Origin: a virus
Length of the DNA stretch: 64,000 bases
IMG/VR virus record: IMGVR_UViG_3300019124_000038
Span: 82,500 to 146,499 of that record
Direction: 5' to 3' (one strand)
Shown: positions 1 to 64,000 of the stretch, in pieces
Layout of the letters: the number at the start of each line of letters is the position of its first letter
Position numbering within the stretch: position 1 is the stretch's first letter
Position numbers and translations under genes: made by a program
The notes under the pieces: model-generated
What the model saw: the letters and a program-made list of their open reading frames with translations, nothing else
The model's database searches: none
Told to the model about the DNA's origin: nothing

Positions 1-624
1 TACAAGGCAGAGACCATTGAGAGCTACTACATGCGACTCTTCAAGCCGAAAGACCAGCTCACGCAGAAAGAAATCTACATGGCAATGGTCGCATCGGTAT
101 TTCTTGAATCCTTCCTTTTCTACAGCGGATTCTTCTACCCATTGTATCTTGCTGGTCAATCTCCAGCAATGATGTTCCACTCTGGCGAGATCATCAATCT
201 CATTCTGCGTGATGAAAGTATTCACGGTGTCTATATCGGTTTGCTGGCACAAGAAATCTACAGCAACAAGCTCACTGATGTAGAGCGGGCAGAAGTAGAC
301 GCAGAAATGTACGAACTGCTTCAAAAGCTCATGGAGAATGAAGTTGCATACACGGAGGATATCTACGCTTGCATCAATCTCGACGCAGAAGTGAAGAAAT
401 TCCTCAAATACAACGCGAACAAGGCTCTTATGAACCTCGGCAAGCCAGCCCTCTATCAGAGTGTAGTGATTGACCCTGTTGTAGAAAATGGTCTTAGCAC
501 TGAAACCAAGACGCATGACTTCTTCTCAGCAAAAGGCAACGGATACCAAAAGGGTAAAGTCGAGCCGATTGAAGACGAAGACTTCAAATTTAACCTCGAC
601 GATGAGTTCATCGTTGCGGCGTAA
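1..624 (+). CDS. nrdF: Ribonucleotide reductase class Ib beta subunit (5'-truncated by window edge)
   Basis: Frame is open from base 1. FLESFLFYSGF, ILRDESIHG and C-terminal HDFFSAKGNGY are NrdF signatures. Confidence 0.95.
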   Translation, partial: YKAETIESYYMRLFKPKDQLTQKEIYMAMVASVFLESFLFYSGFFYPLYLAGQSPAMMFHSGEIINLILRDESIHGVYIGLLAQEIYSNKLTDVERAEVDAEMYELLQKLMENEVAYTEDIYACINLDAEVKKFLKYNANKALMNLGKPALYQSVVIDPVVENGLSTETKTHDFFSAKGNGYQKGKVEPIEDEDFKFNLDDEFIVAA

Positions 625-642
625 CTAATAGGAGGGAAATCA

Positions 643-1428
643 TTGCTACGAAATCAAGTATACTGTAGTGACTGTGTGGTTGGTATGCGAAATTTGCCAG
701 ATGCTTGCGTTGATTTAACTGTGACATCCCCTCCCTATGACAATCTTAGGCTATATAATGGCTATTCATTTGATTTTAATAGCGTCGCGCACGAACTTTA
801 TCGCGTAACCAAGGATGGAGGTGTGGTTGTATGGATTGTAGGAGATGCAACCCGAAATGGAAGCGAATCAGGTACATCTTTTAAGCAAGCCCTCTATTTT
901 ATGGAGATTGGGTTTAATTTGCATGATACGATGATTTACATGTCGGATAAGCCGCCATTAAGTCATAGACGATATGAACAAAAATTTGAATATATGTTCA
1001 TTCTCAGCAAGGGGCGACCAAAAACTTTTAATCCAATCATGGAAGAAAGCAAATACGCAGGAGCCAGCAAAAAGGCTCGAACATTCAGACAAGATGAGCA
1101 TGGAGAACTTGAAGAGTCACATAGCAAGAGTGCTGTTAAAAAGGAAAAAATTAAAGGGAATGTGTGGTTTTATCCTACGGGTTATAACAAATCAACGAAG
1201 GATAAAATCGCCTTTGCCCACCCTGCGATATTCCCTGAGCGTCTTGCTCTTGACCACATTCTGTCTTGGTCAGATGAAGGTGATCTAGTTCTCGACCCCT
1301 TTGCAGGGAGTGGAACGACAGCTAAAATGTCGCTTTTAAGTGGGAGAGAATTCATTGGTTTTGAAATTTCACAAGAGTATGTCGATATAGCGAATCAAAG
1401 AATTGCAACAGTTCAGGAGGAGAAGTGA
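643..1428 (+). CDS. DNA methyltransferase, N4-C/N6-A, beta class
   Basis: Catalytic TSPPY precedes SAM-binding VLDPFAGSGTT; HPAIFP motif. Confidence 0.93.
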   Translation: MLRNQVYCSDCVVGMRNLPDACVDLTVTSPPYDNLRLYNGYSFDFNSVAHELYRVTKDGGVVVWIVGDATRNGSESGTSFKQALYFMEIGFNLHDTMIYMSDKPPLSHRRYEQKFEYMFILSKGRPKTFNPIMEESKYAGASKKARTFRQDEHGELEESHSKSAVKKEKIKGNVWFYPTGYNKSTKDKIAFAHPAIFPERLALDHILSWSDEGDLVLDPFAGSGTTAKMSLLSGREFIGFEISQEYVDIANQRIATVQEEK

Positions 1429-1712
1429 GTATGGCAAATGTAAAGATCATCAAGTATGAGAAGCCGTATTGCGCTCCATGCGCCCGCGTAGAAGGATACC
1501 TCAAAGACCTTGGGGTAGCAGATGTAGTTGACCATCGCAATCCGTTCGACGACCCTGACGCGGCGGCAAAACATGGCGTAATGATGAGTGTTCCTGTGGT
1601 AGCACTTGTCAATGCCGATACCGACGAACTGATCGTGAGTGCGGAAGGCGACAACCGAGACGGCATCAATGTCCTTGTCGATATGTACCACAAATTGAAA
1701 CAGGGGGCGTAA
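1425..1712 (+). CDS. Thioredoxin/NrdH-like redoxin
   Basis: CAPC active site, SVP cis-Pro motif, near nrdF. Confidence 0.8.
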   Translation: MSMANVKIIKYEKPYCAPCARVEGYLKDLGVADVVDHRNPFDDPDAAAKHGVMMSVPVVALVNADTDELIVSAEGDNRDGINVLVDMYHKLKQGA

Positions 1713-1747
1713 GCTCCCTTTCTTTTTACCAAGGAGGAGGAACCGAA

Positions 1748-2446
1748 GTGGCATTCATCTATATGAGCAACGGGGAGCCAGTAGAGATTGATGATGAGGA
1801 TTTCGCTTGGCTTAGTCAGTACAAATGGAGACCAGACAAAGATGGATATGCGCGAACGACTTGGAGGCAAGATGGGACACGGTATGACAGACGAATGCAC
1901 CGCATGATTTTAGATGCTTCTAGGGGTCAAATTGTAGATCATATCGACGGGAATCGCCTTAATAATCGCAAAAACAATCTTCGTTTTGTGAGTAGCCGAC
2001 AAAACTCACAAAACATGAAGAGACCGCGCACAAACACTACAGGCTATAAGGGTGTAGTGAAGCGCAGAGAAAATAGGTATGAAGCGAAAGTCACTCACGG
2101 CGGAGATTGTTTGTACTGCGGAACATACACGAATGCTCTTGCCGCCGCACATGCCTATAATTACAACGCTAAGTTATGCTTCGGTCAGTTCGCACAGCTC
2201 AACGAGGTCGAACCTTTGGATGATTGGAGAGACTTTCGGGTTGCGACTGTTCCGAAATCACAATGGCGTGGAGTGAGTGAAAAAGGCGATAAGTGGCAAG
2301 CATCTATTTTTCATGAAGGTCAAAGAGTCTATATTGGTCTATATGAGACAGAGATTCAGGCGGCTTTAGCCTATAACGCTAAGGCATCTGAGTTAAAAGG
2401 AGAAAGTGCTGTATTGAACGAAGTGGAGGATGATCTAGTATGCTAG
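1748..2446 (+). CDS. HNH homing endonuclease with two AP2 domains
   Basis: MHR..VDHIDGNRLNNRKNNLR HNH motif, followed by two AP2-like repeats (YKGV..AAHAYN; WRGV..AALAYN). Confidence 0.92.
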   Translation: MAFIYMSNGEPVEIDDEDFAWLSQYKWRPDKDGYARTTWRQDGTRYDRRMHRMILDASRGQIVDHIDGNRLNNRKNNLRFVSSRQNSQNMKRPRTNTTGYKGVVKRRENRYEAKVTHGGDCLYCGTYTNALAAAHAYNYNAKLCFGQFAQLNEVEPLDDWRDFRVATVPKSQWRGVSEKGDKWQASIFHEGQRVYIGLYETEIQAALAYNAKASELKGESAVLNEVEDDLVC

Positions 2447-3306
2447 GAATTGCATTCGCAGGAGGTGGAATCAGAGGAAGTGTCGAACTCGGCATCGTAA
2501 AGGCTTTCTACGAAGCGAACATTCGCCCAACAATCTTTACTGGTGCATCCGCTGGTTCAATTGTGGCAGGGCTACTAGCGATGGGCTACAGTCCTGACGA
2601 AGCATTCGCTGAGTTTTCAAAAGTTGGTAGTGATGTAATGGATGTAGCGTATGGTCATATCCTGTCTGGTCTCTTCTCGAAAGAACGAGTGCAAGGACTA
2701 GTTAGGGGTGACAGATTAGAGTCTATGTTGAACATGCTCTATTGCCGACGACAAATGCATGGGATTCCACAACCTAATAAGTTGGCAGTTGTTGCGACAG
2801 ACATCCAGACAGGCAAACAGATCATTTTTGCGAATCAAGACCCAGTAGACACAAGCATGATTGGTGATGATAATTTCGCATGGTTTAATCAGAGCACTTT
2901 GCCAATCAGTTTTGCTGTTCGCAGTTCATGCTCTTTCCCCGCCGTCTTCTTACCGAAGAGGTACATGGATTATGTATTAGTGGACGGGGGACTCACCAAC
3001 AATGTCCCATCGGATATTGCGCGGGCACTGGGAGCAACACAGGTCATTACTATTGATCTTGGCTACAACGGGGAGAAAGAGGAAGTAGGTGGTATCGCTT
3101 CAATCATCGGGAAAAGCATTTCAATTCTCATGGAGCGCGTAAACGATCATAATAACGATACACATGGAATCTATCTGAATCCTAGCGTGGATGATGTTGG
3201 AACATTTGATTTCTCGCAAATGGACGAACTCTACCAGATCGGCTATAGATACGGGAAAGCAATGATCCAAGAAGTTCGTGAGAAGCTAGTCCTTGCCACA
3301 GCCTAG
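2440..3306 (+). CDS. Patatin-like phospholipase
   Basis: GGGIRG oxyanion loop, GASAG nucleophile, DGG motif. Confidence 0.93.
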   Translation: MLGIAFAGGGIRGSVELGIVKAFYEANIRPTIFTGASAGSIVAGLLAMGYSPDEAFAEFSKVGSDVMDVAYGHILSGLFSKERVQGLVRGDRLESMLNMLYCRRQMHGIPQPNKLAVVATDIQTGKQIIFANQDPVDTSMIGDDNFAWFNQSTLPISFAVRSSCSFPAVFLPKRYMDYVLVDGGLTNNVPSDIARALGATQVITIDLGYNGEKEEVGGIASIIGKSISILMERVNDHNNDTHGIYLNPSVDDVGTFDFSQMDELYQIGYRYGKAMIQEVREKLVLATA

Positions 3307-3337
3307 CAATCTATGTTATACTACACCTATAAGATAA
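3293..3337 (+). promoter_or_regulatory. sigmaA-type promoter for the rSAM operon, with conserved downstream TATAAGATAA box
   Basis: TTGCCA-18-TATACT with extended TG, then N5-TATAAGATAA and SD GAGGAGG. Confidence 0.6.
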
Positions 3338-3352
3338 GAGGAGGAACACCGC

Positions 3353-3688
3353 ATGGTAACAATCGCAAATGGCGTTGTTTTCAATGACACCCATGTCGTA
3401 ACAACAACTGAGCTTTTACGGCTCTCCTTCTATGGGACAGGCAATGAGAATGTCATCATTGCCTTTGCTCCTAGTGTTGAGCGTCGTGGCTTGAAAGTTC
3501 TAAATGATTTCAAGCAAAACGGTACAGCAAAGATTCAAGTGTACAACAACGGTGTGCTTATCTTTGAAGATAGTGCCTATACAGATGTACAGTTCGAATA
3601 TGCCAAGAACGACACGCAAAATCTGGTAGAGCAACTGAACTTCACCAAGTCTGTTTCTTCGCTATCGACATCTACGGTCAGCGGGTAG
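3353..3688 (+). CDS. Hypothetical protein, first gene of rSAM operon
   Basis: Strong SD, 111 aa, beta-rich. Confidence 0.75.
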   Translation: MVTIANGVVFNDTHVVTTTELLRLSFYGTGNENVIIAFAPSVERRGLKVLNDFKQNGTAKIQVYNNGVLIFEDSAYTDVQFEYAKNDTQNLVEQLNFTKSVSSLSTSTVSG

Positions 3689-3697
3689 GTGTTATAG

Positions 3698-4354
3698 ATG
3701 CCAGCACAGAAAGGTACAGTTTGGATTACCGATTCTGAGTTTCATCTGGTAGGTGAGGACGGACTGCATTGGTACTATGTCGGCACTGATGCGGGTGCGG
3801 CTCCAGCGGATGCAGACCTTGGCTCTATTTGGGTTAACACCAATCTGTATTACATCGACGCTAACGCTAGGATTCGGTATATCCCAAGCGTAGTCATGAG
3901 CGCTGTGCAGGGTGTTGCTGGTAGTGCATGGATTAATAACCGTTTCCTCTACTGGCTAGATAACACAAAGACCATCCGATACGGTCATTCAGATGTCGCA
4001 GGATACAACGACTACGGCGATTCACGCGCTCACGGAGACACGGCATTCTATGACAGGGCACATACCGATTCCTATGGCACATATACAAACTGGGCGCATA
4101 GCGACACTCCTCACTCTGACAACGCACACGGTGACTGGCAACCATACTGCGACGTAACTGGTTGCTCGCCTACGCACGGTGATTATGGACATGGCGATAG
4201 TCCACATAGTGATAATCCGCATGTAGATTCACCAGCGCAATATTTCGATATTCCACACGGGGATACGCCACATAGCGACACCCCACCATACTCGGATTAC
4301 GGCGATTCTCGGGCACATGCAGACTACCCACGACAGGGAACGACAATTGCATAG
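3698..4354 (+). CDS. His/Tyr-x-Asp repeat protein; putative radical SAM substrate
   Basis: C-terminal ~115 aa holds 13 H-x-D and 6 Y-x-D motifs; N-terminal half has three G-x-x-W-[IV] repeats; lies directly upstream of the rSAM gene. Confidence 0.75.
   Translation: MPAQKGTVWITDSEFHLVGEDGLHWYYVGTDAGAAPADADLGSIWVNTNLYYIDANARIRYIPSVVMSAVQGVAGSAWINNRFLYWLDNTKTIRYGHSDVAGYNDYGDSRAHGDTAFYDRAHTDSYGTYTNWAHSDTPHSDNAHGDWQPYCDVTGCSPTHGDYGHGDSPHSDNPHVDSPAQYFDIPHGDTPHSDTPPYSDYGDSRAHADYPRQGTTIA
3986..4324 (+). repeat. Degenerate coding repeat of H-x-D / Y-x-D units
   Basis: HSD, HGD, HTD, HVD, HAD etc.; YxDYGDSRAHxD is duplicated near both ends of the array. Confidence 0.85.
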
Positions 4355-4365
4355 GAGGGGAAAGG

Positions 4366-5580
4366 ATGGCTAACGAAGTTAGACCTATGGGTGTAGCATG
4401 TAATCTTAAATGCACTTACTGCTATCAGAACCCTCTTCGGGATGCGGGGAATATCAATACTCTGTATGATCTCGAAAAGATCATCGAGCAACTTGACAAG
4501 ACCACATCAGAGTTTCACCTTTTCGGGGGTGAAGCTCTACTAATCCCGAAGAAAGATTTAGAGGTTCTTTGGTCATACGGATTAAAACGGTTCGGACAAA
4601 ACGGGATTCAAACGAACGGCGTACTTATCGACGCTGAACACGTAGAACTGTTCAAAAAATATAAAGTTTCTGTCGGCATCTCTATCGACGGCCCTGCCGA
4701 ACTCAACGACATGCGTTGGGCGGGTTCTCTCGACAAGACACGGGAAGCAACGCAAAAGATCATGGACAACATCGTTATGCTGGCTAATGAGGGTGTGCAG
4801 ATGGGCATTATCATCACCATCCACAAACTTAATGGTATGCCAGAACATCTTCCACGACTGCTCAATTTTATTCGTTGGCTCGGAGATATCGGCGTTAAAG
4901 GCGGCAACATTCACACCCTTGAAGTCGATAATGAGATTGTAAGGAACATGTTCTGTCTGACAGAAGAAGAAAATCTTTATGCGTTCCTGACTCTGGCGCA
5001 GTTCTTTCAGGAGAACCCTGATCTGTCATGGAATCCGTTCGGAGAAATATACAAGCTCCTCCAAGGTGATGACTACGGGGCTAACTGTAATTTTAAACGA
5101 TGTGATTCTATGAACACTCAGGCGGTCTATGGCATTGAAGGGAATGGCGCACTGTCTAACTGCTCTCGCACTAACAAAGAAGGTATCGACATGTATAAGG
5201 CAGACGATCATGGCTATGAGCGCTACATTTCGCTCTACCACACGCCGCCTGAGTATGGTGGCTGTAACGGTTGCCGTTTCTGGTCGATCTGCGGTGGATC
5301 ATGTCCCGGTGAAAGTGTTAATGGAGACTTTAGAAACAAAACAATACACTGTCAAACAATGAAGGGTATTCTCGGTTTCTACGAAGAAGTTCTGGAGAGC
5401 GAGGGTATTCAACCTATCACTAAGCATCCGAATCTCTACGAATACGAGAGAGAGATGTTGAAGTGGATGGCGCAAGGTCAGAACTGCTTGCTCAGTGATG
5501 CTATCAGGATGGTTGATGGTCGCGGGGAAAATGGCGAAATTCGCGTAGTTCCTGTGTACAGAAATGAAGGGAGGGAGTAA
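4366..5580 (+). CDS. Radical SAM/SPASM-domain peptide/protein maturase
   Basis: CNLKCTYC; FGGE, QTNG, SIDG; C-terminal C..C..CNGCRFWSICGGSCP..C SPASM cysteines. Confidence 0.92.
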   Translation: MANEVRPMGVACNLKCTYCYQNPLRDAGNINTLYDLEKIIEQLDKTTSEFHLFGGEALLIPKKDLEVLWSYGLKRFGQNGIQTNGVLIDAEHVELFKKYKVSVGISIDGPAELNDMRWAGSLDKTREATQKIMDNIVMLANEGVQMGIIITIHKLNGMPEHLPRLLNFIRWLGDIGVKGGNIHTLEVDNEIVRNMFCLTEEENLYAFLTLAQFFQENPDLSWNPFGEIYKLLQGDDYGANCNFKRCDSMNTQAVYGIEGNGALSNCSRTNKEGIDMYKADDHGYERYISLYHTPPEYGGCNGCRFWSICGGSCPGESVNGDFRNKTIHCQTMKGILGFYEEVLESEGIQPITKHPNLYEYEREMLKWMAQGQNCLLSDAIRMVDGRGENGEIRVVPVYRNEGRE

Positions 5581-6542
5581 TGATGGAACTGCTTGGCTTT
5601 GACATGCCGCCGTTTGCGCGTATTCAATATGTTACAGCAGGTGTCAAGAACGAGTGGGAGCCGCGTGTTGCAAGAGCCGCAAAAGCCTACTACGATCTGG
5701 AGCTTCTAACTGTCAAGCATGGAGTACGCGCATGTACTACACGTCATGTCTCTCCACAGAACTTGGAGTATGACTTACAGAACTTTGCGCGGCATGGTCT
5801 TGTGTGGCTTCCGATTCAACGAGTGGGAAGCTATCAGGGCTTTGCTCACAAGCATCCTCCTGTTCAGGAAGGTCGCCCTTGGGCTTGGTATGGTGTAGTG
5901 GCTCGTACAATGGAAGACGCTTTGAAGTTTGTCGAAGCATCGACGACAAAGTTCGACCACGATGTTCTTGGTCAGCTTCTTGGCTATCCCGACTGTTGTC
6001 GAAAGTTTTTTAATGAGGTGTGGGGGGCAGGGTATATTGACCCAATATGGCAACAAGCAGGAGGTGATCTTGAACACATGATACAGCATGAGGTCACGGA
6101 AGGTCAGGAAATGGTGCACTTCTCCAGTAGCGTCTCACATTTGACCGTATCCATGCTTCGTTATATTGGTGTGCGTATCGTACCGCATATCCCGTGCTCT
6201 GTAGGTTGCAAACATTCAGAGCATATTGCTCAGGCATGGTTTGAAGTCGGAGAGAAAGAGGAGGTAGAAGGTCTCCGTGATCTTGTAGCCCTCTTGACTC
6301 TGCCTACTGAATGGGACTGCCTGAGAGGGATTGCCGTTGTCTCTACACCTTTGTTCAAGATTCAGACGAACTCTATGACCACAACGAAGCGGTACATTGT
6401 TCGTAAGGATGGCGAATGGTATCCAGAAGAAGCACCAAGCGGCTTGAAGTTTCCTTGGCAAACGAAAGTAGGATTCGGATGTAATACCAGTATTCGCTCA
6501 CACGCCAAGTCTGATCTGATTCAAGTAGAGAGTACACAATGA
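5580..6542 (+). CDS. Cys/His-motif protein (DUF483-like), translationally coupled to the rSAM gene
   Basis: LGQLLGYPDCC and HIPCSVGC motifs; TAATG stop/start overlap. Confidence 0.6.
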   Translation: MMELLGFDMPPFARIQYVTAGVKNEWEPRVARAAKAYYDLELLTVKHGVRACTTRHVSPQNLEYDLQNFARHGLVWLPIQRVGSYQGFAHKHPPVQEGRPWAWYGVVARTMEDALKFVEASTTKFDHDVLGQLLGYPDCCRKFFNEVWGAGYIDPIWQQAGGDLEHMIQHEVTEGQEMVHFSSSVSHLTVSMLRYIGVRIVPHIPCSVGCKHSEHIAQAWFEVGEKEEVEGLRDLVALLTLPTEWDCLRGIAVVSTPLFKIQTNSMTTTKRYIVRKDGEWYPEEAPSGLKFPWQTKVGFGCNTSIRSHAKSDLIQVESTQ

Positions 6543-6712
6543 AACTTCTCCGCATATTGTTAGTGCCAATCACGTACCCGATTTTCGTGGTTCTCGTTAT
6601 TCTCGCGAATTTACTTATAGTAGTAACATTTGGAGATGTTCGTTGGGCATGGATATTCGCAGGATGGGTACAGGATTACTACTATTGGATAAGTGAATGG
6701 AGGTATATGTAG
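6539..6712 (+). CDS. Small membrane protein
   Basis: ATGA overlap; MKLLRILLVPITYPIFVVLVILANLLIVVTFG hydrophobic, 57 aa. Confidence 0.55.
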   Translation: MKLLRILLVPITYPIFVVLVILANLLIVVTFGDVRWAWIFAGWVQDYYYWISEWRYM

Positions 6713-6924
6713 TGGCTAAGGACACCAATATTGACACTCAAAAGTTTGACTGTTGCTACGAACTGAGCCACAAGGGGATTTACATGGAGGTTGACCTGAA
6801 TAGTACCCATGTGGCCTTCTCAATGTATAATCGTGCGCGGTTTGAAACACAAGTTTGTATCAATAGCAAGGACGACGCACGTAGGCTCATTGAGTTGTTA
6901 GAGGAATATTGTCAGCGATCCTAG
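6712..6924 (+). CDS. Hypothetical protein
   Basis: GGAGG SD before GTG that overlaps the previous stop. Confidence 0.6.
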   Translation: MAKDTNIDTQKFDCCYELSHKGIYMEVDLNSTHVAFSMYNRARFETQVCINSKDDARRLIELLEEYCQRS

Positions 6925-6930
6925 CATTCC

Positions 6931-6974
6931 TTGACAAATCTGTCACTAAAGTCTATAATATAACTATAAGATAA
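6931..6974 (+). promoter_or_regulatory. Consensus sigmaA promoter
   Basis: TTGACA-17-TATAAT then N5-TATAAGATAA. Confidence 0.9.
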
Positions 6975-7000
6975 CTGATTGAAAAGGAGAACGTAGCTGA

Positions 7001-7768
7001 ATGAAAACATCTGAAAGTCTAGTAAATTTCGCTCCTGCTTTTGTCGGATTTAGCTCAGAGGTAGAACGAATTGAGAAAGATCGTCGTAATCCGCACTTTA
7101 AGAATGACTACGCGACGCTTGACCAACTGATCGACGCAACACGTCCGATTCTTGCCAAATATGGTTTGGCTGTTACTCAGAGTGCGGCTGGAGATGAAAA
7201 CGGGAATGTCGTTCTTACAACTCGGGTAATGCATACCTCTGGCGAATGGCAAGAAACAGAGCCTCTTATCATGAAGCCTGTGAAAACAGACCCGCAAGGC
7301 ATGGGTTCCGCAACTACTTATGCGCGACGTTATCAATACGCGGCGGCTCTGAATCTGAGTACTGGCGAGGATGATGATGGCAACGACGCAAGCGGCATCG
7401 GTAATACGGATAAGACACCCGCTCCTGATGTAGAAACCCGTCGCCAAAATGCGCGACAAGAAGCCATGAATCGTCGCAACTCTGGAGGTAACAATTCCAC
7501 TCCTACCGCACCGACTACTCCAGCAGAAACGACCTCTGCAAGCATGGAGAGCACAGGCATGATTACTGATGGTCAAGTCAAGTCCATCAATAACATGACG
7601 AATGTACTTGACCGCAAGTACGGTGACGAACGCGTAGGTTCCCGACTGCTCGGCGACAAGCTGGCTGAATATGGCAAGGGCGATCTCTCCGAGCTAACCT
7701 TTGACGAAGCGGCTGGTATCCTGTCTACCTTCAACGGAGCAATGCGTAACAAACCGACCTTCAACTAG
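7001..7768 (+). CDS. erf: ERF-family ssDNA annealing protein
   Basis: NPHFKNDYATLD and QGMGSATTYARRY..EDDDG ERF motifs. Confidence 0.92.
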   Translation: MKTSESLVNFAPAFVGFSSEVERIEKDRRNPHFKNDYATLDQLIDATRPILAKYGLAVTQSAAGDENGNVVLTTRVMHTSGEWQETEPLIMKPVKTDPQGMGSATTYARRYQYAAALNLSTGEDDDGNDASGIGNTDKTPAPDVETRRQNARQEAMNRRNSGGNNSTPTAPTTPAETTSASMESTGMITDGQVKSINNMTNVLDRKYGDERVGSRLLGDKLAEYGKGDLSELTFDEAAGILSTFNGAMRNKPTFN

Positions 7769-7775
7769 GTCATAT

Positions 7776-7802
7776 GGGGTAGGAGGAATCCTGCCCCTTT
7801 TC
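7776..7802 (+). terminator. Intrinsic terminator
   Basis: GGGGTAGGA-GGAA-TCCTGCCCC followed by T tract. Confidence 0.7.
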
Positions 7803-7824
7803 CATTTTAAAGGAGGGGCTAATA

Positions 7825-8073
7825 GTGTACGGCGCATTGGACGATTTCTACAAAGGGACACTTTTTTCGCGAGATGAACTGGAGCGAGAAATTGATTTCT
7901 GGCAAAAGGTCGTAGACGAAAAAGAAGAAAACGACGTATACCAAGGCGATCAATACTATCAAGATGACTTACAGGCTCTAGGAGCTTTGAGGGAAGCACT
8001 CGAAAATTTCTCTCAATACTATGAAGAGCAAGAGGATGGTAGCTTGACCTATATTTTCGGAACGGAGAGATAA
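7825..8073 (+). CDS. Hypothetical acidic protein
   Basis: SD AAGGAGG, GTG start. Confidence 0.65.
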   Translation: MYGALDDFYKGTLFSRDELEREIDFWQKVVDEKEENDVYQGDQYYQDDLQALGALREALENFSQYYEEQEDGSLTYIFGTER

Positions 8074-8076
8074 TAA

Positions 8077-8580
8077 GTGCAGGACTACTATTTCGTAACT
8101 ATTGATGGGCGGCCAATCGCAAAGTCGAACATGTACGGCGTTCGTGTTGTTGGGAAGCGCGGCATCATGTATACGACCAAGGAACTTGAAGAATATGAGT
8201 TGCTGGTAGGCAAAGCCGTGAGCGACGCAATCCCTACAATACTACCGCACGATTTCTACTCAATCTATCTCCGCATCTACCAGCACGGCAAGAAGTGGAT
8301 TGATGTGGACAACTGCTTCAAGGCAATTCAGGATGGGATGGACTCCACCAAAACGATCAAGCGCGGGAAACAAGAGATCAAAGTCTGCGAAAGCGGCATT
8401 GAAAATGACCGCTATTTCCAACTGATCGTCGGTGAGCGCATCATTGTTGAGTCGGCGGAAGAACAGCGGGTAGAGTTGATTATTGCACCATATCGTGGAC
8501 TGTTCAATTTGGTTAGCATTGTGAAAGAGCACTATAAAATTGATGAAGATTACCATGAGCAATTGATCTTGCCTTTGTGA
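8077..8580 (+). CDS. rusA: RusA-like Holliday junction resolvase
   Basis: GRPIAK, DVDNCFKAIQDG, END motifs. Confidence 0.8.
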   Translation: MQDYYFVTIDGRPIAKSNMYGVRVVGKRGIMYTTKELEEYELLVGKAVSDAIPTILPHDFYSIYLRIYQHGKKWIDVDNCFKAIQDGMDSTKTIKRGKQEIKVCESGIENDRYFQLIVGERIIVESAEEQRVELIIAPYRGLFNLVSIVKEHYKIDEDYHEQLILPL

Positions 8581-8621
8581 TATGTTATATTATGGATATA
8601 GTTCACAAAGGAGTGGTAAAA

Positions 8622-8795
8622 ATGTGTAATAAAAAGAATTGCAATTTGGGTAAGGAGTCACTTACGCCGTATGCCCCATATGTAGATGAAGTAATTAATG
8701 GCGACTATCTGGTAAGACAAACCTTTTACCCGTATAGATGTGAGTGTGGGTATTGGGAGCATTCGCCCGTCGATCTTTTTGAGGAAGAAGACTAA
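8622..8795 (+). CDS. Small Cys-containing hypothetical protein
   Basis: SD AAGGAG before ATG; C..C, CEC. Confidence 0.55.
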   Translation: MCNKKNCNLGKESLTPYAPYVDEVINGDYLVRQTFYPYRCECGYWEHSPVDLFEEED

Positions 8796-8806
8796 TAGAT
8801 TTTTCC

Positions 8807-8850
8807 TTGACAGATGGTAGTTGCGCCCAGTATACTATAAGTGTAAGATA
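8807..8850 (+). promoter_or_regulatory. sigmaA promoter
   Basis: TTGACA-18-TATACT then N5-TGTAAGATA. Confidence 0.75.
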
Positions 8851-8871
8851 ATAACAGAGGAGGAATTAGGC

Positions 8872-9039
8872 ATGATGAAGAAAATCACAGGAATGATGAT
8901 TCGAGTGACCTTGGCACTCGCACTGGTGATGGGTACGGCGGTGCTCGACGAAATCATCCCGATCACACCCGACTCCCCGAGTGTGATCGCCCAAAATGAC
9001 CCGCCGCTTCCGTGGAGCCATATCATCGTGATCGGCTAA
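8872..9039 (+). CDS. Small secreted peptide (signal peptide plus short Pro-rich tail)
   Basis: SD GAGGAGG; MMKK + hydrophobic core; monocistronic. Confidence 0.7.
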   Translation: MMKKITGMMIRVTLALALVMGTAVLDEIIPITPDSPSVIAQNDPPLPWSHIIVIG

Positions 9040-9046
9040 GAGAACA

Positions 9047-9066
9047 GGGACAGCTTCGGCTGTCCT
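9047..9066 (+). terminator. Terminator hairpin
   Basis: GGGACAGC-TTCG-GCTGTCCT. Confidence 0.7.
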
Positions 9067-9108
9067 TGACTCTTTTCTAGTAGTCTAGTATAATACAGGT
9101 ATAATACA
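9066..9108 (+). promoter_or_regulatory. sigmaA promoter
   Basis: TTGACT-17-TATAAT then N5-TATAATACA. Confidence 0.8.
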
Positions 9109-9124
9109 TGAGAGGGTGACATGA

Positions 9125-9295
9125 ATGATGATGTTCAATATTGTGTTTCTGATCTTGGCAGTTCTGTTCGTGGCGTTTGGTGCGCTGATGATTTGCATTC
9201 TGGAAAGCGCGGTGGCTCGACTCATTTGGGTTGGCATCATTCTGATCTGGATGATTAATGGTGCAAGTGCAGTTAACAGCTTGCTCGGCAACTAG
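9125..9295 (+). CDS. Small two-TM membrane protein
   Basis: 56 aa hydrophobic ORF after promoter and SD. Confidence 0.6.
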   Translation: MMMFNIVFLILAVLFVAFGALMICILESAVARLIWVGIILIWMINGASAVNSLLGN

Positions 9296-9468
9296 GAGGA
9301 GTCAATATTATTCTGAACGCTATCGCCACTGTAACTTCGGGACTTGCCGCCGCAATTTGGTTTGCAATGGACAAGCCTAAGTACGGAGCAGTTATGCCGA
9401 TAACGAATTACAAACCACTCAACATGATTGAAATATTGGAGTGGATTAAGCGGTAGGAGGTTTGGCTG

Positions 9469-9642
9469 ATGACACTTTTAGAAATTGGGATTCTTACGCT
9501 CGGACTTGTTGTTGCGCTCGGCGCAATGAAGCAAGAAGTTGAAACTGAGAATCCAAGCCCGTTCTGGTTTTACGTTTCCATCGTTGCCACGCCGATTCTG
9601 TTCGTCGGTTTGTGGCGCGGACTTCTGAGCCTGTGGGGGTGA
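9469..9642 (+). CDS. Small membrane protein
   Basis: SD GGAGG; two hydrophobic segments. Confidence 0.55.
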   Translation: MTLLEIGILTLGLVVALGAMKQEVETENPSPFWFYVSIVATPILFVGLWRGLLSLWG

Positions 9643-9647
9643 TAGCA

Positions 9648-10256
9648 ATGGGACTGAAAGTAAACATCTGTGGTGCTCCGAGTAGCCGCAAGAGTACCGT
9701 GTGCGCGGGGCTGGAAGCAAAGCTCAAACAGCAACGCATCAATGCAGAGACTTCTAAAGAATATGTCCGTCAGTACATTCAGACCTACGGAGTGCCGCAA
9801 GAGCTTGCTACTGAGTTCATCATCTACCATAATCAAATGTCTCGCGACATTGGTGTTGCTAACAACACTGACGTAATGTTGTCTGATACTCCAGCCGTTA
9901 ACGCTTATATTTTTGGGAAGCGTTCTTTGATGGCTAAGATGGCGCGGCAGGAACGAAAAACACCGACCGAAGAGGAATACAAAATTTTGGAGGAGCTTCA
10001 CTCTATGGCACTCCGAAAACTTCACTGGTTCGATCTGATCGTTCTCTTCCCGCCTACGATGGATGTTATAGACGATGGCGTTCGTACTGAGACGGTAGAA
10101 GATCAAGTGGCAATCTTCAACGCAATCAAGGGGTTTCTCGATGCTGAACAAGTCCCCTACTTGGTTGCCGAAGGTACTCCCGATGAGAAGATTGACTATT
10201 GTTTCGGAGCCATTATGTCTCGTCTGTTCGTGATTCCTGACACGCCGCCGTTTTAA
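9648..10256 (+). CDS. NadR-type (AAA_28) P-loop kinase/ATPase
   Basis: ICGAPSSRKST Walker A, EYVRQYI, DDGVR. Confidence 0.8.
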   Translation: MGLKVNICGAPSSRKSTVCAGLEAKLKQQRINAETSKEYVRQYIQTYGVPQELATEFIIYHNQMSRDIGVANNTDVMLSDTPAVNAYIFGKRSLMAKMARQERKTPTEEEYKILEELHSMALRKLHWFDLIVLFPPTMDVIDDGVRTETVEDQVAIFNAIKGFLDAEQVPYLVAEGTPDEKIDYCFGAIMSRLFVIPDTPPF

Positions 10257-10272
10257 TAGAGGAGGAAAATAG

Positions 10273-11478
10273 ATGGCAAAGATCGTAATGCTATCCGATA
10301 GTCCCACGCTGACTACTGGGTATGGTCGCGTCATGCAAGTTTTAGCTCCTGCGTTTCATGAGCTAGGACATGCTGTGACAGTGATCGGATGGGGATATAC
10401 GGGAGAGCCCCATGACTTCCCGTTTCCCATCATTCCGTGCAATGCACATGCCGACCGATTCGGCGAAGATATCCTTGGTGAATTCATTCGCTATGAAAAA
10501 CCAGATATCCTCTTCACACTTGGAGACCCTTGGATGACTGAGTTTATTCCAGAAATGGAGGAGCGCGTAGCTGTCCATTGGGTAAGTTACTTTCCACTAG
10601 ACGGATACCCTATCCCGAAGTCATGGCATGGATGGTTGCTAAATATTGATACTCCTATTGTGTTTAGCAAGTTTGCTCAGAACTTGGCAGAGGAGGTTCT
10701 TGGTCGTAAACCGCCGCTGATCTACCACGGCGTTGACACAAACAAGTTCCAAGTTCTTGATCGGAGCACATGCAAGCAGGAAATTCTCGGATTCGATGAC
10801 AAGTTCATCGTAGGCACGGTGGCGCGGAATCAACCGAGAAAGAATCTACCTGCGCTTGTAAGAGCATTTGCGGATTTTGCAAGGGGTAAGGACGATGTGG
10901 CTCTTTATATGCACACACAGATTCGTGACGTAGGATGGAACATCGACGAGCTAGTAGAACGGTTCGAGCTATATGACAAAGCCTACTGCACAGATAACTT
11001 TAATGCTCTCAAAGGTGTTCCCGACAGTGAGTTAAACAAACTATACTCGATGTTTGACCTCTTCGCTCTCCCTACGATGAGCGAGGGTTTTGGGCTACCT
11101 ATTTTGGAAGCACAGGCTTGTGGCACACCTGTTCTTGTAACAGACTTCTCAGCATGTCCAGAACTTGTGGTCAACCGCAACCAGCTCATTAAGGTCAAAG
11201 ATACGATCATTATGGGGCGGAACATAGAGCAAGCTATTGTCGATCACGACGATATGGTTCGCAAACTCAACTACTACTACGCCGATTGGAAGAAAACACG
11301 CGCTGGAATCATGGGAGCCAATAGCGTTTTGAAGGCATATGGGGTTGCTGGTCGTAGACTGGCAGAGAGCTTTGACTGGTCGATTCAGTTGAAAGAGTTT
11401 AACAAGATGCTGAGACAGATTACTCCACAAGCTGAAAGGCGTTCAAAGGCTATCTTTCCTCAGTTCCATAAAATTTAG
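10273..11478 (+). CDS. GT-B glycosyltransferase (GT4-like)
   Basis: TGYG, HGVD, RNQPRKN, EGFGLPILEAQACG. Confidence 0.92.
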   Translation: MAKIVMLSDSPTLTTGYGRVMQVLAPAFHELGHAVTVIGWGYTGEPHDFPFPIIPCNAHADRFGEDILGEFIRYEKPDILFTLGDPWMTEFIPEMEERVAVHWVSYFPLDGYPIPKSWHGWLLNIDTPIVFSKFAQNLAEEVLGRKPPLIYHGVDTNKFQVLDRSTCKQEILGFDDKFIVGTVARNQPRKNLPALVRAFADFARGKDDVALYMHTQIRDVGWNIDELVERFELYDKAYCTDNFNALKGVPDSELNKLYSMFDLFALPTMSEGFGLPILEAQACGTPVLVTDFSACPELVVNRNQLIKVKDTIIMGRNIEQAIVDHDDMVRKLNYYYADWKKTRAGIMGANSVLKAYGVAGRRLAESFDWSIQLKEFNKMLRQITPQAERRSKAIFPQFHKI

Positions 11479-11538
11479 AAGCGGGGTTGTTTGAAACTCT
11501 TTTACGGATCGTAGAATTGTACTATGGAGGTGTGGATG

Positions 11539-11721
11539 ATGATTGAAGTAAAGAAAAATGAGCACCCTATTCCTCACATCAACATCAAGTTATCTGAACA
11601 GCAAGCGTCTTCGCTGGAATATGCACTGAGCCTAGTCAGGCTAAATGGGGCACTTGAAGGTGAGGTACAGGACTTCCTATACGCACTTCAAAAAGCTATT
11701 GGGGGTATTCTTGATGAGTAA
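11539..11721 (+). CDS. Hypothetical protein
   Basis: SD GGAGG; overlaps next gene. Confidence 0.55.
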   Translation: MIEVKKNEHPIPHINIKLSEQQASSLEYALSLVRLNGALEGEVQDFLYALQKAIGGILDE

Positions 11722-12868
11722 TTACCAAGTGGTATGGCGGGGCATTGTGCACGATTCAACAGGGTACTCTCGGGCATCTCGGGAGTATCTTTTGTCTCTT
11801 GACAGGGCAGGAGTTGATGTAAAAGTAGAGCCGATGAACTTTGGTTCACCGCCGACCGAACTGTCCACTGAACAAGCAAACCGCATTAGCGAATTAATCC
11901 AAAAGCCGTATGCAACAGACAAAAAAAAGGTACTGATTTACCATGCTCAACCAAGCGGGATTAATGTTGAAGCAGAACGATCTCAGTATGATTACGTCAT
12001 CATTAATACCGTATGGGAGACAACAAGAATTCCTGCTAGTTGGTTCCCTGGCGCAAATCTTTGTGACGCAATTATCGTGCCTTCTGAGCAGAACGTTCAA
12101 GCGCTACGGGATAGCGGTGTGACCGCTCCGATCTACAAGGTTCCGCACGGAGCAGACTTTGAGAGATTTAATCCAAACAACGCTCCATTTCATTTGCCGC
12201 AACTCGAAGATCGTTTCGCATTTCTTTCAATCTTCCAGTGGCAACACAGAAAGGCTCCAGATATGCTTTTGAAAGCGTTCTGGTCTGAGTTCACAGCAGA
12301 AGAGAAAGTGATTCTTGTAATGAAAACGTACTGGGGTCATGCGCGGCATAGCGGTCGAGTGATTCGCAGTCGAATTTTCGATTATAAGGAACAACTCGGC
12401 TTCACTAATACTGCTCCGCTTTATTTAACAACAAGCCCGTTCAGCGACGATCAATTGAAAGGTCTATACACAATGGCTGATGTTTTTGTATTGCCGTCGA
12501 GGGGTGAGGGTGTGGGGCTTCCATATATCGAAGCACTATGTTCTGGTATTCCTGTAATTGCAACTGGGTGGGGTGGGCAAACTGACTTCTTGACAGATCA
12601 GAACTCTCTTCTTATTAACTACACATTGGAGAGTACACGATATCATCAGCATACCCTTGCCCCTGATTTTCATGACCTCTTCACGGCAGACATGCAATGG
12701 GCAGAGCCGAACATAGACAGCCTACGAAAAGCAATGCGCTGGTTCTATGAGCATAGATTCACCGCTCCGAAGGTATTTGGGCGACTCGGGCGGGAAGATA
12801 TGATGGAAATGTCATGGGACAATGCAGGACAAAGGTTTAAACAAACCATCGAGGAGGTGATTTCGTGA
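11714..12868 (+). CDS. GT-B glycosyltransferase (GT4-like)
   Basis: TGYS, WETT, HG, RK, EGVGLPYIEALCSG. Confidence 0.92.
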   Translation: MSNYQVVWRGIVHDSTGYSRASREYLLSLDRAGVDVKVEPMNFGSPPTELSTEQANRISELIQKPYATDKKKVLIYHAQPSGINVEAERSQYDYVIINTVWETTRIPASWFPGANLCDAIIVPSEQNVQALRDSGVTAPIYKVPHGADFERFNPNNAPFHLPQLEDRFAFLSIFQWQHRKAPDMLLKAFWSEFTAEEKVILVMKTYWGHARHSGRVIRSRIFDYKEQLGFTNTAPLYLTTSPFSDDQLKGLYTMADVFVLPSRGEGVGLPYIEALCSGIPVIATGWGGQTDFLTDQNSLLINYTLESTRYHQHTLAPDFHDLFTADMQWAEPNIDSLRKAMRWFYEHRFTAPKVFGRLGREDMMEMSWDNAGQRFKQTIEEVIS

Positions 12869-13003
12869 AAAACTCCAATAGAGAAAGATGCTCAAAATGT
12901 CAGACGAAATTAAAAACAGTTTCAGAAAAAGAGCGGAATACTTGCGCCAACTGTTACTTTGACGAAGTTGGTGGTCAATGCCACGATGGAAAGGAGTGAG
13001 CCT

Positions 13004-13726
13004 ATGCAAGCAATTATTCTGAGCGGAGGTAAGGGCACTCGCCTTTATCCTCTGACCCTTGAAGTACCAAAGCCGATGTTGCCGATTGGGGGTACTCCCC
13101 TCTTAGAGTATCAGATTCGACTCTTAAAGCAACACGGGATTGATGAGATCATCTTTTCGACTGGATATTTGCACGAACAGATTGTCGAGTATTTCGGTGA
13201 TGGTAGTAAGTTCGGTGTGAGTATCCAATATCGTGAGGATGGCGAGAAGCCATTGGGAACAGGCGGCGCGATCAAGAACTGCGCCGATCTTATTAAGTAT
13301 GAAGATGTGCTAGTAATGAACGGTGATATTTTAACCGACATTGACTTGACCAAGATGATTGAATGGTGGGATACTTGTCGTTTTGACTGGAGCCTGATGA
13401 TAGCTCTGGCAGAGGTTGACAGCCCGCAGGACTATGGTTCGGTTATTCGAAAGTTCAATGGTGTTATCACGAGGTTCTACGAGAAGTCTGATAAACCAGC
13501 AAGCAACCAAGTTAATGCTGGTATTTACATTATGCAAGCAGAGTCAATCATTGATCTCCACTTACCAGACGGCTTCTCGATGCTGGAGGAGACTGTGTTC
13601 CCATCGTTCGCGGAGAGCTGGTCACTTCTCGGTTATGAGCATAAAGGTTACTGGCTTGACATTGGAACGCCTGAGCGATACGAGCAAGCGCAAGAAGATG
13701 TAGCATCGAAAAAAATTATTTTATAG
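13004..13726 (+). CDS. Sugar-1-phosphate nucleotidyltransferase (NDP-sugar synthase)
   Basis: ILSGGKGTRLYPLT..PKPM, LGTGG, NGD, WLDIGTP. Confidence 0.92.
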   Translation: MQAIILSGGKGTRLYPLTLEVPKPMLPIGGTPLLEYQIRLLKQHGIDEIIFSTGYLHEQIVEYFGDGSKFGVSIQYREDGEKPLGTGGAIKNCADLIKYEDVLVMNGDILTDIDLTKMIEWWDTCRFDWSLMIALAEVDSPQDYGSVIRKFNGVITRFYEKSDKPASNQVNAGIYIMQAESIIDLHLPDGFSMLEETVFPSFAESWSLLGYEHKGYWLDIGTPERYEQAQEDVASKKIIL

Positions 13727-13847
13727 TTGTGGTATACTTCCTCCCCTGTTGGTCATACTATGTATTGTAACCAACAATCGTTTAGTGACCGCTATAGCAC
13801 ATCTATGGTATAATGTGCGTACATGCGGAAGCTAAGGAGGGAACTAT

Positions 13848-14240
13848 ATGACAACCAAAGCAAAGAAATCATACAAGGTCTCCGAAGAGAACATCCGTGC
13901 GGTTGAGTCCTACATTGTTCGACGTATTCGCGAAACTGGCTCCAGAACAATCGCTGAACCGTTTAATAAGATAGCAGAGGGTTCAGGGGTATCGCTTGTT
14001 ACCACAACAAAGGCTATGGATGAACTTGCCAGATTGGGCGCTGTGCGCGTCGTGAAGTCGGCATCTCGCCGCAATCCGAACCAGTATACTTATCTTCTTG
14101 ATATTGAAGATTTTATCATGGAAGAAGAGGAGATGACACAACTGGAATATTTGAAGAAACAAGTGGAAGAACTGCGAAGACGCGTACAAGAATTAGAAAC
14201 TGAGAATCGTGAGCTTCGTTTAACATGTAGTATCCGATGA
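13848..14240 (+). CDS. Winged-HTH regulator with C-terminal coiled coil
   Basis: KIAEGSGVSLVTTTKAMDEL HTH; heptad tail. Confidence 0.7.
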   Translation: MTTKAKKSYKVSEENIRAVESYIVRRIRETGSRTIAEPFNKIAEGSGVSLVTTTKAMDELARLGAVRVVKSASRRNPNQYTYLLDIEDFIMEEEEMTQLEYLKKQVEELRRRVQELETENRELRLTCSIR

Positions 14241-14268
14241 GCCAAGCAAAGAGCTTGGTTCTTTTTTT
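14239..14268 (+). terminator. Intrinsic terminator
   Basis: GAGCCAAGC/GCTTGGTTC plus T tract. Confidence 0.7.
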
Positions 14269-14527
14269 CCACTTGACTCTATTGCAATTTATTTGCTAGA
14301 ATAGTCTTACTTCAATCGAAGGAGGAAGAACTAGTGACACCAAAAGATATTTTGTCTACTGTCGTCTGTAATTTGCATTCCTGCGGTCAATTCACCGACG
14401 AAGACTTAGAAATTTGGTCTCGTATCATCGAGCAGATGACGGAGAATGGACTGCTTAAAATTGGAGAGAACTTGTACTTCCAACTGGTAGATATGGGCTA
14501 ACCACCCATTCTGCCTTTTTTCATTCC

Positions 14528-14571
14528 TTGACATTTTTTTTGGTAGAGTGATATAATATAAGCATAACACA
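14528..14571 (+). promoter_or_regulatory. sigmaA promoter
   Basis: TTGACA-18-TATAAT then N5-CATAACACA. Confidence 0.8.
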
Positions 14572-14582
14572 TCAAGGAGTGA

Positions 14583-14858
14583 ATGAAATTGTCTCAGGGC
14601 ATGACAAGCGCACAGATTGCTCAATCCGTCCCTGCCGATCTCCAGATCACTCCACCGCCAGCGGTAGAAACTGTTCCTGTTGTCACAGTCACGATGGACA
14701 ATATTGAAAAGTTTAACGCTGTAATGGCGGCGGTTCGGTCAAAGCTCGGGGAACTAGTGGAGCAAGGCGTGATCACTGACATGACTGCAAAGCGTGTCTT
14801 GGCGGAGTTGGAAGCAAACTACTTCCTGCAACTTGTACGAGTCTCCGTACAGCTCTAA
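14583..14858 (+). CDS. Hypothetical protein
   Basis: SD AAGGAG downstream of promoter. Confidence 0.65.
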   Translation: MKLSQGMTSAQIAQSVPADLQITPPPAVETVPVVTVTMDNIEKFNAVMAAVRSKLGELVEQGVITDMTAKRVLAELEANYFLQLVRVSVQL

Positions 14859-14901
14859 CGGGTAGGGGAGGGGCATTCCCAATACCCAAGGAGGACTACT
14901 G

Positions 14902-16047
14902 GTGGACTTTAATAAGGAAAGGGAAATGTGCCTTGCGCTAAAAGAAGCAGGGCGCACAAGAAAAGAAATTGCTGAGATCACGGGACTGTCTGAACGTCAA
15001 GTCAAGCGTCGTCTGGCAAATAAAAAAAAGTCTGACGGTCTGCTCATCGACGGGAAAAGTCTTTTTGGAACGAACATTGTCGTTAGTGGTGATACAGAAG
15101 GCTGGTCGCGGACGATTAAGCCATTCGACCAGTCACCGCCGTTTGTAGACTATGAGCATCACCACAAGGTCTTGGAAGAATTCACGAAACAACGCACCGA
15201 AAAGACAGATATCCCGCAGATCGAGAATCCGCTTCTTGCTACAAACGATCAATTATTCGACTATAAGCGGTCGGACGAGAATCGTCAGGCAGTTCAGAAG
15301 CGTGTAGAAGATCGGTTCGTGGGAAGAGAAGTTAAGGTTCTCTACCTGTCAGACCTGCATATTCCGTTCACTGACTACGAAACAGTTTTTCGTATCGTAG
15401 AGCAACATAGCGATGCGAATGTATGTATTGTCAACGGCGATCTTCTCGATCTCTTCGCAGTCAGCAAATTCTCTAAGAATAAGCATGTAGCTCTTCGTAA
15501 GGAGATTGAAGATGGTCGAGTGTTTCTGGAGTATCTGTCCAAGCGTTTCGAAGTAGTGGTCGTTACAGAAGGCAACCATGAACGCCGCCTTCGTCGCTTC
15601 ATTGAAGAGGAAATCCCGCAAGAGATGCAGTTCCTCTTCCCGAAGGATATCCTGCGTGTGATCGTCAGCGGCGAGGTGCTTGACAAAGATCGTTTGGATA
15701 ATGTAGAGGTAGTTGGTACTTGGTGGGTGAAGCTATGGGATACAATCTACGCACATCCTGACAACTATAACTCTCCACCGATGCGAACTTCAATCAGTAC
15801 TTCACAATACTTTATCATGTCTCGCGGCATTCAGCACCGTGTCTGTATCATCGGGCATACGCACAAGGTCGGTGAAATCATGAATGGTGGAGTGAAGATT
15901 ATCGAGTCAGGCTGTCTGTGTCATGATATGGACTACCACTTCGGCTCGAAGTTCACGCAACAACCGTGGGTCAAGGCATATGTCGTTCAGCGAATCGGAA
16001 AAGATGGATTAAGCGATCTGAATAGCACACGCGCAATTCTGCTCTAG
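14902..16047 (+). CDS. Calcineurin-like metallophosphoesterase with N-terminal HTH
   Basis: SDLH, NGD, GNHE, H, GHTH motifs; RKEIAEITGLSERQVKRRL HTH. Confidence 0.88.
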   Translation: MDFNKEREMCLALKEAGRTRKEIAEITGLSERQVKRRLANKKKSDGLLIDGKSLFGTNIVVSGDTEGWSRTIKPFDQSPPFVDYEHHHKVLEEFTKQRTEKTDIPQIENPLLATNDQLFDYKRSDENRQAVQKRVEDRFVGREVKVLYLSDLHIPFTDYETVFRIVEQHSDANVCIVNGDLLDLFAVSKFSKNKHVALRKEIEDGRVFLEYLSKRFEVVVVTEGNHERRLRRFIEEEIPQEMQFLFPKDILRVIVSGEVLDKDRLDNVEVVGTWWVKLWDTIYAHPDNYNSPPMRTSISTSQYFIMSRGIQHRVCIIGHTHKVGEIMNGGVKIIESGCLCHDMDYHFGSKFTQQPWVKAYVVQRIGKDGLSDLNSTRAILL

Positions 16048-16208
16048 GGGGAAACGAGCATGAATCCTGTTGTGTTAGGCACTCTCATCATTAACTATCT
16101 TCTGCTTATGACGGGGTTATTCTGGCACAGTAGCCATACGCCTAACCTCCGTCTGCGGCAGGAGAACAACGTACTGAAAGAAAAATAAACACTAGGAGGG
16201 TCTAATAT

Positions 16209-16640
16209 ATGACCGTAGTAACTGACGAACGTAAAGCTGTGCGCCAGATGGAAATTGAAGACGAGATGATTGCGTACTTCCAACGTAAGGAGATGATTAA
16301 GGAGCTAACAGAAGCAAATAAACTGAGCATGGAGAAATTTGAGGAATTCATGGAGGATATGCTGGACGACTTCGTAATTGCCCCGTTGCTCGATGGGACG
16401 TTTGCAGTTCTGCGCCGCCGTGTTCGTGAAGTAGAAAAGCTAGACAAGAAAGCTCTGGCTCTCCGCATTCTGGTTACGCCGCAAGACCTGAAAAAGCCGT
16501 TTGACTTCTCCATCCTGACACAGCAAGGCAAGCTCACGCCGCGACTTATCACGGAACACACCGAACATGAGACCAAGACTGTCGTAAGCCTGACGCGCCG
16601 CAAAACTGCTCCGAAGAAAAAGGATAATGGCAACGGATAA
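16209..16640 (+). CDS. Hypothetical protein
   Basis: SD GGAGG, 143 aa. Confidence 0.7.
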   Translation: MTVVTDERKAVRQMEIEDEMIAYFQRKEMIKELTEANKLSMEKFEEFMEDMLDDFVIAPLLDGTFAVLRRRVREVEKLDKKALALRILVTPQDLKKPFDFSILTQQGKLTPRLITEHTEHETKTVVSLTRRKTAPKKKDNGNG

Positions 16641-16688
16641 GCAAGAGCGTATCTACTAGGAATCTACTAAATGGAGGAAAGTTTTTGC

Positions 16689-16732
16689 TTGACTTTCCTC
16701 CCTCGTCCTAGTATAGTATAAGTATAAGATAA
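16689..16732 (+). promoter_or_regulatory. sigmaA promoter for NAD operon
   Basis: TTGACT-17-TATAGT then N5-TATAAGATAA. Confidence 0.75.
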
Positions 16733-16751
16733 CGAAAGGGGAAAACAAAAC

Positions 16752-17609
16752 GTGATCTATCTCGACGGCAAGGCTGTAGAGTTCGGGTCTTTCCCGAACG
16801 GGGAAACGATGTTGAAAGTCGAATTGGAGCGCAACCGCGTCTATTCGGTTGACTTCAAGTACGAGGGAGACGCTGATCTCTTCCGTCTGATGCTCCTGAA
16901 AAAGTACATCGACCAAGTTGGAGCACATGCCCTTTTGCGAATGATGTACATGCCATACAGCCGTATGGACAGAACGGAGAACGACTCTGCTTTCACCCTG
17001 AAATACGTCACGCAGTTCATTAACTCGTTGAACTTCGAAGATGTCTATGTTCTTGAGCCGCATTCCGATGTGACGATGGCTATGCTCGAACGAGCATTTC
17101 CGATCTACGTGACGGTCGAAATGCTGGACGATGTTCTAGAAATGATCGGGTTCGACAAGGATAAAGATTACCTGTTCTTCCCTGACGCTGGAGCGCAAAA
17201 GCGTTATAGTAAGCTGAAAGGTTTCAAGCAAGCAGTCGGCTTCAAGAAACGTGATTTCCAAACTGGGAAAATCGAGGGACTGGAGATTGTCGGCGATATC
17301 GAAACTGGCGCGAAAGTTCTCATCCTTGACGATCTCTGTTCCCGTGGCGGCACGTTCCTGCATAGCGCGTCTAAGTTGAGAGATATCGGCGCAGGAGAAG
17401 TGTATCTCTTTGTTGGACATGCAGAAGATTCAATGCTCGAAGGTCAAATGTTGTTGGCGAAACACGTCAACGCCAAGAACTATCTGGTTGATAAGATTTT
17501 CACAACAGACTCGATGTTCTCAGAGAAAGCCAAGACATACATCAAGGATGAGCTGTCTGATCGCATCCATGTCTTCAATCTCATCAAGGAGTCTGGCAAG
17601 AATGCTTGA
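16752..17609 (+). CDS. prs: PRPP synthetase-like pyrophosphokinase (candidate Adps)
   Basis: FPNGE, PYSRMDR, PDAGA, ILDDLCSRGGTF PRT motif. Confidence 0.88.
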   Translation: MIYLDGKAVEFGSFPNGETMLKVELERNRVYSVDFKYEGDADLFRLMLLKKYIDQVGAHALLRMMYMPYSRMDRTENDSAFTLKYVTQFINSLNFEDVYVLEPHSDVTMAMLERAFPIYVTVEMLDDVLEMIGFDKDKDYLFFPDAGAQKRYSKLKGFKQAVGFKKRDFQTGKIEGLEIVGDIETGAKVLILDDLCSRGGTFLHSASKLRDIGAGEVYLFVGHAEDSMLEGQMLLAKHVNAKNYLVDKIFTTDSMFSEKAKTYIKDELSDRIHVFNLIKESGKNA

Positions 17610-18555
17610 CCATTTTCTTGATGAGTATGCCGCTACAGAACGTTTGATTCGTGAATGGGAGAAATACGGTAGGCTGGTGATCGCGTATGACTTCGACAAC
17701 ACAGTTTACGACTATCACGGCGGCGGCTACTCTTACTCGATGGTAATTGATCTCCTCCGTAAGTGCAAGGAAGTTGGAGCTTACTTCATATGCTTCACGG
17801 CGCGGGAAAATGACGAGCTAGACTTTGTGTGGAAGTATCTGAAAGACAACAATATTCCTGTGGACAAGCTCAATGATAATCCTGACTTCCTACCCTTTAA
17901 CGGTCGAAAAATCTACTACAATATCCTCTTGGATGATCGGGCTGGACTCGCTCAGGCATACAACATGCTGAGTTACGCCGCGACACACATGAAGGCAAAA
18001 AGGAGCGTGAAGCGATTGGGTGAAGAATGGCGACCAATAGAAGGGTACGAAGGTCTATACGAAGTATCCAATCTTGGTCGTGTAAAATCACTTGCAAGAA
18101 CAATAATTCGTAGTGATGGTCGTAGGTGCGTGGTAACAGAGAAAATCTTGACCGAGCGTGTCAACGACAGAGGATACATAGAGATCAAGCTGTCAAGGTT
18201 AGGGTCTAGCACCTACAAGAAACTACACAGAATCGTGGCTACGGCATTCTTGGACAATCCCGAAAACAAGCCCGAGGTCAATCACAAAGATGGCAACAAG
18301 AAGAACAACCAAGCTGAGAACCTTGAATGGGCTACGCACTCCGAGAATATGCAACACGCTTTCGCAAATGGACTACATTCCCACCAAGGAGATCGGAGTT
18401 CGACCAAGTTACTAACCGAGTCAGATGTTCTGTCAATACGGGAGCGTCAGGCGAACGGTGAAAAGCGCGGCGAAGTGTATGCCGACTACGCTGAAGTGAT
18501 TTCCATTCATGGTTTTAAAGCAATCTGGTATCGCCATACTTGGAAGCATATCTGA
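17602..18555 (+). CDS. HAD-like phosphatase fused in frame to NUMOD4-HNH endonuclease
   Basis: YDFDNT..TAR..K..LLDD, then WRPIEGYEGLYEVSNLGRVKS and HRIVA..VNHKDGNKKNN..NLEW. Confidence 0.85.
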   Translation: MLDHFLDEYAATERLIREWEKYGRLVIAYDFDNTVYDYHGGGYSYSMVIDLLRKCKEVGAYFICFTARENDELDFVWKYLKDNNIPVDKLNDNPDFLPFNGRKIYYNILLDDRAGLAQAYNMLSYAATHMKAKRSVKRLGEEWRPIEGYEGLYEVSNLGRVKSLARTIIRSDGRRCVVTEKILTERVNDRGYIEIKLSRLGSSTYKKLHRIVATAFLDNPENKPEVNHKDGNKKNNQAENLEWATHSENMQHAFANGLHSHQGDRSSTKLLTESDVLSIRERQANGEKRGEVYADYAEVISIHGFKAIWYRHTWKHI

Positions 18556-18568
18556 GGAGGTAATGAAC

Positions 18569-20092
18569 ATGGGTAAATTCGTAACTCCCGCTTCATTGTT
18601 GTGCGATTTTTATAAGGTAAACCACCGTCAGCAATATCCGAAAGGCACTACTCGTGTGTACTCGAACTGGACAGGGCGGCTTTCCCGCATTGAAGGCGTA
18701 GACAAGGTAGTGATGTTCGGTCTGCAAGCCTTCATCAAGGAATACCTGATCGACTACTTCAATGAACACTTCTTCGCTCGTCCGCACATTGAAGTAGTAT
18801 ATGAGTATTATCGTTACATGCGGTTCACTTTAGGTATTGAGAATCCCGATGCTTCCCATATTGCCGCCTTGCATGACCTCGGCTATCTGCCGCTCCGTAT
18901 TGAGGCGGTGAAAGAAGGTACGCTCGTACCGATCAAGGTTCCGATGCTTACTATCGAGAATACTCATGACGACTTCTTTTGGCTGACGAATTACGTTGAA
19001 ACCCTGCTGTCGTCTGAAATCTGGCAACCGATGACCATTGCGACCATTGCCCTGCAATATCGCAAACTGTTGGAAGACTATGCGGAGCAAACTGGTGCGG
19101 ATAAGTCTGCTGTTATCTTTCAAGGTCACGACTTCTCCATGCGCGGCATGGGCGGTCTGAAAGTGGCGGAACACGCAAATGCAGGTCACTTGCTCTCCTT
19201 TGTGGGAACCGATACTGTTCCTGCTATCGCCCATATGGAATCGTATTACAATGCTAACATTGAGACCGAGATGGTTGGCACTTCCATTCCTGCTACTGAG
19301 CATTCTGTTATGTGCGCTGGCGGGCGGGAGAACGAAGGGGAGACCATTCGCCGCCTGATCGAAGATGTATACCCGAAAGGCTTTGTGTCTATTGTCTCTG
19401 ACACTTGGGACTTGTGGAATGCAATCGACGTTCACTATCGTGGTCTTAAAGATAAAATCATGTCCCGTGACGGTCGAGTAGTTATTCGTCCTGATTCTGG
19501 CGACCCCGTGAAGATTCTGGTAGGCGACCCCGAAGCTACCGACTATCGTGCACGTAAAGGTGTCATTGAACTCCTGTGGGATATCTTCGGCGGCACGGTC
19601 ACTGAGAAGGGCTACAAGCAACTTGACTCGCATATCGGCGTAATCTACGGAGATGCGATCAGCCTTGACCGTGCAAAGCGTATCCTCGAAGGTCTGAAAT
19701 TTAAGGGGTTCGCATCTACCAACATCGTGTTTGGCATCGGTTCCTTTACCTACCAGTATCAAACTCGTGATACCTTCGGTTTTGCCCTGAAAGCTACTTA
19801 TGTAAAGATTGATGGCGAAGAACATTTCATCATGAAAAACCCAATCACCGACTCTGGCTTCAAGAAATCGGCAACTGGCAAGCTGGCGGTCTGCAAGTCT
19901 CACTTTAATCCGCATAATGGTCGTATAACTTCAAAGCCTGAGATCATTCTGATTGACAGCCTAACAGAAGAAGAGCTTATGAATATCAACTACAACGATC
20001 ACAATATGCTCGAAGATGTGTTCGTGGACGGCAAGCTGGTGCGCGATCAGTCCCTCGCAGAAATCCGCGCTTTGCTGGAGTCGCAACTATAA
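18569..20092 (+). CDS. nadV: Nicotinamide phosphoribosyltransferase-like (NAMPT; candidate Namat)
   Basis: DFYK, HDFSMRG, PATEHSVM, SIVSDTWD, IRPDSGDP, YGDAI, GIGS. Confidence 0.93.
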   Translation: MGKFVTPASLLCDFYKVNHRQQYPKGTTRVYSNWTGRLSRIEGVDKVVMFGLQAFIKEYLIDYFNEHFFARPHIEVVYEYYRYMRFTLGIENPDASHIAALHDLGYLPLRIEAVKEGTLVPIKVPMLTIENTHDDFFWLTNYVETLLSSEIWQPMTIATIALQYRKLLEDYAEQTGADKSAVIFQGHDFSMRGMGGLKVAEHANAGHLLSFVGTDTVPAIAHMESYYNANIETEMVGTSIPATEHSVMCAGGRENEGETIRRLIEDVYPKGFVSIVSDTWDLWNAIDVHYRGLKDKIMSRDGRVVIRPDSGDPVKILVGDPEATDYRARKGVIELLWDIFGGTVTEKGYKQLDSHIGVIYGDAISLDRAKRILEGLKFKGFASTNIVFGIGSFTYQYQTRDTFGFALKATYVKIDGEEHFIMKNPITDSGFKKSATGKLAVCKSHFNPHNGRITSKPEIILIDSLTEEELMNINYNDHNMLEDVFVDGKLVRDQSLAEIRALLESQL

Positions 20093-20108
20093 TAAGGAGG
20101 TATGATCT

Positions 20109-20264
20109 ATGACAAAAGAAGAAGTAATCGAAAAGCTGGAGCGCGAAAAGGAGTGCTATCGCGATTGCCGTCACAACGCTCATGACGAAGAAGAGAAGAA
20201 CTGGTACGATGGCGCGATTGAAGCAACCGTCATTGCAATTGGTCTTATCAAGCAAATCGACTAG
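20109..20264 (+). CDS. Small hypothetical protein
   Basis: SD AAGGAGG, 51 aa. Confidence 0.55.
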   Translation: MTKEEVIEKLEREKECYRDCRHNAHDEEEKNWYDGAIEATVIAIGLIKQID

Positions 20265-20332
20265 GGCATAATTCCTCCTCTGTCGCGAAGTCTCTGTAAG
20301 AGAGATAGAACGACAAAGGAGGATTCCCCCTA

Positions 20333-20587
20333 ATGAAGAATCAATTCAAGAAATTCGGGTACGTCACCCTGCGGAAGAATGGTGTGGACGCTGGAACATA
20401 CAAGATCGACCAGATGGTTGCTAACGAAATCACTCTGGAGGATTGCCTGTATGTCTTCCGTCAAGTCGATGGGGTCTGCGTAACTGACGCAACAGTAACA
20501 ATCGTGCCAGCCGCTTATGTCGGCGAGGGCAACATCAAGGAAGTAAAAGATCAGAGCGGAACACCACGCGCTATCTTCTTCTCCTAA
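20333..20587 (+). CDS. Hypothetical protein
   Basis: SD AAGGAGG, 84 aa. Confidence 0.7.
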   Translation: MKNQFKKFGYVTLRKNGVDAGTYKIDQMVANEITLEDCLYVFRQVDGVCVTDATVTIVPAAYVGEGNIKEVKDQSGTPRAIFFS

Positions 20588-20593
20588 GAAAAG

Positions 20594-20625
20594 AGGGTCA
20601 CGGCAAACGCCGTGATCTTTTTTTT
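20594..20625 (+). terminator. Intrinsic terminator
   Basis: AGGGTCACGGC-AAAC-GCCGTGATCTT plus T tract. Confidence 0.85.
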
Positions 20626-20635
20626 ATTTGAACAG

Positions 20636-20664
20636 GCATCAAAGTGGGCATATGCCCATAGGAT
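20636..20664 (+). promoter_or_regulatory. Possible sporulation-sigma (sigmaE-like) promoter overlapping a 14-bp perfect palindrome
   Basis: GCATCA-15-CATAGGAT; TGGGCATATGCCCA at 20645-20658. Confidence 0.4.
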
Positions 20665-20718
20665 GTTAGCACGAAGCAGTTATTAACTCTTCGAAAAACT
20701 TATGAAGGGGTTGAACAC

Positions 20719-21723
20719 ATGAGCAAAGTGTATGTTGGCTATGACAATGGCAACGGCAACCAAGACGTGTGCTCGAATCACCATAAGGAAGTGATCGACT
20801 TTCCCTCTGTGACGGGTGAAATCGACGTACCGCGCCCTATCGAGGGAGACCCCGATAAAAAGCTCCAGCACATGACAGTGAAGAAAGGAATGAAGCATAT
20901 CGGTGTTGGAGAGTGCGCCATCAACCACGCAAAGCTCCGTAACCATGACGTAGCAGATGATAAGTATACTACCAAGCAGTCTATTCTACTCGCCCATACT
21001 GCTGTTTCCTTGGTGGCTCCTGAAGGGTTTTCTACTGTCAAGATGGTTCTCGGATTGCCGTACTACAAGATGAACGAAGGTAAGCATATCGCCGACAGCT
21101 ACAAGGGCATGGTACATGGCTTGGAGATCGGATTCTACGGGAAGTACACGCCGCCGAAAACCATCAATATCGAAGACGTAGAACCCGTTCCGCAACATTA
21201 CGGTGCAATGTTCGATCTCACGCTCGATGACAACGGCGAGATTGCCAATAAAGACCTCGTTCTTGGCTACCTCGCGATCTATGACATTGGATACAAAACA
21301 AATATGGGCGCAGTCTTCCACCGATTTAATCCCGTAAGTCGTCACAGCATCCACAGCAAGAACGGGATGCACGTCGCGTTCGATCAGATCGCCCGCAAGA
21401 TCGGTCAATTCTTTAACGGCTTGGAAGTGAAGGCATACGACATTCCAAGCATCATCCGTGGCGGTGGGAAGGTCAAGGGGCATGATGTAACACCGATCAT
21501 CAACGAAGGTCTCTATGATCTCGCCGTTACCATCGTCAACGAGATCAAGGCACGATGGGGTGACGCATGGGAGATTACTCAGATGGCGTTCACGGGCGGC
21601 GGAGCAGTACTTCTAAAACCGTATCTGGAGCAAGCGTTCCAAGATGCAAAGTACGGCGATAACAAGCAGAACGCAAATGGTCTCCGCAAGTTCGCAGTTC
21701 GGAAGTGGGGTCGGACGGCGTGA
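20719..21723 (+). CDS. parM: ParM/StbA-family actin-like ATPase
   Basis: GYDNGNG phosphate-1, LGLP, YDIGYKT phosphate-2, FTGGGA. Confidence 0.88.
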   Translation: MSKVYVGYDNGNGNQDVCSNHHKEVIDFPSVTGEIDVPRPIEGDPDKKLQHMTVKKGMKHIGVGECAINHAKLRNHDVADDKYTTKQSILLAHTAVSLVAPEGFSTVKMVLGLPYYKMNEGKHIADSYKGMVHGLEIGFYGKYTPPKTINIEDVEPVPQHYGAMFDLTLDDNGEIANKDLVLGYLAIYDIGYKTNMGAVFHRFNPVSRHSIHSKNGMHVAFDQIARKIGQFFNGLEVKAYDIPSIIRGGGKVKGHDVTPIINEGLYDLAVTIVNEIKARWGDAWEITQMAFTGGGAVLLKPYLEQAFQDAKYGDNKQNANGLRKFAVRKWGRTA

Positions 21724-22055
21724 TCTTCTCGTTCAGCGTTCCCGAAGATAACCCGCGCTTCAAGGCTCTGATCCACTGGTACAATAGCTACAACGGTGAC
21801 AAAGCGAAGAGGATGGAGCGTAGCCGTGACTTCCGCGAAATGTTTTTGCAATTGATTGGCGGCGGGGATGCTAATACAGAAGTAGAAAAATCGACCATAA
21901 TAGAAGATACTATCTCTGTTGTCGCGCCGCAACCGCAACGGCAGATTGTGAAAGACATATCTCTGCAACCTGTTAATCTTGTCGTTACCGCATCGCCAGT
22001 ACAAGAGGTAGACCTTGATAGTGAGCTTGATAATCTAAACTTTGGAGGCTTATAG
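21720..22055 (+). CDS. Putative ParR-like adaptor/DNA-binding protein
   Basis: Overlaps parM stop; N-terminal strand-helix-helix pattern, acidic flexible C-terminus. Confidence 0.5.
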   Translation: MIFSFSVPEDNPRFKALIHWYNSYNGDKAKRMERSRDFREMFLQLIGGGDANTEVEKSTIIEDTISVVAPQPQRQIVKDISLQPVNLVVTASPVQEVDLDSELDNLNFGGL

Positions 22056-22057
22056 GG

Positions 22058-22498
22058 ATGAAGAAGGCAAAACTCTGTGCCGCTGTTATGCTTTTAACAT
22101 CAACAATCTTCGCGGGTGGGTGTAAAGAAAACAAACTACTCTCAGAGCAAGAGTATATCGACTACACCCGTGGTCAACTGACTAAATTCATGGAGATCGT
22201 GCAGAATGAAAACATCAACATTGACGACTATCGTACAGTCAAGAAATCTGTAGAAAATCAGAAGCGCAAGCTGGAGAAAATTGAGAGCACTCTGAAGGAC
22301 GTACAGCCACCACCGAACTACGTTGGCGAACACCGTGAGATGTTGGAAGTTCTGCATTTCTTCATTAGGCGCGATGACGAACTATTGGAGTACGCAAAGA
22401 CGGGGAGTGGCTACGATCTGAAACAGGCTAACGATTACTTCCAAGTTGCCATCAACAATATGGAAGATGCACCTACTTTCTTTACCAAAAACGACTAG
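22058..22498 (+). CDS. Lipoprotein
   Basis: Signal peptide ending FAGGC. Confidence 0.75.
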   Translation: MKKAKLCAAVMLLTSTIFAGGCKENKLLSEQEYIDYTRGQLTKFMEIVQNENINIDDYRTVKKSVENQKRKLEKIESTLKDVQPPPNYVGEHREMLEVLHFFIRRDDELLEYAKTGSGYDLKQANDYFQVAINNMEDAPTFFTKND

Positions 22499-22512
22499 GA
22501 GGAGGATTCCAT

Positions 22513-22980
22513 ATGAAAATCAACGTTGGGCATCGTGAGTACGGCTATCGTGATCTGAACTGCAACATCAATGTCAATGAAGTTCTGCAAGAAATCATTG
22601 ACAACCAAGACATGCAAATCAACAATTCCTGCAATGATCGCAAATTCGACGCTATCGGAAAAGTCTCTGCCGCTGGTGCTGGCTTCACCGCATTCCTTAC
22701 GATGGTTCCGCATCAAGCAATGGCGGCTGGTATCAACCTCACCCCTATCGAACGTGTTGCAAATGAGGGCTACTGGACGATTACTAAGATCGGTGTTCTG
22801 CTGGCTACTCCCTTTCTCGCATGGGGTATTCTCTCTCTTATCACATCTGGCGGCAATCCCGCAGGTCGCACCAAGGCAAAGGTAGTGGGGTTGGGAGTAG
22901 GTGGTGGCATCTTGGGTCTGGCGGCAACTCCGTGGGCTGTGAACAGCGCATGGAGCTATCTGCAAACGGCATTCCATTGA
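22513..22980 (+). CDS. VirB2/TrbC-like pilin-type membrane protein
   Basis: PHQAMA-A processing-like motif followed by two hydrophobic helices; position in T4SS cluster. Confidence 0.6.
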   Translation: MKINVGHREYGYRDLNCNINVNEVLQEIIDNQDMQINNSCNDRKFDAIGKVSAAGAGFTAFLTMVPHQAMAAGINLTPIERVANEGYWTITKIGVLLATPFLAWGILSLITSGGNPAGRTKAKVVGLGVGGGILGLAATPWAVNSAWSYLQTAFH

Positions 22981-22996
22981 TGGGAGGGATTAGGCA

Positions 22997-24130
22997 TTGA
23001 AAGTTCGCGTAGGAGGAAAAGTTGTCTATGACGACACGAAGCCCACCTTAATCGGCAAGCTCGATGAGGTGACAAAACAAGTTGAAGAAACGGTTGACAA
23101 GATGAACCGCAAGTCGCGGCGGAACAAGCTGATAAAGAAGGTAGTTGGACTATTCGGTGTCATTTCTACTCTGGCATATTCTGCGGTAGCACATGCAGAA
23201 GAAGTCGCACCGAACATAACTCAGACCCCTATCCCTGAGCAGGGGATTCCTGAGAGAATTGCAAACGTTCTGGCTGATCGACTGATCGAACACGTAACTG
23301 GGTCGATGCCACATGCTGGTGAAACCGCTTCTATTTATTGGAAGCTCAACGAGATTGCATCCAAGTCTGTCCTAACGACGCAAGACTTTTTTCAAAATCC
23401 TAGTCTGGTCGGCATGTATACAGTAGTCTCATTCACCGCAATGTCCGTAACCTCGCTTATCATGGGGAAGAAGTGTCTTGACATGATTAAAGCACACACG
23501 GTAGGCGGCAGTACGATGGGAGTATCCGAACTTATCCTCCGTTGTTTTGCTTCGGTACTTCTGACATACCTTACGCTTCCGATCATGAGCTATGGAGTGA
23601 AGTTGTCAAATGTAGTTGTGCAAACCATGATGGCAAACTTCGGAAGCGGAATGATTCCTATGGGGGTACATGGTGTTGGCTCATTCGCCACAACGTTTAT
23701 CGGGGAGTTCTTCTGGATTATCGGCTTCTTCCTTCTTATGGCTCTCCTGATGATTCAATACTGGGTACGCCAGATCAACCTCATTGTTCTCGGAATATTC
23801 TCTCCGTTCGCTACAACCTCTTGGATTGTGGATGGAGGAGCAATGATTGGAACTCTGGTTCAGGAAACCATTGTTCATCTGACTACGCCGCTGGTTCAGG
23901 GCGGTGTCATGGCAATCGGCACGGCTATCGTAACCTCTATCGCCGCATCTCAGGGGGTAGACCCGATCAACGCGGTCTTCGCTAGTATCGCCACGATGTT
24001 CGTCATGCTGACCGTTCCGTCTTTCCTTCGTAAGTTTGTCACTGGCACGATTAACCCATTCAAGTGGGCACTAAATACGGCAGTAGGTATCAAGGCAATG
24101 CCAGCAAGACTTTTGGCCGTAGCTAAGTAG
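22997..24130 (+). CDS. virB6: VirB6/TrbL-like polytopic membrane protein
   Basis: Multiple TM segments; RQINLIVLGIFSPF motif. Confidence 0.7.
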   Translation: MKVRVGGKVVYDDTKPTLIGKLDEVTKQVEETVDKMNRKSRRNKLIKKVVGLFGVISTLAYSAVAHAEEVAPNITQTPIPEQGIPERIANVLADRLIEHVTGSMPHAGETASIYWKLNEIASKSVLTTQDFFQNPSLVGMYTVVSFTAMSVTSLIMGKKCLDMIKAHTVGGSTMGVSELILRCFASVLLTYLTLPIMSYGVKLSNVVVQTMMANFGSGMIPMGVHGVGSFATTFIGEFFWIIGFFLLMALLMIQYWVRQINLIVLGIFSPFATTSWIVDGGAMIGTLVQETIVHLTTPLVQGGVMAIGTAIVTSIAASQGVDPINAVFASIATMFVMLTVPSFLRKFVTGTINPFKWALNTAVGIKAMPARLLAVAK

Positions 24131-24137
24131 AAGGGAG

Positions 24138-24488
24138 ATGGTTAGAGTGCAAGATTATATCATTCCGCGCAACATCAATGTGAAAGAAGGTCTGATCGCA
24201 AATCTTAACGCAAAACAAGTCCTGTTTCTCATCATCGGCGGTGCGACTTCCGTAGGAATCTGGAAGCTAGGTTCTACTTGGGATGTTGCAGTTCGAGTAT
24301 CGGCAAGCATCTTCGCAGTAGGCGGCGCACTGTTTTTCACTATCTACAAGGTAGAAGGACAGACATTAGATCAATATACGTGGAATATGATGAAGTATCC
24401 ATTCCGTACTAAGAACTATGATGGAGGTGTAGAAGAATATGTTCACCAGCAAACGCCAAAAGTATGCATTAGATATGCCCTGCAATGA
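24138..24488 (+). CDS. PrgI/VirB3-like protein
   Basis: IPRNI..EGLIANLNAKQ, two TMs, immediately upstream of VirB4. Confidence 0.75.
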   Translation: MVRVQDYIIPRNINVKEGLIANLNAKQVLFLIIGGATSVGIWKLGSTWDVAVRVSASIFAVGGALFFTIYKVEGQTLDQYTWNMMKYPFRTKNYDGGVEEYVHQQTPKVCIRYALQ

Positions 24489-26235
24489 TCTTGCTCAATA
24501 CAAAAAACATTGGTACATGGTACTGCGTGTAGGGTCGGTAGACCTTGACATGTGCGACAAAGACGACCAAGAAGCTATCCTCATGACGTTTCAGCAGATC
24601 ATTAATTCGTTCCACGCGCCGATTCAACACATTCAGAAGCGTGTACCTCTCGACTTCTCTGAGCACATCCTTCGCGTTGACAAAATGATCGGCTGTATCG
24701 ACAATGAAAACGTTAAGAAGTACGGGGAGTCCTATGTCACATATCTGGATGAGGCCGCCCAAGGCAAACTCACTACCGTCAACTATTTGATCTTAAAAAC
24801 AGATCGTTATTGCTCCTATGAGGCCGCCCAGTCTACGCTCGGTTCTTTGCGCGATCAGATCATGCGGGCTGTAGAACCGCTGAGCATTGACGTACATCAA
24901 CTGACTGGCAGAGAGTTAGATGACTTCTATGCTTTCCCGTTCAAGGTGCAAGAACGCAAGGACTACGTGATCTATGGCAATGAATACCGTCGCACGTATA
25001 TTGTGACCGACTATCCGAGAGTTGCCTATCCAAACTGGATGAAGCCACTCACTGAGTTTCCGTTCCCTGTAGAAATTAGCCAGCACATCCATCCGTACTC
25101 TCGGGACATGATAATCCGCAGTCTCGAAGTCTCTATCGCAAAGTTGCAGTCCTCAAAGGAGATGGTGATGAGAAGCGGCATCAGCGCGGGGAGCGAGATT
25201 CAAGCGAAGATCGACGACGCGAAAGACCTCCTTAAACGCATCTCCAGTGGTCAAGACAGTATCTTCCAGTATGGAATGTGCGTGACGGTAGTATCTGATA
25301 GCTTGGATGAGTTGGAACGTAATAGCTATGCTATCGAAGGTGCTCTCCGTAGCATACAGGTCAGCTTTCGACGAGCGATCTACCAGATGAACAAGGCTCT
25401 GACTTCAACCCTGCCGCTCTGCTGGAACCAGCTTAATGAATGGTATACCCTCGACTCTCGCGCTCTGTCTACCATGCTTCTGTGGACAAATGCTAACTAT
25501 TCCAGCACAGGCGGCATTCTTTATGGAATCAACGAACAAACGAATGCTCTCATCACATTCGACCGCTTCGAGATGCCGAACCCAAACGCCGTTATTATTG
25601 GTAGCTCTGGATATGGCAAAAGCATGACTGCCAAGACAGTAGAGATCAGCCGCAATCTTGTTACTGGCAGTCAGGTCATTGTCCTCGACTGGAGCGGCGA
25701 GTATCGTCAACTATGCGATCTTATGGGCGGACAATACGTGGAAAGAGATCAGGAACCAGACTGGAGCCGCCACCTCATCATCTTCTACGGCGATAATGTC
25801 AACCAGCTTCGCAAGGTTTGGCAGTTCATTCAAGCCGCACCGATGAAATGCCGCTCTTTGATCGTTGAAGAGTTTCACAACATCCTGCGTGAAGACCCGA
25901 ATCTTATCCTCACCATCATGCAAGAAATTCGTAAACGATTCTGCGCCCCGACGCTCATCACTCAGAACGTGCAGGAGTTCATGAGATCGCCAGAAGGCAA
26001 GATGATTCTCGATCTCTGCTCTATCAAGCTCCTGCTTCATCTCGGAGACAATGATGTAAAGGAAGCGGCAGAACTCTTCCATCTGACCAAGCAAGAGAAA
26101 ATGTACCTCCGTACCTGCGGCAAAGGACGTGGCTACATTTACGCCCCGAACTTCAAGACAAAGATCAAGATTGACTACTCTGATCGCGAAGAACGGCTGT
26201 TGACTACTGATCCGAGGGAGGTTGTGCTACAGTGA
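24439..26235 (+). CDS. virB4: VirB4-like conjugation ATPase
   Basis: IIGSSGYGKS, VLDWSGEY, IVEEFH, RKR..ITQN. Confidence 0.85.
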   Translation: MFTSKRQKYALDMPCNDLAQYKKHWYMVLRVGSVDLDMCDKDDQEAILMTFQQIINSFHAPIQHIQKRVPLDFSEHILRVDKMIGCIDNENVKKYGESYVTYLDEAAQGKLTTVNYLILKTDRYCSYEAAQSTLGSLRDQIMRAVEPLSIDVHQLTGRELDDFYAFPFKVQERKDYVIYGNEYRRTYIVTDYPRVAYPNWMKPLTEFPFPVEISQHIHPYSRDMIIRSLEVSIAKLQSSKEMVMRSGISAGSEIQAKIDDAKDLLKRISSGQDSIFQYGMCVTVVSDSLDELERNSYAIEGALRSIQVSFRRAIYQMNKALTSTLPLCWNQLNEWYTLDSRALSTMLLWTNANYSSTGGILYGINEQTNALITFDRFEMPNPNAVIIGSSGYGKSMTAKTVEISRNLVTGSQVIVLDWSGEYRQLCDLMGGQYVERDQEPDWSRHLIIFYGDNVNQLRKVWQFIQAAPMKCRSLIVEEFHNILREDPNLILTIMQEIRKRFCAPTLITQNVQEFMRSPEGKMILDLCSIKLLLHLGDNDVKEAAELFHLTKQEKMYLRTCGKGRGYIYAPNFKTKIKIDYSDREERLLTTDPREVVLQ

Positions 26236-28661
26236 AAGATTATACTGTACTGGAGGTCAACAACGTACCTGACGAGACCGATCTGGAGAATGCAGAACGG
26301 ATGTTGCGCTCCTTCTTTCGTACTATTGAACCCGAAGGGAAGCGGGAGAAATGGGACGATAGGGATAAAATCTCTTGGGAACTTTACGCAGAGAAGGATA
26401 AGATCGGGTTCTACGCAGTAGTTCCCCGTAGAATAGAACGTCTCATTCGTAGTCGAATCTTCGACGCTTATCCCAGTGCAGAAATCAAGTCCACTGAGTT
26501 CGACCCTGCCAAGCAGTTCACAGACAAAGCGTTCGTGGCACAGATGAGTCTGCACAAGCACTTTATGTTTGCCACTAAATCGAGCAAGGCTGGTGATGCG
26601 CCTATCAGCTCCATTCTGAACTCTATGAGTGGGCTGGAGGAAGATCAGCGGATGCTTCTGCAAATCTCTATGGTTCCGATCAATAACAAGTGGCAGGGCA
26701 AGGCGTACAAAGCATATCGTAAGATGCTATTTCAAGGCGTGAAGCCGAAGAGGGGCACAAACAATACATGGGTGCGCGGCACAGTGATTGGCGCGAAGGC
26801 TCTTATGGTTCTACTTGGTGGAGTACTCTACATGATGACTTTGGGCAATGTCAATGTGTTCGATAAGTCTCTGGAGAGTCAAAAGAACACGCCTATTGAA
26901 CGTGCAGAATTGAAGGGCACTCAGCAGAAGATCGCGCTACCCGCATTCAATGTAGCAATTCGGATAGCGGCAGAAGCAAAAGACAAGAATGTAGCATCGA
27001 CTCGATTAACCGAGCTGGCAAACTCCTTCATTGAAATGGATGCCGATAACGAATGGCGAAGAACACGGGTCAACATTCGTTCATGTTACAATCAAATGTT
27101 AGATCGTAGTGTGCCTAAGCATACGAATGATATCGTAACAACAAGTGAGCTTTCCCCGTTAGTTCGGTTGGTGAACAAACATATCGTTATTCCTGAACTG
27201 AAACACTCACTCAAAACGTATCCGTTGCCTCAAGGTCTGGAAGATGGAACGTTCTTCGCCAAACATGTTCACAATGGCGAAGAGAAGGAGTTCTACTATC
27301 CGACAGATCATGTCAGTGACTTTGTGCATCCGCTCATCATCACTGGTGCGATGGGCGCAGGAAAAACAACTCTTATCAATAACCTGATGATCTCCCGCGC
27401 TGTAGCTGGCTATGGTGTCATCATCATCGACACGCAAGGCGACCAATCTCGCGACTTTATTAAGATGCTTCCGCAGTCTGAGATGCATCGTTTAGTATGG
27501 CTCAACTTCGGAGATGTGCTGAACCCTCCGCCCATCGACTTGATGGAGTTCAATGAAGTAGCGGCAACTGCCAATCCCGTGTTCGCCAAATTCTACAAGC
27601 AGAACGCCAAGAACGAGATGATCGCTCTGTTCAAGAAGCTGTGGGGACAGAACTTTGGCCCTCAAACCGAGTATATTACTCGGCACAACATTACGGCTCA
27701 AATGGAGACAGGTGGAACCTTCCTAGAGATGTTCCGCATGTTGACCGACAAGGAGTTCCGCGAGAGCATCATCCCTGATCTTCGCTCTAAAGCTCCGCTA
27801 TCATGGAAGTTCTGGAAAACAATTGAGGAGAACTACGAGGAAAAGCAACTGTTGAAGATGTTCATGCCGTCGATCAACAAGCTCGGCGCACTCATTGAAG
27901 ACCCGATGCTTATGAACATCACGTCGCAGGGTCGTCAGACTTATAACTTCCGTCAGATGATGGATGAAGCCAAGATCGTTGTCATCACTATCCCAAAAGG
28001 CATTCTGGTAGAGAACTGGAACCTGATCGCCAGACTCATGCTGTCGAAAATCTGGCTTGCCGCCTTGTCTCGGGAAGAGATTCACAACATTAATGATCGA
28101 CTACCTTGCTTTCTTGCGGCTGACGAAGCAGACGATCTTATCAATGAGAACTTCCCGACTATGCTGTCTCAGTCCCGTAAGTTCCGTCTCGGCATTGTCA
28201 TGGGCTTCCAGTACCTCAAGCAGATCAAGCAGAATCATCCAAAGACCTACAGTGCAATGATGGGCAACATGCCACATATCGTTGCCATGAAGATCGGTAC
28301 GGAAGATCAAGAGGAGTACGGACGTATCTTCGCTCCGCATTACGCGAAGCAGGAACTCATCATGCCGTCACTCCACGGCATTGCGCGTCTCAGTGTTCGC
28401 GGCAATACGCCACATCCGTTTACCATCAAGACTGAGTTTGACCACTACGAGCGGCGGGAAGACAACATAGAAGAAGCGGCGGCGTATAGCAGAGAACACT
28501 ACACACGCACCTACGAAGAAGTCGATGCTATCGTACAGTCGAAAATTGTATCCTTGCTTGATACGTTCCAGCTCATGCAAGAAGTGGCAGATGAATACGA
28601 GCAGGAAGAAGCCGATATGTCTCTGCTCGATCAGCTTCGTGACGAAGAGGATGTGGCATAA
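26232..28661 (+). CDS. virD4: VirD4/TraG-like type IV coupling protein
   Basis: ITGAMGAGKTT, IDTQGD, ADEAD, SQSRKFRLG..FQ; N-terminal TM. Confidence 0.82.
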   Translation: MKDYTVLEVNNVPDETDLENAERMLRSFFRTIEPEGKREKWDDRDKISWELYAEKDKIGFYAVVPRRIERLIRSRIFDAYPSAEIKSTEFDPAKQFTDKAFVAQMSLHKHFMFATKSSKAGDAPISSILNSMSGLEEDQRMLLQISMVPINNKWQGKAYKAYRKMLFQGVKPKRGTNNTWVRGTVIGAKALMVLLGGVLYMMTLGNVNVFDKSLESQKNTPIERAELKGTQQKIALPAFNVAIRIAAEAKDKNVASTRLTELANSFIEMDADNEWRRTRVNIRSCYNQMLDRSVPKHTNDIVTTSELSPLVRLVNKHIVIPELKHSLKTYPLPQGLEDGTFFAKHVHNGEEKEFYYPTDHVSDFVHPLIITGAMGAGKTTLINNLMISRAVAGYGVIIIDTQGDQSRDFIKMLPQSEMHRLVWLNFGDVLNPPPIDLMEFNEVAATANPVFAKFYKQNAKNEMIALFKKLWGQNFGPQTEYITRHNITAQMETGGTFLEMFRMLTDKEFRESIIPDLRSKAPLSWKFWKTIEENYEEKQLLKMFMPSINKLGALIEDPMLMNITSQGRQTYNFRQMMDEAKIVVITIPKGILVENWNLIARLMLSKIWLAALSREEIHNINDRLPCFLAADEADDLINENFPTMLSQSRKFRLGIVMGFQYLKQIKQNHPKTYSAMMGNMPHIVAMKIGTEDQEEYGRIFAPHYAKQELIMPSLHGIARLSVRGNTPHPFTIKTEFDHYERREDNIEEAAAYSREHYTRTYEEVDAIVQSKIVSLLDTFQLMQEVADEYEQEEADMSLLDQLRDEEDVA

Positions 28662-29040
28662 AGTGAAGAATAAGACTAGTTTTGTTAAGGTCTATTTGCC
28701 AGAGGTTCAGGGGATTGCTAATCGGGTCTTGCACCATCATAACGGAACTGCTTACGTTAAACATAATAAAAAAACATATGCCGTTAAGGAAATTGATGGT
28801 GTATTTCATTTGACAGAAGAGTTCAGTCCACAGAAAAAGAAATATAGGGAGAGATTAGGAGACTTAACTGGTAAAAGGTTTGGGAGCCTAACTGTTATTA
28901 AGTTCCATAAAAGAGAACGAAAGAGCTATTGGCTGTGCGATTGTGACTGCGGTAAGCAGGGGGTAGTAGTATTAGGTTCCGCACTTGTCTCTGGAAACAC
29001 AAAAGGTTGCGGTTGCCTAAGAGGAAAGGGAGGAAATTAA
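28651..29040 (+). CDS. Protein with Cys-rich phage DNA-binding repeat (HNH-associated type)
   Basis: DLTGKRFGSLTVI..WLCDCDCG..GNTKGCGC; no nuclease domain seen. Confidence 0.6.
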   Translation: MWHKVKNKTSFVKVYLPEVQGIANRVLHHHNGTAYVKHNKKTYAVKEIDGVFHLTEEFSPQKKKYRERLGDLTGKRFGSLTVIKFHKRERKSYWLCDCDCGKQGVVVLGSALVSGNTKGCGCLRGKGGN

Positions 29041-29041
29041 A

Positions 29042-29248
29042 ATGGCAAAAGCGCATTGCCCGATATGCAAGGAAGACTGGCACTTTAACTCCCATCAGGC
29101 TGTCTTGACCAAGGAGGGAAGGGAGGACTTACAGGCGCACGGCGATCTCAATATTATTTGTGAAAACTGTAGCCACAAGGAAGAAGAGATCGAGCGGGCG
29201 GCAGAAGAGCTGGAAACACAAGGTCGTGTATTGAGCTTTGTAGAATGA
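29042..29248 (+). CDS. Small zinc-ribbon protein
   Basis: CPIC..CENC; SD GGAGG. Confidence 0.65.
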   Translation: MAKAHCPICKEDWHFNSHQAVLTKEGREDLQAHGDLNIICENCSHKEEEIERAAEELETQGRVLSFVE

Positions 29249-29260
29249 AAAGACCCCTCT

Positions 29261-30736
29261 CTAGGAGGGGGCAGGATAGTATTTATAGGCTGAATCCCAG
29301 TACCAAGTGTATCCATGATCATGGAAGAGGAACGAAGTCTCCCCATTGATGATACTGACAGCATACACCGTCAAAAATTCATCATAAAGAACTTTGGTGC
29401 TATCAATGGGATGTACTTTAAACATGGTTTTCATCCTCCTCATTGTCATGCTGTTCAGACATAAACTCCAAAGATTCACCACAGACCCCACAGTCGTAGC
29501 AGTAGACATAAAATTCATCAATCATTCCTTCGTCGTCAACATCAGTCTCTTTGTATTGACCTGAGCTAGTCAGTTGATCTTGGGGGTGCGGACATTCTCT
29601 GCGTAGGCGACTAATTTCTTGCTCGATCTCGTAGAGACTCTTTTGAATAGGCATGATCTGTCTTTCCAGTCTTTCCTTTTGTCCTTTTAGAACCTTTAAG
29701 CGTTGTGTGATTGGATGCGTCACTGGCACATCATCTCCTTTCGCTTCGTCTTTTCTTGTCAAGAACTTGCTCATGGTTAGATTCTTTTAGCTCCAGTTTC
29801 CAAGCCAACGAGCCTTCTTCCGTTAGTTCCTTGTATCTCCTATTCCAGTCTCCTTTATCGGCGAAGCTATCCATTCCTAGATCGCCTAAGCCGATAAATG
29901 TTTGGTACACGACAACGTACTTCTTTTCTTTTTGCATATTACAGCTTCTTTCCTTTGCGATATTCAAGAAACTTTTTGGCAAGAGGAGTTAGTTCATAGT
30001 CATCATGCCAAGCTCCGTCAATATAGGAAAGAAAGCCATTAGCGATAAGTGATTCTGCTTCTGATTCTCGAAAGCGTCCAGAGTCATCGAGTCGATCTTC
30101 CTCTAGGTATCTAGTCCGCCACTCAATCATGCGATTCTGGTCTACGAATTGAAGGATTTCAATTTCACGCTCGTTAAGCTGGTATTGCATGATTACACCA
30201 GAGCCGTCAGTGAGAAATCCAGTTGTCACTTTCATTAAGATCATCGCTCCTTTGAGTTTAGAGTTGCACGATACGTGTTATCGTTCGCAGTCTTCGAGCT
30301 TCAAGCTCTGCGGCATTGAAATCATAATTGCACTCTTTGTAGATGCGGTTCGCTTCGGGGTATGTGAGCTTGTATTGTGTCACCAAGAAGAAGATGTTGC
30401 GTTCGTGCTCTCGGTACTGTTCTGGTATCATAGTGGATACCTCCCTTATTTAGATTGGAAGATGGCGTTCATCCATGCTTTAACAGCTTCCCTGTCATCG
30501 GTGTCATATGGACATTTGTAGAAGTAAACTGCTTTCGTCATGTCTGCTTCTACATTAAACTGATTGAACAGGAAGTGTTCCTTATGTTCGCCCATAAGCG
30601 TACCAGAATCAACTCGCTTGCCTTCTAGGGTAACGCCAACAACCTTTACGACTCCACCGTCATGAAAAACCGCAAGAGCTTCATTGAGAGTAATCGGATA
30701 GTATTGACGCTCTTTGGGATTAAAATTTTGTCTCAT
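29261..30736 (-). other. Inverted cluster of short hypothetical CDSs (29261-29425, 29418-29774, 29731-29937, 29939-30244, 30258-30431, 30446-30736)
   Basis: Tightly packed minus-strand ORFs with SDs, downstream of a minus-strand promoter. Confidence 0.6.
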
Positions 30737-30750
30737 TTTGACATCCCCTT

Positions 30751-30795
30751 TCGTCTTATACGTGTATTATATCACAAGGAGGAGAGTGTATGCAA
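30751..30795 (-). promoter_or_regulatory. sigmaA promoter
   Basis: TTGCAT-18-TATAAT then N5-TATAAGACGA. Confidence 0.7.
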
Positions 30796-30797
30796 CC

Positions 30798-31790
30798 ATG
30801 TTTACACCTGAAAGACGTGTCATCAAGAAGCATGATAGGTCTTCAATTCGTGTTACAGTCGAATATGTTCAAGAATTAGTGCGGTCATTGCCCAATCGAG
30901 ATTTTGAAATCCTGCACTGGCTATTTAAACGCCCGTTTATGACGGGTGAGCAGATCGAGATGCTGGTATTCGGAGACCTGAAACCGTCTAGTCGCCGCGA
31001 GAAGGCGAATCAACGCATCCGCAAGCTCTACCATAGCCACTGTATCGACCGCTGGTTCCCGCCCGTTGCAGAGGGTGCAGGAAGCTCCAAACAACATCTA
31101 GTTCTTGACCGTGCGGGTCTCTTGGCTCTTGCCTTGAAGCGCGGCATCGACCCATCCGATGATCGCATAAAAAAATGGCGTAAGCGAAACCATATTCCCC
31201 AGAACTATCAGCACACTTTGAAAATTCAGGATTTCTACGGTCTGCTCCATCTGTTTAGTAGACAGCTCGAATGCGGGGAGATCATTCGGTGGGAGTGGGA
31301 AGACAAAGCGAAGATTAAATTTGCCATGCGGGAGGATGGAAGAAATCGCAACGTAGAGATCAAGCCAGATGCGTTCTGCATCTATAAGTACAACACGCAG
31401 GGCGGGTTCAAGATGTTTTACCTCGAAGCTGATAACGCAACAGAAGACATGGATGTGTTAGAGACAAAGATTAGACGCTACAAGGCTATGTACGAAAGCG
31501 GGGAGTGGCGAGACAGACAGTGGGCTCGGGCAACGCAAGGAAGAATGTTCCCTGCCGTCCTCTTTCTCTTTCATGATCTAGGGCAAGCAAAAGAATTGCA
31601 TAAATTCGCCAAACGGCAGAACACGCCAGTTCGTTTCCTCTTTACCGCTTATGACCAGTTGATTCGGCAGGAGGTCAAGGAGTATCATAGTAGAGGTGGC
31701 AAGACCATGAAGGTTCCACAAGAGCAACACATTAGACTCTTTGAGCCGATCTTCTTGTCAAGTAAAGAGGAAGGAGAAGTACCACTATGA
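30798..31790 (+). CDS. Replication-relaxation (Replic_Relax) family protein, putative relaxase
   Basis: N-terminal wHTH (MTGEQI..RIRKL), HTL, IKPDA, FYLEADNATE..KIRRY. Confidence 0.8.
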   Translation: MFTPERRVIKKHDRSSIRVTVEYVQELVRSLPNRDFEILHWLFKRPFMTGEQIEMLVFGDLKPSSRREKANQRIRKLYHSHCIDRWFPPVAEGAGSSKQHLVLDRAGLLALALKRGIDPSDDRIKKWRKRNHIPQNYQHTLKIQDFYGLLHLFSRQLECGEIIRWEWEDKAKIKFAMREDGRNRNVEIKPDAFCIYKYNTQGGFKMFYLEADNATEDMDVLETKIRRYKAMYESGEWRDRQWARATQGRMFPAVLFLFHDLGQAKELHKFAKRQNTPVRFLFTAYDQLIRQEVKEYHSRGGKTMKVPQEQHIRLFEPIFLSSKEEGEVPL

Positions 31791-32044
31791 CTAAGCATCT
31801 ACGAGAAGCAGTTCGCCATCTCAAAAGGAGCGGGGTGAAAAAATATCGTATTGAAACTACAGGTAGGAGTCACCCAAAAATTGTTTTTAGCCATAATAAT
31901 ATCGAGCATGTCGTCATCATGTCGTGCTCCCCGTCCTCCCCCGTTGCACTTAATAATTTCATCAAAGATGTTGAGGGTATAATCAGCGGGAAGGAAAGGA
32001 GAAGAGGAAATGGTAGAAAACAAGGCAATCTACGAGCGCGTTAA
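31787..32044 (+). CDS. HicA-like small protein
   Basis: TGRSHPKI..SCSPS..ALNN pattern. Confidence 0.5.
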   Translation: MTKHLREAVRHLKRSGVKKYRIETTGRSHPKIVFSHNNIEHVVIMSCSPSSPVALNNFIKDVEGIISGKERRRGNGRKQGNLRAR

Positions 32045-32477
32045 GGTTAATCGAAAAGCGGTACGTGCGGTGATGGGCATGGTCAAGAACACGGGATACT
32101 ACAAGAAGTGCAAGCCTGAACAGCAGATGCAACACTTGAGAAGGCTATGCGACTATCTCGGAGCTGTCTATAGGGTTCCTGTGCCCTCTGTAGAATTTGG
32201 CCTGTTCCCCTGCTACATGCCTAGTTTGCAGACAATCTTATTGGATAAGCCTTCGATCATCTCGTTTCTGCATGAGTATCGTCACCATCTCCAGTGCTAC
32301 GCAGGGAAGCAGTACAAGGGACTAACAATCGAACAGGATGCCCGCGCATGGTCGTTACGCATCTTCCACTTGGGGTTTCCCAAGATGTTCGAGAAAGCAG
32401 TTAAGGAGGGCAAGGTATACTTCGTCGCATGGGACACGGAGTTAGGTAAAATTGTGGATGACGCACCGTATATTTGA
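32010..32477 (+). CDS. HExxH zinc-motif protein
   Basis: FLHEYRHHLQ..EQDA. Confidence 0.65.
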   Translation: MVENKAIYERVKVNRKAVRAVMGMVKNTGYYKKCKPEQQMQHLRRLCDYLGAVYRVPVPSVEFGLFPCYMPSLQTILLDKPSIISFLHEYRHHLQCYAGKQYKGLTIEQDARAWSLRIFHLGFPKMFEKAVKEGKVYFVAWDTELGKIVDDAPYI

Positions 32478-32515
32478 TTTTTTAATTGCATGTTTTGGCA
32501 AACTGAACAATAGGC

Positions 32516-32550
32516 AATGGGGCTGGTCATTCGACCGCCCCATTTTCTTT
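32516..32550 (+). terminator. Intrinsic terminator between convergent units
   Basis: AATGGGGC(T)GGTC/GACCGCCCCATT plus T tract. Confidence 0.75.
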
Positions 32551-32673
32551 ATTGGTATACATAGACTATCTGACGGTAAAAGCATTCAGCGATACCCGCC
32601 AATAAGACTAGAATCGACACAATAGTCCAGACCATATCCTGCTTCTTAGTCACCTGCCCACTCTCCCTTCTAT

Positions 32674-32988
32674 TTATCTATGGTTAATGCCATAACGTTC
32701 AAGCAATTCTCGGGCTGTCCACATCGCGTCATCAGCTTCGGACTCAGTGTGCGGGTAAGCTACTTTTTTCATGGCTTCCAGCAATTCTTCATAGGTCGGC
32801 TGATCGTTCTCACGAACCACATCACAGCAATATGTTTTGGGATATGCGTGAGTAATCTTATCGAGAGCGAGAAGACACACTTCTCGATCACTAGTGCCAG
32901 CACTTGCTTCGACCTCAATAATTTCATGCGGTGTCCCAATGGGGCTGTAAGTGCCCCACCAGAACTCCACCTTGTATTTGACCATCAC
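32674..32988 (-). CDS. Hypothetical protein
   Basis: Coupled to upstream ORF. Confidence 0.65.
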   Translation of the reverse strand: MMVKYKVEFWWGTYSPIGTPHEIIEVEASAGTSDREVCLLALDKITHAYPKTYCCDVVRENDQPTYEELLEAMKKVAYPHTESEADDAMWTARELLERYGINHR

Positions 32989-33455
32989 GCGTCGATTTCC
33001 TCCTTCACAGTTTCGCTCGAATATTTGACCTTAGTACGGATGAAGCGATAGCCGTACATTTTGATGCCCTTTTGTGCGGCATACTCCCGAGCACGGCTCA
33101 CGATGATTTCGAACTCTTCTTCGGTGGGAATATCATCAAAGAAGATCGCCACATTGCTGTAGTTCAAGCCCATTCCGTGGTTCGGATCTCCTTCGATGGT
33201 TGCCATCATTGTGACAGGTCGATGGCAACCATGATCGTCTGGTTCATCACGGATGATCTCACGAAGATTGTTTGTGAAGTCGTCGCCAAACTCTTCTGTG
33301 AAATCACGCGCTTCACGGTAACCAACCTCACATTCACCGACTGCACCCGTAGCGTAGGCACACAATTTGCGCTCAAAGTTCCCCGCGTAGCTGTCGGTCA
33401 TGATGACCATGAGATAACTCGTCGTCGTACCATTGAGATTGATACTAACTGCCAT
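32985..33455 (-). CDS. Hypothetical phage protein
   Basis: TDSYAGNFER..CAY.TG motif; abuts nadR. Confidence 0.7.
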   Translation of the reverse strand: MAVSINLNGTTTSYLMVIMTDSYAGNFERKLCAYATGAVGECEVGYREARDFTEEFGDDFTNNLREIIRDEPDDHGCHRPVTMMATIEGDPNHGMGLNYSNVAIFFDDIPTEEEFEIIVSRAREYAAQKGIKMYGYRFIRTKVKYSSETVKEEIDA

Positions 33456-34547
33456 TTATACCGCCATCCCTTCAATGAGTTTGTCAACGGCTTCTACCGC
33501 CGCTTTGAAGCGTTCTTCGTAATCGAAAGAGTCAATGTCTACTACGTTCATGCCACGCATTCTGTAGCCCTCTCGAAGCATTGTAGCAATCTCCTGACGG
33601 CGATGTGGAAGGTTGCGCTGACCGTCATCTACCCACGGTACGGTCGGGTGAAGGAGCAGAATAAGGTCAAACATTCGACAATACTCTTCGCTCCAGATCA
33701 GTGCTCCGAGTTCAGCGTCAACCTCATTAAACCACTCTACCTGAAATATAGCAGAAGTCAGGGCATCAGTGTCAGAAAAGATGAGCTGACTATCTCCGTT
33801 TTCTCCGAGAGCCTTCACCATTGCATGTTGCGTTTTCCCGAAATGAGTGATATGATCGAGCGTTACTTTGGATACGTCACCGCCCAAGTTCCCATCAATC
33901 CAGCTCCGTGCGTACTCCTGAACATTTGCACAGATCATTCCTTGCCCAGTGTAGTGCGCCGCCAGACGATTCGTGAGAGTGGATTTCCCGCACGATTCGC
34001 CGCCTACGATCAGCACCTTTTGAGTGAAGTGCTTACGAACAACAGGATGCATGTGCTTCCATTCCGCAAACGGGTTGGTACGGCAAGCAGTACCAGAGGT
34101 CGGCACATACTTGCGCTCTTGGTCAACCATGAAATGTCGGCATTTGTGGTAGTGCTCATCGGCTTCACCAAAGCCCCACATATTGCCAAGGCTCAGGTAC
34201 GGAGCGAATTTCTCACCGTATTCCTCGGAGGTAAACAGAACATCGAATGGATTATGCCAACCATTGACCTTGTAGAGTTCTTCGCTCCAGAGCTTGTAGA
34301 ACGCTTGCGGCGTTTCCATCTCCTCGGGTGTTTGCGGCAGATCAGCATGGAGATGAAGTACACGCGCCTTATCACCGTATGCTTCCTTCATCCACTTGTA
34401 GCGAAGATGACCGTCGATCTTTTCATGTGGCGTAGAACAGACGATAATAGTCAGCTTATCGCAATTTCGCAGAGCAACATCGCAGAGGAAGAAGTGCCCC
34501 AAGTGCGGCGGGTAGAACTTACCAAAGCACAATCCATGAGTCGTCAT
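33456..34547 (-). CDS. nadR: NadR-type bifunctional NMN adenylyltransferase / ribosylnicotinamide kinase
   Basis: FGKFYPPHLGH, FTSEEYG, SGT..R, GGESCGKST, EYAR, SDTD, PWVDDGQR. Confidence 0.93.
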   Translation of the reverse strand: MTTHGLCFGKFYPPHLGHFFLCDVALRNCDKLTIIVCSTPHEKIDGHLRYKWMKEAYGDKARVLHLHADLPQTPEEMETPQAFYKLWSEELYKVNGWHNPFDVLFTSEEYGEKFAPYLSLGNMWGFGEADEHYHKCRHFMVDQERKYVPTSGTACRTNPFAEWKHMHPVVRKHFTQKVLIVGGESCGKSTLTNRLAAHYTGQGMICANVQEYARSWIDGNLGGDVSKVTLDHITHFGKTQHAMVKALGENGDSQLIFSDTDALTSAIFQVEWFNEVDAELGALIWSEEYCRMFDLILLLHPTVPWVDDGQRNLPHRRQEIATMLREGYRMRGMNVVDIDSFDYEERFKAAVEAVDKLIEGMAV

Positions 34548-34746
34548 TGTAAGCCCCTCCAGTTTATTATTCGATTTCTACGGAATAAGTCAATCTATCA
34601 AGACTGCCACTTGCTTCAATCACTGTCCTAACTCGTCCATCCTGATCGGATTTAGGAGACATACCCTTCCTTTCAAGATATTCAAAAACAGCCTGAGCAA
34701 TCTCTTCTTTGCTTAGAGTAATCATCGGCATTTTAATCATCCCCTT

Positions 34747-35139
34747 TTATTTCAGTGTCTTAAGCATCTCAATGATATCACGCATTGCATAGTATTCAGG
34801 GTTGAACATCTTCATCATGTTCGGAACTACCTCTAGTACGGTGAGGAGCACCAATCCGAAGCCACCAAAAACCCCGAAGAGGATTAGTGCTGGAGTCCAG
34901 TCGTCGTCTTCCTTAACAAGACGAATAAGAAAGCGAGTCATAAAGACATATACAAGCCATAGTACAATACCTCCACCAGTCCAGACGCATCCTTCTACGA
35001 ATTGTTGACGGACAAGGATTCCATATACATGCTCTGCCGCTACGCCAAGACCACTTGCGATTTCAGCGATTACATTGCCGATTTTATCTACGTAAGGCTG
35101 AATCTCGTTCCATTCAGGCATGATTCTCACTCCATTCAC
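34747..35139 (-). CDS. Membrane protein
   Basis: Two TMs; NPEYYA tail. Confidence 0.7.
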   Translation of the reverse strand: MNGVRIMPEWNEIQPYVDKIGNVIAEIASGLGVAAEHVYGILVRQQFVEGCVWTGGGIVLWLVYVFMTRFLIRLVKEDDDWTPALILFGVFGGFGLVLLTVLEVVPNMMKMFNPEYYAMRDIIEMLKTLK

Positions 35140-35180
35140 GTATTATGTGGGTAGGGAGGGACAAGCCCCCCCCCCTTATA

Positions 35181-35810
35181 CTAGGTGGCGAGTTCTTTCT
35201 TCCAAGAACGAAGCGAGAACACGCAGATGATGAGGAACACAAAGTACAGAGCCGAAGTCAGGTGCAGATCACGCATCCAATACATGAAGACCGATACCAC
35301 GTCAATTACAATCCAGATGTGCCAGTTTTGCAGAACTTTGCGGGAGAGAAGCAACTGAGCAATAATCGAAGCAACAGCGACAGGAGCGTCAATCCACGGC
35401 ATCGCCGCGTCGGTCAGCTTGTCCAGCAGAACAGCCCATACAGCCGAACCGATAAGCCAGAAAACAATGGAGTTCCAGAACTCTACTTTCGAGATATTAC
35501 GAGTCTTAGCAACCTTCTCGCCGTTCCCACGGTTTCGAATCCAGTAGATGATACCGTAGAGAGTCAGCGGCAAGAAGAATCCGATTTGCAGAGTCATGTC
35601 TGCATACAGTTTTGCGTCGAAGAAGATGAAGGAAAAGGCGACGATGTTTGCTACGCCAGTAATGGTCGCCATCCAGATCATTTGTCGCCCGTAGGCGAAT
35701 ACGGACAGGAGACCCATCGTTGCCGCAAAGATTTCAAGCGGAGTCGAGCTGACTTTCCATGCGACGAGACCAAGGGCGACCGCCGCGATCAGAGTATACA
35801 CGTTTTTCAT
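35181..35810 (-). CDS. pnuC: Nicotinamide riboside transporter PnuC
   Basis: Multi-TM; LYADM.LQ, YG..YW, PWIDA, AQLLL.RK..NW.IWIVID. Confidence 0.92.
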   Translation of the reverse strand: MKNVYTLIAAVALGLVAWKVSSTPLEIFAATMGLLSVFAYGRQMIWMATITGVANIVAFSFIFFDAKLYADMTLQIGFFLPLTLYGIIYWIRNRGNGEKVAKTRNISKVEFWNSIVFWLIGSAVWAVLLDKLTDAAMPWIDAPVAVASIIAQLLLSRKVLQNWHIWIVIDVVSVFMYWMRDLHLTSALYFVFLIICVFSLRSWKKELAT

Positions 35811-36003
35811 TTCACTCTCTCCTTTGATGTTGAATGGTTAATACAGAAGAGCACCGACACCGAGTGCCACAAGGAAGGTTAGCCCCCATCGTGCCATGAA
35901 CTGTGGGTTTTTTTCATCTTCAACCCAAGAGAAAAATACGGATACAACCCCAGTGCTGACAGCCGCTACCAAGATATCTAAGTTTGTTTCACCTCCTTGT
36001 CTC

Positions 36004-36032
36004 TATAATACAACTATCTTATAACACTGTCA
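36004..36032 (-). promoter_or_regulatory. sigmaA promoter upstream of pnuC/nadR unit
   Basis: TTGACA-17-TATTAT; the TATAAGATA box lies in the spacer. Confidence 0.7.
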
Positions 36033-36043
36033 ACTACTTTTTG

Positions 36044-36580
36044 CTAGATTTTAGAGATAAGAGCCATATACTCGATCTCGGATACATTCAGAGCTTTCAG
36101 CCAATTCTTGAAATATTGATCGAGATCGCAAATATCTGACATGACCGTCATGTCGTAGGCGGCGGCATAACGAGCATACGGTACAAACCATTCCTCGAAG
36201 TCTTTACGATTCTGAACCTTGTCAGCTACCAGCATGTCATTGACTTCAGAATAAGTGCTCAAAGAAACAGCATCATCGGGAGATCGATAGTGCAATTTTC
36301 GTAGATAGGAGTTCGCAACACGAGCATACTCTTCTGCCAGTTCCACGGCGTAAGGGTCGAACAAGTGACCGTAACGTTTACGTACTGCGACCATGCGCGG
36401 ATCATCGAACATTTGGTAAATCGGATGCAACATAAAAGCGTTTTTAGCTTCCTGAGTCGCACCGATCAGATCGAGAATACGGACACCCTCGTCGATATGC
36501 TGAATGAAGGGAACGCCCGAACGCTCTGCCTTTCCTTCGCCATATGCTTCTTTGATTGCGATGTAATGGATGTTGGTCAT
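36044..36580 (-). CDS. Divergent HD-domain protein
   Basis: RSGVPFIQH..LHP..ADKVQN resembles SpoT/Mesh1 HD motifs with HD changed to HP. Confidence 0.55.
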   Translation of the reverse strand: MTNIHYIAIKEAYGEGKAERSGVPFIQHIDEGVRILDLIGATQEAKNAFMLHPIYQMFDDPRMVAVRKRYGHLFDPYAVELAEEYARVANSYLRKLHYRSPDDAVSLSTYSEVNDMLVADKVQNRKDFEEWFVPYARYAAAYDMTVMSDICDLDQYFKNWLKALNVSEIEYMALISKI

Positions 36581-36931
36581 TCTTCTCTGCCAGCTCCTTT
36601 AGTAAAGTAGAAGTGCATTTTTTTCATCTCGTCAAGACGAGACCACGCGCTACTTGCAAAACCATAATCGTTCTTTTCAGTGTAATGCCTGTAGAGCTTT
36701 TCAAGCTCCTTGATACGTTTTTCAAGGTAAGCAATATACTTGTCCATAACTACACCTCCTTGTTCGGCGGCTCCATGTAGTTTGAGATCATGATAATCGG
36801 GAGCCATAACAGCATCATCATCGGATACTCCCACCAGCTTACTTCGTATTCGTTTCGTGCACGATAAGTCAGCACATAGCCCGTGAGAATGTACATAACT
36901 CCTGCGAAGTACCAAAGTTCGTTAGTCAATG

Positions 36932-37360
36932 CTAGTCCTCCTCCAGATAGCAGACAAGGATATCTATATCCAAGTCTCCAAACGCTTGCTTGATAGCCGC
37001 CTCTACCTTGCTCCACCTCAAACGATCAAGACCGCATCCGATTTTAGGCATTCCTAACTTCTTAACACCGAAAGCGATTATGTAATCTCGCATTGACAGC
37101 AGGGAACAATAAAGCGTCATGTAGTTTGGCTTTTGCCAATACTTCTGTTTTGTGATAAGGTTGAATATTCGACCCCAAGGGATACAGTCTCCTACCTCCC
37201 CATAAACCCATCCCTCGCGAAGAACGGCAAGGTCAGGGAATCGCCGCACAAACTCTTTAGCGATTCCCGCTCCCATTACAAAATCTGCCGAGATGCAATG
37301 CGCTAGATACCAGCTTTCATCAAGATCAAACAGATTCCGTCGCTCGATGCTGAGATTCAC
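36932..37360 (-). CDS. Macrodomain ADP-ribosylhydrolase (TARG1/DarG/Poa1p-like)
   Basis: AHCISADFVMGAGIA..FNLITK..MPKIGCGLDRLRW; SD GAGGAGG before GTG. Confidence 0.88.
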   Translation of the reverse strand: MNLSIERRNLFDLDESWYLAHCISADFVMGAGIAKEFVRRFPDLAVLREGWVYGEVGDCIPWGRIFNLITKQKYWQKPNYMTLYCSLLSMRDYIIAFGVKKLGMPKIGCGLDRLRWSKVEAAIKQAFGDLDIDILVCYLEED

Positions 37361-38987
37361 TGATAAACCCCTCCTCGCGGAGCAAGTTAACCACACCAGT
37401 CTTGATACTATCGAGTGCTCTTCGAGCTTCTTCTTTGCGATGATGACGAGTACCAATGTAAAACTTCAACTTGGATTCTGTGCCTGACTTACGAACCGCC
37501 ATCCAGAAACGACGATGATCTGCTTCAAATCGCACTAGAGAAGCCGTGTCAATATGACGATTCAGCCCTGCAATGCGAGACATGTTGCGAAGCATGTCCA
37601 TCGCGATTGCAGACTCAATCTCCGTCATCTCGAAGGAGAGAAGTTCTGTGCATCGGTATCCGTACTGGAGGTAGAGATCATTGAGAACTTGGTAGAGCGA
37701 ACGAGCATCTTCTGCATTTGCCTTCCAGTAAGCCGCCGCATCAGCGATCAGGAGAGATGACTGAATGCCGTCCTTATCACGGATTAAATCCCGATAGAGG
37801 TATCCACAGCTTTCCTCGTAGCCGAAGAAGAACTCCCCTGTCCCATTAAACTTGCTCTCCCGAATCTGTTCCGCGATATACTTGAAGCCAGTCGGAACAG
37901 TTAAGGTAGCGAAGCCGTAGTTAGATGCGATATCGGCGGCAAGAGAGTCGGACACTAACGTCTTGACTACGTAACCTTCTCGCGGCAATTGTCTACGAGT
38001 ACGGATGAGGTAATCTACTAGAATTGCCGCCACTTCATTGCCAGTGAGGACTACAAACTGATCGTCGTCTTTGCGTACCGCAACTCCTACGCGGTCGCAG
38101 TCTGCGTCGGTCAAGATCACAAGATCGGCTTGCGTGTCAAAAGCCAACATCGTCGAGGTGATAAAATTATCCTTCAACTCGGGGCTAGGAGCGTCGCCAG
38201 AAATGCCAGAGAAGGTTGGGTCGATCTCGCACTCTACGAGTTCAACATCAAAGCCATAGTGTTCCAGCAGTTGCGGCACTACTGTTGCTCCTACGCCCTC
38301 CAACGCGCTGTACACAACTTTCACATTGCGACGATTGTCTTGAGACGTATCTGTCATGATAGCGTCGATTTTTTGACGGTAGAGTTCATCAAGACCTTCC
38401 ATGTCTCCAGCGGCGGGGAAGCCAATTTCAGGAATCGGGATGATCTGCCCGCGAAGAACATCGTACTCGTCTTGAATGAACCCTGCTATCTCCTCGGTGA
38501 TCTGCCCGCCATCCTGCCAATATACCTTGTAGCCGTTGTATTCAGCGGGACTATGGGAAGCCGTAATCATCACACCAGCAATCGCTCCTAGTTCGCGAAT
38601 TGCAAGTGATACATATGGTGTCGGGCGCATGTCATCGAAGAGCACGGGCTTGATTCTGTTCACATGCAGAACGTCAGCCACTACCTGAGCGAACTCCTTA
38701 GACGTGGTACGTCCATCGTATCCGATCACGACTAATCGGTTTTCAGCATCACACCGTTTGATGAAATTCGCCAGTGCTGTTGTAATCTTAGCTACCGTAT
38801 ACTTGTTCATGCGGTTTGTACCAGCACCGACCAGTCCTCGTATACCGCTCGTGCCAAAACGAAGATCGGAGCCAAAACGATCATTGACTTCTGCGGGATT
38901 GTCGATGATGCTTTCAATCTCAGCAATGGTCTCGCTGTCAAGTTCATCTGCACGACCAAGCCATTGCAAAGCACGTTGTCTGCTCAT
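37326..38987 (-). CDS. pgm: Phosphoglucomutase/phosphomannomutase
   Basis: FGTSGIRG, ITASHSP, DADCDR, TGFK, GYEES, RKSGTESKLK. Confidence 0.93.
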   Translation of the reverse strand: MSRQRALQWLGRADELDSETIAEIESIIDNPAEVNDRFGSDLRFGTSGIRGLVGAGTNRMNKYTVAKITTALANFIKRCDAENRLVVIGYDGRTTSKEFAQVVADVLHVNRIKPVLFDDMRPTPYVSLAIRELGAIAGVMITASHSPAEYNGYKVYWQDGGQITEEIAGFIQDEYDVLRGQIIPIPEIGFPAAGDMEGLDELYRQKIDAIMTDTSQDNRRNVKVVYSALEGVGATVVPQLLEHYGFDVELVECEIDPTFSGISGDAPSPELKDNFITSTMLAFDTQADLVILTDADCDRVGVAVRKDDDQFVVLTGNEVAAILVDYLIRTRRQLPREGYVVKTLVSDSLAADIASNYGFATLTVPTGFKYIAEQIRESKFNGTGEFFFGYEESCGYLYRDLIRDKDGIQSSLLIADAAAYWKANAEDARSLYQVLNDLYLQYGYRCTELLSFEMTEIESAIAMDMLRNMSRIAGLNRHIDTASLVRFEADHRRFWMAVRKSGTESKLKFYIGTRHHRKEEARRALDSIKTGVVNLLREEGFISESQHRATESV

Positions 38988-39155
38988 TTAAGTCACTCCT
39001 TTAAAATTTTTCAAGAATACCTTCGACCACCCCTGCAAGTCCAAAAACACCAAACAAAACTAGAATGGGGATGGAGCCAACATCGTTATACCAGAGTGCG
39101 GAAGCAGTACCTATAATGCCTACGAGAGTCATCAAACCACACGCAAAAATGCGAA

Positions 39156-39542
39156 TCATTTTTTCCCCTCCTTGATATCCCTCAACAGTTCGGTCAAATA
39201 TTCGACGCTTGCGTATTCAACGCCGTACTTGTAGAAGATTGGGTCTCCATATCTATGTCGAGACCAGCGTTGTACTCGGCACTTCGTTGGGTCAAGCTGA
39301 ACGCGGGGGATGTGAGGGTAGTCACGCATGATAGCTTCTGCTACCCGATCTCCCGCTTCGTCGGGGTCAGTCATGATGTAGAGCTTGTCCACTTCTGCAA
39401 GTGCCCCATCAATGATGCGACGGAGCTTCCCGCCGAATGGCGTACCGAACAGAACAAAGCATCTGATCGACTCGTCAATCGCGTGGATTCTGGCTCGGTC
39501 GCTGACTCCTTCAACGATCACGCCGATTGTCATTTTCTTCAC
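39156..39542 (-). CDS. Stand-alone Toprim protein (RNase M5-like)
   Basis: IVEGVSD, TDPDEAGD, GVEYAS. Confidence 0.8.
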   Translation of the reverse strand: MKKMTIGVIVEGVSDRARIHAIDESIRCFVLFGTPFGGKLRRIIDGALAEVDKLYIMTDPDEAGDRVAEAIMRDYPHIPRVQLDPTKCRVQRWSRHRYGDPIFYKYGVEYASVEYLTELLRDIKEGKK

Positions 39543-39890
39543 CTACTTTTCTTGGTTAACGATAGCTACGGCAATTACCATCGGTGTCTTTTGTTGGAAG
39601 GATGGAGTAGGGTCTGTGATGAAGTCCATCTTCAACCCCTCGTAGCCCATGCTTTTGTGAGCGGAGATCAACTCGTTAATTTCAGTAGTAGATACCCGTT
39701 CTGTATCTACCAAAATTCGTTTGTTTTGACCTTCGAGAGTGTACAGGAGGTAGCTTCCCTCATTTCGCACGTAGTCGGTTCCCGTGACGATTGCGCCATG
39801 AATTGCAGAGCTACGTGAGATATTCTGACCTCCACAGCCAGTGAGGAGTAAGGCTCCTACTAGCATGACAGAAATAATGGCTTTCTTCAC
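39543..39890 (-). CDS. Lipoprotein
   Basis: LLTGC lipobox. Confidence 0.75.
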   Translation of the reverse strand: MKKAIISVMLVGALLLTGCGGQNISRSSAIHGAIVTGTDYVRNEGSYLLYTLEGQNKRILVDTERVSTTEINELISAHKSMGYEGLKMDFITDPTPSFQQKTPMVIAVAIVNQEK

Positions 39891-40201
39891 TATTTTCCTC
39901 CTCCTTCAAGTGCATCGTTGTATACGTCGATTCGCCAGACTTCGTACTTGTCATGAGTGCCGCTTCTTTGCGTGTAATATTCGACCGTATACTTTTGTCC
40001 TACTTCAACCTGAGAAGCATGATAGGAGTTCCCCGTAACCATCTTCACTTCGTTACCCCTGCTATCCTTGAAGATCATCAGGCGACGGTTTCCTTCGCTG
40101 TCATTACGAAGGAAAGTTCCGTGAAATGTTGCTGTGCTATCTACCGCACAGCCCGTAAGGAGCATCGTGGCAATCAGAAAGCCAAGCAGAGTTTGCTTCA
40201 T
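39890..40201 (-). CDS. Lipoprotein
   Basis: LLTGC lipobox. Confidence 0.75.
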   Translation of the reverse strand: MKQTLLGFLIATMLLTGCAVDSTATFHGTFLRNDSEGNRRLMIFKDSRGNEVKMVTGNSYHASQVEVGQKYTVEYYTQRSGTHDKYEVWRIDVYNDALEGGGK

Positions 40202-40204
40202 TAA

Positions 40205-40588
40205 TTATCGCTCCTTTCGAGCTTGATCGCCTTTTCGAGCAGACTGAGCGAAAATGATAGTGCGTACTTCCCATGCTTCGGCAACAGCCGCAACAGCGTC
40301 AATCTCTCTCATATTAAGCGGGAAGTCAAGGACGAACATATCATACTTTTTGCTCATCATATCCCGTAGGATATTTTGAAGGTTGCACTCTACGTAGTAC
40401 ACTGTACCGAATAAAGACATATCAGCGTTGTTTCGATGGAAACTTGCCCCACCAGAAATTCCTTCAGTCGCAAGAAGAGCCTTCCCGCCTACCTTAGCTA
40501 CTGCTTCTGCTTCTTCCCGCGCCATCGTCGTTTTTCCTGTTTTTAAGTTGCGGGTAATCACCTTCGAATACTTTTTGTTCATTCCCAA
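40205..40588 (-). CDS. Hypothetical protein
   Basis: SD present; in operon. Confidence 0.6.
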   Translation of the reverse strand: MGMNKKYSKVITRNLKTGKTTMAREEAEAVAKVGGKALLATEGISGGASFHRNNADMSLFGTVYYVECNLQNILRDMMSKKYDMFVLDFPLNMREIDAVAAVAEAWEVRTIIFAQSARKGDQARKER

Positions 40589-40715
40589 TCTCTCCTCTTA
40601 TGTTTGTTCTCGTTAGCGTCGATTTTTTCACGCTTAGACTTGGTACGCTTCGGTAACGGAATCGGCGGCTTTCGTTCTTTTACGATCTGTCCAATGCGCT
40701 TACGTTTCTTTCGAG

Positions 40716-40988
40716 TCAACACAGCAACCCTCCAACTAGCTTCATCTCGTAGATATGGCAGTATCCGTCAATCGCTCTTGTCTGAGGATCAATGATCGCA
40801 ACAACATCACGCTTGCTCACAGTCAGTTGCCCCATGCCATACACGTAAATAGAGCTGAACTGAGAGTCACCGAATGGCCTATTCACATCCAGCAGTTCTT
40901 CAAAGTTATTAACAAGGTAGGACTTATTACCAACTCGGAAGACCACTTTCTTGATGCTCCACCAGTCGTCGCTTCTCATGGTTCGCAA
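40716..40988 (-). CDS. Hypothetical protein (possible member of GLG paralog family)
   Basis: IYVYGMGQLTV. Confidence 0.55.
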   Translation of the reverse strand: MRTMRSDDWWSIKKVVFRVGNKSYLVNNFEELLDVNRPFGDSQFSSIYVYGMGQLTVSKRDVVAIIDPQTRAIDGYCHIYEMKLVGGLLC

Positions 40989-40993
40989 TCTCC

Positions 40994-41037
40994 TTGTCTT
41001 ATATCTGTATTATAGCACGTATGAGTCTAGCAGACAA
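40994..41037 (-). promoter_or_regulatory. sigmaA promoter
   Basis: TTGTCT-17-TATAAT then N5-TATAAGACAA. Confidence 0.7.
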
Positions 41038-41066
41038 GCATTTTTGCCTATCTGCTAGAGTCGTTT

Positions 41067-42005
41067 TTATACGGTTGCGGCTACAGCACGAGACTCGTTC
41101 AGCCTATCGTACATGTTGGCGATAGCATCCTCTCCGATCAGCGGCGGAGTAAAGCCAAGGCCAATTGTCTGACAAAAACGGTCAGCCGCTTGCTCAGGGG
41201 TTGTCGCACGATACATGCGACGGATTGCACTGTTGATATCGCCAATATCTGTGTTCTTAACATACTCAACGATCTTGTACGCCATCAGCGCAAAGGTTTG
41301 AATTTGTTCAAGATTTTCGACACAGTTGAACAGTCTGAACTCAACAGTCGGATAGCTCGAACCAAATACGTTCATCCAATGGTATTTCGAGTTGTTGGCT
41401 CGTGGAAATCCGTTCTGCCCGAACCAATAAGGGAGGTCGTTATAGGGATCATTGTTCGCTTGCTCCCAATCGACGGTTGAGAATCGGCTGGAGCGATGGA
41501 AAACGCGCCGCCATGCTTCATCGAGACTACGACAGTAGCTGTTGCCAAGGCGATAGTTGCGAACGAACATGAAGATGATTCGCTCAATGCCCTTCCCGAA
41601 ACGCAAGAGCTTTGCCTTCTCTTCCATCGTGAAGTCGCTGATATCTACATGTACGTGAGTACCAGCTTCTTCGCCCGTATGCCAGCCAACTTCCTGCATC
41701 TTACTCCAGATTCCCACCAGATCATTAAGATCGCGAATCGGCTCACAAAGAGTCAGCTCTACGCCAAAGCTCGAACTACGCTCACGCCAAGTACAATCGC
41801 AGGAGTATTCGTCACAGGAGTAACAGAAGCCGTCATCATCATCGTCATCACTATCGTCTGCCCAATCACCGTTACGCAGAGAGCCATCATAGTCATTGTA
41901 GACGTTGGGGATAGAGAAATTTTTCGGGTTTGTTTCAGTATAGCCTTCCATTTCGATGCCGATTTGTCGATTAAGGTTAGAGATCGTTTCTACGGCTAAT
42001 GGCAC
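41067..42005 (-). CDS. Amidoligase (glutamine-synthetase-like COOH-NH2 ligase)
   Basis: IGIEMEG, DGSL, GVEL, GTHVHV, KY..N, TVEFRLF. Confidence 0.85.
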   Translation of the reverse strand: MPLAVETISNLNRQIGIEMEGYTETNPKNFSIPNVYNDYDGSLRNGDWADDSDDDDDDGFCYSCDEYSCDCTWRERSSSFGVELTLCEPIRDLNDLVGIWSKMQEVGWHTGEEAGTHVHVDISDFTMEEKAKLLRFGKGIERIIFMFVRNYRLGNSYCRSLDEAWRRVFHRSSRFSTVDWEQANNDPYNDLPYWFGQNGFPRANNSKYHWMNVFGSSYPTVEFRLFNCVENLEQIQTFALMAYKIVEYVKNTDIGDINSAIRRMYRATTPEQAADRFCQTIGLGFTPPLIGEDAIANMYDRLNESRAVAATV

Positions 42006-42021
42006 TTGTGATTCCTCCTTG

Positions 42022-42065
42022 TTATCTTATGTTTATATTATAGAAGATTGGTAGAAAAGAGTCAA
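42022..42065 (-). promoter_or_regulatory. sigmaA promoter
   Basis: TTGACT-17-TATAAT then N5-CATAAGATAA. Confidence 0.85.
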
Positions 42066-42078
42066 GGAAAGATCGCCG

Positions 42079-42303
42079 CTAAATTTCCTCCCACGGTAGT
42101 AGCTCAGTCCCTTCCAAAAGAAGGACATTCGATTTCGGTAGTGCTGTTACATGCAGGATACGGATAAACCAGCCACTAAGATTTAATATTGCGCCCTCGG
42201 ATAGCATGTCCATAACTTGTTCAGCATCATTTGTAAATTCGAACCGTTGGTAGTTCATCAATCCGTCATGGTAGACGTAAAGAACTGCCCTATCTAGTTT
42301 CAT
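42079..42303 (-). CDS. Hypothetical protein
   Basis: SD AAGGAG. Confidence 0.6.
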   Translation of the reverse strand: MKLDRAVLYVYHDGLMNYQRFEFTNDAEQVMDMLSEGAILNLSGWFIRILHVTALPKSNVLLLEGTELLPWEEI

Positions 42304-42370
42304 TGTGAATTCTCCTTATAGTCAGATATTTGACGATAAAAAAGAGGGAGGGGAGTATTACACCCCGTCC

Positions 42371-43213
42371 CTACATGTTTTCACGGATTTGCTGGTTGAA
42401 CGCCGCGATTGCTTCTTCAATATACTTGGTTTGGCTGTAGCCCATCAGCTCTGCATATGCCATCATTTCGTCTTTGACCGACTTCGAGATCGCCGTGTTG
42501 ATCTGTGCTTTTTCGACAGCAGACGTTTGTTCCTCTGATTCTACGGGAAGCGGCTCACCGATTTCAAAGAGCGTGTCGTTCAGTTGCTTGACTTCGCCCT
42601 CACGCTTGATGAGCAACATGCGCCATTTCGGAGAGGATAGTGCGCCAAGCACGTCTTCCACGTCAGATTTTCGAATGACGATATGCGGTGCGGTGATGAC
42701 GTAGTATTCGCCGTTAGTCTCTAGCGTTGCATTCGGCGTTGCGTTCTTAATACGATCAGCCAACGAGCGCATCTGGCGGCCATCAGCGAAAGTCTTTTTC
42801 AGCGAAAGGGCTACGTGGTTAGTGGGCATGATCGTTACTCCTTCGATGGGAGATTGGGGAATATCGGTCGAATGTTGCTGTCCAGTCTGCGTATTGGCTG
42901 GCAGTTGTTCGGTTGCGGCAGACGCGTCTGCTAGCGGTGTCGTGGTTTCAGTATTGGCGGAAGCGGATGATTCGTTGTTTTGCTCTTCGGTAGCGGTTGC
43001 CGCCGCTTCTTGCAGACCTTGAATGTGCTGTTCTTGGAAGGTGTCGTCGTTACCGATTGCCTGAGCTACGTGAGCAAGAGTTTGAGTTTGCACTTGTTGA
43101 GTTTGGGATTGTTCTTGGTTCATGTTGTTGACCTCCACGTTGTTGTTGGTGTTGCGACGGTTGCTACCACCACGGCGGTTGTTACGAGCTTCTTGTTGTT
43201 CTTGACGCGGCAT
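42371..43213 (-). CDS. Protein with low-complexity N-terminus and C-terminal ribbon-helix-helix-like motif
   Basis: Q/N/T-rich N-terminus; INTAISKSVKDEMMAYAELMGYSQTKYIEEAI. Confidence 0.65.
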   Translation of the reverse strand: MPRQEQQEARNNRRGGSNRRNTNNNVEVNNMNQEQSQTQQVQTQTLAHVAQAIGNDDTFQEQHIQGLQEAAATATEEQNNESSASANTETTTPLADASAATEQLPANTQTGQQHSTDIPQSPIEGVTIMPTNHVALSLKKTFADGRQMRSLADRIKNATPNATLETNGEYYVITAPHIVIRKSDVEDVLGALSSPKWRMLLIKREGEVKQLNDTLFEIGEPLPVESEEQTSAVEKAQINTAISKSVKDEMMAYAELMGYSQTKYIEEAIAAFNQQIRENM

Positions 43214-43315
43214 TATTCATGCACCCCTTAGTTGAGTTTTTGTTGTTCCCTCTCTTCTTGGTTATAGTATAGTCGATCTCTACCCGTTTGATACCTACAT
43301 GTTGAATATTTTTTT

Positions 43316-43558
43316 CTACAGTACGGTGAGCGATACTCTACGGTGGAGACCATTCGCGTCAACGTAGTAGAAGTAGTTCTTATCCCACCAAGCTGTGCTC
43401 GCTGGAGGATACTCCCACCATTCTGTCTTGAACCAAAGAAATCCAGAGATGCGGCGAAACTTCCGTGGCTCGATCTCTTCTCCCAACAGATCGCGCACTT
43501 CAATGCCGTCATATAGGCATAGATATGAGCCATCAATCCATACGCGAACTCCTTCCAT
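43316..43558 (-). CDS. Hypothetical protein
   Basis: ORF coupled to upstream gene. Confidence 0.5.
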   Translation of the reverse strand: MEGVRVWIDGSYLCLYDGIEVRDLLGEEIEPRKFRRISGFLWFKTEWWEYPPASTAWWDKNYFYYVDANGLHRRVSLTVL

Positions 43559-44186
43559 GCTCTTCACCCTTTCGCATTCCTTCATTATATGCGTCGCGAT
43601 TGCCATTGACATACATCTTGGGTACAGCGTAGCTCAGATTCATTTTTGCAATCTCAGCAGTAACGAGAGGATGTAAGCCAATCGCCAATGCCCAATCATT
43701 CTGCTGGACTTGCTCTTGGTATTTCCGCGCCAACTCTTCAATAAAACCGTCGCGCCAATCATTCTTAATGCGTTCCATTGGACGGCGGGAAAGCGGGTCA
43801 AGTGATTCGAAGTACAAACGTAGCTCCCGTTCCATTGTAGCACATGTTTGGCGGAATACCTCAACAGCAAGTTCTACATCATTCTGTAGTCCAAGGAAAA
43901 TCAGACGGCTTCTTCCTGCCATAGTGACCGTATAGGCAAAACAACGGAAGTTTGTGGAGATGACTTTTGCCAAAGGTCGCACCCACGAAGGCATACGCCC
44001 ACTTCTGAACACTTCTATCTTTACAACCGACTCGGGCTTTTGCTCTAAGTCTTCTGCATTGATCGAATATTCGACCATAAGGCTTTGAGCTTTTAGAAGG
44101 GCGGCTTTGCTTTCATAAGAGTTACCGTTCCCATTAGCCAAGGCAAACAGGAGACGTACTTTTTCTATAACCTTCTGCTTGTCCAC
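43533..44186 (-). CDS. DUF2786-like protein
   Basis: KVIEKVRLLFALA...E..AALLKAQSLM.EY N-terminal motif. Confidence 0.75.
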   Translation of the reverse strand: MDKQKVIEKVRLLFALANGNGNSYESKAALLKAQSLMVEYSINAEDLEQKPESVVKIEVFRSGRMPSWVRPLAKVISTNFRCFAYTVTMAGRSRLIFLGLQNDVELAVEVFRQTCATMERELRLYFESLDPLSRRPMERIKNDWRDGFIEELARKYQEQVQQNDWALAIGLHPLVTAEIAKMNLSYAVPKMYVNGNRDAYNEGMRKGEEHGRSSRMD

Positions 44187-44404
44187 TCTCTCTCCTCCAT
44201 ACAGAGTCTTATCAGTTCATTTTAAGCAAACCATCAATTGCCCAAACAATGAGGGTAGACATCAAAACAACTGAGCATAGCATCAAAAGACAACCAAGAG
44301 ATCGCCATTTGTTAATGCGACGCATGTATAGCTCTCCTCCTTTCTGGATATAAGATACTTACATTATACCCACAAGGGAAGGGAGCTATCCTCCCCCCTA
44401 TCTG

Positions 44405-44839
44405 TTAGTCATTGAAGTAGCGAAACTCAGGAATGTTGATTCCAAGCACTCCAATCGCAAGCGTCTCACGAAGCGGAATATATCCTTTGAGAGCGTTCAC
44501 GTCACCATCAGCGATTGCGGCTTGGTATGCATCCATCTCGGCTTTGCTCGGCTTATCGAGACCAGCGACTTGCTTGAGAAGCAGAACAGCTTTCTTCTCG
44601 GTATCGGTCATTGCTCGAACTTCGAGAGCGGAGATAGTGGCTTCATCAGCCTTATCAGGGCTTTCTCCCTCACGATAGTCTTCATCAATTTCATTGAAAG
44701 CCGTTGCGAGTTCTTGCCGAAACTGCTCAGAGCTGAAACCGAGAGATCGAGCGTGTGCGTTCGGGTCGGGAGACTCACAGCCCACCATCACCGTTGCCGC
44801 CACGATTGCCGCTACTGTCAGACCGATTGCTTTTTTCAT
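44405..44839 (-). CDS. Lipoprotein
   Basis: MVGC lipobox; own promoter (TTGCTA-17-TATAAT at 44902-44874). Confidence 0.75.
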   Translation of the reverse strand: MKKAIGLTVAAIVAATVMVGCESPDPNAHARSLGFSSEQFRQELATAFNEIDEDYREGESPDKADEATISALEVRAMTDTEKKAVLLLKQVAGLDKPSKAEMDAYQAAIADGDVNALKGYIPLRETLAIGVLGINIPEFRYFND

Positions 44840-44905
44840 TGTTTGTTTCCCCCTTGGGTTATGTTATGGTTATATTATAACACTACTTACACAACTTAGC
44901 AACTA

Positions 44906-45363
44906 TTATTTTTCCCTGACCCTGAAAGTATTTGTTCCATGAAAGACAGGTCGGTAATGCCCCTCGTCATAGCAGTCTTGTGGCTTAACCCATTCTTCTT
45001 GGGCATCCAGCTTGACCTTTTCGCCATCTACCAACTCATAGCCCTTAGATGCAATATCGGCAAGGATGAGTTGCATGATTTCTTCTGTAGTATAGTTTGC
45101 TTCGATGACGCGCTTGAACGCCATTCTGCTTCCCTCCGCTCTACTTTGCGTTAAATGTGATCTTACAGTTTCCTAACACGAATGGTAGACGGTGAACGCT
45201 CCAATAACTTCACGTCGATTCCGTCTACCTCTGTTACTTGAAAGGTTCGGGCACTCCCGTCTGTTTGCTCTGATGAGATAAAGTTTCCCCGCATCAATTT
45301 CAGCGGGGATTGAATCATCCCAATCAGATCAGTACGGTAGGTGTAATGGCGCGTTTGCCCCAT
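44906..45363 (-). other. Two short hypothetical CDSs (44906-45124, 45163-45363)
   Basis: SD-preceded short ORFs. Confidence 0.55.
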
Positions 45364-46046
45364 TAGTGTGCTACCTCCTTAGAGTCTTCCTTTCGACCAT
45401 TAGCTACTTCCACCAGAGCACGGAGGGCATGGAGCAGAGCTTCCATGTGGTAGCGCATGGTGTAGATGTGATCGTCATACTCAGGGTACATTCGAACAGC
45501 ATTGTGAGCCAACGGGATGACGTAATCTTCCGTCTCTTTGATGTAGCGTTCGATACGGCTGACCTTATCTACTCCTACCATCGTGGAGAGATTATGGCAT
45601 CGGTCTGCCAGCTTGGTCAGCACGGTCGCAATGCCGCCCAAGAGGATAGCCTTGTAGTATTCATCGTAGAGAACAATACCGTCAGTGCGCGTGTAGTTGT
45701 TCTTGTTCAGCACTTGGAGGTTTGCGACAACCTTCTCTGAGATGCCGTACTCCTCGATCAGCACCGCGTTCGGTACGTTGTGATCTTCGGGGGTATCGTG
45801 TCCCATGCCTGTTGCCAGAATCTCTTCGCAGAGTGGGTCATGTTCCAGCCCAAGAGAAAGAAGAGCATTGGTTACTCGCGTCAAGTGAGAGATGTAAGGC
45901 AAGCCACCGCGCCGACGCTGATCTTTGTGAACTACCTCGGCACAGTGAATCATGTTGGTCAGAACAGTAAAGCCCTTGCCTTTCGCAAAACCTTTCAGGA
46001 ACACAATTTCCTCTTTCCAGTTCTCAGCAGTTTTCATGATCGGCAT
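45363..46046 (-). CDS. SpoT/Mesh1-like HD-domain (p)ppGpp hydrolase
   Basis: HKDQRRRGGLPYISH, GHDTPED, KLADRCHNL. Confidence 0.85.
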   Translation of the reverse strand: MPIMKTAENWKEEIVFLKGFAKGKGFTVLTNMIHCAEVVHKDQRRRGGLPYISHLTRVTNALLSLGLEHDPLCEEILATGMGHDTPEDHNVPNAVLIEEYGISEKVVANLQVLNKNNYTRTDGIVLYDEYYKAILLGGIATVLTKLADRCHNLSTMVGVDKVSRIERYIKETEDYVIPLAHNAVRMYPEYDDHIYTMRYHMEALLHALRALVEVANGRKEDSKEVAH

Positions 46047-46305
46047 AATGTTTCCCTCTTTTCGGTAGATGTATAGAAGACTTGCACTTACATGGCTTGC
46101 CGCCACATGCACCACAGCCGCCATTTGCGCGTCGCCGCCGAACTTTTTCACTGAATTTATCCGAAACACTCATGGAATCACAGTTGAAAGAAAAGCATGT
46201 GCACATGTCAAGTGAACGCCGTCCGTTTAACTTAATGCCTCGTGGTTTTCTGCCACGCTTTGGTTTTGGGATGCCCTTACGTTTGACTTTTGGCTTATTA
46301 CTCAC
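46024..46305 (-). CDS. Basic Cys-rich hypothetical protein
   Basis: Between mazG and HD gene. Confidence 0.45.
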   Translation of the reverse strand: MSNKPKVKRKGIPKPKRGRKPRGIKLNGRRSLDMCTCFSFNCDSMSVSDKFSEKVRRRRANGGCGACGGKPCKCKSSIHLPKRGKHYADHENC

Positions 46306-46626
46306 TTACATAAGCCCTCGTTCTTTCATTTTGTCAAGATGAAGACCAATGCCGTCTGTCAGGTCAATGCTGTGAAGATTCGCAATCTTACAAATAACAA
46401 AGAGGGTATCCACCAATTCCTCTTTGATCTTTGCAATTTTCTCTTCCTCGGTGTAATTCTCATTGTGCCCATCGCGATGGTGAGTGAGACGCTTAACTGC
46501 CCGCGAAACCTCCCCTACTTCCTCTGCCAGCATTGCTACAGCATCAGAGCCAGTTTGATCGTTCCACCCATTAAGACGCTCTACTGTAGCCGTATAGTCT
46601 TGCCATTGCTTGATCGTATCGTTCAT
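46306..46626 (-). CDS. mazG: MazG-like nucleotide pyrophosphohydrolase
   Basis: LAEEVGEV..KEELVD..IAN..IDL. Confidence 0.85.
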   Translation of the reverse strand: MNDTIKQWQDYTATVERLNGWNDQTGSDAVAMLAEEVGEVSRAVKRLTHHRDGHNENYTEEEKIAKIKEELVDTLFVICKIANLHSIDLTDGIGLHLDKMKERGLM

Positions 46627-46712
46627 AGGTCATTCCTCCATATCTAGTCGAAAGCTCATCAAGACAGTAATGAAGAGTACGGCGGCACAGAACACCAGCC
46701 GCGTAGATTCTG

Positions 46713-48571
46713 TCACATGTCGTACCTCTCTCTCATCCCAGTTGTGATCGCTTGCATCAGCAGTTCTTGCAGAAGCGTATCGTAGTCCTTCCCATGAACA
46801 CTTAGGAATTGCACCATGTTATTGCGTCCATAAATGCTGATATCCTTTGCCAAGGTCAGACCGAGCACATCTTTTGTGGGGAATCGGTAGTAGTAAAACG
46901 TTCCACTCCCGTTTTCATGATAAAGCACCAGATCAAGGTTGCCGTCGATGATCTCCAGAACCTTCTCGCTGTTCTCGTAGCCGCGTTTTAATTTGATCTC
47001 TTGCATCATTGCCCTACCCTCCTTTACAGTTTGAGCGTCAGTAGCTTACGATCATCTAGTGAATGTAAGTCATGTCAAGGAGCTTCCCGTTCTTGAACAG
47101 ATCGCTAATTCCTTTTTTTGCCGTCTCTTCGTCAATGATGAAGTCGATGGTGATAGTAGCAATGCCATCAGAATATCGGTACTTGATTCGAGTACGGCGG
47201 GGAGGAAACCTTTTGGTCAAATTTTCGACCGTAGGAATCTCCCCGTCATTCTCTTTCATGTAGTTGCAGATGAACAGGTTAATGAGATCACGGGCAATCC
47301 ATCGGCGTTCTGTTTTCTTCACTTCCGTCATTTTCTCGTAGTAGCGCAACAGACGCTCCTTTGGGCTGGTAATAAACTTTTGATCGCGAAGCTCCTCGGG
47401 AAAGAAATGAACAATATGCAAATTTTCAAACTTGCTGTTGCTCACCCATACTGCTGTTACACGATTCCGTTCATCGTTCTGTTTGCCGCGATTACGCTCC
47501 ACCCATCTATTAAGATAATGGCATAGAGCAGTAGCATGGGGTAAAGAGATAAGCTCAATACCGTACTGATGGTGTTTGAGAGGATTTTTTTGGAGCTTAG
47601 GATTCGTGTAATGAATCTTGTACGTGATCATCTTCGTCATCGTCAATCGTCCTCCCATAAGTTTGCTCTAAGTTCTTCAAGAAGCAACGATTCTGCAAAA
47701 CCATCAGATGACGACGATCTACGTTCTTGCTCCTCAACGAATCGAATACGGTGGCGACTACGATATTCCAGAACCATATGTGCAAGCTCATGGTACTTTC
47801 CCTGCTTCTGTTGGTCAGGCAATCCATATAGCACGGTGATGCCACCAATACCCGTTACATGAACACTAAAACCAGAGTCGGCAAGCTGGAGGCTGGAACA
47901 ACGATACGGACATTCCATCATGCCCATCTCGTTCCTACGGTTGCGCCTGTCCAGCATAAACTTCCCACAGCACGGACACTTCCAAGTTCTAAATGGCAAC
48001 TTTTACACCCCCATTCTTAAAAGACGAGAACGGTTTGGCTGTTTTTCTACTCGAATGCCCTCGAAGGGATTCCCTTGGATGTTCAAACGTTGTCGATAGT
48101 CACCGACCATCTTAGCGACATTTTGCCTCATCCCATGTGTCAACTGATTCTGAGAGTGCGTTGCATTGACAACTAGCGTTTCTCCATTTCGAAAACGATA
48201 GCTTGTCTCGCCGCGAAGATCAAGGTTAACAACCAAGCAGTCATGACGAACGCAGTAGTAGGAACGATGCAGACCGCCACCATCATGCTCCATTTGGTGG
48301 CCACACACTAAGCATCTCATATTCGACGCTAACCTCCTTAGAACTCGACGAGAATCGTTCCGTTCAAAATGTCGTAAAACGTTACGGTCACTTCATTGTG
48401 TTCTCCACGAACAACGAACGTATCGCGGTTGACCCATTCCTTAATCTTGCCGTCAAAAACAAGACCCCGAGCATGATGGTGAACACGAACCGTAATGCCA
48501 ACTGGCAACTTCTTTTGAATATCTGCGGTATGCATCATAAACACGGTCAAGCGTTTCATTTGCTTACGCAC
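46713..48571 (-). other. Run of hypothetical CDSs (46713-47009, 47056-47640, 47643-47999, 48003-48320, 48338-48571); two carry zinc-ribbon N-termini
   Basis: Contiguous ORFs with SDs; CPCC..CPYRC and CLVC..C..HDC. Confidence 0.6.
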
Positions 48572-49217
48572 CTCCTGTTCGAAGTGTAGTATCAGCCATC
48601 TTGGTAATGATTGGATACTTGCTATCTTCTGTCGTCAAATGTAAAGTATGGTCGATTGCTTCCTCCAAAGTGATTCGGTTGCCTACCGAAACATACTGGC
48701 ATTTCGCCCCCGTTCGCGTTCGGAGACATGCGGCAAGAACTTCACCCTCATGCTCAATCAAGGTATACGCACCCTTGATACTAGGCGGCTCTAGGATTGC
48801 TCCAAGATCACGAAACGGATTCTTAGCTATCCCGATGGTAGGCTTGTCTATAACAAAGGAAGCGTGTGTAGCAAGTCCCAAGCGACGCGGATGCCAGATG
48901 CCATTGCCATCAAAAAACACTAGATCGGGGTCGATGTTGCGCTTTTGCCAAGCCGCTAAGAATGCGGGCATCTCACGGAAAGAAAGCATACTCGGCACGT
49001 ATGGTTCCATTGTGAAAATTCTTGCTGTTACAATTTCAAGAACCTTATGTGTAGCATATTCCATCGTAACGATTGCCGCCGATGCAGTCCCATCATTCCC
49101 ATATGCCACATCTACCCCGCTGACGATCTTTGGCTGACTAACCAGTGGCTCAATGGAAATTCGTTGTCGCATTGATTCTTGAAGAGCGATCTTCTCTTCA
49201 AGTTTCATGTTGACCAC
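48564..49217 (-). CDS. nfi: Endonuclease V (deoxyinosine 3' endonuclease)
   Basis: GVDVAY, PYVP..LSFRE, DGNGIWHPRRLGLATH, PTIGIAK, VSVG. Confidence 0.95.
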   Translation of the reverse strand: MVNMKLEEKIALQESMRQRISIEPLVSQPKIVSGVDVAYGNDGTASAAIVTMEYATHKVLEIVTARIFTMEPYVPSMLSFREMPAFLAAWQKRNIDPDLVFFDGNGIWHPRRLGLATHASFVIDKPTIGIAKNPFRDLGAILEPPSIKGAYTLIEHEGEVLAACLRTRTGAKCQYVSVGNRITLEEAIDHTLHLTTEDSKYPIITKMADTTLRTGGA

Positions 49218-49219
49218 TC

Positions 49220-49417
49220 CTACTCAAAAATCGTTTTAATACTACCGATAACGACGAGGGTGAGGACAATTCCGATCAGAACGCCCCACATCAGCGTTGT
49301 GGACAGTACGCCAATTCCGATTAGATAAAAAATGAGCCAGACAATGCCGCCCACAACAAGACCGATGAAAATTCCAATCACAAGCAATGCCATCAATGCT
49401 CCGCCAAAATCATACAT
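49220..49417 (-). CDS. Small two-TM membrane protein
   Basis: Hydrophobic; SD AAGGAGG. Confidence 0.6.
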   Translation of the reverse strand: MYDFGGALMALLVIGIFIGLVVGGIVWLIFYLIGIGVLSTTLMWGVLIGIVLTLVVIGSIKTIFE

Positions 49418-49459
49418 TCTACCAACCTCCTTGGCTATATTATACATGTATTATAGAAG

Positions 49460-49669
49460 CTAGTCAACCCGAACGCATATGATGAAATCGCCTAAATCAT
49501 CTCCCATACGATCAACACGAATAACTCGTAGCTTGTCAAGACCGCGAATGTCAAACACCGTACCCTCACGGAGACAACGAAGCTCCTGCGGATTTTTGAT
49601 CGGATAGTATCTATCTGAGCCTATACCACGGGGATGACAGTATAGAATACCTACCTTGTTCATTGCCAT
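49460..49669 (-). CDS. GLG-family paralog
   Basis: IKNP..EGTVFDIRGL. Confidence 0.6.
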   Translation of the reverse strand: MAMNKVGILYCHPRGIGSDRYYPIKNPQELRCLREGTVFDIRGLDKLRVIRVDRMGDDLGDFIICVRVD

Positions 49670-49702
49670 CCTCCTTTACAGAAGGAGGAGCAAGCCGAAG
49701 CC

Positions 49703-50599
49703 CTACTCCTCTGCAAAGTAATCCTGACGCTGATGAAACTCGCGTCCGTTCCAGAGCCGTACCGCACAACCGAAAGTTTTACCAGTCGGACGATGGATGT
49801 ACCAAGTACGAATGTAGTGGCGTGTGCGCTCGTAGTCTACATCCGAGTTGGCATCTTGCGTGAATTGTTTGGTAAAATATTCGATTCTAAGGATGAAGTC
49901 ACATCGACCAAACTTCCAGTCGTAGAACTTGCTCTCCTCGGTATCCATCGGATGCGGCTTGCTGATCTTGCGGAGAAGATCGTCAAGAGAGAACGGCGGC
50001 ACTCGTTCAGCACCAGAACCCGTGCGGAGGTGACGTGTAAAGCCACCATTCTCAGGCTCATACCGATTGAAAATCCAATTAACACGGTTTCTCAATTGGG
50101 ACTCGTATGCCCGCCACACTTCGCTCATGTCTTCGCCCCAAGGCTCCAGACGAACATCAGGAAGGTTCAGGTAATTGGAATTGCGACGCGGGCGTGGTGG
50201 CTCATATCCAAGGCTCATTTCAGATGTAGGAGAGGTACGTGTGGAACGCTGTTCCCGACGCATCTCATTGCGCTCCTCCTGCTCCATACGAGTCATCAAT
50301 CCCACGATCTCTTCGATCTGTTGCTCCGTGATTGGAGTCGTTGTTCTAGTAGTTGGAGCGGTAGCTTCTGCCAAACCTTCCAGCATAGGAGAGGGTCGGT
50401 CATCTTCTACCGTTTCTGTGGTAAAAACCACTTGCGGCGTTCGGCGTTGCTGTCGGCTCGATGACCGAGTTCGCGCTGGAAAGGGCGGATTGAACGATCC
50501 ATTGGCAGTACTTCGTACTACATACCTCACAAACTCTTCCTGTTCACTAGAACTACGAGCAACTACTTCATTATCGGGGTCACGACGATTGCGCGGCAT
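49703..50599 (-). CDS. Hypothetical protein with disordered N-terminus
   Basis: 298 aa, SD GGAGG. Confidence 0.65.
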   Translation of the reverse strand: MPRNRRDPDNEVVARSSSEQEEFVRYVVRSTANGSFNPPFPARTRSSSRQQRRTPQVVFTTETVEDDRPSPMLEGLAEATAPTTRTTTPITEQQIEEIVGLMTRMEQEERNEMRREQRSTRTSPTSEMSLGYEPPRPRRNSNYLNLPDVRLEPWGEDMSEVWRAYESQLRNRVNWIFNRYEPENGGFTRHLRTGSGAERVPPFSLDDLLRKISKPHPMDTEESKFYDWKFGRCDFILRIEYFTKQFTQDANSDVDYERTRHYIRTWYIHRPTGKTFGCAVRLWNGREFHQRQDYFAEE

Positions 50600-50613
50600 T
50601 TATCATACCTCCC

Positions 50614-51741
50614 TTAGAGTGCAGAAATAGACTCTTTCCCTTCGTTTACTTCCTGAGCTTTCTTCATGTAGCCTTTCTTGAAGCCATTCTCGAAGCCGAT
50701 GCTGTAAATCTCTTCGATCTCCTGCTCTCGCTTGTAGTAGCCTTCACTCTGCCCCATAGCGAACGCCCGCGCCTTTTCAGACTCGATCAGGTCATGCAGG
50801 GAGATCGCATCGTCAGCACCGATCTGATCTTCGATCTTCTTTAACACAGACGGAAACTTCGTCACATGTGCCAGCACATCAAACCCATTCGGTAGGTCGC
50901 CTTTCAGCGGGTCGTAGCCGCCGTATGCGCTGAGAGCTTTGAAGTTCGTATCAAAGCTGATCGGCTCTTGCTTTAACTGCTCCTCTGCTTTGTCAGCATT
51001 GGTATCGAAGAAATAAATTGCTTGTCTTTTCGGCTCGATGAAGGTCAGATCAGCAGGATTCACCGCCGCTATTGGAACTTCCGCATTGGCGCAAGAGATG
51101 CCGTAGGTGAGATATGACTGCATCGACGCAAAGATGATGATGTTCAGGCTGTCGATGTAAGTCATGATGATCGGCATGGTATCGCGGACAATCCACATTT
51201 GGGACGGGAAAAACTTGCGGATGAATGCGAAAGTGAATGCTCCCTCCAGATCGTTTGCTACACTTGCCATCTTTTGAGCTGTCAATCGAAGACCCATGCG
51301 GTCTACCAGTCGGAAGATAACTTCAGAGTCAACTTCACCAGCTCGTCCCATATTATAGCGGGTGAACAGACGATCATCATTATCAATCCACCCATTGTGA
51401 ATGCCTACAGTAGAGTAAGTTTCAATCGGGTGGTTGTTCACGTTGTTGTCGGGAGAGCCTTGCGTAGCGGCTCGGGTGTGGAGCAGAATGTTTACAGTGT
51501 CATTTGTGATGTTTTCTTCCACCCAGTCACTCCAAGATGCGGTGCTAGTCAGTTCTTCGCCAGTGATTTGATACTTGAAAACAGCCGTGGTTCGGTCTTT
51601 TTTCCCGACCGCGATACCAGCCGCATCTCCGCCACGAGCATCGTTTGCTACCAAAATTCCTTCTGCCAGCTTACGGATATAAGCCAGCTCCTGCTTAGTA
51701 CGTTCCTGCGGGAACATCAAGATACCGCCGATTCCACACAT
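50614..51741 (-). CDS. Class II (Ntn) glutamine amidotransferase
   Basis: MCGIGG N-terminal Cys, RG.DAAG, HTRAAT, NNHP, HNG, VDSE. Confidence 0.9.
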   Translation of the reverse strand: MCGIGGILMFPQERTKQELAYIRKLAEGILVANDARGGDAAGIAVGKKDRTTAVFKYQITGEELTSTASWSDWVEENITNDTVNILLHTRAATQGSPDNNVNNHPIETYSTVGIHNGWIDNDDRLFTRYNMGRAGEVDSEVIFRLVDRMGLRLTAQKMASVANDLEGAFTFAFIRKFFPSQMWIVRDTMPIIMTYIDSLNIIIFASMQSYLTYGISCANAEVPIAAVNPADLTFIEPKRQAIYFFDTNADKAEEQLKQEPISFDTNFKALSAYGGYDPLKGDLPNGFDVLAHVTKFPSVLKKIEDQIGADDAISLHDLIESEKARAFAMGQSEGYYKREQEIEEIYSIGFENGFKKGYMKKAQEVNEGKESISAL

Positions 51742-51758
51742 CCGTCATCTCTCCTTTA

Positions 51759-51995
51759 TTATCGACTAAAAATTGTTTCAACACAGGCATTCAAAATTCT
51801 CTGTTCAAAAACAGAGCCCAATTGTGCTTCCCGATAAACAGAAACTCCATTAGGTTGCAAGACATGATAGTGAAATTGATCGGGATATGCGATGATGCTC
51901 CGCACCATAATTTCAAAATCATTTTTAATACCTTTGACAGTGCCAGCCGAAACAAAACCATCCGCCACTAGCTCTTCCTTATTAGGGAATGTCAT
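51759..51995 (-). CDS. Hypothetical protein
   Basis: Downstream of promoter at 52055-52028. Confidence 0.55.
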   Translation of the reverse strand: MTFPNKEELVADGFVSAGTVKGIKNDFEIMVRSIIAYPDQFHYHVLQPNGVSVYREAQLGSVFEQRILNACVETIFSR

Positions 51996-52012
51996 TGTGT
52001 TCCTTCCTTCCA

Positions 52013-52055
52013 TTGTGTTATATCTGTATTATATCAATCTAGCAAAAAAAGTCAA
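52013..52055 (-). promoter_or_regulatory. sigmaA promoter
   Basis: TTGACT-16-TATAAT then N5-TATAACACAA. Confidence 0.7.
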
Positions 52056-52059
52056 CACT

Positions 52060-53334
52060 CTAGCTTGCGGCAAAACAAATGGTAGTGCAGACCTCGAAGT
52101 GCTTACAGTAATCGCACATCGAATTTTCCCAGTCGGGCGGAAGAGCGTCAGTAGAAACACCCTCTATCGGCTCGAACTCGTACCCAAGACCAAGCCGCTT
52201 AATCAGCCGAGAGATGCGCGGGCTAGGAGTTTGAAGACGCGCTTCGATTACCCCGTCTTGACTTCCGCGAACTTGCATCTTGCCGATGCCTTCGATGTTC
52301 ATGGTATTACCCGACATGATACGTTCCCTTGGCGGATTGGCGATAGGATACTCGCCGATAGTCAACCCCTTGTAGTGGACACGAAGAATCATACTGCTCC
52401 CTCCTCCCCAATTTTTTGACACATGTACCAGATCAGCTCTTCCCCATCCTGCTCGATGCGGCTAACGTCAATATATCCAAGATTACGGATAAGAAGGATG
52501 TTCCCCTCCCGAATGGTGACAGAAGAGGGAACCTTCACATTGTACGTTCCGACATATTCCGTGCCATAGTAAAGAACCATACAGCGTTGTCTCATAGTTG
52601 CGGCTCCTTTCTACCTGCGAATCGTGCCGCCGAGACGACGAATCATATCCACGAGTTCGTCTGTGTTAAGATCGAATTTTTGACGCATACAGACACCCCC
52701 TTACATATACATTACTCGATAGCGAACTTCATTGTGATGTGCGTGAAATGTAGGCTTAATTTCGGCGACGATCAATGCGCCAAGCCCCTTGATTTTGAAT
52801 ACGTCACCACGCCGCACCTTCAGGAGAATTTCGCGCATTGCTTCTGCGTTGATAATCTCGTGCTCTTCACCAAGAGAAACCAGCCATGCTTTGATCGGTT
52901 TTTTCTGCGGGTGACTAGGCATGACTTTTTATCTCCTTGTAAACCAGATAACACATAAAGAAATACTCTCCTGTATCTGGATTCGTACCCCACCCACGCA
53001 CCTCGATAACCCCAAGCCCTCTGATATGGAACTCTGTTCCGATAGAGCGGTCAGACTCAACAATAGTATGGGGATTAGAAATGTGGTATCGCTTAAACAA
53101 TCCCATCATTCTTTGATCTTCAAATACGTCAATGTAAGAACAAACGGGCTTTGGTGATAGTGTCGATTTTTTGACCCAAATGGTGGAGCCTCCCTCGCAT
53201 GTTCTGCAACAGCCAGCAAATGGATTAAACATATCATCGTCCCGTTCTTCATGGTCGGGATCAACACCACTCCCCTTACAGTCAGGACAAATGATTTCTA
53301 TCTCTGTTTCTGATTCGAGCAAGTAGATTCCCAT
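52060..53334 (-). other. Tandem GLG-family paralog CDSs (52060-52392, 52389-52595, 52701-52922, 52915-53334)
   Basis: Shared G..[FL].I.G[LI]G...V motif. Confidence 0.65.
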
Positions 53335-53383
53335 GTTTCTCAACTCCTCTCCCCAAGGGGAAGGCGGTGGTCTAGACCGCCTG

Positions 53384-53656
53384 TTATTGATTGAGCATTC
53401 CGTATATCTCAATTAATGCTAGGTCATGTTGAAGACTCTCTTCTCGAACAAGAGCGGTAAGAAACTTCTTTGTCGTCTGCATAAAATAGTCTGTGGTATA
53501 GCCCCATAGGTGGATGTTCAGAAGCCATCTGTCAAACACCCAAAATCGGTTATCTGAGATGGCTTCGTGCATATCTCTCACCGAGCGAAGGCATACTCCA
53601 TTAGCAAACAGATATCCATTTCTAACTTCATACTGAATGGGTAATGGCACTCTCAT
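53384..53656 (-). CDS. Hypothetical protein
   Basis: ORF after amidoligase. Confidence 0.5.
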   Translation of the reverse strand: MRVPLPIQYEVRNGYLFANGVCLRSVRDMHEAISDNRFWVFDRWLLNIHLWGYTTDYFMQTTKKFLTALVREESLQHDLALIEIYGMLNQ

Positions 53657-53658
53657 TG

Positions 53659-54969
53659 TTACACCGCCTGTTTGAAGATCATTGCACCCAAGCCCTTGTC
53701 CCATGCCACGATACGCTCTTCTCCGATCTGATCGAACAGCTCGTTGAACTTACGAATCTCCACATTCAGGCGACGCGCCGCTTTAGTACGCCATTCGCCC
53801 GCAGAAGTGCAGTCCGTGATCGCTTGAAGGATAATCGTCTCGATGAGCTTGTCCTTCTTATCACTGTCGATCAGCTTAGGAGTGTACAGGTATTCCTCGA
53901 TTTGCCGCCAGCTCTTACCTTGGATACGCAGGAGAGATGCAGGGGTAATCGCAATCTTGGTCAGGATATCGTAGGCAATCGGAGAGATCGAAAGAAGCTC
54001 TGCCTTGAACCAGCTCACCATCTGACTAGAGATGGTCTGGAACTTCTCGATATCCTCTTGGTCGATATCGCTGGTGTCACTCTCCCGTTCCCCGCCGCCA
54101 TAGTTGGCGAACTTTTTCGTCAAGGCTACGCGTTCCTCATAGTCTTCCTGCTTCATCAGAATGACTCCCAGTTGCGAAAGATCAATTGCTTTGTAGATCA
54201 TAGCAACCTCCAGAGCTACAAGTGCGGTAGCATACGCGGGGGAAAGAACCGTATCGGGATAGCGGGCTTCGACATGGAAACGGTCTAATTCTCGACTGTT
54301 AGCGAAGTGAGAGGGATTCATGTTGAGCATGGTGTACTTACCGTACTTCTCGTTGAGTTCAGCCTGAATGACTTCCATCGGTTTGTTGATCGGCGAGTAA
54401 TCAAACAACGGCTGTCGAAACAATGTGTAGCGTGTCATTGCTTCCGCTGTAGCACCAGCCGACGCAATCCAGTAGAGTTCGGGCGCGAAGATACGGTGGA
54501 GCTGGTAGAGGTTCGCAAGAATGATCGTCGGCACATTCTTCTCCAGCTCAGAAAGACCGTGACTGGAGTAGCCAGCAAGCAAATGAATATGCATTCCCGT
54601 ATGGTAGGACGTGTAGAAGTCGAGGCTACGCATTTCGTCCATGATCTTCTTGTTCATCTCGTACATGGTCTTCCAGTTAAAGCGGCGACCAACAGTAATC
54701 ATCTCTACGCCGTTCGGCACGGAGCCGTCACGGGTGACTTCCTTGATTCCGTATTCACCTACGATATCGACGGAGTGCGTTGGCTTGAACATGTCGCGAA
54801 GCTGATGTTCGGCCTCACGAAGATTACGTTCGTCAGGTACATGCACCTCGAACTCTTCGCCGACTTTGAGAATCTTTGCAAAAATCATCCTCCAATATTC
54901 GGTATCCCGTGTGGTCAGGCGACCGAGACGACTGGTGTTAAACGACAACTTCTCAAACAGTTTCGACAT
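53659..54969 (-). CDS. Amidoligase (glutamine-synthetase-like COOH-NH2 ligase)
   Basis: VGEEFEV, DGSV, GVEM, GMHIH, KY..N, HVEARY. Confidence 0.8.
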   Translation of the reverse strand: MSKLFEKLSFNTSRLGRLTTRDTEYWRMIFAKILKVGEEFEVHVPDERNLREAEHQLRDMFKPTHSVDIVGEYGIKEVTRDGSVPNGVEMITVGRRFNWKTMYEMNKKIMDEMRSLDFYTSYHTGMHIHLLAGYSSHGLSELEKNVPTIILANLYQLHRIFAPELYWIASAGATAEAMTRYTLFRQPLFDYSPINKPMEVIQAELNEKYGKYTMLNMNPSHFANSRELDRFHVEARYPDTVLSPAYATALVALEVAMIYKAIDLSQLGVILMKQEDYEERVALTKKFANYGGGERESDTSDIDQEDIEKFQTISSQMVSWFKAELLSISPIAYDILTKIAITPASLLRIQGKSWRQIEEYLYTPKLIDSDKKDKLIETIILQAITDCTSAGEWRTKAARRLNVEIRKFNELFDQIGEERIVAWDKGLGAMIFKQAV

Positions 54970-54981
54970 GGCTTGTCCTCC

Positions 54982-56671
54982 TTAGCGGTAGATGTATCGT
55001 TTCGGTGGAGTGTAGCTCAGATAGACGCGCACGATACCATCATCATAATCCCAACGTACTTCGCTGACCTCGCACCAGTAACCTTGAATCTTGACCTTAT
55101 GATAGCTAGCCGGAACTTGCATGTGCATGGAGTTGGTCTCGATCTCCTTCACAATCATATAGTCCCGATCTACGACCTTCCCTTCGAACATCCCTTCAAT
55201 GCCGAGATCATTGTCGTAGCGGTCAACCAGTTTCAGTAGGAAGCGCATTTTCCACGGCATCACCAAACACCTCCATATTGATAGTAGAACATATCATCAC
55301 ACGAGTCATCTAGGAACTCCCTTTAAAGGTAGAGAACTTCACGAGGAATCGGCAAGACAATATCAGAACCTCTTCCTTTGTCGCATTTATCCCGCCGACG
55401 AAGTAGTCGTGCACCGATACTCTCGAATCTTCGACCACAAGAGAACCAAGATTGGAAATAAGGAGAATATCGTTGCTGTTCAGGTCTTTCAGCTTCTCCC
55501 AATTTTTCTGAGGATTTTGGACACAAAAACGGTATGTAGTGCCGCTATAATCCTCGACTACTACTGAGATGCGGCGTTCAGGCTTGTTCAGTCTCGCCGT
55601 CAAGGCACGTCACCCCTTTGCACCATACGAACATATTCGCATTCACACCGTCTCCGTTGTAGTTGATATGATCTCTTTGAAACACACGACCGACCAGAAG
55701 TGTCCCGAGTCCTTTGATCTCCAATCTATCGCCCTCTTCAAGTTCGAGAAGACGTTCCCATGCTTCACTTGGATTCGAGACTTTGAAAAATCTCTCACCG
55801 CTCAGGCGGATATGGATGTTATGCTTGACTGGTAATACCATCCTATCACTCCTACTCGAACCAGTCAATAGGGTAGTATTGATCAACGGTTTCCCCTATT
55901 TTCCAAGCCCGCATACAGTAGAATGTTCGATCTTTACAGCGAACCGAATTATTCCAAGGAGCAGGGTACTCATTGTCATCAACACGAATGACCAAGAGTG
56001 GGTCTTCTACTCCTTGCACCTTGAAGACTGCACCCTTTTTGAGTTCCGTCAGTTGCTCACGGATGCCATCTTGGTTTGCGTTCCTAATGCTATAGTAGTC
56101 CTGCGTCGTTTGTACTCCGCGATGCTCTGACAGTACCACGATATTCGCGACTAGATCAAAAAGAGTGGTTGTCATGATTCTCTCCTTGCTTCCATTTTCT
56201 TTTCTCCCTGAATCTCCGACGCAGTTCTGTGTAATTAATCGGGTTTTCAGGGCGAGTAATCGGAGCAACAATGAATCCAATCTCCACATAAGTAAAGGAG
56301 GGCATCGGATATTCAAACGGTTCCACTCGATAGACGACAAATTCCCCTAATCCCTTGATGTTAAAGATCGCACCAATGCCGATAGACTCTAACTGCTCCC
56401 TGAGTGCCTTGGCATTATTGATCTGATAGCTGATTGCCTGATCGTACAAACTACGAGGGTTGCGAATTTCAAGATGAGCATAGAAGTCCTCTTTTCGTAC
56501 TTTCTGGAGATTATCTTCATGCTGTGAAGTTGGAGAATCATCACCATCAAACAAGACACTAAAGATATTGCCCCGATTGTTACTCCCAATCAATCTTACA
56601 ATTGCCCCTTCCCCATAAAACTCATGAATCACCCTGTCTCCAACTTTAAGTCCCTTCGCCAAAGAACTCAA
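54982..56671 (-). other. Hypothetical CDS 54982-55266 and GLG-family paralogs (55310-55603, 55578-55841, 55852-56175, 56156-56671)
   Basis: Shared motif; 56156-56671 also has an N-terminal Tudor-like GDRVIH..YG.G motif. Confidence 0.65.
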
Positions 56672-57158
56672 CCCTCCCGTCGCACATCACGTAGCTTTGG
56701 TTTTTCGCCAAGCTATAGAAATACTGATAGATCGTGTAGATGGTTTTGCCATCATTGTCTACTACTGGCATGATGTTTCGGTAGTTATATCTAAGCATCC
56801 AACCGCCGTCATTCCGAAGGTACAGATACTCAGGCGGAGCGGTCTTGCCATCACCTATCAGTGCATCGGGATTGGAAACAGGAACCTTGCTCTCGGCGAT
56901 CATGATATATGCACGATCAAGCGGTGAGCGTACGACTTCGCATTCCTTACAAACATCCTTGCCAGCCGCACAGTGACTGCAAGCGAGTCGATGGCAGACC
57001 TCACAGTAGGTATGACAGTTGACGCAGTACATATCGCCACATAATTGACATGAATCAGTCGAAGTCTCGCTTACCGAAGCCTTGCATGTACAGATGACAA
57101 ATGAGGTCTCAGTTTTCGATGGAGGAAGTGCTAGAGGGATGTAGCCCCAAATTGACAA
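56646..57158 (-). CDS. Cys-rich zinc-finger protein
   Basis: Multiple CxxC pairs. Confidence 0.55.
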   Translation of the reverse strand: MSIWGYIPLALPPSKTETSFVICTCKASVSETSTDSCQLCGDMYCVNCHTYCEVCHRLACSHCAAGKDVCKECEVVRSPLDRAYIMIAESKVPVSNPDALIGDGKTAPPEYLYLRNDGGWMLRYNYRNIMPVVDNDGKTIYTIYQYFYSLAKNQSYVMCDGRVEFFGEGT

Positions 57159-57435
57159 GTGGGTTCACCGCCTTTTCATAGTAATTCTGCTTAACTTGTT
57201 CAAGCAAAGCGGCAGGGATACGATCAGCTAGTTTGAAGAGATACGCTGTCTGCGACTCATCGAGATTGAGCACATCGGCGATCTTTTGGAGCTTATCTTC
57301 CGCTGGAATGGTCACATCGTTTTCAATATCCGCCATGTACTGGTTAGATACGTCGATACGCTTTGCGAAGTTTGAACGGTACTTGTAACCGCCCGCTTGA
57401 CGCAGAGTGGAGATTACCTTCCCAAGAGTTTCCAC
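57109..57435 (-). CDS. XRE-family HTH transcriptional regulator
   Basis: LGKVISTLRQ..FAKRIDVSNQYMADIEND..P..KIADVL. Confidence 0.85.
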   Translation of the reverse strand: METLGKVISTLRQAGGYKYRSNFAKRIDVSNQYMADIENDVTIPAEDKLQKIADVLNLDESQTAYLFKLADRIPAALLEQVKQNYYEKAVNPLVNLGLHPSSTSSIEN

Positions 57436-57436
57436 C

Positions 57437-58025
57437 CTAGATCACCCCTTCTTCCTGAAAGTACCTGAAGATTGTCGGGTAACACACTTCAATCTTACAC
57501 TTTTCCGCATAGCTTAATTCCGTCATAAGATCATAGAGTGCGAAAAGCTCATCTTTGGAAAGTGGACAGGAGTTTTGGCTAGAGAAATAAGCCATACCGA
57601 AGAGAATCATGGCTCTAGTATACTTATCCATCTAGCTCACCCCTTCGCCCTTCACTTGAAAGTCTGCGAATGGTTACTTCGACTTCTTCTCCTGCGAATT
57701 TTTCACAAAGAATTTCTCCTAGGCAATCGCTGGAATTTGAAACATCTCCGATTTCCCATCCATTAGGATGATCGACTTGGTGTGCTGTGCCGATCATTTG
57801 AAAATCGGGTGACAATCTTTGAATTGCTTTGCGGTAGTCGCGGAGTTTATCTTCAGCAATCGCCATGTTGTAATGAATGTCATGGACGATGTTATCCACG
57901 TAGCTACCACGAAAACCAGCAGTCCCGCGTCTTTCTTCGAGTTTTTCGATTTCAAGATCGCAAGACCACAAGTAGTTTTCCATCTTTTCGATATTCAAAG
58001 TAAGTAATTCAATTGCATGTTGCAT
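57437..58025 (-). other. Two hypothetical CDSs (57437-57631, 57624-58025)
   Basis: Coupled ORFs after ruvB. Confidence 0.55.
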
Positions 58026-58027
58026 TA

Positions 58028-59017
58028 CTACTCACCCCTCAGTTCGCGCAGAGAGCGCAGATTAGAAGAACGTGCTACAGTCGAAGATTCGACCCTTGCC
58101 GACGCGCCAATCCAACGCATACCCTTCGGAGTGATAACGCGACCGTTAGATGCACGATCAATAAATTCGATCTGGTACAGGTACGGCTCGATGACGTTTT
58201 CGTAGGTGGGCTTGTCGATACCAACACCCGTACAGAGTGCCGCAACACCTTTCGGGCGGGACTGACGGGAAAGAAATTCCAGAACGCGATGGTCGTTCTC
58301 AGTAAGACCAAGTTCGTCAATCCCCATCATTGCAAACTGCTCTTGGACAGCTTCTTCCGTGACCTTCCCTCCGCAATAGACCACGGCGTACTCACGGCAA
58401 CGGTCAAAGTAAGAGATGCCGATACGAGCTACACCACGCGCACGGCGGGCAATATCCCGAAGTGCTTCAAGATCGTACTCGACTTCTTCCCGCGCCGCCA
58501 GCTTTTGCAGGATGATGACCAGATCATTTTCGTCGTAGTTCTGGAGTTCAAACACACGACCAAAGCGATCACGAAGCGGCTTAGAGAGCTGACCAGCCAA
58601 CGTTGTTGCGCCAATCAGTGTGAAGTGGGGAACCGAAACTCTTTCGAGTTGGCTATACTCGTTGACGATTTCAACTTCAAAGTCCTCCATGACAGGATAG
58701 AAGAGTTCTTCGATTGCGATAGGCATACGATGGATTTCGTCGATGAACACCACGTCGCCTTCGTCAACCTGTTCCAGCAAGGCGTACACATCGTCTGCCG
58801 ACTTCAGATTCGAACCCATAGCCGTATGAAAGTTAGTCCCGAGAGCGTTCGCAACGATCTGTGCCAGCGTCGTCTTGCCAAGACCAGCGTTACCACCAAA
58901 CGCGATATGCGGGAGAGCGCGACCCATGCGGAGGGAAGCGGCGATCATAACCTCCAATTGAGCCTTGATTCGTTCTTGACCAATGTAGTCATTGAAAGTA
59001 AGCGGACGATTCGCCAT
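58028..59017 (-). CDS. ruvB: Holliday junction branch-migration ATPase RuvB
   Basis: RPLTFNDYIGQ, GLGKTTLA, FIDEIHR, GATT, PLRDRFG, EPYL. Confidence 0.95.
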   Translation of the reverse strand: MANRPLTFNDYIGQERIKAQLEVMIAASLRMGRALPHIAFGGNAGLGKTTLAQIVANALGTNFHTAMGSNLKSADDVYALLEQVDEGDVVFIDEIHRMPIAIEELFYPVMEDFEVEIVNEYSQLERVSVPHFTLIGATTLAGQLSKPLRDRFGRVFELQNYDENDLVIILQKLAAREEVEYDLEALRDIARRARGVARIGISYFDRCREYAVVYCGGKVTEEAVQEQFAMMGIDELGLTENDHRVLEFLSRQSRPKGVAALCTGVGIDKPTYENVIEPYLYQIEFIDRASNGRVITPKGMRWIGASARVESSTVARSSNLRSLRELRGE

Positions 59018-59337
59018 TGACTAGACCCCCTTGAAGTTTCTCTCCGCCCTCTTTTTGAAAATATTTTCGATACTCTCAATAAGATCGAGCTTCCCGTCTT
59101 TGACACCTTTTTCGTAATCATCCAGATAGGATTGATCACCCTCGTTCAGTTTGCGCTCCTCTTCCAAGAGTTTCCGAAGCTCATCCATGACTGTCATCGA
59201 ACAACCTCCTAACTAATATTTGTCTCTTGTAAACTCAAGACACCCGATCACGGCTCCAATGATGAAGACGAACATAGCCGCACCACGGAGAAACTGAATA
59301 AACGGATTGTAGTCATCGAGCATATTAGCTTCTCTCC

Positions 59338-59541
59338 TCACACCTCAGATGCGATACGAAGCACCACAAAGGGACAACTGACCTCATCGGGGTCAAAAAC
59401 ACTAACCACCATGTCGTCTCGTTTTAGGCAGTACATTGTACCCCATTTGACAGTATCCTTGAAACGATACAAGGACAAGTTGCCGATTCTATTAAGCTCT
59501 ACCCAGTCTCGGGTGCATTCTTGAATATAGTTTTGATCCAT
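59338..59541 (-). CDS. Hypothetical protein
   Basis: SD AAGGAGG. Confidence 0.55.
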   Translation of the reverse strand: MDQNYIQECTRDWVELNRIGNLSLYRFKDTVKWGTMYCLKRDDMVVSVFDPDEVSCPFVVLRIASEV

Positions 59542-59571
59542 AACTATTCCTCCTTCCCGAAAGGGAGGGGG

Positions 59572-60825
59572 TTACACAGTAACCCCATCAGCAGGATTGG
59601 TCTTGCCTTCTTCGTCTTTATTGCGGCCAAGATGCTCATTCAGCATCTTCTCGTAGCAACCTCCGCAGACTTGATGCTCGTCGTCCACGCCGTTGTTCCA
59701 CGCTCCAGCTTTGTCGTCCTCGGTCAGTTCCTTGTCGCATTCGGAGCAATCAACTTTGCCATTGCTACCAGTAGCTCCTGCTGTTTCTTCCAATGTAAAG
59801 ATCGTGATTTCGTTCGTCTGCTCGTCCAGAATGCCCTCGATAACCCGCCCCGTACTCGTCTTCGTCGTAGTAGTCCCACAAGTCGAGTTGTTTCCCGTAC
59901 CGCATCTCGACCCCGTTCCCCCACGACCCCATGCGTTTCCCGTCGAAGAATAGGAGCTGGTAGTGTAGTTCGTGAGCGTTTCGATGCGCTTCTGCTCGGA
60001 GATCGCATCCAGTACATTATCTGCATTTGCATCGACCGTCAAGTAGTGGTGTGTTTTGACGGTGATATATCTCACGGTCAGCCCGATTTCGATACCAAAT
60101 GCTTTGAGTGCGCGAGAGAGGGACATGAACGCCTTCTTAATGTACTTCTCGACCGAGTTGAAGATGATGATACCAGCTTCTTCCCAGTAAGCCATGTCAA
60201 TCGGACGTTCATGACCTTTGAACAGGTGGAGCATGGTCGGCGTTTGCTTGTGAACGAATGCCAGAGCCGCGAACATTTTCAGACGTTCGTTTTTGTCGCC
60301 GTGACCCTGTTCCAGTACGCGCTTCACAATGTCGTAGGTGAAGTTCGTTTGGTCTTTCCCGTACAGATTCAGCATTTGGTAGATGACCTCGGAGTCAACT
60401 TCACCAATGCGTTTGAAGTCGTTCTCGTAGATTTTGAACAGTTCATCATCATTGCCCGTGCGGATGGAACCGTTATGAATACCGACGACGCAACCGATAT
60501 CGAACGGGTGGTTGTTGTCGTTGTTATCCGCCGTGCCTTTCGTAAGCTGGCGAGTGTGGGAGATGATGGTAGCCGTCTTACGACCGTCGATAGCGTCGAT
60601 GATTTGACGGTAAGTAGCGTCATTCGTAGTCATGTCCCACGCCGTTCCTTTTGCCTTGTGGAAGTCATAGGAGCCATCTCGACGGTGAACAGAGATGCCA
60701 GTCGCATGTTCACCGCGATCTTGGGTTTCGATCAGCAGTTCGTCGAACAGATGGCGGATAGCCCTCATCGTATTCGCATCACGTTTAACGCCCTTCAAGA
60801 AAGTCATGCCGTTGATTCCACACAT
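59572..60825 (-). CDS. Class II (Ntn) glutamine amidotransferase with C-terminal zinc ribbon
   Basis: MCGING, RG.HATG, HTR.LT, NNHPF, HNG, VDSE; CSEC..CGGC. Confidence 0.9.
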   Translation of the reverse strand: MCGINGMTFLKGVKRDANTMRAIRHLFDELLIETQDRGEHATGISVHRRDGSYDFHKAKGTAWDMTTNDATYRQIIDAIDGRKTATIISHTRQLTKGTADNNDNNHPFDIGCVVGIHNGSIRTGNDDELFKIYENDFKRIGEVDSEVIYQMLNLYGKDQTNFTYDIVKRVLEQGHGDKNERLKMFAALAFVHKQTPTMLHLFKGHERPIDMAYWEEAGIIIFNSVEKYIKKAFMSLSRALKAFGIEIGLTVRYITVKTHHYLTVDANADNVLDAISEQKRIETLTNYTTSSYSSTGNAWGRGGTGSRCGTGNNSTCGTTTTKTSTGRVIEGILDEQTNEITIFTLEETAGATGSNGKVDCSECDKELTEDDKAGAWNNGVDDEHQVCGGCYEKMLNEHLGRNKDEEGKTNPADGVTV

Positions 60826-60841
60826 AGTTTTCTACCTCCAG

Positions 60842-61102
60842 TTAGTTGATGAGTTCACAAACCCATTCTTCTTCGTAGACCAACGAACCAGATTCCTTGT
60901 AGAAGAAGTCGCTGTCGATGATCTCGGTTAGTTCCAAGACTCCTAAGCCTTGGATGCTTAAAATGGTTCCCTCTTGCAGATTCAATGCCATCACATCAAG
61001 CACGTTACTGATATCGTAATGCATCCCGTTGTGGGGGCAAAAGACTAGAATACGGTAGTAATCGTAGAATTGTTCCACGAGTTCACCCCCCCCTATTCCC
61101 AC
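60842..61102 (-). CDS. GLG-family paralog
   Basis: DISN..EGTILSIQGLGVLEL. Confidence 0.6.
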   Translation of the reverse strand: MGIGGGELVEQFYDYYRILVFCPHNGMHYDISNVLDVMALNLQEGTILSIQGLGVLELTEIIDSDFFYKESGSLVYEEEWVCELIN

Positions 61103-61127
61103 ATACTACCATTTCTACGGTATACTG

Positions 61128-61418
61128 TCAACCGCTGGTAGGAATATTAATCTCCCCATACCCAACCAGCTCCATTTCACCGTCTTGATGATTGCGTGTC
61201 TTACAGCAGAGCGGGCACATATAATATACGAACGAAGCCGTCTCTTCGCTGAGATCAGGAATTTGCGCTCTTGCAGTATCTTCATTGCCACCAAAGTTTC
61301 TTTGCACATACTGCCGAGTTTTTTCAGTCCAGCGATCAGCGGTCTCGATTCTCCCGCACCCTTCCGTAATGCCGTAGCGTCTATGTTGTACACAGCGAAC
61401 CATGAGCTTCCGTGCCAT
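61128..61418 (-). CDS. Cys-containing hypothetical protein
   Basis: C..C, CPLC; abuts upstream gene. Confidence 0.5.
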   Translation of the reverse strand: MARKLMVRCVQHRRYGITEGCGRIETADRWTEKTRQYVQRNFGGNEDTARAQIPDLSEETASFVYYMCPLCCKTRNHQDGEMELVGYGEINIPTSG

Positions 61419-62410
61419 TATCTCACCCCCTGTGCTTGCGCGATCTGAGCGTTGATGGCGGCGCAAACCATTGCAACATTAAAAGCGTTACGTTGGTAGC
61501 GGGCATTCTGTTCTTGAAGTTGTTGTTGCTTAGTCACTACGAAGCTAGTCAGGTCTTCTACACGCGCTCGGGAACGAGTGGGAATTGGCGGAATGCCAAG
61601 GCCAGAGAGGAAACGAGCAACCGTCTGTTCGGCATTGCCATCAGAGTAGATAAGAGCAAGGGCTTCTTCCAGTTCTGCTACGGTCATCTCTTTGACCTTA
61701 ACCACCATGTTGTGCGCGATCAAGGCGAAGATTTGTGCTTCGCGAACGTTGCGGCAAGAATGGAAGAGATTGAACGCGACATACCTGTTGTTCCCCACAG
61801 TAGCAAACGGGTTGCACCAGTAGACCCCAGTTTCCGTTCTCCATACCCAGTTGCTGTAATCGCTGATACGGAACGGAGAGTCGCGAAGGCTGTTCATGCG
61901 GCTAACAACAACGCTCAAGCCGTTATGTTCTTCGATCTGGATTGCCTTGAAGAAGTAGCGCGTGTATGGCGGCAGTTCCTTTGCGTTGCCAGCGTTCTTA
62001 CGATGACCGTTGACAAGAGCGAAAATAATTGGTTCGATTTGCTTGCAGAACCACCAGAGCTTTAACTTTTCGAATGCAGTATGATCATCGTCGATCTTGA
62101 CAAGAACCCGAGTGAATCCTTCTTGTTGATAGCTCCAGCCAAGTTCCTCCATATGGTTGAATGTGCTCTCCAGCAACGCCAGATCGGTGATAGCATCTGT
62201 GCGATATTCGATGCCGTCGCCATGATCGAAGTTGATAGCACGAACACCTCTTGCATGGGAGATGCGAACCTGTTGCTGTTCTTCGTCGCCATTGTAACTG
62301 CCTTGCATGTACAGCATCACAGGGCGGCTCAACGTAGTCCCAACTGCTTTGACTGCCTTACGATAAATCTTTCGGATTTCTCCGAGTCCCAAGGTATACT
62401 CTTGCGGCAA
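61418..62410 (-). CDS. Amidoligase paralog, apparently catalytically degenerate
   Basis: Aligns by eye with 41067-42005 but lacks the ExE, HxH and EFR motifs. Confidence 0.65.
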   Translation of the reverse strand: MPQEYTLGLGEIRKIYRKAVKAVGTTLSRPVMLYMQGSYNGDEEQQQVRISHARGVRAINFDHGDGIEYRTDAITDLALLESTFNHMEELGWSYQQEGFTRVLVKIDDDHTAFEKLKLWWFCKQIEPIIFALVNGHRKNAGNAKELPPYTRYFFKAIQIEEHNGLSVVVSRMNSLRDSPFRISDYSNWVWRTETGVYWCNPFATVGNNRYVAFNLFHSCRNVREAQIFALIAHNMVVKVKEMTVAELEEALALIYSDGNAEQTVARFLSGLGIPPIPTRSRARVEDLTSFVVTKQQQLQEQNARYQRNAFNVAMVCAAINAQIAQAQGVR

Positions 62411-62616
62411 CTGATTTCTCCTCCTCTTACTTGATTCTTCTTGCGTTGAACGGGGTGCCTACTTTACAGTTAGGAAATGCTCTTTGCACGATAGCCCGAG
62501 CTTCACGAGATGATTTTGCGGTCACTTTTGCCAATTCAACCTCGCCGTCTACCTTGACAGGAACGGTGTACGCTTTCAATCATTCTCCTCCTAGCGTCGA
62601 ATATTAGATCGGATGT

Positions 62617-62712
62617 TTAGTCCGTCTGATCGGGAGGAGAAAACTGCACTCGCACGAAAACAGCTCTCTCTAATCATGTTGGGCTACATGAACTCCCGAT
62701 CAGAGGGACTAA
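62617..62712 (-). ncRNA. Candidate structured RNA (three-way junction)
   Basis: 19/20-bp closing stem with two internal hairpins; G-U pairs favour the minus strand. Confidence 0.45.
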
Positions 62713-62829
62713 GCCCTCCTTCTTGCTGTATTATCCACGTTTTGAACCATCAGGATTGTGTCGGCTACCATTCGGCACATATCCACTACCGAGTGGTTTA
62801 TAAATCGGGTAGAGACCCTGTTTTTTCAT

Positions 62830-63741
62830 TTAGTCTTTCAGTCCTTCCAACACAGATTTCAGATCGGACAGCGTTGCCCAAGTCGGGAGATGCTTGAAGA
62901 AGTTGGAGATTTCTTCTTCTGCCGAGTTCTCCGCTACGTCTTTCATGGACGGCTCCTCTTCGAGCAGTTCGTATAGTGCGGTGTTCAGCTCATCCAGCGG
63001 CTCACTTGCTTTCGCAATTGCTTCGAGCACCTTGTCGATGCGCTCGCTCTTAGTCATTTAACAAACCTCCCGAGATTTTGTGATTGAATATCGAATGTTA
63101 GCCCCTCTGACAGCGATCTCACAGTGATCAAAAGTCCGTTTCCGAAGCACTCAACGATCTCAACCTTATTGCCGATTCGCACGTTATGCTCCTCGTATAC
63201 ACGCTCTATGGTTCGCTGTCCAATAGTCCAGACCTGACCATTTTCGATTCGCTTACGATGCTTCGTGAAATAGCCTTTTCGAACATAATGAGGAAGGAAT
63301 CTATTCGGCATCTTCCGTTACAGGAGCGACTACGCCAGCTTCGAGGAGTTCTTTGTCGCGCTCCTCTCGTCGCGCCTTTTGCTCTGTCGTTGTCAGAATG
63401 TAGCTTCCGCCGTTGAGCACGGTGTTGCAGATGTCTTGCGCGTCGTTCCAAGACGTATTCCCGAAGGCATACAGAAAAATTGCGAAGCCCGACTTCTTTT
63501 CTTCGTCGGTCAGGGAGTCGGCGAAGATTTGATCGACTGAGCGTTCCGAGGTATACCGCCCAACGATGAAGCGTTCCAACTTCTCGGGGTCAGTTTCAGG
63601 CTCCCATGACGCTTCATAGCTACCGATGGCATCGAGCCACTTTTGAGCAACGATCTTTTCATCCACCATATTGAGCTGAGATGTTGCCGAGTATTGAGAT
63701 TGTGCAAATTCATCATAAGAAGAACCGAGCATTTTCACCAC
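62830..63741 (-). other. Three hypothetical CDSs (62830-63057, 63054-63311, 63301-63741)
   Basis: Coupled ORFs after promoter TTGACG-17-TAATAT (~63791-63763). Confidence 0.6.
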
Positions 63742-63787
63742 TCCCTCTGTTATGATACAACCATATTACAACATCAGCAATCAGCCG

Positions 63788-63976
63788 TCAACTGATTTTT
63801 TTCAAGCAAGCATATGAGACGGTAAGCTCTCTGTTCCATCCGTCATCAAATTCAACATGTACTTCGCTAGGGTGGGTCTGGTCAAGCAATACAGTGCCCG
63901 TACCATGAGCGAGGTGATACACACGATCACCTCGCTTAAACATTGGTTTTTCCAAATTTTGACGCATCTTCCGCAT
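63788..63976 (-). CDS. Small Tudor/SH3-like protein (PcrA-CTD/CarD-like motif)
   Basis: FKRGDRVYHLAHGTGTV..VEFD. Confidence 0.55.
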   Translation of the reverse strand: MRKMRQNLEKPMFKRGDRVYHLAHGTGTVLLDQTHPSEVHVEFDDGWNRELTVSYACLKKIS

Positions 63977-64000
63977 TGCCGCTTGATCTTTAAACGGGTC

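Follow-up and report, generated by a model that had tools for sequence, protein, structure and literature searches.

A widespread phage cassette with a predicted radical SAM maturation system for an aromatic-x-Asp/Asn repeat protein

A 64,000-nt stretch of DNA (the window), part of a 146.5-kb IMG/VR virus record, carries a three-gene cassette that recurs in many phages. Sequence comparisons indicate that the cassette belongs to a widespread, putative maturation system that pairs a radical SAM (rSAM)/SPASM enzyme and a DUF483-like protein with an array protein, whose triplets have the form (His>Tyr>Phe>Trp)-x-Asp/Asn. The fuller reading, in which the rSAM enzyme and the DUF483-like protein would covalently modify the triplets and the product would be a hairpin needle, is one that we hold with a little better than even confidence.

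Gene order and conservation of the cassette

An ORF check confirmed all five open reading frames (ORFs) of the sequence-only reading that preceded this analysis, each of them on the + strand. The features of the locus are:

3293..3322, + strand: promoter-like site, TTGCCA-18-TGnTATACT; 10/12 consensus matches with TG, pattern match only
3353..3688, + strand: 111-aa ORF, first gene of the local unit, outside the conserved cassette
3698..4354, + strand: array protein, 218 aa, with N-domain, aromatic-x-D/N array and C-terminal tail
3698..3994, + strand: N-terminal beta domain, aa 1-99, with three G-[ST]-x-W-[IV] repeats at aa 6, 42 and 75
3986..4324, + strand: array, aa 97-209, with 21 aromatic-x-D/N triplets (13 H, 7 Y/F, 1 YTN)
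4325..4354, + strand: C-terminal tail Y-P-R-Q-G-T-T-I-A plus stop, which fits the family ending H-x-D-x-P-x-x-V-G
4366..5580, + strand: radical SAM/SPASM enzyme, 404 aa (PF04055, phrog_1802, cysteine pattern), predicted maturase of the array
5580..6542, + strand: DUF483-like partner, 320 aa; overlaps the rSAM stop by 1 nt, translationally coupled
6539..6712, + strand: 57-aa hydrophobic ORF; 4-nt overlap with the DUF483-like stop, local

The promoter of its own that had been ascribed to the unit is borne out as a consensus-level match only (predicted site 3293-3322, TG-extended TATACT), and a pattern scan places a GGAGG ribosome-binding site ahead of the ATG at 3353. A perfect consensus promoter is predicted at 6931-6959, where it opens the next unit (erf). 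As a five-gene unit, the proposal stands in part: the array, rSAM and DUF483-like genes are conserved, but conservation does not extend to the 111-aa and 57-aa ORFs. The 111-aa ORF matched nothing in Pfam, PHROG or NCBIfam, has its sole homologue among the fetched loci in the closest relative (L004), and is not detectably similar to the ORFs of ~100 aa that L011 and L023 have in its place. The 57-aa ORF has no homologue across the fetched loci, and its place is occupied by an unrelated small membrane ORF in L011 and by a VbhA-like ORF in L004. Searches with Pfam, PHROG and NCBIfam agreed with the earlier observation that the unit lacks a peptidase and an exporter.

The conserved unit is found in the Thermus phages phiMa and Cumys and in more than 100 IMG/VR contigs. 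Each of seven independent array-protein homologues is followed by an rSAM gene and then a DUF483-like gene. When loci were collected via the DUF483 motif, 69 of 90 had an ORF with 9-93 HxD whose end lay 21 nt (median) ahead of the rSAM gene, and in most of the remainder the array was differently ordered or lay on the opposite strand; when loci were collected via the rSAM, DUF483 lay downstream in 37 of 37. The anticipated association of rSAM homologues with an aromatic-x-D ORF was found throughout, with the array abutting the rSAM start in 36 of 36 readable loci. Among the loci surveyed, the DUF483-like gene is always 3' of the rSAM gene, and the two are naturally fused in 36 of 150 cluster representatives.

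In the Thermus phages, the same three genes occur in the same order as in the window (Cumys_13/12/11; phiMa_29/28/27), with a homologous DUF483-like protein last. The window rSAM shares 47-51% identity with rSAMs of Thermus phages (47-48% over 95% of length for Cumys/phiMa, whose rSAMs have an HxD tail). The array proteins share 29-30% identity over 97-100%, the same N-terminal repeats and an HxD array, although the Thermus proteins have 53-54 HxD and the window protein 13. A second difference is that the Thermus array genes, Cumys_13 among them, come directly after baseplate and tail-collar-fibre genes, whereas the window cassette is not in the tail module. The system had been put forward as a candidate new one. 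It is not entirely without precedent: the paper on Cumys and phiMa describes an "rSAM module" and proposes that it acts in DNA modification, with no mention of the repeats (10.1101/2024.08.14.607894; PMC11437467).

Evidence bearing on the substrate came from bacteria, where fused rSAM-DUF483 enzymes adjoin 55-59-aa precursors made up of a leader and a C-terminal HxD run (ending ...HSDTHTDSHVDSHNDSHSD... in L135 and ...HGDFGHGDFGHAD in L132). The same clusters include an HExxH protein, an M42/M20 peptidase, a methyltransferase and an ABC transporter, and by gene content they look like classical RiPP clusters. With leader-bearing precursors that end in HxD runs beside the fused enzymes, and a peptidase and ABC exporter in the same clusters, HxD is the probable substrate motif. 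At least two HxD triplets are also present in the enzyme's own C-terminal tail in 61 of 76 distinct enzymes of the family. Given the bacterial precursors, these tails and the linkage in more than 100 loci, the array protein is very probably the substrate of the rSAM.

Triplets and predicted hairpin of the array protein

Recounting reproduced the motifs reported for the 218-aa protein, namely 13 HxD (aa 97-207), 7 YxD (6 of them C-terminal) and 1 FxD (aa 117), as well as the duplication of Y-x-D-Y-G-D-S-R-A-H-x-D (aa 103 and aa 198). The C-terminal 122 aa contain 20 aromatic-x-D triplets, compared with 4.6 +/- 1.7 in composition-preserving shuffles, and 0 of 20,000 shuffles reached 20. The Asp described for the third position is present but not exclusive, as Asn also occurs there; family-wide, position 1 is H in 77%, Y in 12%, F in 7% and W in 4%, and position 3 is D in 78% and N in 22%. 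In a comparison with a 60%-identical homologue, positions 1 and 3 were kept by class in 21 of 21 triplets, position 2 in 12 of 21, and other array positions in 21 of 52. By this comparison, the triplet motif is the unit under selection.

The N-terminal half had been read as folded rather than as a leader, and AF2 supports this, with pLDDT >90 and an all-beta model for aa 1-99. This domain is kept in 15 aligned homologues (alignment A2), and its best fold match is the beta-prism II lectin LLPA, at only Z 3.7. The spacing of the motifs in the array is mirror-symmetric: 20 of 21 motif starts pair to sum 304 (p<5e-4 vs shuffled gaps), and the symmetry is also significant in P0008, P0006, P0010, L066, L012 and phiMa_29. 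Moreover, the only two indels relative to the 60%-identical homologue, each of 2 residues, fall after aa 142 and after aa 163, which are mirror positions. The symmetric spacing and compensating indels suggest a long hairpin with His opposite Asp, and the array is predicted to be two-stranded with a turn near aa 153 (C151...C156). The array has no usable AF2 model (pLDDT <50), so the hairpin is derived from spacing statistics only. The pLDDT rises to ~79 over the last 10 residues of the protein, which fits a chain that returns to the N-domain; D209 and P211 are invariant in alignment A2, and AF2 confidently places this conserved tail against the N-domain.

The enzyme, its partner and the proposed chemistry

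The 404-aa protein matches PF04055 above the cut-off (E 1e-16) and phrog_1802 (E 2e-34). Its cysteines form a CxxxCxxC motif (C12/C16/C19) and a SPASM-type CX2CX5CX3C (C300-C313); C12/C16/C19, C241, C246, C266, C300, C303, C309, C313 and C329 are invariant in 17 relatives (alignment A3). The Pfam SPASM model gave no match at E<0.01, and SPASM status is assigned from the cysteine pattern and a full-length alignment with anSME. The closest solved relatives are anSME (4K36), which the family profile matches best over its whole length, SPASM domain included (E 2e-24), and the triceptide synthase ChlB (E 8e-17). The nearest named families are the cyclophane-forming maturases AmcB, DynA, YhhB and GrrM, plus anSME. 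The rSAM scores about 40-75 bits against cut-offs of 310-450 in every curated triceptide/cyclophane-synthase family, so its reaction could differ. The 320-aa partner scores 20.5 bits against PF04467, below the cut-off of 25, and a search for its homologues yielded 36. Its AF2 model (pLDDT 89) has no convincing fold match, the best weak ones being Z 7.8 (2guk) and Z 5.5 (NleE).

In the proposed mechanism, the rSAM enzyme would act together with the DUF483-like protein, to which it is fused in many genomes. At every triplet of the 218-aa protein, it would take a hydrogen atom and install a covalent modification, up to ~20 times per chain. The likeliest modification would be a triceptide-type bond from the aromatic ring of residue 1 to the beta-carbon of Asp/Asn 3; by analogy, this crosslink is our best guess, held at slightly below even confidence. 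The array would fold back on itself as a long two-stranded hairpin, with the triplets of its two strands facing one another, His opposite Asp, and with the N-terminal beta domain anchoring both ends. The finished product would be a rigid, acidic, possibly metal-binding needle.

The analogy draws on the triceptide synthases HtkB, HaaB, YhhB, ChlB, XyeB, GrrM/OscB and FxsB. Like the window enzyme, they have the rSAM/SPASM architecture without an N-terminal RRE, and their substrates have repeated three-residue motifs starting with an aromatic residue, His included. The differences are that the window enzyme scores far below all the curated cut-offs, that residue 3 is Asp/Asn in the window-type system, and that window-type substrates extend from peptides of 55 aa to fibre proteins of 1,471 aa and carry up to 186 motifs. 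To our knowledge, an obligatory DUF483-like partner, often fused, does not occur in triceptide systems. Bonds from His-C2 to Cbeta have been proven for HTK, HAA and HNR motifs, and such crosslinks on H-x-x motifs are established for HtkB, HaaB and YhhB (PMC11499958).

Two other rSAM systems offer parallels. The window rSAM scores 76 bits against the anSME cut-off of 349, and no C/S-x-P-x-R motif or sulfatase was found near it. anSME acts on the Cbeta-H of a protein, abstracting that hydrogen at a short motif of a full-length protein, and needs neither leader peptide nor RRE; Asp/Asn is not oxidizable to formylglycine as in anSME chemistry. In the antiphage system HXS, the His-x-Ser repeat effector HxsA is matured by the rSAM HxsB/HxsC with HxsD, and the system acts at the phage-cell interface (PMC13128918). 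The window system would resemble HXS in this location and in having an rSAM-matured protein in place of a small peptide, and it shares the His-x-small-polar repeats and the accessory rSAM partner. HXS defends the host, relies on two rSAMs, has five basic HxS repeats and a peptidoglycan-binding domain, and involves N-terminal processing and export, whereas the window system has one rSAM and an acidic HxD/N array, has no export signal, and is phage-encoded. The HxsB model gave 29.5 bits on a relative of the window rSAM, against a cut-off of 370.

It is possible, though rather unlikely, that the rSAM and DUF483-like protein modify the H-x-D/N triplets without forming an intramotif aromatic-to-Cbeta cyclophane. 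The product could instead be epimerized, methylated or carbon-bridged, like HxsA at +8 Da, or could have cross-strand His-Asp staples that zip the hairpin in a sactipeptide-like nested topology. The mirror register sets His directly against the other strand's Asp, and nested constant-sum crosslinks are typical of sactipeptides from SPASM enzymes. Also consistent with another reaction are the enzyme's place outside all curated cyclophane families, the class I SAM methyltransferase fused to DUF483 in about half of phage loci, the oxygenase-like phrog_1843 protein, second rSAM or glycosyltransferase added in some cassettes elsewhere, and the rSAM-dependent change in HxsA, which is +8 Da and not -2 Da (PMC13128918). 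However, the Pfam, PHROG and NCBIfam searches found no methyltransferase, oxygenase or second rSAM in the window cassette, and short bacterial precursors have 3-5 tandem HxD with no returning strand, which suggests that the minimal unit is the triplet itself. H/Y/F/W at position 1 and D/N at position 3 also follow the aromatic-X-X logic of triceptides (PMC11499958). A metal-binding fibre needle that needs no covalent change, the rSAM and DUF483-like protein acting on another target or only aiding folding, is improbable. It would leave unexplained the strict linkage and fusions with a peptide-modifying-type rSAM, and leader-bearing short precursors with an exporter and peptidase are not fibre parts. 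His and Asp are classic metal ligands, the predicted register would give 2 His and 2 Asp per rung on one face, and the array has a strong acidic character (20 D, 0 K, 4 R). However, the motif positions often hold Phe, Trp and Asn, which would fit C-H/aromatic chemistry better than pure metal binding, and 8 of 21 first positions in the window are Tyr or Phe. The precedent is the T4 gp37 tip, where seven Fe ions are held by HxH motifs on up-and-back strands; such motifs are also present in other fibres (PMC11705849, citing Bartual 2010). Both would be fibre-tip elements with short His triplets on an ascending and a returning strand, judging here from the mirror symmetry, but the motifs are HxH in gp37 and HxD/N with frequent Tyr/Phe/Trp in the array, the gp37 needle requires chaperones and no rSAM, and no sequence or fold similarity between the array protein and gp37 was found. 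Metal binding and modification are not mutually exclusive. The suggestion made for Cumys and phiMa, that the module modifies phage DNA with the repeat protein as an accessory, appears highly improbable. While rSAM/DUF483 homologues lie near deazapurine DNA-modification genes in some cyanobacteria (10.1101/2024.08.14.607894), methyltransferase fusions exist, and big-phage cassettes lie amid nucleotide-metabolism genes, the SPASM enzymes nearest anSME and the cyclophane synthases act on peptides and proteins. The high acidity of the array makes DNA binding unlikely; the array is, moreover, embedded in tail-fibre proteins, bacterial versions come with leader peptides, a peptidase and an exporter, and the enzymes themselves bear HxD tails.

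Tail fibres and the role of the product

In small phages, the array lies on tail-fibre proteins or just after them. In L007, L037, L045 and L016, there are PHROG tail-fibre neighbours or the array forms the C-terminus of 700-1470-aa proteins, and a 1245-aa prophage tail protein (L134) has 186 motifs. Because relatives carry the array within tail-fibre proteins, a modified protein, as originally proposed, is a better reading than a secreted peptide. In 34 cases, the ORF upstream of a short-type array protein has the ending [LIV]P[VI]Gx[DN]x[WYF]A. Exactly one ORF in the window genome, of 366 aa, has this fibre-type ending (...VLPVGANMYAT); it has no PHROG match and is the last gene of the tail module, immediately before the holin and endolysin genes, ~33 kb upstream of the cassette. 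The needle would be the distal part of the tail fibre in most phages and, in the window phage, would probably dock on this protein; docking of the N-domain on a ...LPVGxDxWA ending is conjecture. Since the cassette lies outside the tail module, a virion role in the window phage can only be inferred, and the presence of the array protein in its virion is evenly balanced.

An alternative for the window phage, which we consider a minority prospect, is that the product is not part of the virion but a factor produced early in infection that stays inside the cell or is released; it could be a metal chelator, or a protein for anti-defence or host takeover. A patatin-like lipase gene and erf flank the cassette, with RNR, methylase and glycosyltransferase genes around it. 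Cassettes in L004, L011, L023 and L012 are likewise amid replication/nucleotide-metabolism genes and not tail genes, with a primase, dNMP kinase and Ro-like RNA-binding protein as neighbours in the first three loci. This clade has the shortest array proteins (176-228 aa), which stand alone, and the bacterial relatives are exported peptides. That the host's rSAM-matured HxS protein blocks phage DNA entry (PMC13128918) indicates that repeat proteins of such a type can act in phage-host conflict. Set against a non-virion role, the protein has the N-terminal three-repeat domain and C-terminal ending of the fibre-linked proteins (alignment A2), the genome retains exactly one fibre gene with the ...VLPVGxxxYAT ending that elsewhere comes before array genes, and the unit is without a signal peptide, exporter or protease. 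The trio that recurs in phages and bacterial peptide clusters points to a predicted enzymatic modification of a virus structural protein.

The local unit and its repeat array

The sequence-only reading of this phage DNA proposed that a radical SAM (rSAM)/SPASM enzyme installs aromatic-Asp crosslinks on a 218-aa repeat protein encoded in a five-ORF unit. All five ORFs lie on the + strand where that reading had placed them:

3293-3322, + strand, promoter-like site ahead of the five-ORF unit, where a GGAGG ribosome-binding site is also present
3353-3688, + strand, 111-aa ORF
3698-4354, + strand, 218-aa ORF, the array protein
4366-5580, + strand, 404-aa ORF, the rSAM enzyme
5580-6542, + strand, 320-aa ORF, the DUF483-like protein
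6539-6712, + strand, 57-aa ORF

The rSAM and DUF483-like ORFs overlap by 1 nt, and the DUF483-like and 57-aa ORFs by 4 nt. As a five-gene unit the cassette held up in part: the array, rSAM and DUF483-like genes recur in relatives, but conservation does not extend to the 111-aa and 57-aa ORFs. The 111-aa ORF was considered as a conserved component and rejected; comparison with ~100-aa ORFs at the same position in two related loci (L011 and L023) gave BLASTP E values of 14 and 63. The source record is a 146.5-kb IMG/VR virus whose genes include TerL-like, erf, RNR and HNH. A patatin-like phospholipase gene (window 2440-3306) lies immediately upstream of the unit; L004, the closest relative, has it in front of the cassette too, and no other locus does. 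A perfect sigma-70 consensus promoter (TTGACA-17-TATAAT, window 6931-6959), immediately 5' of an Erf-like recombinase gene (7001-7768), marks where the rSAM unit ends. Auxiliary metabolic genes elsewhere in the window encode a nicotinamide phosphoribosyltransferase (18509-20092; phrog_448, E 1e-195) and two glutamine-amidotransferase-like proteins (50614-51741 and 59572-60825, both on the − strand), and a gene at 30714-31790 is replication-initiation-by-nicking/relaxase-like (phrog_9381).

The repeat counts reported for the 218-aa protein were borne out. It contains 13 HxD, 7 YxD (6 in the C-terminal part) and 1 FxD triplets, and the 12-residue element Y-x-D-Y-G-D-S-R-A-H-x-D is duplicated, with copies starting at aa 103 and aa 198. 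The last 122 residues hold 20 aromatic-x-D triplets, compared with 4.6 +/- 1.7 in shuffled sequences, none of which reached 20 in 20,000 trials. When the protein is aligned with a 60%-identical homologue, residue class is retained at triplet positions 1 and 3 in 21/21 cases; position 2 is identical in 12/21 and the remaining array positions in 21/52. Across 90 distinct array ORFs, position 1 is H, Y, F or W in 77, 12, 7 and 4% of triplets, position 3 is D or N in 78 and 22%, and the commonest motif period is 5. The C-terminal ending H-x-D-x-P-x-x-V-G is common to the array-protein family. The suggestion that the N-terminal half is folded agrees with AF2, which models aa 1-99 confidently as an all-beta structure built from three repeats; aa 100-208 are unmodelled, and the last ~10 residues have a pLDDT of ~79. 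A fold search with this model gave at best a beta-prism II lectin at Z 3.7, so that no fold was assigned, and the phiMa homologue was its sole match in a viral structure library. A Pfam scan of seven long array proteins returned nothing but a Gly-rich domain in one.

Motif spacing points to the possible shape of the array. Of the 21 triplets, 20 have start positions that add up in pairs to 304 (p<5e-4 when compared with shuffled gap orders), and mirror-symmetric spacing occurs independently in five further array loci or representatives (P0008, P0006, P0010, L066 and L012) and in phiMa_29, the array protein of phage phiMa. The window protein and its 60% homologue differ by only two indels, 2-residue gaps after aa 142 and aa 163, which lie exactly opposite one another for a register sum of 306. 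This covariation-type support suggests that the array may fold back on itself as a long antiparallel hairpin, with His(a) opposite Asp(a'+2) and the converse pairing as well. Such a register would cluster two aromatic/His and two Asp/Asn side chains at each rung.

Recurrence of the trio in phages and bacteria

A blastn search of 50,697 phage records gave no nucleotide match to the whole unit, and relatives surfaced only in protein-level searches. Among phage records, a protein search found relatives of the array protein only in phiMa and Cumys, two Thermus phages, at 29-30% identity along the full length. In both, the array gene is followed by an rSAM gene (product 47-48% identical to that of the window) and then by a DUF483-like gene; phiMa_29 has three N-terminal G-S-x-W repeats, as in the window protein, and 53 HxD motifs. 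A 2024 paper described an ‘rSAM module’ in Cumys, phiMa and some prophages, guessed at DNA modification as its function, and left the repeats unmentioned (10.1101/2024.08.14.607894). The window likewise has three adjacent, co-oriented genes, with homology detected for all three. Literature searches for HxD repeats, DUF483, or rSAM enzymes with tail fibres gave only the Cumys paper.

The gene order array, rSAM, DUF483-like was found in 7/7 metagenomic homologues. Scanning IMG/VR for G-x-L-L-G-[YF]-P-x-C-C, the DUF483 motif, yielded 108 confirmed viral contigs; a viral-contig scan seeded with a single DUF483 protein found none, and the alignment-based pattern was needed to recover the loci. Among the 90 rSAM-bearing loci of the motif scan, an ORF with 9-93 HxD ends a median of 21 nt before the rSAM gene in 69, the order is array, DUF483, x, rSAM in 8, and the array lies nearby on the opposite strand in 3, phiLo among them; 2 of the 90 are cut by a contig end. 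The array of one locus, L012, is made of H-S-N instead of HxD. In an independent scan by rSAM motifs alone, DUF483 lies directly downstream in 37/37 loci, and an Hx[DN]-rich ORF abuts the rSAM start in all 36 readable loci. The linkage evidence for the trio is very strong. The conserved aromatic-x-D neighbour (69/90 and 36/36 loci) is what the sequence-only reading had predicted, and most homologues thus show the opposite of the pattern, rSAM genes usually lacking such a neighbour, that it had named as fatal to its proposal.

Several cassettes carry additional features. In two independent genes (L007:8682-10895 and L035:2662-5178), an intein (LAGLIDADG/Hint) lies inside the rSAM CxxxCxxC motif, and four representatives of 734-777 aa (P0048, P0077, P0082 and P0167) look likewise intein-bearing at that motif. 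A 156-kb phage (L012:4159-10909, on a contig shared with L095) has a duplicated cassette with two rSAMs and two DUF483-like genes, together with two phrog_1843 proteins that contain W-H-V-D-G...H-I-H-R and are possibly 2OG/Fe oxygenase-like. Some cassettes include a second small rSAM (239 aa) with a GT2 glycosyltransferase, or a GT2-DUF483 fusion (L134:7353-8938; L022:5101-6864), and these extra genes hint at further tailoring of the array.

Bacterial relatives came from a full-database search, which gave 335 rSAM clusters at E<=1e-30; natural rSAM-DUF483 fusions occur in 36 of the best 150 of these. Each of the three fused or triple-fused enzymes with readable DNA context adjoins a predicted HxD substrate. 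At the first, L132, two ORFs of 57 and 59 aa (the latter at L132:1613-1792) have a leader-like N-terminus and the C-terminal end ...HGDFGHGDFGHADR, and the locus also encodes an HExxH protein and a methyltransferase. L135 has a 55-aa ORF (L135:4497-4664) with five tandem HxD at its end, and the locus further encodes an ABC transporter and an M42/M20 peptidase. At L130 a 39-HxD protein is convergent to the fused enzyme. A fourth fusion, P0051, has PqqD-domain proteins on either side. The bacterial fused-enzyme clusters are organised like RiPP gene clusters. Neither their precursors nor the fused enzyme is recognised by any NCBIfam model, and a single-protein scan of genome contigs for the cassette gave only one weak, unrelated rSAM (L091). 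The L130 enzyme (2962-5433) is an rSAM-DUF483-methyltransferase triple fusion adjoining a DUF4062/NACHT NTPase gene, a possible defence-island context.

The DUF483-like partner is at best a distant member of its family as judged from sequence: PF04467 matches the window protein weakly, at 20.5 bits against a gathering cut-off of 25. Several close homologues have a precomputed PF04467 match, the protein of locus L075 scores 25.7 bits, and a control search with PF04467 gave hits in M. jannaschii and S. acidocaldarius. Nearly invariant residues of the family include C139, C140 and C210. The AF2 model (pLDDT 89) gave nothing at E<=0.001 in a Foldseek search of the PDB, and the best VIA-align rows (2guk, Z 7.8; NleE, Z 5.5) are too weak for function assignment; a profile search of PDB sequences found none. 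The DUF483-like gene is strictly adjacent to the rSAM gene, is translationally coupled to it and is often fused with it, and on these grounds we argue that its product is a predicted subunit of the maturase, with substrate recognition and catalysis as candidate roles.

Class of the enzyme and predicted chemistry

The window enzyme belongs to the radical SAM superfamily (PF04055, 61.9 bits against a cut-off of 29.5, E 1e-16) and matches phrog_1802 (E 2e-34). C12, C16 and C19 of its CxxxCxxC motif are invariant in 17 relatives, and a GGE motif lies at aa 54-56. The SPASM subgroup is defined by a C-terminal 7-8 Cys motif (CX9-15GX4C ... CX2CX5CX3C ... C) for auxiliary Fe-S clusters, and the window enzyme belongs to it by its cysteines C241, C246, C266, C300, C303, C309, C313 and C329, all invariant among the relatives; the Pfam SPASM model gave no match at E<0.01. 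The family profile aligns with the anaerobic sulfatase maturase anSME over positions 2-343, the full length including the SPASM domain (E 2e-24), and next best with the triceptide synthase ChlB (E 8e-17). The enzyme is also like anSME in beginning directly at CxxxCxxC, without an N-terminal recognition domain.

Assignment to a characterized family was considered and rejected in each case. The best NCBIfam rows for the window enzyme (anSME, DynA, AmcB, YhhB and PapB, with GrrM/OscB also on relatives) all fall well short of their cut-offs (about 50-76 bits, where 310-450 are required). The enzyme thus represents a new family among the SPASM enzymes that modify peptides or proteins. The anaerobic sulfatase maturase model (TIGR03942) gives the window enzyme 76.4 bits against 349, and the unit contains no sulfatase gene or C/S-x-P-x-R motif. 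The curated triceptide maturase models also fall short (AmcB 74 bits against 425, YhhB 68 against 445, XyeB 53 against 450, GrrM 50 against 310, FxsB 37 against 370), and fused relatives score alike. An HXS system pairs two rSAMs (HxsB and HxsC) with HxsD and an effector that has HxS repeats and a peptidoglycan-binding domain; the window unit has a single rSAM and HxD repeats, and a search for a peptidoglycan-binding domain was negative. HxsB and HxsC are absent from the best 25 of the enzyme's 64 NCBIfam matches, and the HxsB model scores 29.5 bits against 370 on a relative. The window system resembles triceptide and HXS-type maturation in its predicted action on repeat motifs and belongs to neither family.

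A short HxD run of its own ends 61 of 76 distinct family enzymes, the window enzyme being without one. These tails, for example P-H-G-D-x-P-H-G-D-H-T-D, are carried by L005:8759-10072, L009:5103-6302 and 59 other distinct enzymes; candidate roles are substrate mimic, self-modification or metal site.

As with triceptide synthases, the enzyme adjoins a cognate substrate with three-residue aromatic-X-X motifs: the neighbouring ORF has 21 aromatic-x-D/N triplets, and the enzyme-array pairing is kept across loci. It is established that HtkB, HaaB and YhhB join His-C2 to Cbeta in H-x-x motifs; the motif used by ChlB is Y-D-R (PMC11499958). By analogy with these enzymes, a triceptide-like bond from the aromatic residue to Cbeta of Asp/Asn would be the most economical prediction for the array. 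Other chemistries fit the data: cross-strand staples, epimerisation, or carbon-bridged products of the kind suggested by the +8 Da change on HxsA (PMC13128918). Added steps would fit as well, whether by the methyltransferase that is fused to DUF483 in many loci, or by the oxygenase-like phrog_1843 protein, second rSAM or glycosyltransferase of some cassettes.

Proposed site of action and significance

Evidence that the array may act on tail fibres comes from gene position and protein architecture. In phages of ~40-60 kb the cassette lies at the end of the tail-fibre module; Cumys_13, the Cumys array protein, comes after baseplate and tail-collar-fibre genes, and PHROG tail-fibre families match neighbours in L007, L037, L045 and L016. 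Many loci encode proteins of 700-1,471 aa with the array at the C-terminus, and a 1,245-aa prophage tail protein (L134) has 186 motifs. Short-type array proteins are immediately preceded, in 34 distinct cases, by an ORF with the ending [LIV]P[VI]Gx[DN]x[WYF]A, and in the representatives P0010 and P0007 this segment is fused before the three-repeat domain. In the window phage and those most closely related to it, by contrast, replication and nucleotide-metabolism genes surround the cassette. Exactly one ORF of the window's genome has an ending of this type (366 aa, 51897-52997 in genome coordinates, ...YRMVLPVGANMYAT), and it is the final tail-module gene, followed by holin and endolysin genes. 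Since this sole ORF is the last of the tail module, the 218-aa protein may dock on its fibre, a prediction from sequence to which we give roughly even chances.

The most extensive reading is that the phage rSAM turns the fibre tip into a covalent poly-cyclophane hairpin needle whose chains each bear anything from tens of crosslinks to almost two hundred, and that in bacteria this enzyme/DUF483 pair produces a new class of exported HxD RiPPs. As a joint claim this is tentative, and we consider it rather more apt to fail than to hold. Sactipeptides carry nested crosslinks, which the putative hairpin array recalls. The array also recalls the up-and-back trimeric needle of T4 gp37; that needle has HxH iron sites (PMC11705849), whereas the array motif is HxD/N, not HxH, with Tyr/Phe/Trp substitutions, and its strand pairing is a prediction. 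Novel features are the aromatic-x-D/N motif, an obligatory DUF483 partner, the proposed hairpin ladder and the proposed use on virion fibre proteins.

If the enzyme modifies the array, rSAM peptide chemistry would gain the substrate motif aromatic-x-Asp/Asn and an obligatory DUF483-like partner, RiPP-type chemistry would be seen applied to large virus structural proteins, and a conserved, unannotated trio in >100 phage genomes, cultivable Thermus phages included, would be accounted for. The short bacterial precursors offer a tractable route to the chemistry. A poly-cyclophane fibre needle, if true, would be the first case of a virion structural protein modified post-translationally by an rSAM enzyme, and natural-product and virus structural pathways would then have a chemistry in common. 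Heavily crosslinked fibre tips resistant to proteases and heat could bear on host recognition, on phage stability in hot springs and soils, and on protein-engineering scaffolds.

Follow-up and report, generated by a model that had tools for sequence, protein, structure and literature searches.

Why would a virus carry an actin-type partition pair, T4SS-type genes and a Replic_Relax protein side by side? The question is raised by a 64,000-nucleotide stretch (the window) of the biocrust virus record IMGVR_UViG_3300019124_000038. The original prediction had seen here either a phage-plasmid that also conjugates or a stripped DNA translocator acting over closely apposed membranes, such as those of mother cell and forespore. 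The 146.5-kb record represents a genuine tailed phage, with TerL, portal, and major head and tail genes encoded upstream of the operon, which confirms the predicted phage nature and runs counter to the refuting outcome named in the prediction, a replicon without virion genes; the host of the operon is a large soil phage. The same genome encodes a SigF/G-like sigma factor and a XerC/D-like recombinase (254 bits), and no repressor, lysogeny module or plasmid replication gene was identified in it.

The genes in the window very likely constitute the accessory “DNA translocation operon” typical of Bacillales phages, as judged by full-length PHROG and BLASTP matches, gene order in relatives, intact catalytic motifs and ATPase structure. 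The operon in the window is the most complete known form of this system.

Architecture and gene content of the operon

The genes from parM through the large ATPase (20719-28661) form one tight plus-strand operon, with all the predicted genes present where they had been placed; Replic_Relax is encoded on the same strand beyond a spacer of about 2 kb (Table 1). As predicted, an actin-type partition pair, T4SS-type parts and Replic_Relax are brought together here. At least six metagenome contigs, each independent of the others, show identical gene order, which is far beyond chance, and the catalytic motifs of the operon enzymes are intact.

Table 1. Features of the operon and its flanks, in window coordinates
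Feature	Coordinates	Strand	Basis or remark
12-bp perfect palindrome GGGCATATGCCC	20646..20657	.	in 131-bp gap 5' of parM; sole exact copy in window
ParM/Alp-type actin-like protein, 334 aa	20719..21723	+	Pfam ALP_N 8e-14, MreB-like_C
Adaptor, ParR/Alp7R-like	21720..22055	+	RHH-like N-terminus (IFSFSVPE...), acidic C-terminal tail DLDSELDNLNFGGL
Small helical lipoprotein, 146 aa	22058..22498	+	lipobox FAGGC
T4SS pilin-like (VirB2-type) membrane protein	22513..22980	+	family alignment and Pfam
VirB6/TrbL-like polytopic membrane protein, 377 aa, ~7 TM segments	22997..24130	+	Pfam TrbL_4
PrgI/VirB3-like 2-TM protein, 116 aa	24138..24488	+	Pfam PrgI
VirB4-family ATPase, 598 aa (usual 750-800 aa)	24439..26235	+	NCBIfam NF045971
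Second ATPase, 809 aa, phage family phrog_5156/DUF8128	26232..28661	+	phrog_5156 3e-112
Variable spacer, small ORFs on both strands	28662..30797	.	tblastx vs L019
Replic_Relax protein, 330 aa	30798..31790	+	Pfam 2e-25; phrog_9381 1.7e-48
Conserved 155-aa protein just 3' of Replic_Relax	32010..32477	+	68% identity (tblastx) to same-position gene in L019

Upstream of parM, a terminator-like hairpin (20598-20615) is followed by the palindrome, which may be an operator. We rejected this element as an iteron-type centromere because it is a single 12-bp palindrome without a repeat array; a search for repeat arrays found no such centromere beside parM. No sporulation-type promoter was callable upstream of the operon: a consensus scan for sigma-70 promoters and terminators gave no excess over shuffles, and Spo0A boxes were not enriched (29 observed against ~31 expected).

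The actin-like protein matches phrog_691 over its full length (2.6e-43) and SPO1 gp27.9 by BLASTP (E 8e-28). For the adjacent adaptor, we preferred the GTG start at 21720 to the 21705 start of the ORF list; it creates a GTGA overlap with the parM stop and agrees with the starts in relatives. This protein, for which no Pfam match was found, carries the tail motif that is also kept in SPO1 gp27.8, 0305phi8-36 orf206 and three metagenome relatives, and would bind ParM. The lipobox of the lipoprotein is retained in homologues from three relatives (L009, L010 and L011), and generic Bacillota lipoproteins were its sole matches in the ESM Atlas. The N-terminus of the pilin-like protein is cytoplasmic; a signal-like TM segment with AMAAG at its end follows, and then two TM segments paired as a hairpin whose loop is basic. 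Four of the six members of its family match T4SS_pilin (PF18895; best E 3.7e-6) and one matches TrbC; the window's copy reaches an E of only 0.074 against T4SS_pilin. The opposite-strand ORF overlying this gene (22495-22977) was taken as spurious.

The VirB6-like and PrgI/VirB3-like proteins both score above the Pfam cut-off of 27 bits (TrbL_4, 5e-9, 36.4 bits; PrgI, 3e-10, 40.9 bits) and match phage G gp153 (BLASTP E 2e-10) and gp154 (E 6e-6), respectively. VirB4 matches NF045971 (VirB4-like, CD1110 family) at 5e-64, under the equivalog cut-off; its Walker A motif is GSSGYGKS, at residue 388, Glu478, the catalytic residue, does not vary among 13 homologues, and phage G gp155 is 24.7% identical over 95% of its length. 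Together with the T4SS_pilin matches of the pilin family, these profile scores suggest a role in membrane translocation. A search of the whole 146.5-kb record detected neither VirB8 nor VirB11, and the operon contains no VirB1-type wall hydrolase; no VirB8-like (NTF2) protein or adhesin was recognised.

The second ATPase and the Replic_Relax protein

The 809-aa ATPase comprises a VirB4-type N-domain, an FtsK/HerA-class motor with a helical insert, and an acidic C-terminal tail. BLASTP relates it to SPO1 gp27.4 (2e-42), phage G gp156 (5e-58) and 0305phi8-36 orf201 (4e-23). In comparisons based on AF2 models, the motor domain matches the C-terminal domain of VirB4 (4ag5; Z = 26.9) and TrwB (Z = 24.8), and the N-domain alone matches TrwK/VirB4 (Z = 14.9; runner-up, 8.5), which places both modeled domains in the VirB4/T4CP class. 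The gene predicted as virD4 is therefore present, but its product is not a canonical coupling protein: it contains no TM domain, and its N-domain is of the VirB4 type. Plasmids also carry homologues of this ATPase, in Clostridium (where they adjoin a TrbC/VirB2 gene), haloarchaea and Streptomyces, and therefore the motor itself is not sporulation-specific.

Replic_Relax probably starts at ATG 30798, which is preceded by an AAGGAGG site, rather than at TTG 30714. It matches SPO1 gp27.3 (BLASTP E 4e-30) and joins a wHTH domain to a MOB_C-like nuclease core of the PD-(D/E)XK type (PD190-191, E210-x-D212, K224, Y228), the motif residues of which are invariant across six phage homologues; the fold assignment follows earlier work (PMC3424549). 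The predicted inverted cluster of about 2 kb before this gene exists and contains minus-strand ORFs, but it is a variable element. Two parts, 29042-29317 (+) and 29430-29723 (-), are kept in a 79% relative (tblastx vs L019), whereas 28662-29041 and 29775-30744 are specific to the window; more distant relatives lack the spacer, and in L010 Replic_Relax directly abuts the ATPase gene. A tyrosine recombinase gene adjoins Replic_Relax in L010, L011 and phage Izhevsk. The 155-aa protein encoded downstream, without a Pfam match, may be part of the operon.

Possible functions of the operon

The operon core is native to Bacillales phages, including the strictly lytic SPO1 and 0305phi8-36, and we accordingly rejected a freshly captured conjugation system. 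The constant pairing of the large ATPase with Replic_Relax and a segregating actin points to DNA as the substrate. Under the mechanism we propose, phage DNA would be bound and then nicked or cut by Replic_Relax, and pushed to the pole or septum by ParM filaments, to which it would be attached via the adaptor. The 809-aa ATPase would then feed it into a VirB4-powered channel of VirB6, VirB3 and pilin-like subunits, and phage DNA would cross the cytoplasmic membrane without a virion. Strictly lytic phages carry the “DNA translocation operon,” and its deletion from 0305phi8-36 caused no laboratory growth defect (PMC3357382); the operon is thus dispensable for lytic growth in the laboratory but would be needed in the wild.

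Our leading guess, a tentative one, is that the operon delivers phage DNA to the forespore when its host sporulates, yielding a “virospore.” Homologues of SPO1 gp27.4 were detected in 146 phage records, all but one from phages of endospore-formers (Bacillus, 133; Geobacillus and “deep-sea thermophilic phage” records, 7; Lysinibacillus, 2; Alicyclobacillus, Brevibacillus and Clostridium, 1 each). With SPO1 TerL as query, 666 related records were retrieved; Staphylococcus, Listeria, Enterococcus and Lactobacillus hosts account for about 424, and none of these ~424 encodes the large ATPase. This distribution fits the predicted stripped translocator from mother cell to forespore, although the host association could be mere gene-pool sharing among Bacillus phages. 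SPO1 has been entrapped in spores experimentally, in a paper that also points to ParM gp27.9 (PMC12991052). Transfer into the forespore is further suggested by the SigF/G-like sigma factor, the biocrust origin, an ATPase relative binned in a Psychrobacillus MAG, and the lack of VirB8 and VirB11. With scarcely any wall separating the membranes of mother cell and forespore, such a destination would explain how the operon can do without a wall hydrolase, VirB8 and an adhesin. Against it stand the plasmid-borne ATPase homologues, the lack of any sporulation promoter or Spo0A box excess, and phi29 and SPP1, which are not known to carry an operon of this kind and yet become trapped in spores; passage through the second (forespore) membrane is also left unexplained. 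Delivery of DNA to a forespore by T4SS-type machinery also has no known precedent. More broadly, the operon may serve to carry phage DNA over a membrane with no virus particle involved, host spores being one possible target.

Rather doubtful is virion-independent genome transfer from cell to cell, the first alternative of the original prediction, in which the operon would act on its own as a minimal system for conjugation with neighbours in chains or biofilms, including receptor-less cells. The gene set does correspond to the Gram-positive T4SS core (VirB4, VirB6, PrgI/VirB3, a pilin-like protein, and a second ATPase beside a relaxase-family gene), and ATPase and TrbC/VirB2 homologues are paired on large Clostridium plasmids. 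In the archaeal Ced system, VirB2, VirB6 and VirB4 alone are said to suffice for DNA movement between cells, and we saw weak matches to CedB and CedD. Conjugation in biofilms has been proposed for this operon (PMC3357382). However, the operon offers no wall hydrolase and no recognisable VirB8-like protein or adhesin, and its core is retained by phages with a strictly lytic cycle, in which the donor is dead within minutes. Relaxase activity is unproven for Replic_Relax, and there is no known oriT. A conjugative role would also fail to explain the absence from Herelleviridae of Staphylococcus, Listeria and Enterococcus. The predicted phage-plasmid that also conjugates is further disfavored by the native phage core, the lack of a plasmid replication or lysogeny module, the non-canonical “VirD4,” and narrow pattern scans of ~185,000 species-representative genomes, which found no relative of the operon.

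Maintenance as a plasmid prophage or in a carrier state is unlikely. Here, ParM and the adaptor would partition a circular genome and Replic_Relax nicking would start replication, with the ATPases working in FtsK fashion to clear DNA from the closing septum or to activate a Xer-type recombinase for dimer resolution. A ParM-RHH adaptor pair is the partition system of the proven Bacillus plasmid prophages IEBH, Bp8p-C and B83 (PMC11526630), tyrosine recombinase genes occur beside Replic_Relax in relatives, the genome of the window's phage encodes a XerC/D-like recombinase, and the SPO1 homologue of Replic_Relax is named “replication initiation by nicking” in RefSeq. However, maintenance does not account for the membrane channel proteins (VirB6 and PrgI, the pilin-like protein, and a genuine VirB4) or for the core in strictly lytic SPO1 and 0305phi8-36. 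Neither an iteron-type centromere beside parM nor a repressor or plasmid replication gene was identified; the negative result of the narrow genome scans is a weak objection.

Functions other than DNA export, for example protein secretion or membrane insertion, exclusion of superinfecting DNA, or help with taking in the remainder of a very long, partly injected genome, appear very unlikely. ATPases of the T4SS and HerA types do have further roles, in protein secretion and in defence (structural neighbours of the motor at Z = 18-24 include HerA defence complexes and DndH), and all genomes with the operon are fairly large, in several lineages. Nevertheless, the constant pairing with a DNA-binding nuclease and a DNA-segregating actin argues against such roles, and the operon is not needed for genome entry, being dispensable for infection in 0305phi8-36.

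Comparison with known systems

As in ParMRC/Alp7ARC type II partition systems and the Bacillus plasmid prophages (IEBH, Bp8p-C, B83), a gene for a small RHH-type adaptor comes after that for the actin-like ATPase, but in the window there is a single 12-bp palindrome and no iteron centromere upstream, and the pair shares an operon with T4SS-type genes. Gram-positive conjugative T4SS (pCF10 Prg/Pcf, ICEBs1 Con, pCW3 Tcp) share with the window the VirB4, VirB6 and PrgI/VirB3 families and a second FtsK/HerA-class ATPase gene beside a relaxase-type gene. In contrast to these systems, the window's operon lacks a VirB8-like (NTF2) protein, a VirB1-type hydrolase and an adhesin, its second ATPase has no TM anchor and a VirB4-type N-domain, its “relaxase” is a PD-(D/E)XK protein rather than an HUH relaxase, and its replicon is a virus. 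An ATPase gene beside a wHTH plus PD-(D/E)XK “relaxase” is also found in CloDF13 (MOB_C; MobB, coupling protein; MobC, relaxase) and pAD1 (TraX); Pathria et al. linked 0305phi8-36 orf200 to MobC through HHpred (E 4e-22; PMC3357382). MobB, however, has transmembrane helices, and an oriT is known for none of the phage operons.

The “DNA translocation operon” of Bacillus phages was described by Pathria et al. in 2012 (SPO1 gp27.3-27.9; 0305phi8-36 orf200-207, including orf200, 201, 203 and 207; PMC3357382). The window's ParM, large TM-less ATPase and Replic_Relax correspond to SPO1 gp27.9, gp27.4 and gp27.3 and to 0305phi8-36 orf207, orf201 and orf200, with the order kept. All three operons reside in tailed phages of Bacillales and share the adaptor with its matching C-terminal tail and a pilin-like protein (gp29.1 in SPO1); VirB6 is common to the window and 0305phi8-36. 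Beyond this set, the window adds a VirB4 and a PrgI/VirB3 recognisable at the sequence level and the lipoprotein, in place of which SPO1 has merely tiny membrane peptides (its operon includes the small membrane proteins gp27.5-27.7), and, unlike in either phage, the spacer parts Replic_Relax from the ATPase.

A counterpart of four of these genes is the gp153-gp156 cassette of Bacillus phage G (JN638751), a 497-kb myovirus; VirB6, PrgI, VirB4 and large-ATPase genes keep their order there, at 24-27% identity. The cassette is annotated in JN638751 as “VirB-like” and “MsbA-like” only, and we found no published analysis of it. Unlike in the window, there is no clear ParM beside the cassette; a pilin-like protein (gp150) is encoded upstream, and Replic_Relax (gp146) nearby, upstream and on the opposite strand. 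Among cultured phages, the set of VirB4, PrgI and VirB6 is common to the window and phage G only.

Gene content of the operon

All genes named in the original prediction are present in the window and form a tight plus-strand operon (see table): a ParM-like actin, a small adaptor, a lipoprotein, a pilin-like protein, TrbL_4/VirB6, PrgI/VirB3, VirB4, and a large ATPase (809 aa). As proposed, a Replic_Relax gene lies downstream, separated from the large ATPase gene by a 2.1-kb spacer. The Walker A motif and the catalytic glutamate are conserved in VirB4, and the Walker A and Walker B motifs are conserved in the large ATPase. Replic_Relax combines a wHTH domain with a PD-(D/E)XK domain (PMC3424549), and the PD, ExD, K, and Y residues are invariant among its homologues. 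A search of the ESM Atlas with the lipoprotein returned generic Bacillota lipoproteins only. The pilin-like protein is a putative assignment, made from its topology and from the matches of its whole family: of six homologues, four match Pfam T4SS_pilin (best E = 3.7e-6), the window's own copy only with E = 0.074. The profile of this family matched neither the TrbC/VirB2 protein of the Clostridium plasmid pCLK (hhalign) nor PDB sequences.

Features of the operon and its flanks (window positions)
Feature	Position	Strand	Evidence and remarks
NUMOD4 + HNH_3 homing endonuclease	17410-18555	+	Directly upstream of the NAMPT gene
Nicotinamide phosphoribosyltransferase (NAPRTase/NAMPT_N)	18509-20092	+	NAD salvage
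ParM-like actin	20719-21723	+	BLASTP E 8e-28 to SPO1 gp27.9, 4e-7 to 0305phi8-36 orf207; phrog_691 2.6e-43, full length
Small adaptor	likely true start GTG 21720	+	Start overlaps parM stop
Lipoprotein		+	Lipobox kept in relatives; resembles generic helical lipoproteins
TrbL_4/VirB6		+	Pfam TrbL_4 36.4 bits (cut-off 27)
PrgI/VirB3		+	Pfam PrgI 40.9 bits (cut-off 27)
VirB4, 598 aa		+	NF045971 5e-64; 217 bits, under the equivalog cut-off of 325
Large ATPase, 809 aa	26232-28661	+	BLASTP E 2e-42 to SPO1 gp27.4, 4e-23 to 0305phi8-36 orf201; phrog_5156 3e-112, full length
171-aa ORF, Cys-rich C-terminus	28525-29040		In window-specific insertion 3' of the large ATPase
Replic_Relax	real start probably ATG 30798	+	BLASTP E 4e-30 to gp27.3, 2e-13 to orf200; phrog_9381 1.7e-48, full length
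NMN-adenylyltransferase/NadR-like AAA_28 protein	33456-34547	-	NAD salvage; phrog_3462, 2e-63

VirB8, VirB11, and a VirB1-type wall hydrolase had been reported as unrecognizable in the window. The Pfam profiles for VirB8 and T2SSE/VirB11 gave no hits across the whole record; for VirB8, the scan covered the Pfam family as distinct from the Gram-positive VirB8-like families (e.g., TcpC). None of the operon proteins carries a hydrolase domain, and the sole lysin-like domain was seen in a 2744-aa tail protein. Among the inverted repeats in 28600-30800, nothing stands out as an oriT candidate. Genes for NAD salvage are located on both sides of the operon.

Architecture of the large ATPase

The large ATPase was originally identified as VirD4, but it is not a canonical coupling protein. 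At the sequence level, little speaks for such a function: the match to Pfam TrwB_AAD_bind covers the P-loop only, and that to the CD1115 family has an E-value of 2e-5. A search for an N-terminal transmembrane anchor revealed no clear TM helices and a single weakly hydrophobic, low-confidence segment (residues 171-217). In the AlphaFold2 model of the protein (pLDDT 76), the motor (residues 331-742), which includes a helical insert at 449-564, aligns with the C-terminal domain of VirB4 (4ag5) with a Z-score of 26.9 (rmsd 3.1 over 341 aa), with TrwB at Z = 24.8, and with DotL at Z = 23.9. Modeled separately (pLDDT 77), the first 335 residues adopt a predicted soluble alpha/beta fold; when this domain was compared with 48,161 PDB representatives, a single match stood out, TrwK/VirB4 of R388 (Z = 14.9 with 256 aa aligned, rmsd 4.4), followed by the next at Z = 8.5. 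On these models, the large ATPase has the architecture of VirB4, not that of canonical VirD4. It may still function as the coupling ATPase because its gene always adjoins the nuclease gene.

Homologues of the large ATPase (~23% identity over 77%) are encoded next to a TrbC/VirB2-family gene on Clostridium plasmids of 150-275 kb that MOB-suite classifies as non-mobilizable, among them pCLK (L020, 108421-111221). Other homologues are encoded on haloarchaeal and Streptomyces plasmids, and only distant ones on Bacillus plasmids.

The replicon, its source, and its host

The IMG/VR virus record is a single linear sequence of 146,499 bp, 76% complete according to CheckV, and the window corresponds to its bases 82,500-146,499. 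TerL, portal, major head protein, tail proteins, and a 2744-aa tape-measure-like protein are encoded upstream of the window in the same record. The replicon is a tailed phage, in line with the phage-like genome originally noted; its virion genes speak against an ordinary conjugative megaplasmid. The terminase is only ~28% identical to TerL of 80-kb Bacillus siphophages such as Slash, Staley, and PBC4, and the phage thus represents a new lineage. The tape-measure-like protein (L003:9373-17607, equivalent to G000:C1:28803-37037 in whole-record coordinates) contains an internal endolysin-like domain (residues 1660-1808). The single public run containing the stretch is a biocrust DNA metagenome, probably its source; the sequencing-run search listed no RNA runs containing it. 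A Psychrobacillus metagenome-assembled genome contains a binned relative of the large ATPase. Together, these findings point to a host in Bacillales.

Outside the window (L002, G000:C1:13045-14584), the record encodes a SigB/F/G-family sigma factor of 236 aa, with region 4 closest to that of the sporulation factors SigG/SigF. Its gene overlaps tail-to-tail with that of a XerC/D-like tyrosine recombinase (299 aa, 254 bits), and both are located just upstream of the terminase gene.

Maintenance of the phage as a plasmid prophage could account for ParM, for the XerC/D-like recombinase in the record, and for the recombinase that adjoins the operon in its relatives. We consider this explanation unlikely: it leaves the channel proteins unexplained, and two narrow pattern scans of species-representative genomes detected no relatives of the large ATPase.

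Relatives and origin of the operon

Metagenome contigs as long as 163 kb encode VirB4 homologues with 43-49% identity to that of the window. The gene order common to these contigs is ParM, adaptor, lipoprotein, pilin-like protein, TrbL, PrgI, VirB4, large ATPase (Pfam DUF8128), and Replic_Relax, in many cases with a tyrosine recombinase gene next. A 79% relative is located on a 178-kb contig. Phage G was the only one of 50,697 phage records to match the window VirB4 over its full length, and a peptide-pattern search of IMG/VR revealed no close VirB4 relatives. We set aside phi-SgaBSJ31_rum, a Streptococcus "phage" that has a TrsE-like gene, because it resembles a Tn5252-type conjugative element beside a prophage more than the operon described here. 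The nearest non-phage relatives in a word-based search (L018, P0011-P0023) were VirB4-like ATPases of Patescibacteria (~585-610 aa, ~35% identity over the C-terminal 43%); the gene for one of them adjoins those for a TraC-like protein and an 891-aa unknown protein, near dnaA and dnaN.

In the lytic jumbo phage 0305phi8-36, a "DNA translocation operon" has been described that encodes a CloDF13 MobC-linked relaxase (HHpred), a TM-less coupling ATPase, a VirB6 homologue, and an MreB-like protein, and Pathria et al. (2012) pointed out its counterpart in SPO1 (PMC3357382). Homology to the operons of these strictly lytic phages rules out a recently captured conjugation system; judged by sequence relationships, the operon is an ancient phage property. 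The original prediction envisaged either a phage-plasmid that also transfers by conjugation or a stripped DNA translocator acting across membranes with little wall between them. The part of it that stands is a phage replicon with a partition system and T4SS-type components, whereas the core of the operon is an old phage property and its "VirD4" is not canonical.

With SPO1 gp27.4 as the query (E<=1e-3), 146 phage records were retrieved, namely, those of Bacillus (133), Geobacillus (7, including "deep-sea thermophilic phage" records), Lysinibacillus (2), Alicyclobacillus (1), Brevibacillus (1), and Clostridium (1) phages and one labeled Microcystis. As a control, the SPO1 terminase (E<=1e-60) retrieved 666 related, Herelleviridae-type records, including phages of Staphylococcus (296), Listeria (54), Enterococcus (51), and Lactobacillus (23); no record from these four hosts was among the ATPase hits. 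Thus, phages of endospore-formers from several unrelated lineages have the operon, and close relatives of such phages that infect non-sporulating Bacillales and Lactobacillales lack it, a raw correlation that ignores phylogeny.

The region upstream of parM

A conserved motif precedes parM in the metagenome relatives, TTTTATTTTATAGTCATAATTCAT in L009 (5842-5911) and L010 (6282-6359), with the counterpart GTCATAAT in L017 (5512-5586). It may be a phage-specific promoter. The window lacks this motif and contains the palindrome GGGCATATGCCC instead. No direct-repeat array that could serve as a centromere of repeated sites was detected beside the operon (20050-20760), where a single palindrome is present. 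In L009, L010, and L017, the operon is preceded by genes for two GT4 glycosyltransferases, a nucleotidyltransferase, and a Metallophos protein that also contains a sigma-70 region-4/HTH domain; the neighbors in the window differ.

Possible functions of the operon

The combination of an actin-type DNA segregation pair with a wHTH/PD-(D/E)XK nuclease argues for DNA as the predicted substrate, and non-DNA functions appear quite improbable. VirB6, VirB3, the pilin-like protein, and VirB4 argue for a membrane as the likely barrier. Conjugation-like cell-to-cell spread, the idea of Pathria et al., would fit such a composition; we regard it as doubtful.

Delivery of phage DNA into the forespore is the reading that we tentatively rank first, for five reasons: the restriction to phages of endospore-formers; the dispensability of the operon in lytic culture, its deletion having caused no laboratory growth defect in 0305phi8-36, the only phage in which dispensability was shown (PMC3357382); the lack of a wall hydrolase in the operon and of a recognizable VirB8 or adhesin; the SigF/G-like sigma factor encoded by the phage; and the experimental demonstration of SPO1 virospores, that is, spores with trapped phage, for which the authors point to ParM gp27.9 (PMC12991052). 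Regulatory signals count against forespore delivery: Spo0A boxes (TGTCGAA) are not enriched in the whole record (29 observed vs ~31 expected), no sporulation-sigma promoter could be called by eye, and a sigma-70 promoter and terminator consensus scan of the operon gave counts equal to those in shuffles. Furthermore, phages without such an operon are also trapped in spores, and the crossing of the forespore membrane has no explanation under this reading.

If forespore delivery does apply, tailed phages of endospore-formers might possess a DNA injector of their own, derived from a T4SS. It would give them a second route of transmission and persistence that does not depend on the virion, which we put forward as a possibility only. 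The window would then show this injector with its complete set of parts: two VirB4-type ATPases, VirB6, VirB3, and a pilin-like protein. By supplying the missing VirB4, VirB3, and VirB6 beside the known ParM/ATPase/nuclease core, it makes a membrane channel the natural reading. How virulent phages enter spores is an old question, and to our knowledge, no phage-encoded machinery for this process is known. The restriction to spore-formers turns it into a concrete hypothesis that is cheaply testable with SPO1 and B. subtilis. Members of the operon family occur widely in Bacillus phages, among them phages of the B. cereus/B. anthracis group and of industrial B. subtilis; DNA transfer, if true, would make the boundary between phages and conjugative elements less sharp and would be relevant for phage persistence in soil and fermentations.

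Comparison with known systems

Like phage-plasmids (P1, N15, and Bacillus plasmid prophages), the phage represented in the window combines virion genes with a partition system; unlike ParMRC and Alp7ARC, it has no repeat-type centromere beside the operon. With Gram-positive conjugative T4SS, the window shares the VirB4, VirB6, and VirB3/PrgI families, but its operon has no cell-wall hydrolase of the VirB1/CwlT/PrgK type. Compared with type IV coupling proteins (VirD4/TrwB/TraD), the large ATPase is devoid of the N-terminal TM anchor, and its FtsK/HerA-class motor with the helical insert scores slightly higher against the VirB4 C-terminal domain than against TrwB.

The closest counterparts are the SPO1 and 0305phi8-36 operons, with which the window shares Replic_Relax, the TM-less large ATPase, the actin-like protein at the operon head, and a tailed-phage carrier. 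SPO1 encodes the pilin-like gp29.1, ParM, the adaptor, three tiny membrane peptides, the ATPase, and the nuclease, and 0305phi8-36 has VirB6 in addition to the SPO1-type set. Phage G (gp146, gp150, and gp153-156) and the window add PrgI and a VirB4 recognizable at the sequence level, in the same order and with 24-27% identity. Thus, the window contains the fullest version of a known operon, common so far to one cultured phage (G) and a small clade of soil metagenome phages, and what sets it apart is the extra VirB4, PrgI, and VirB6 set.
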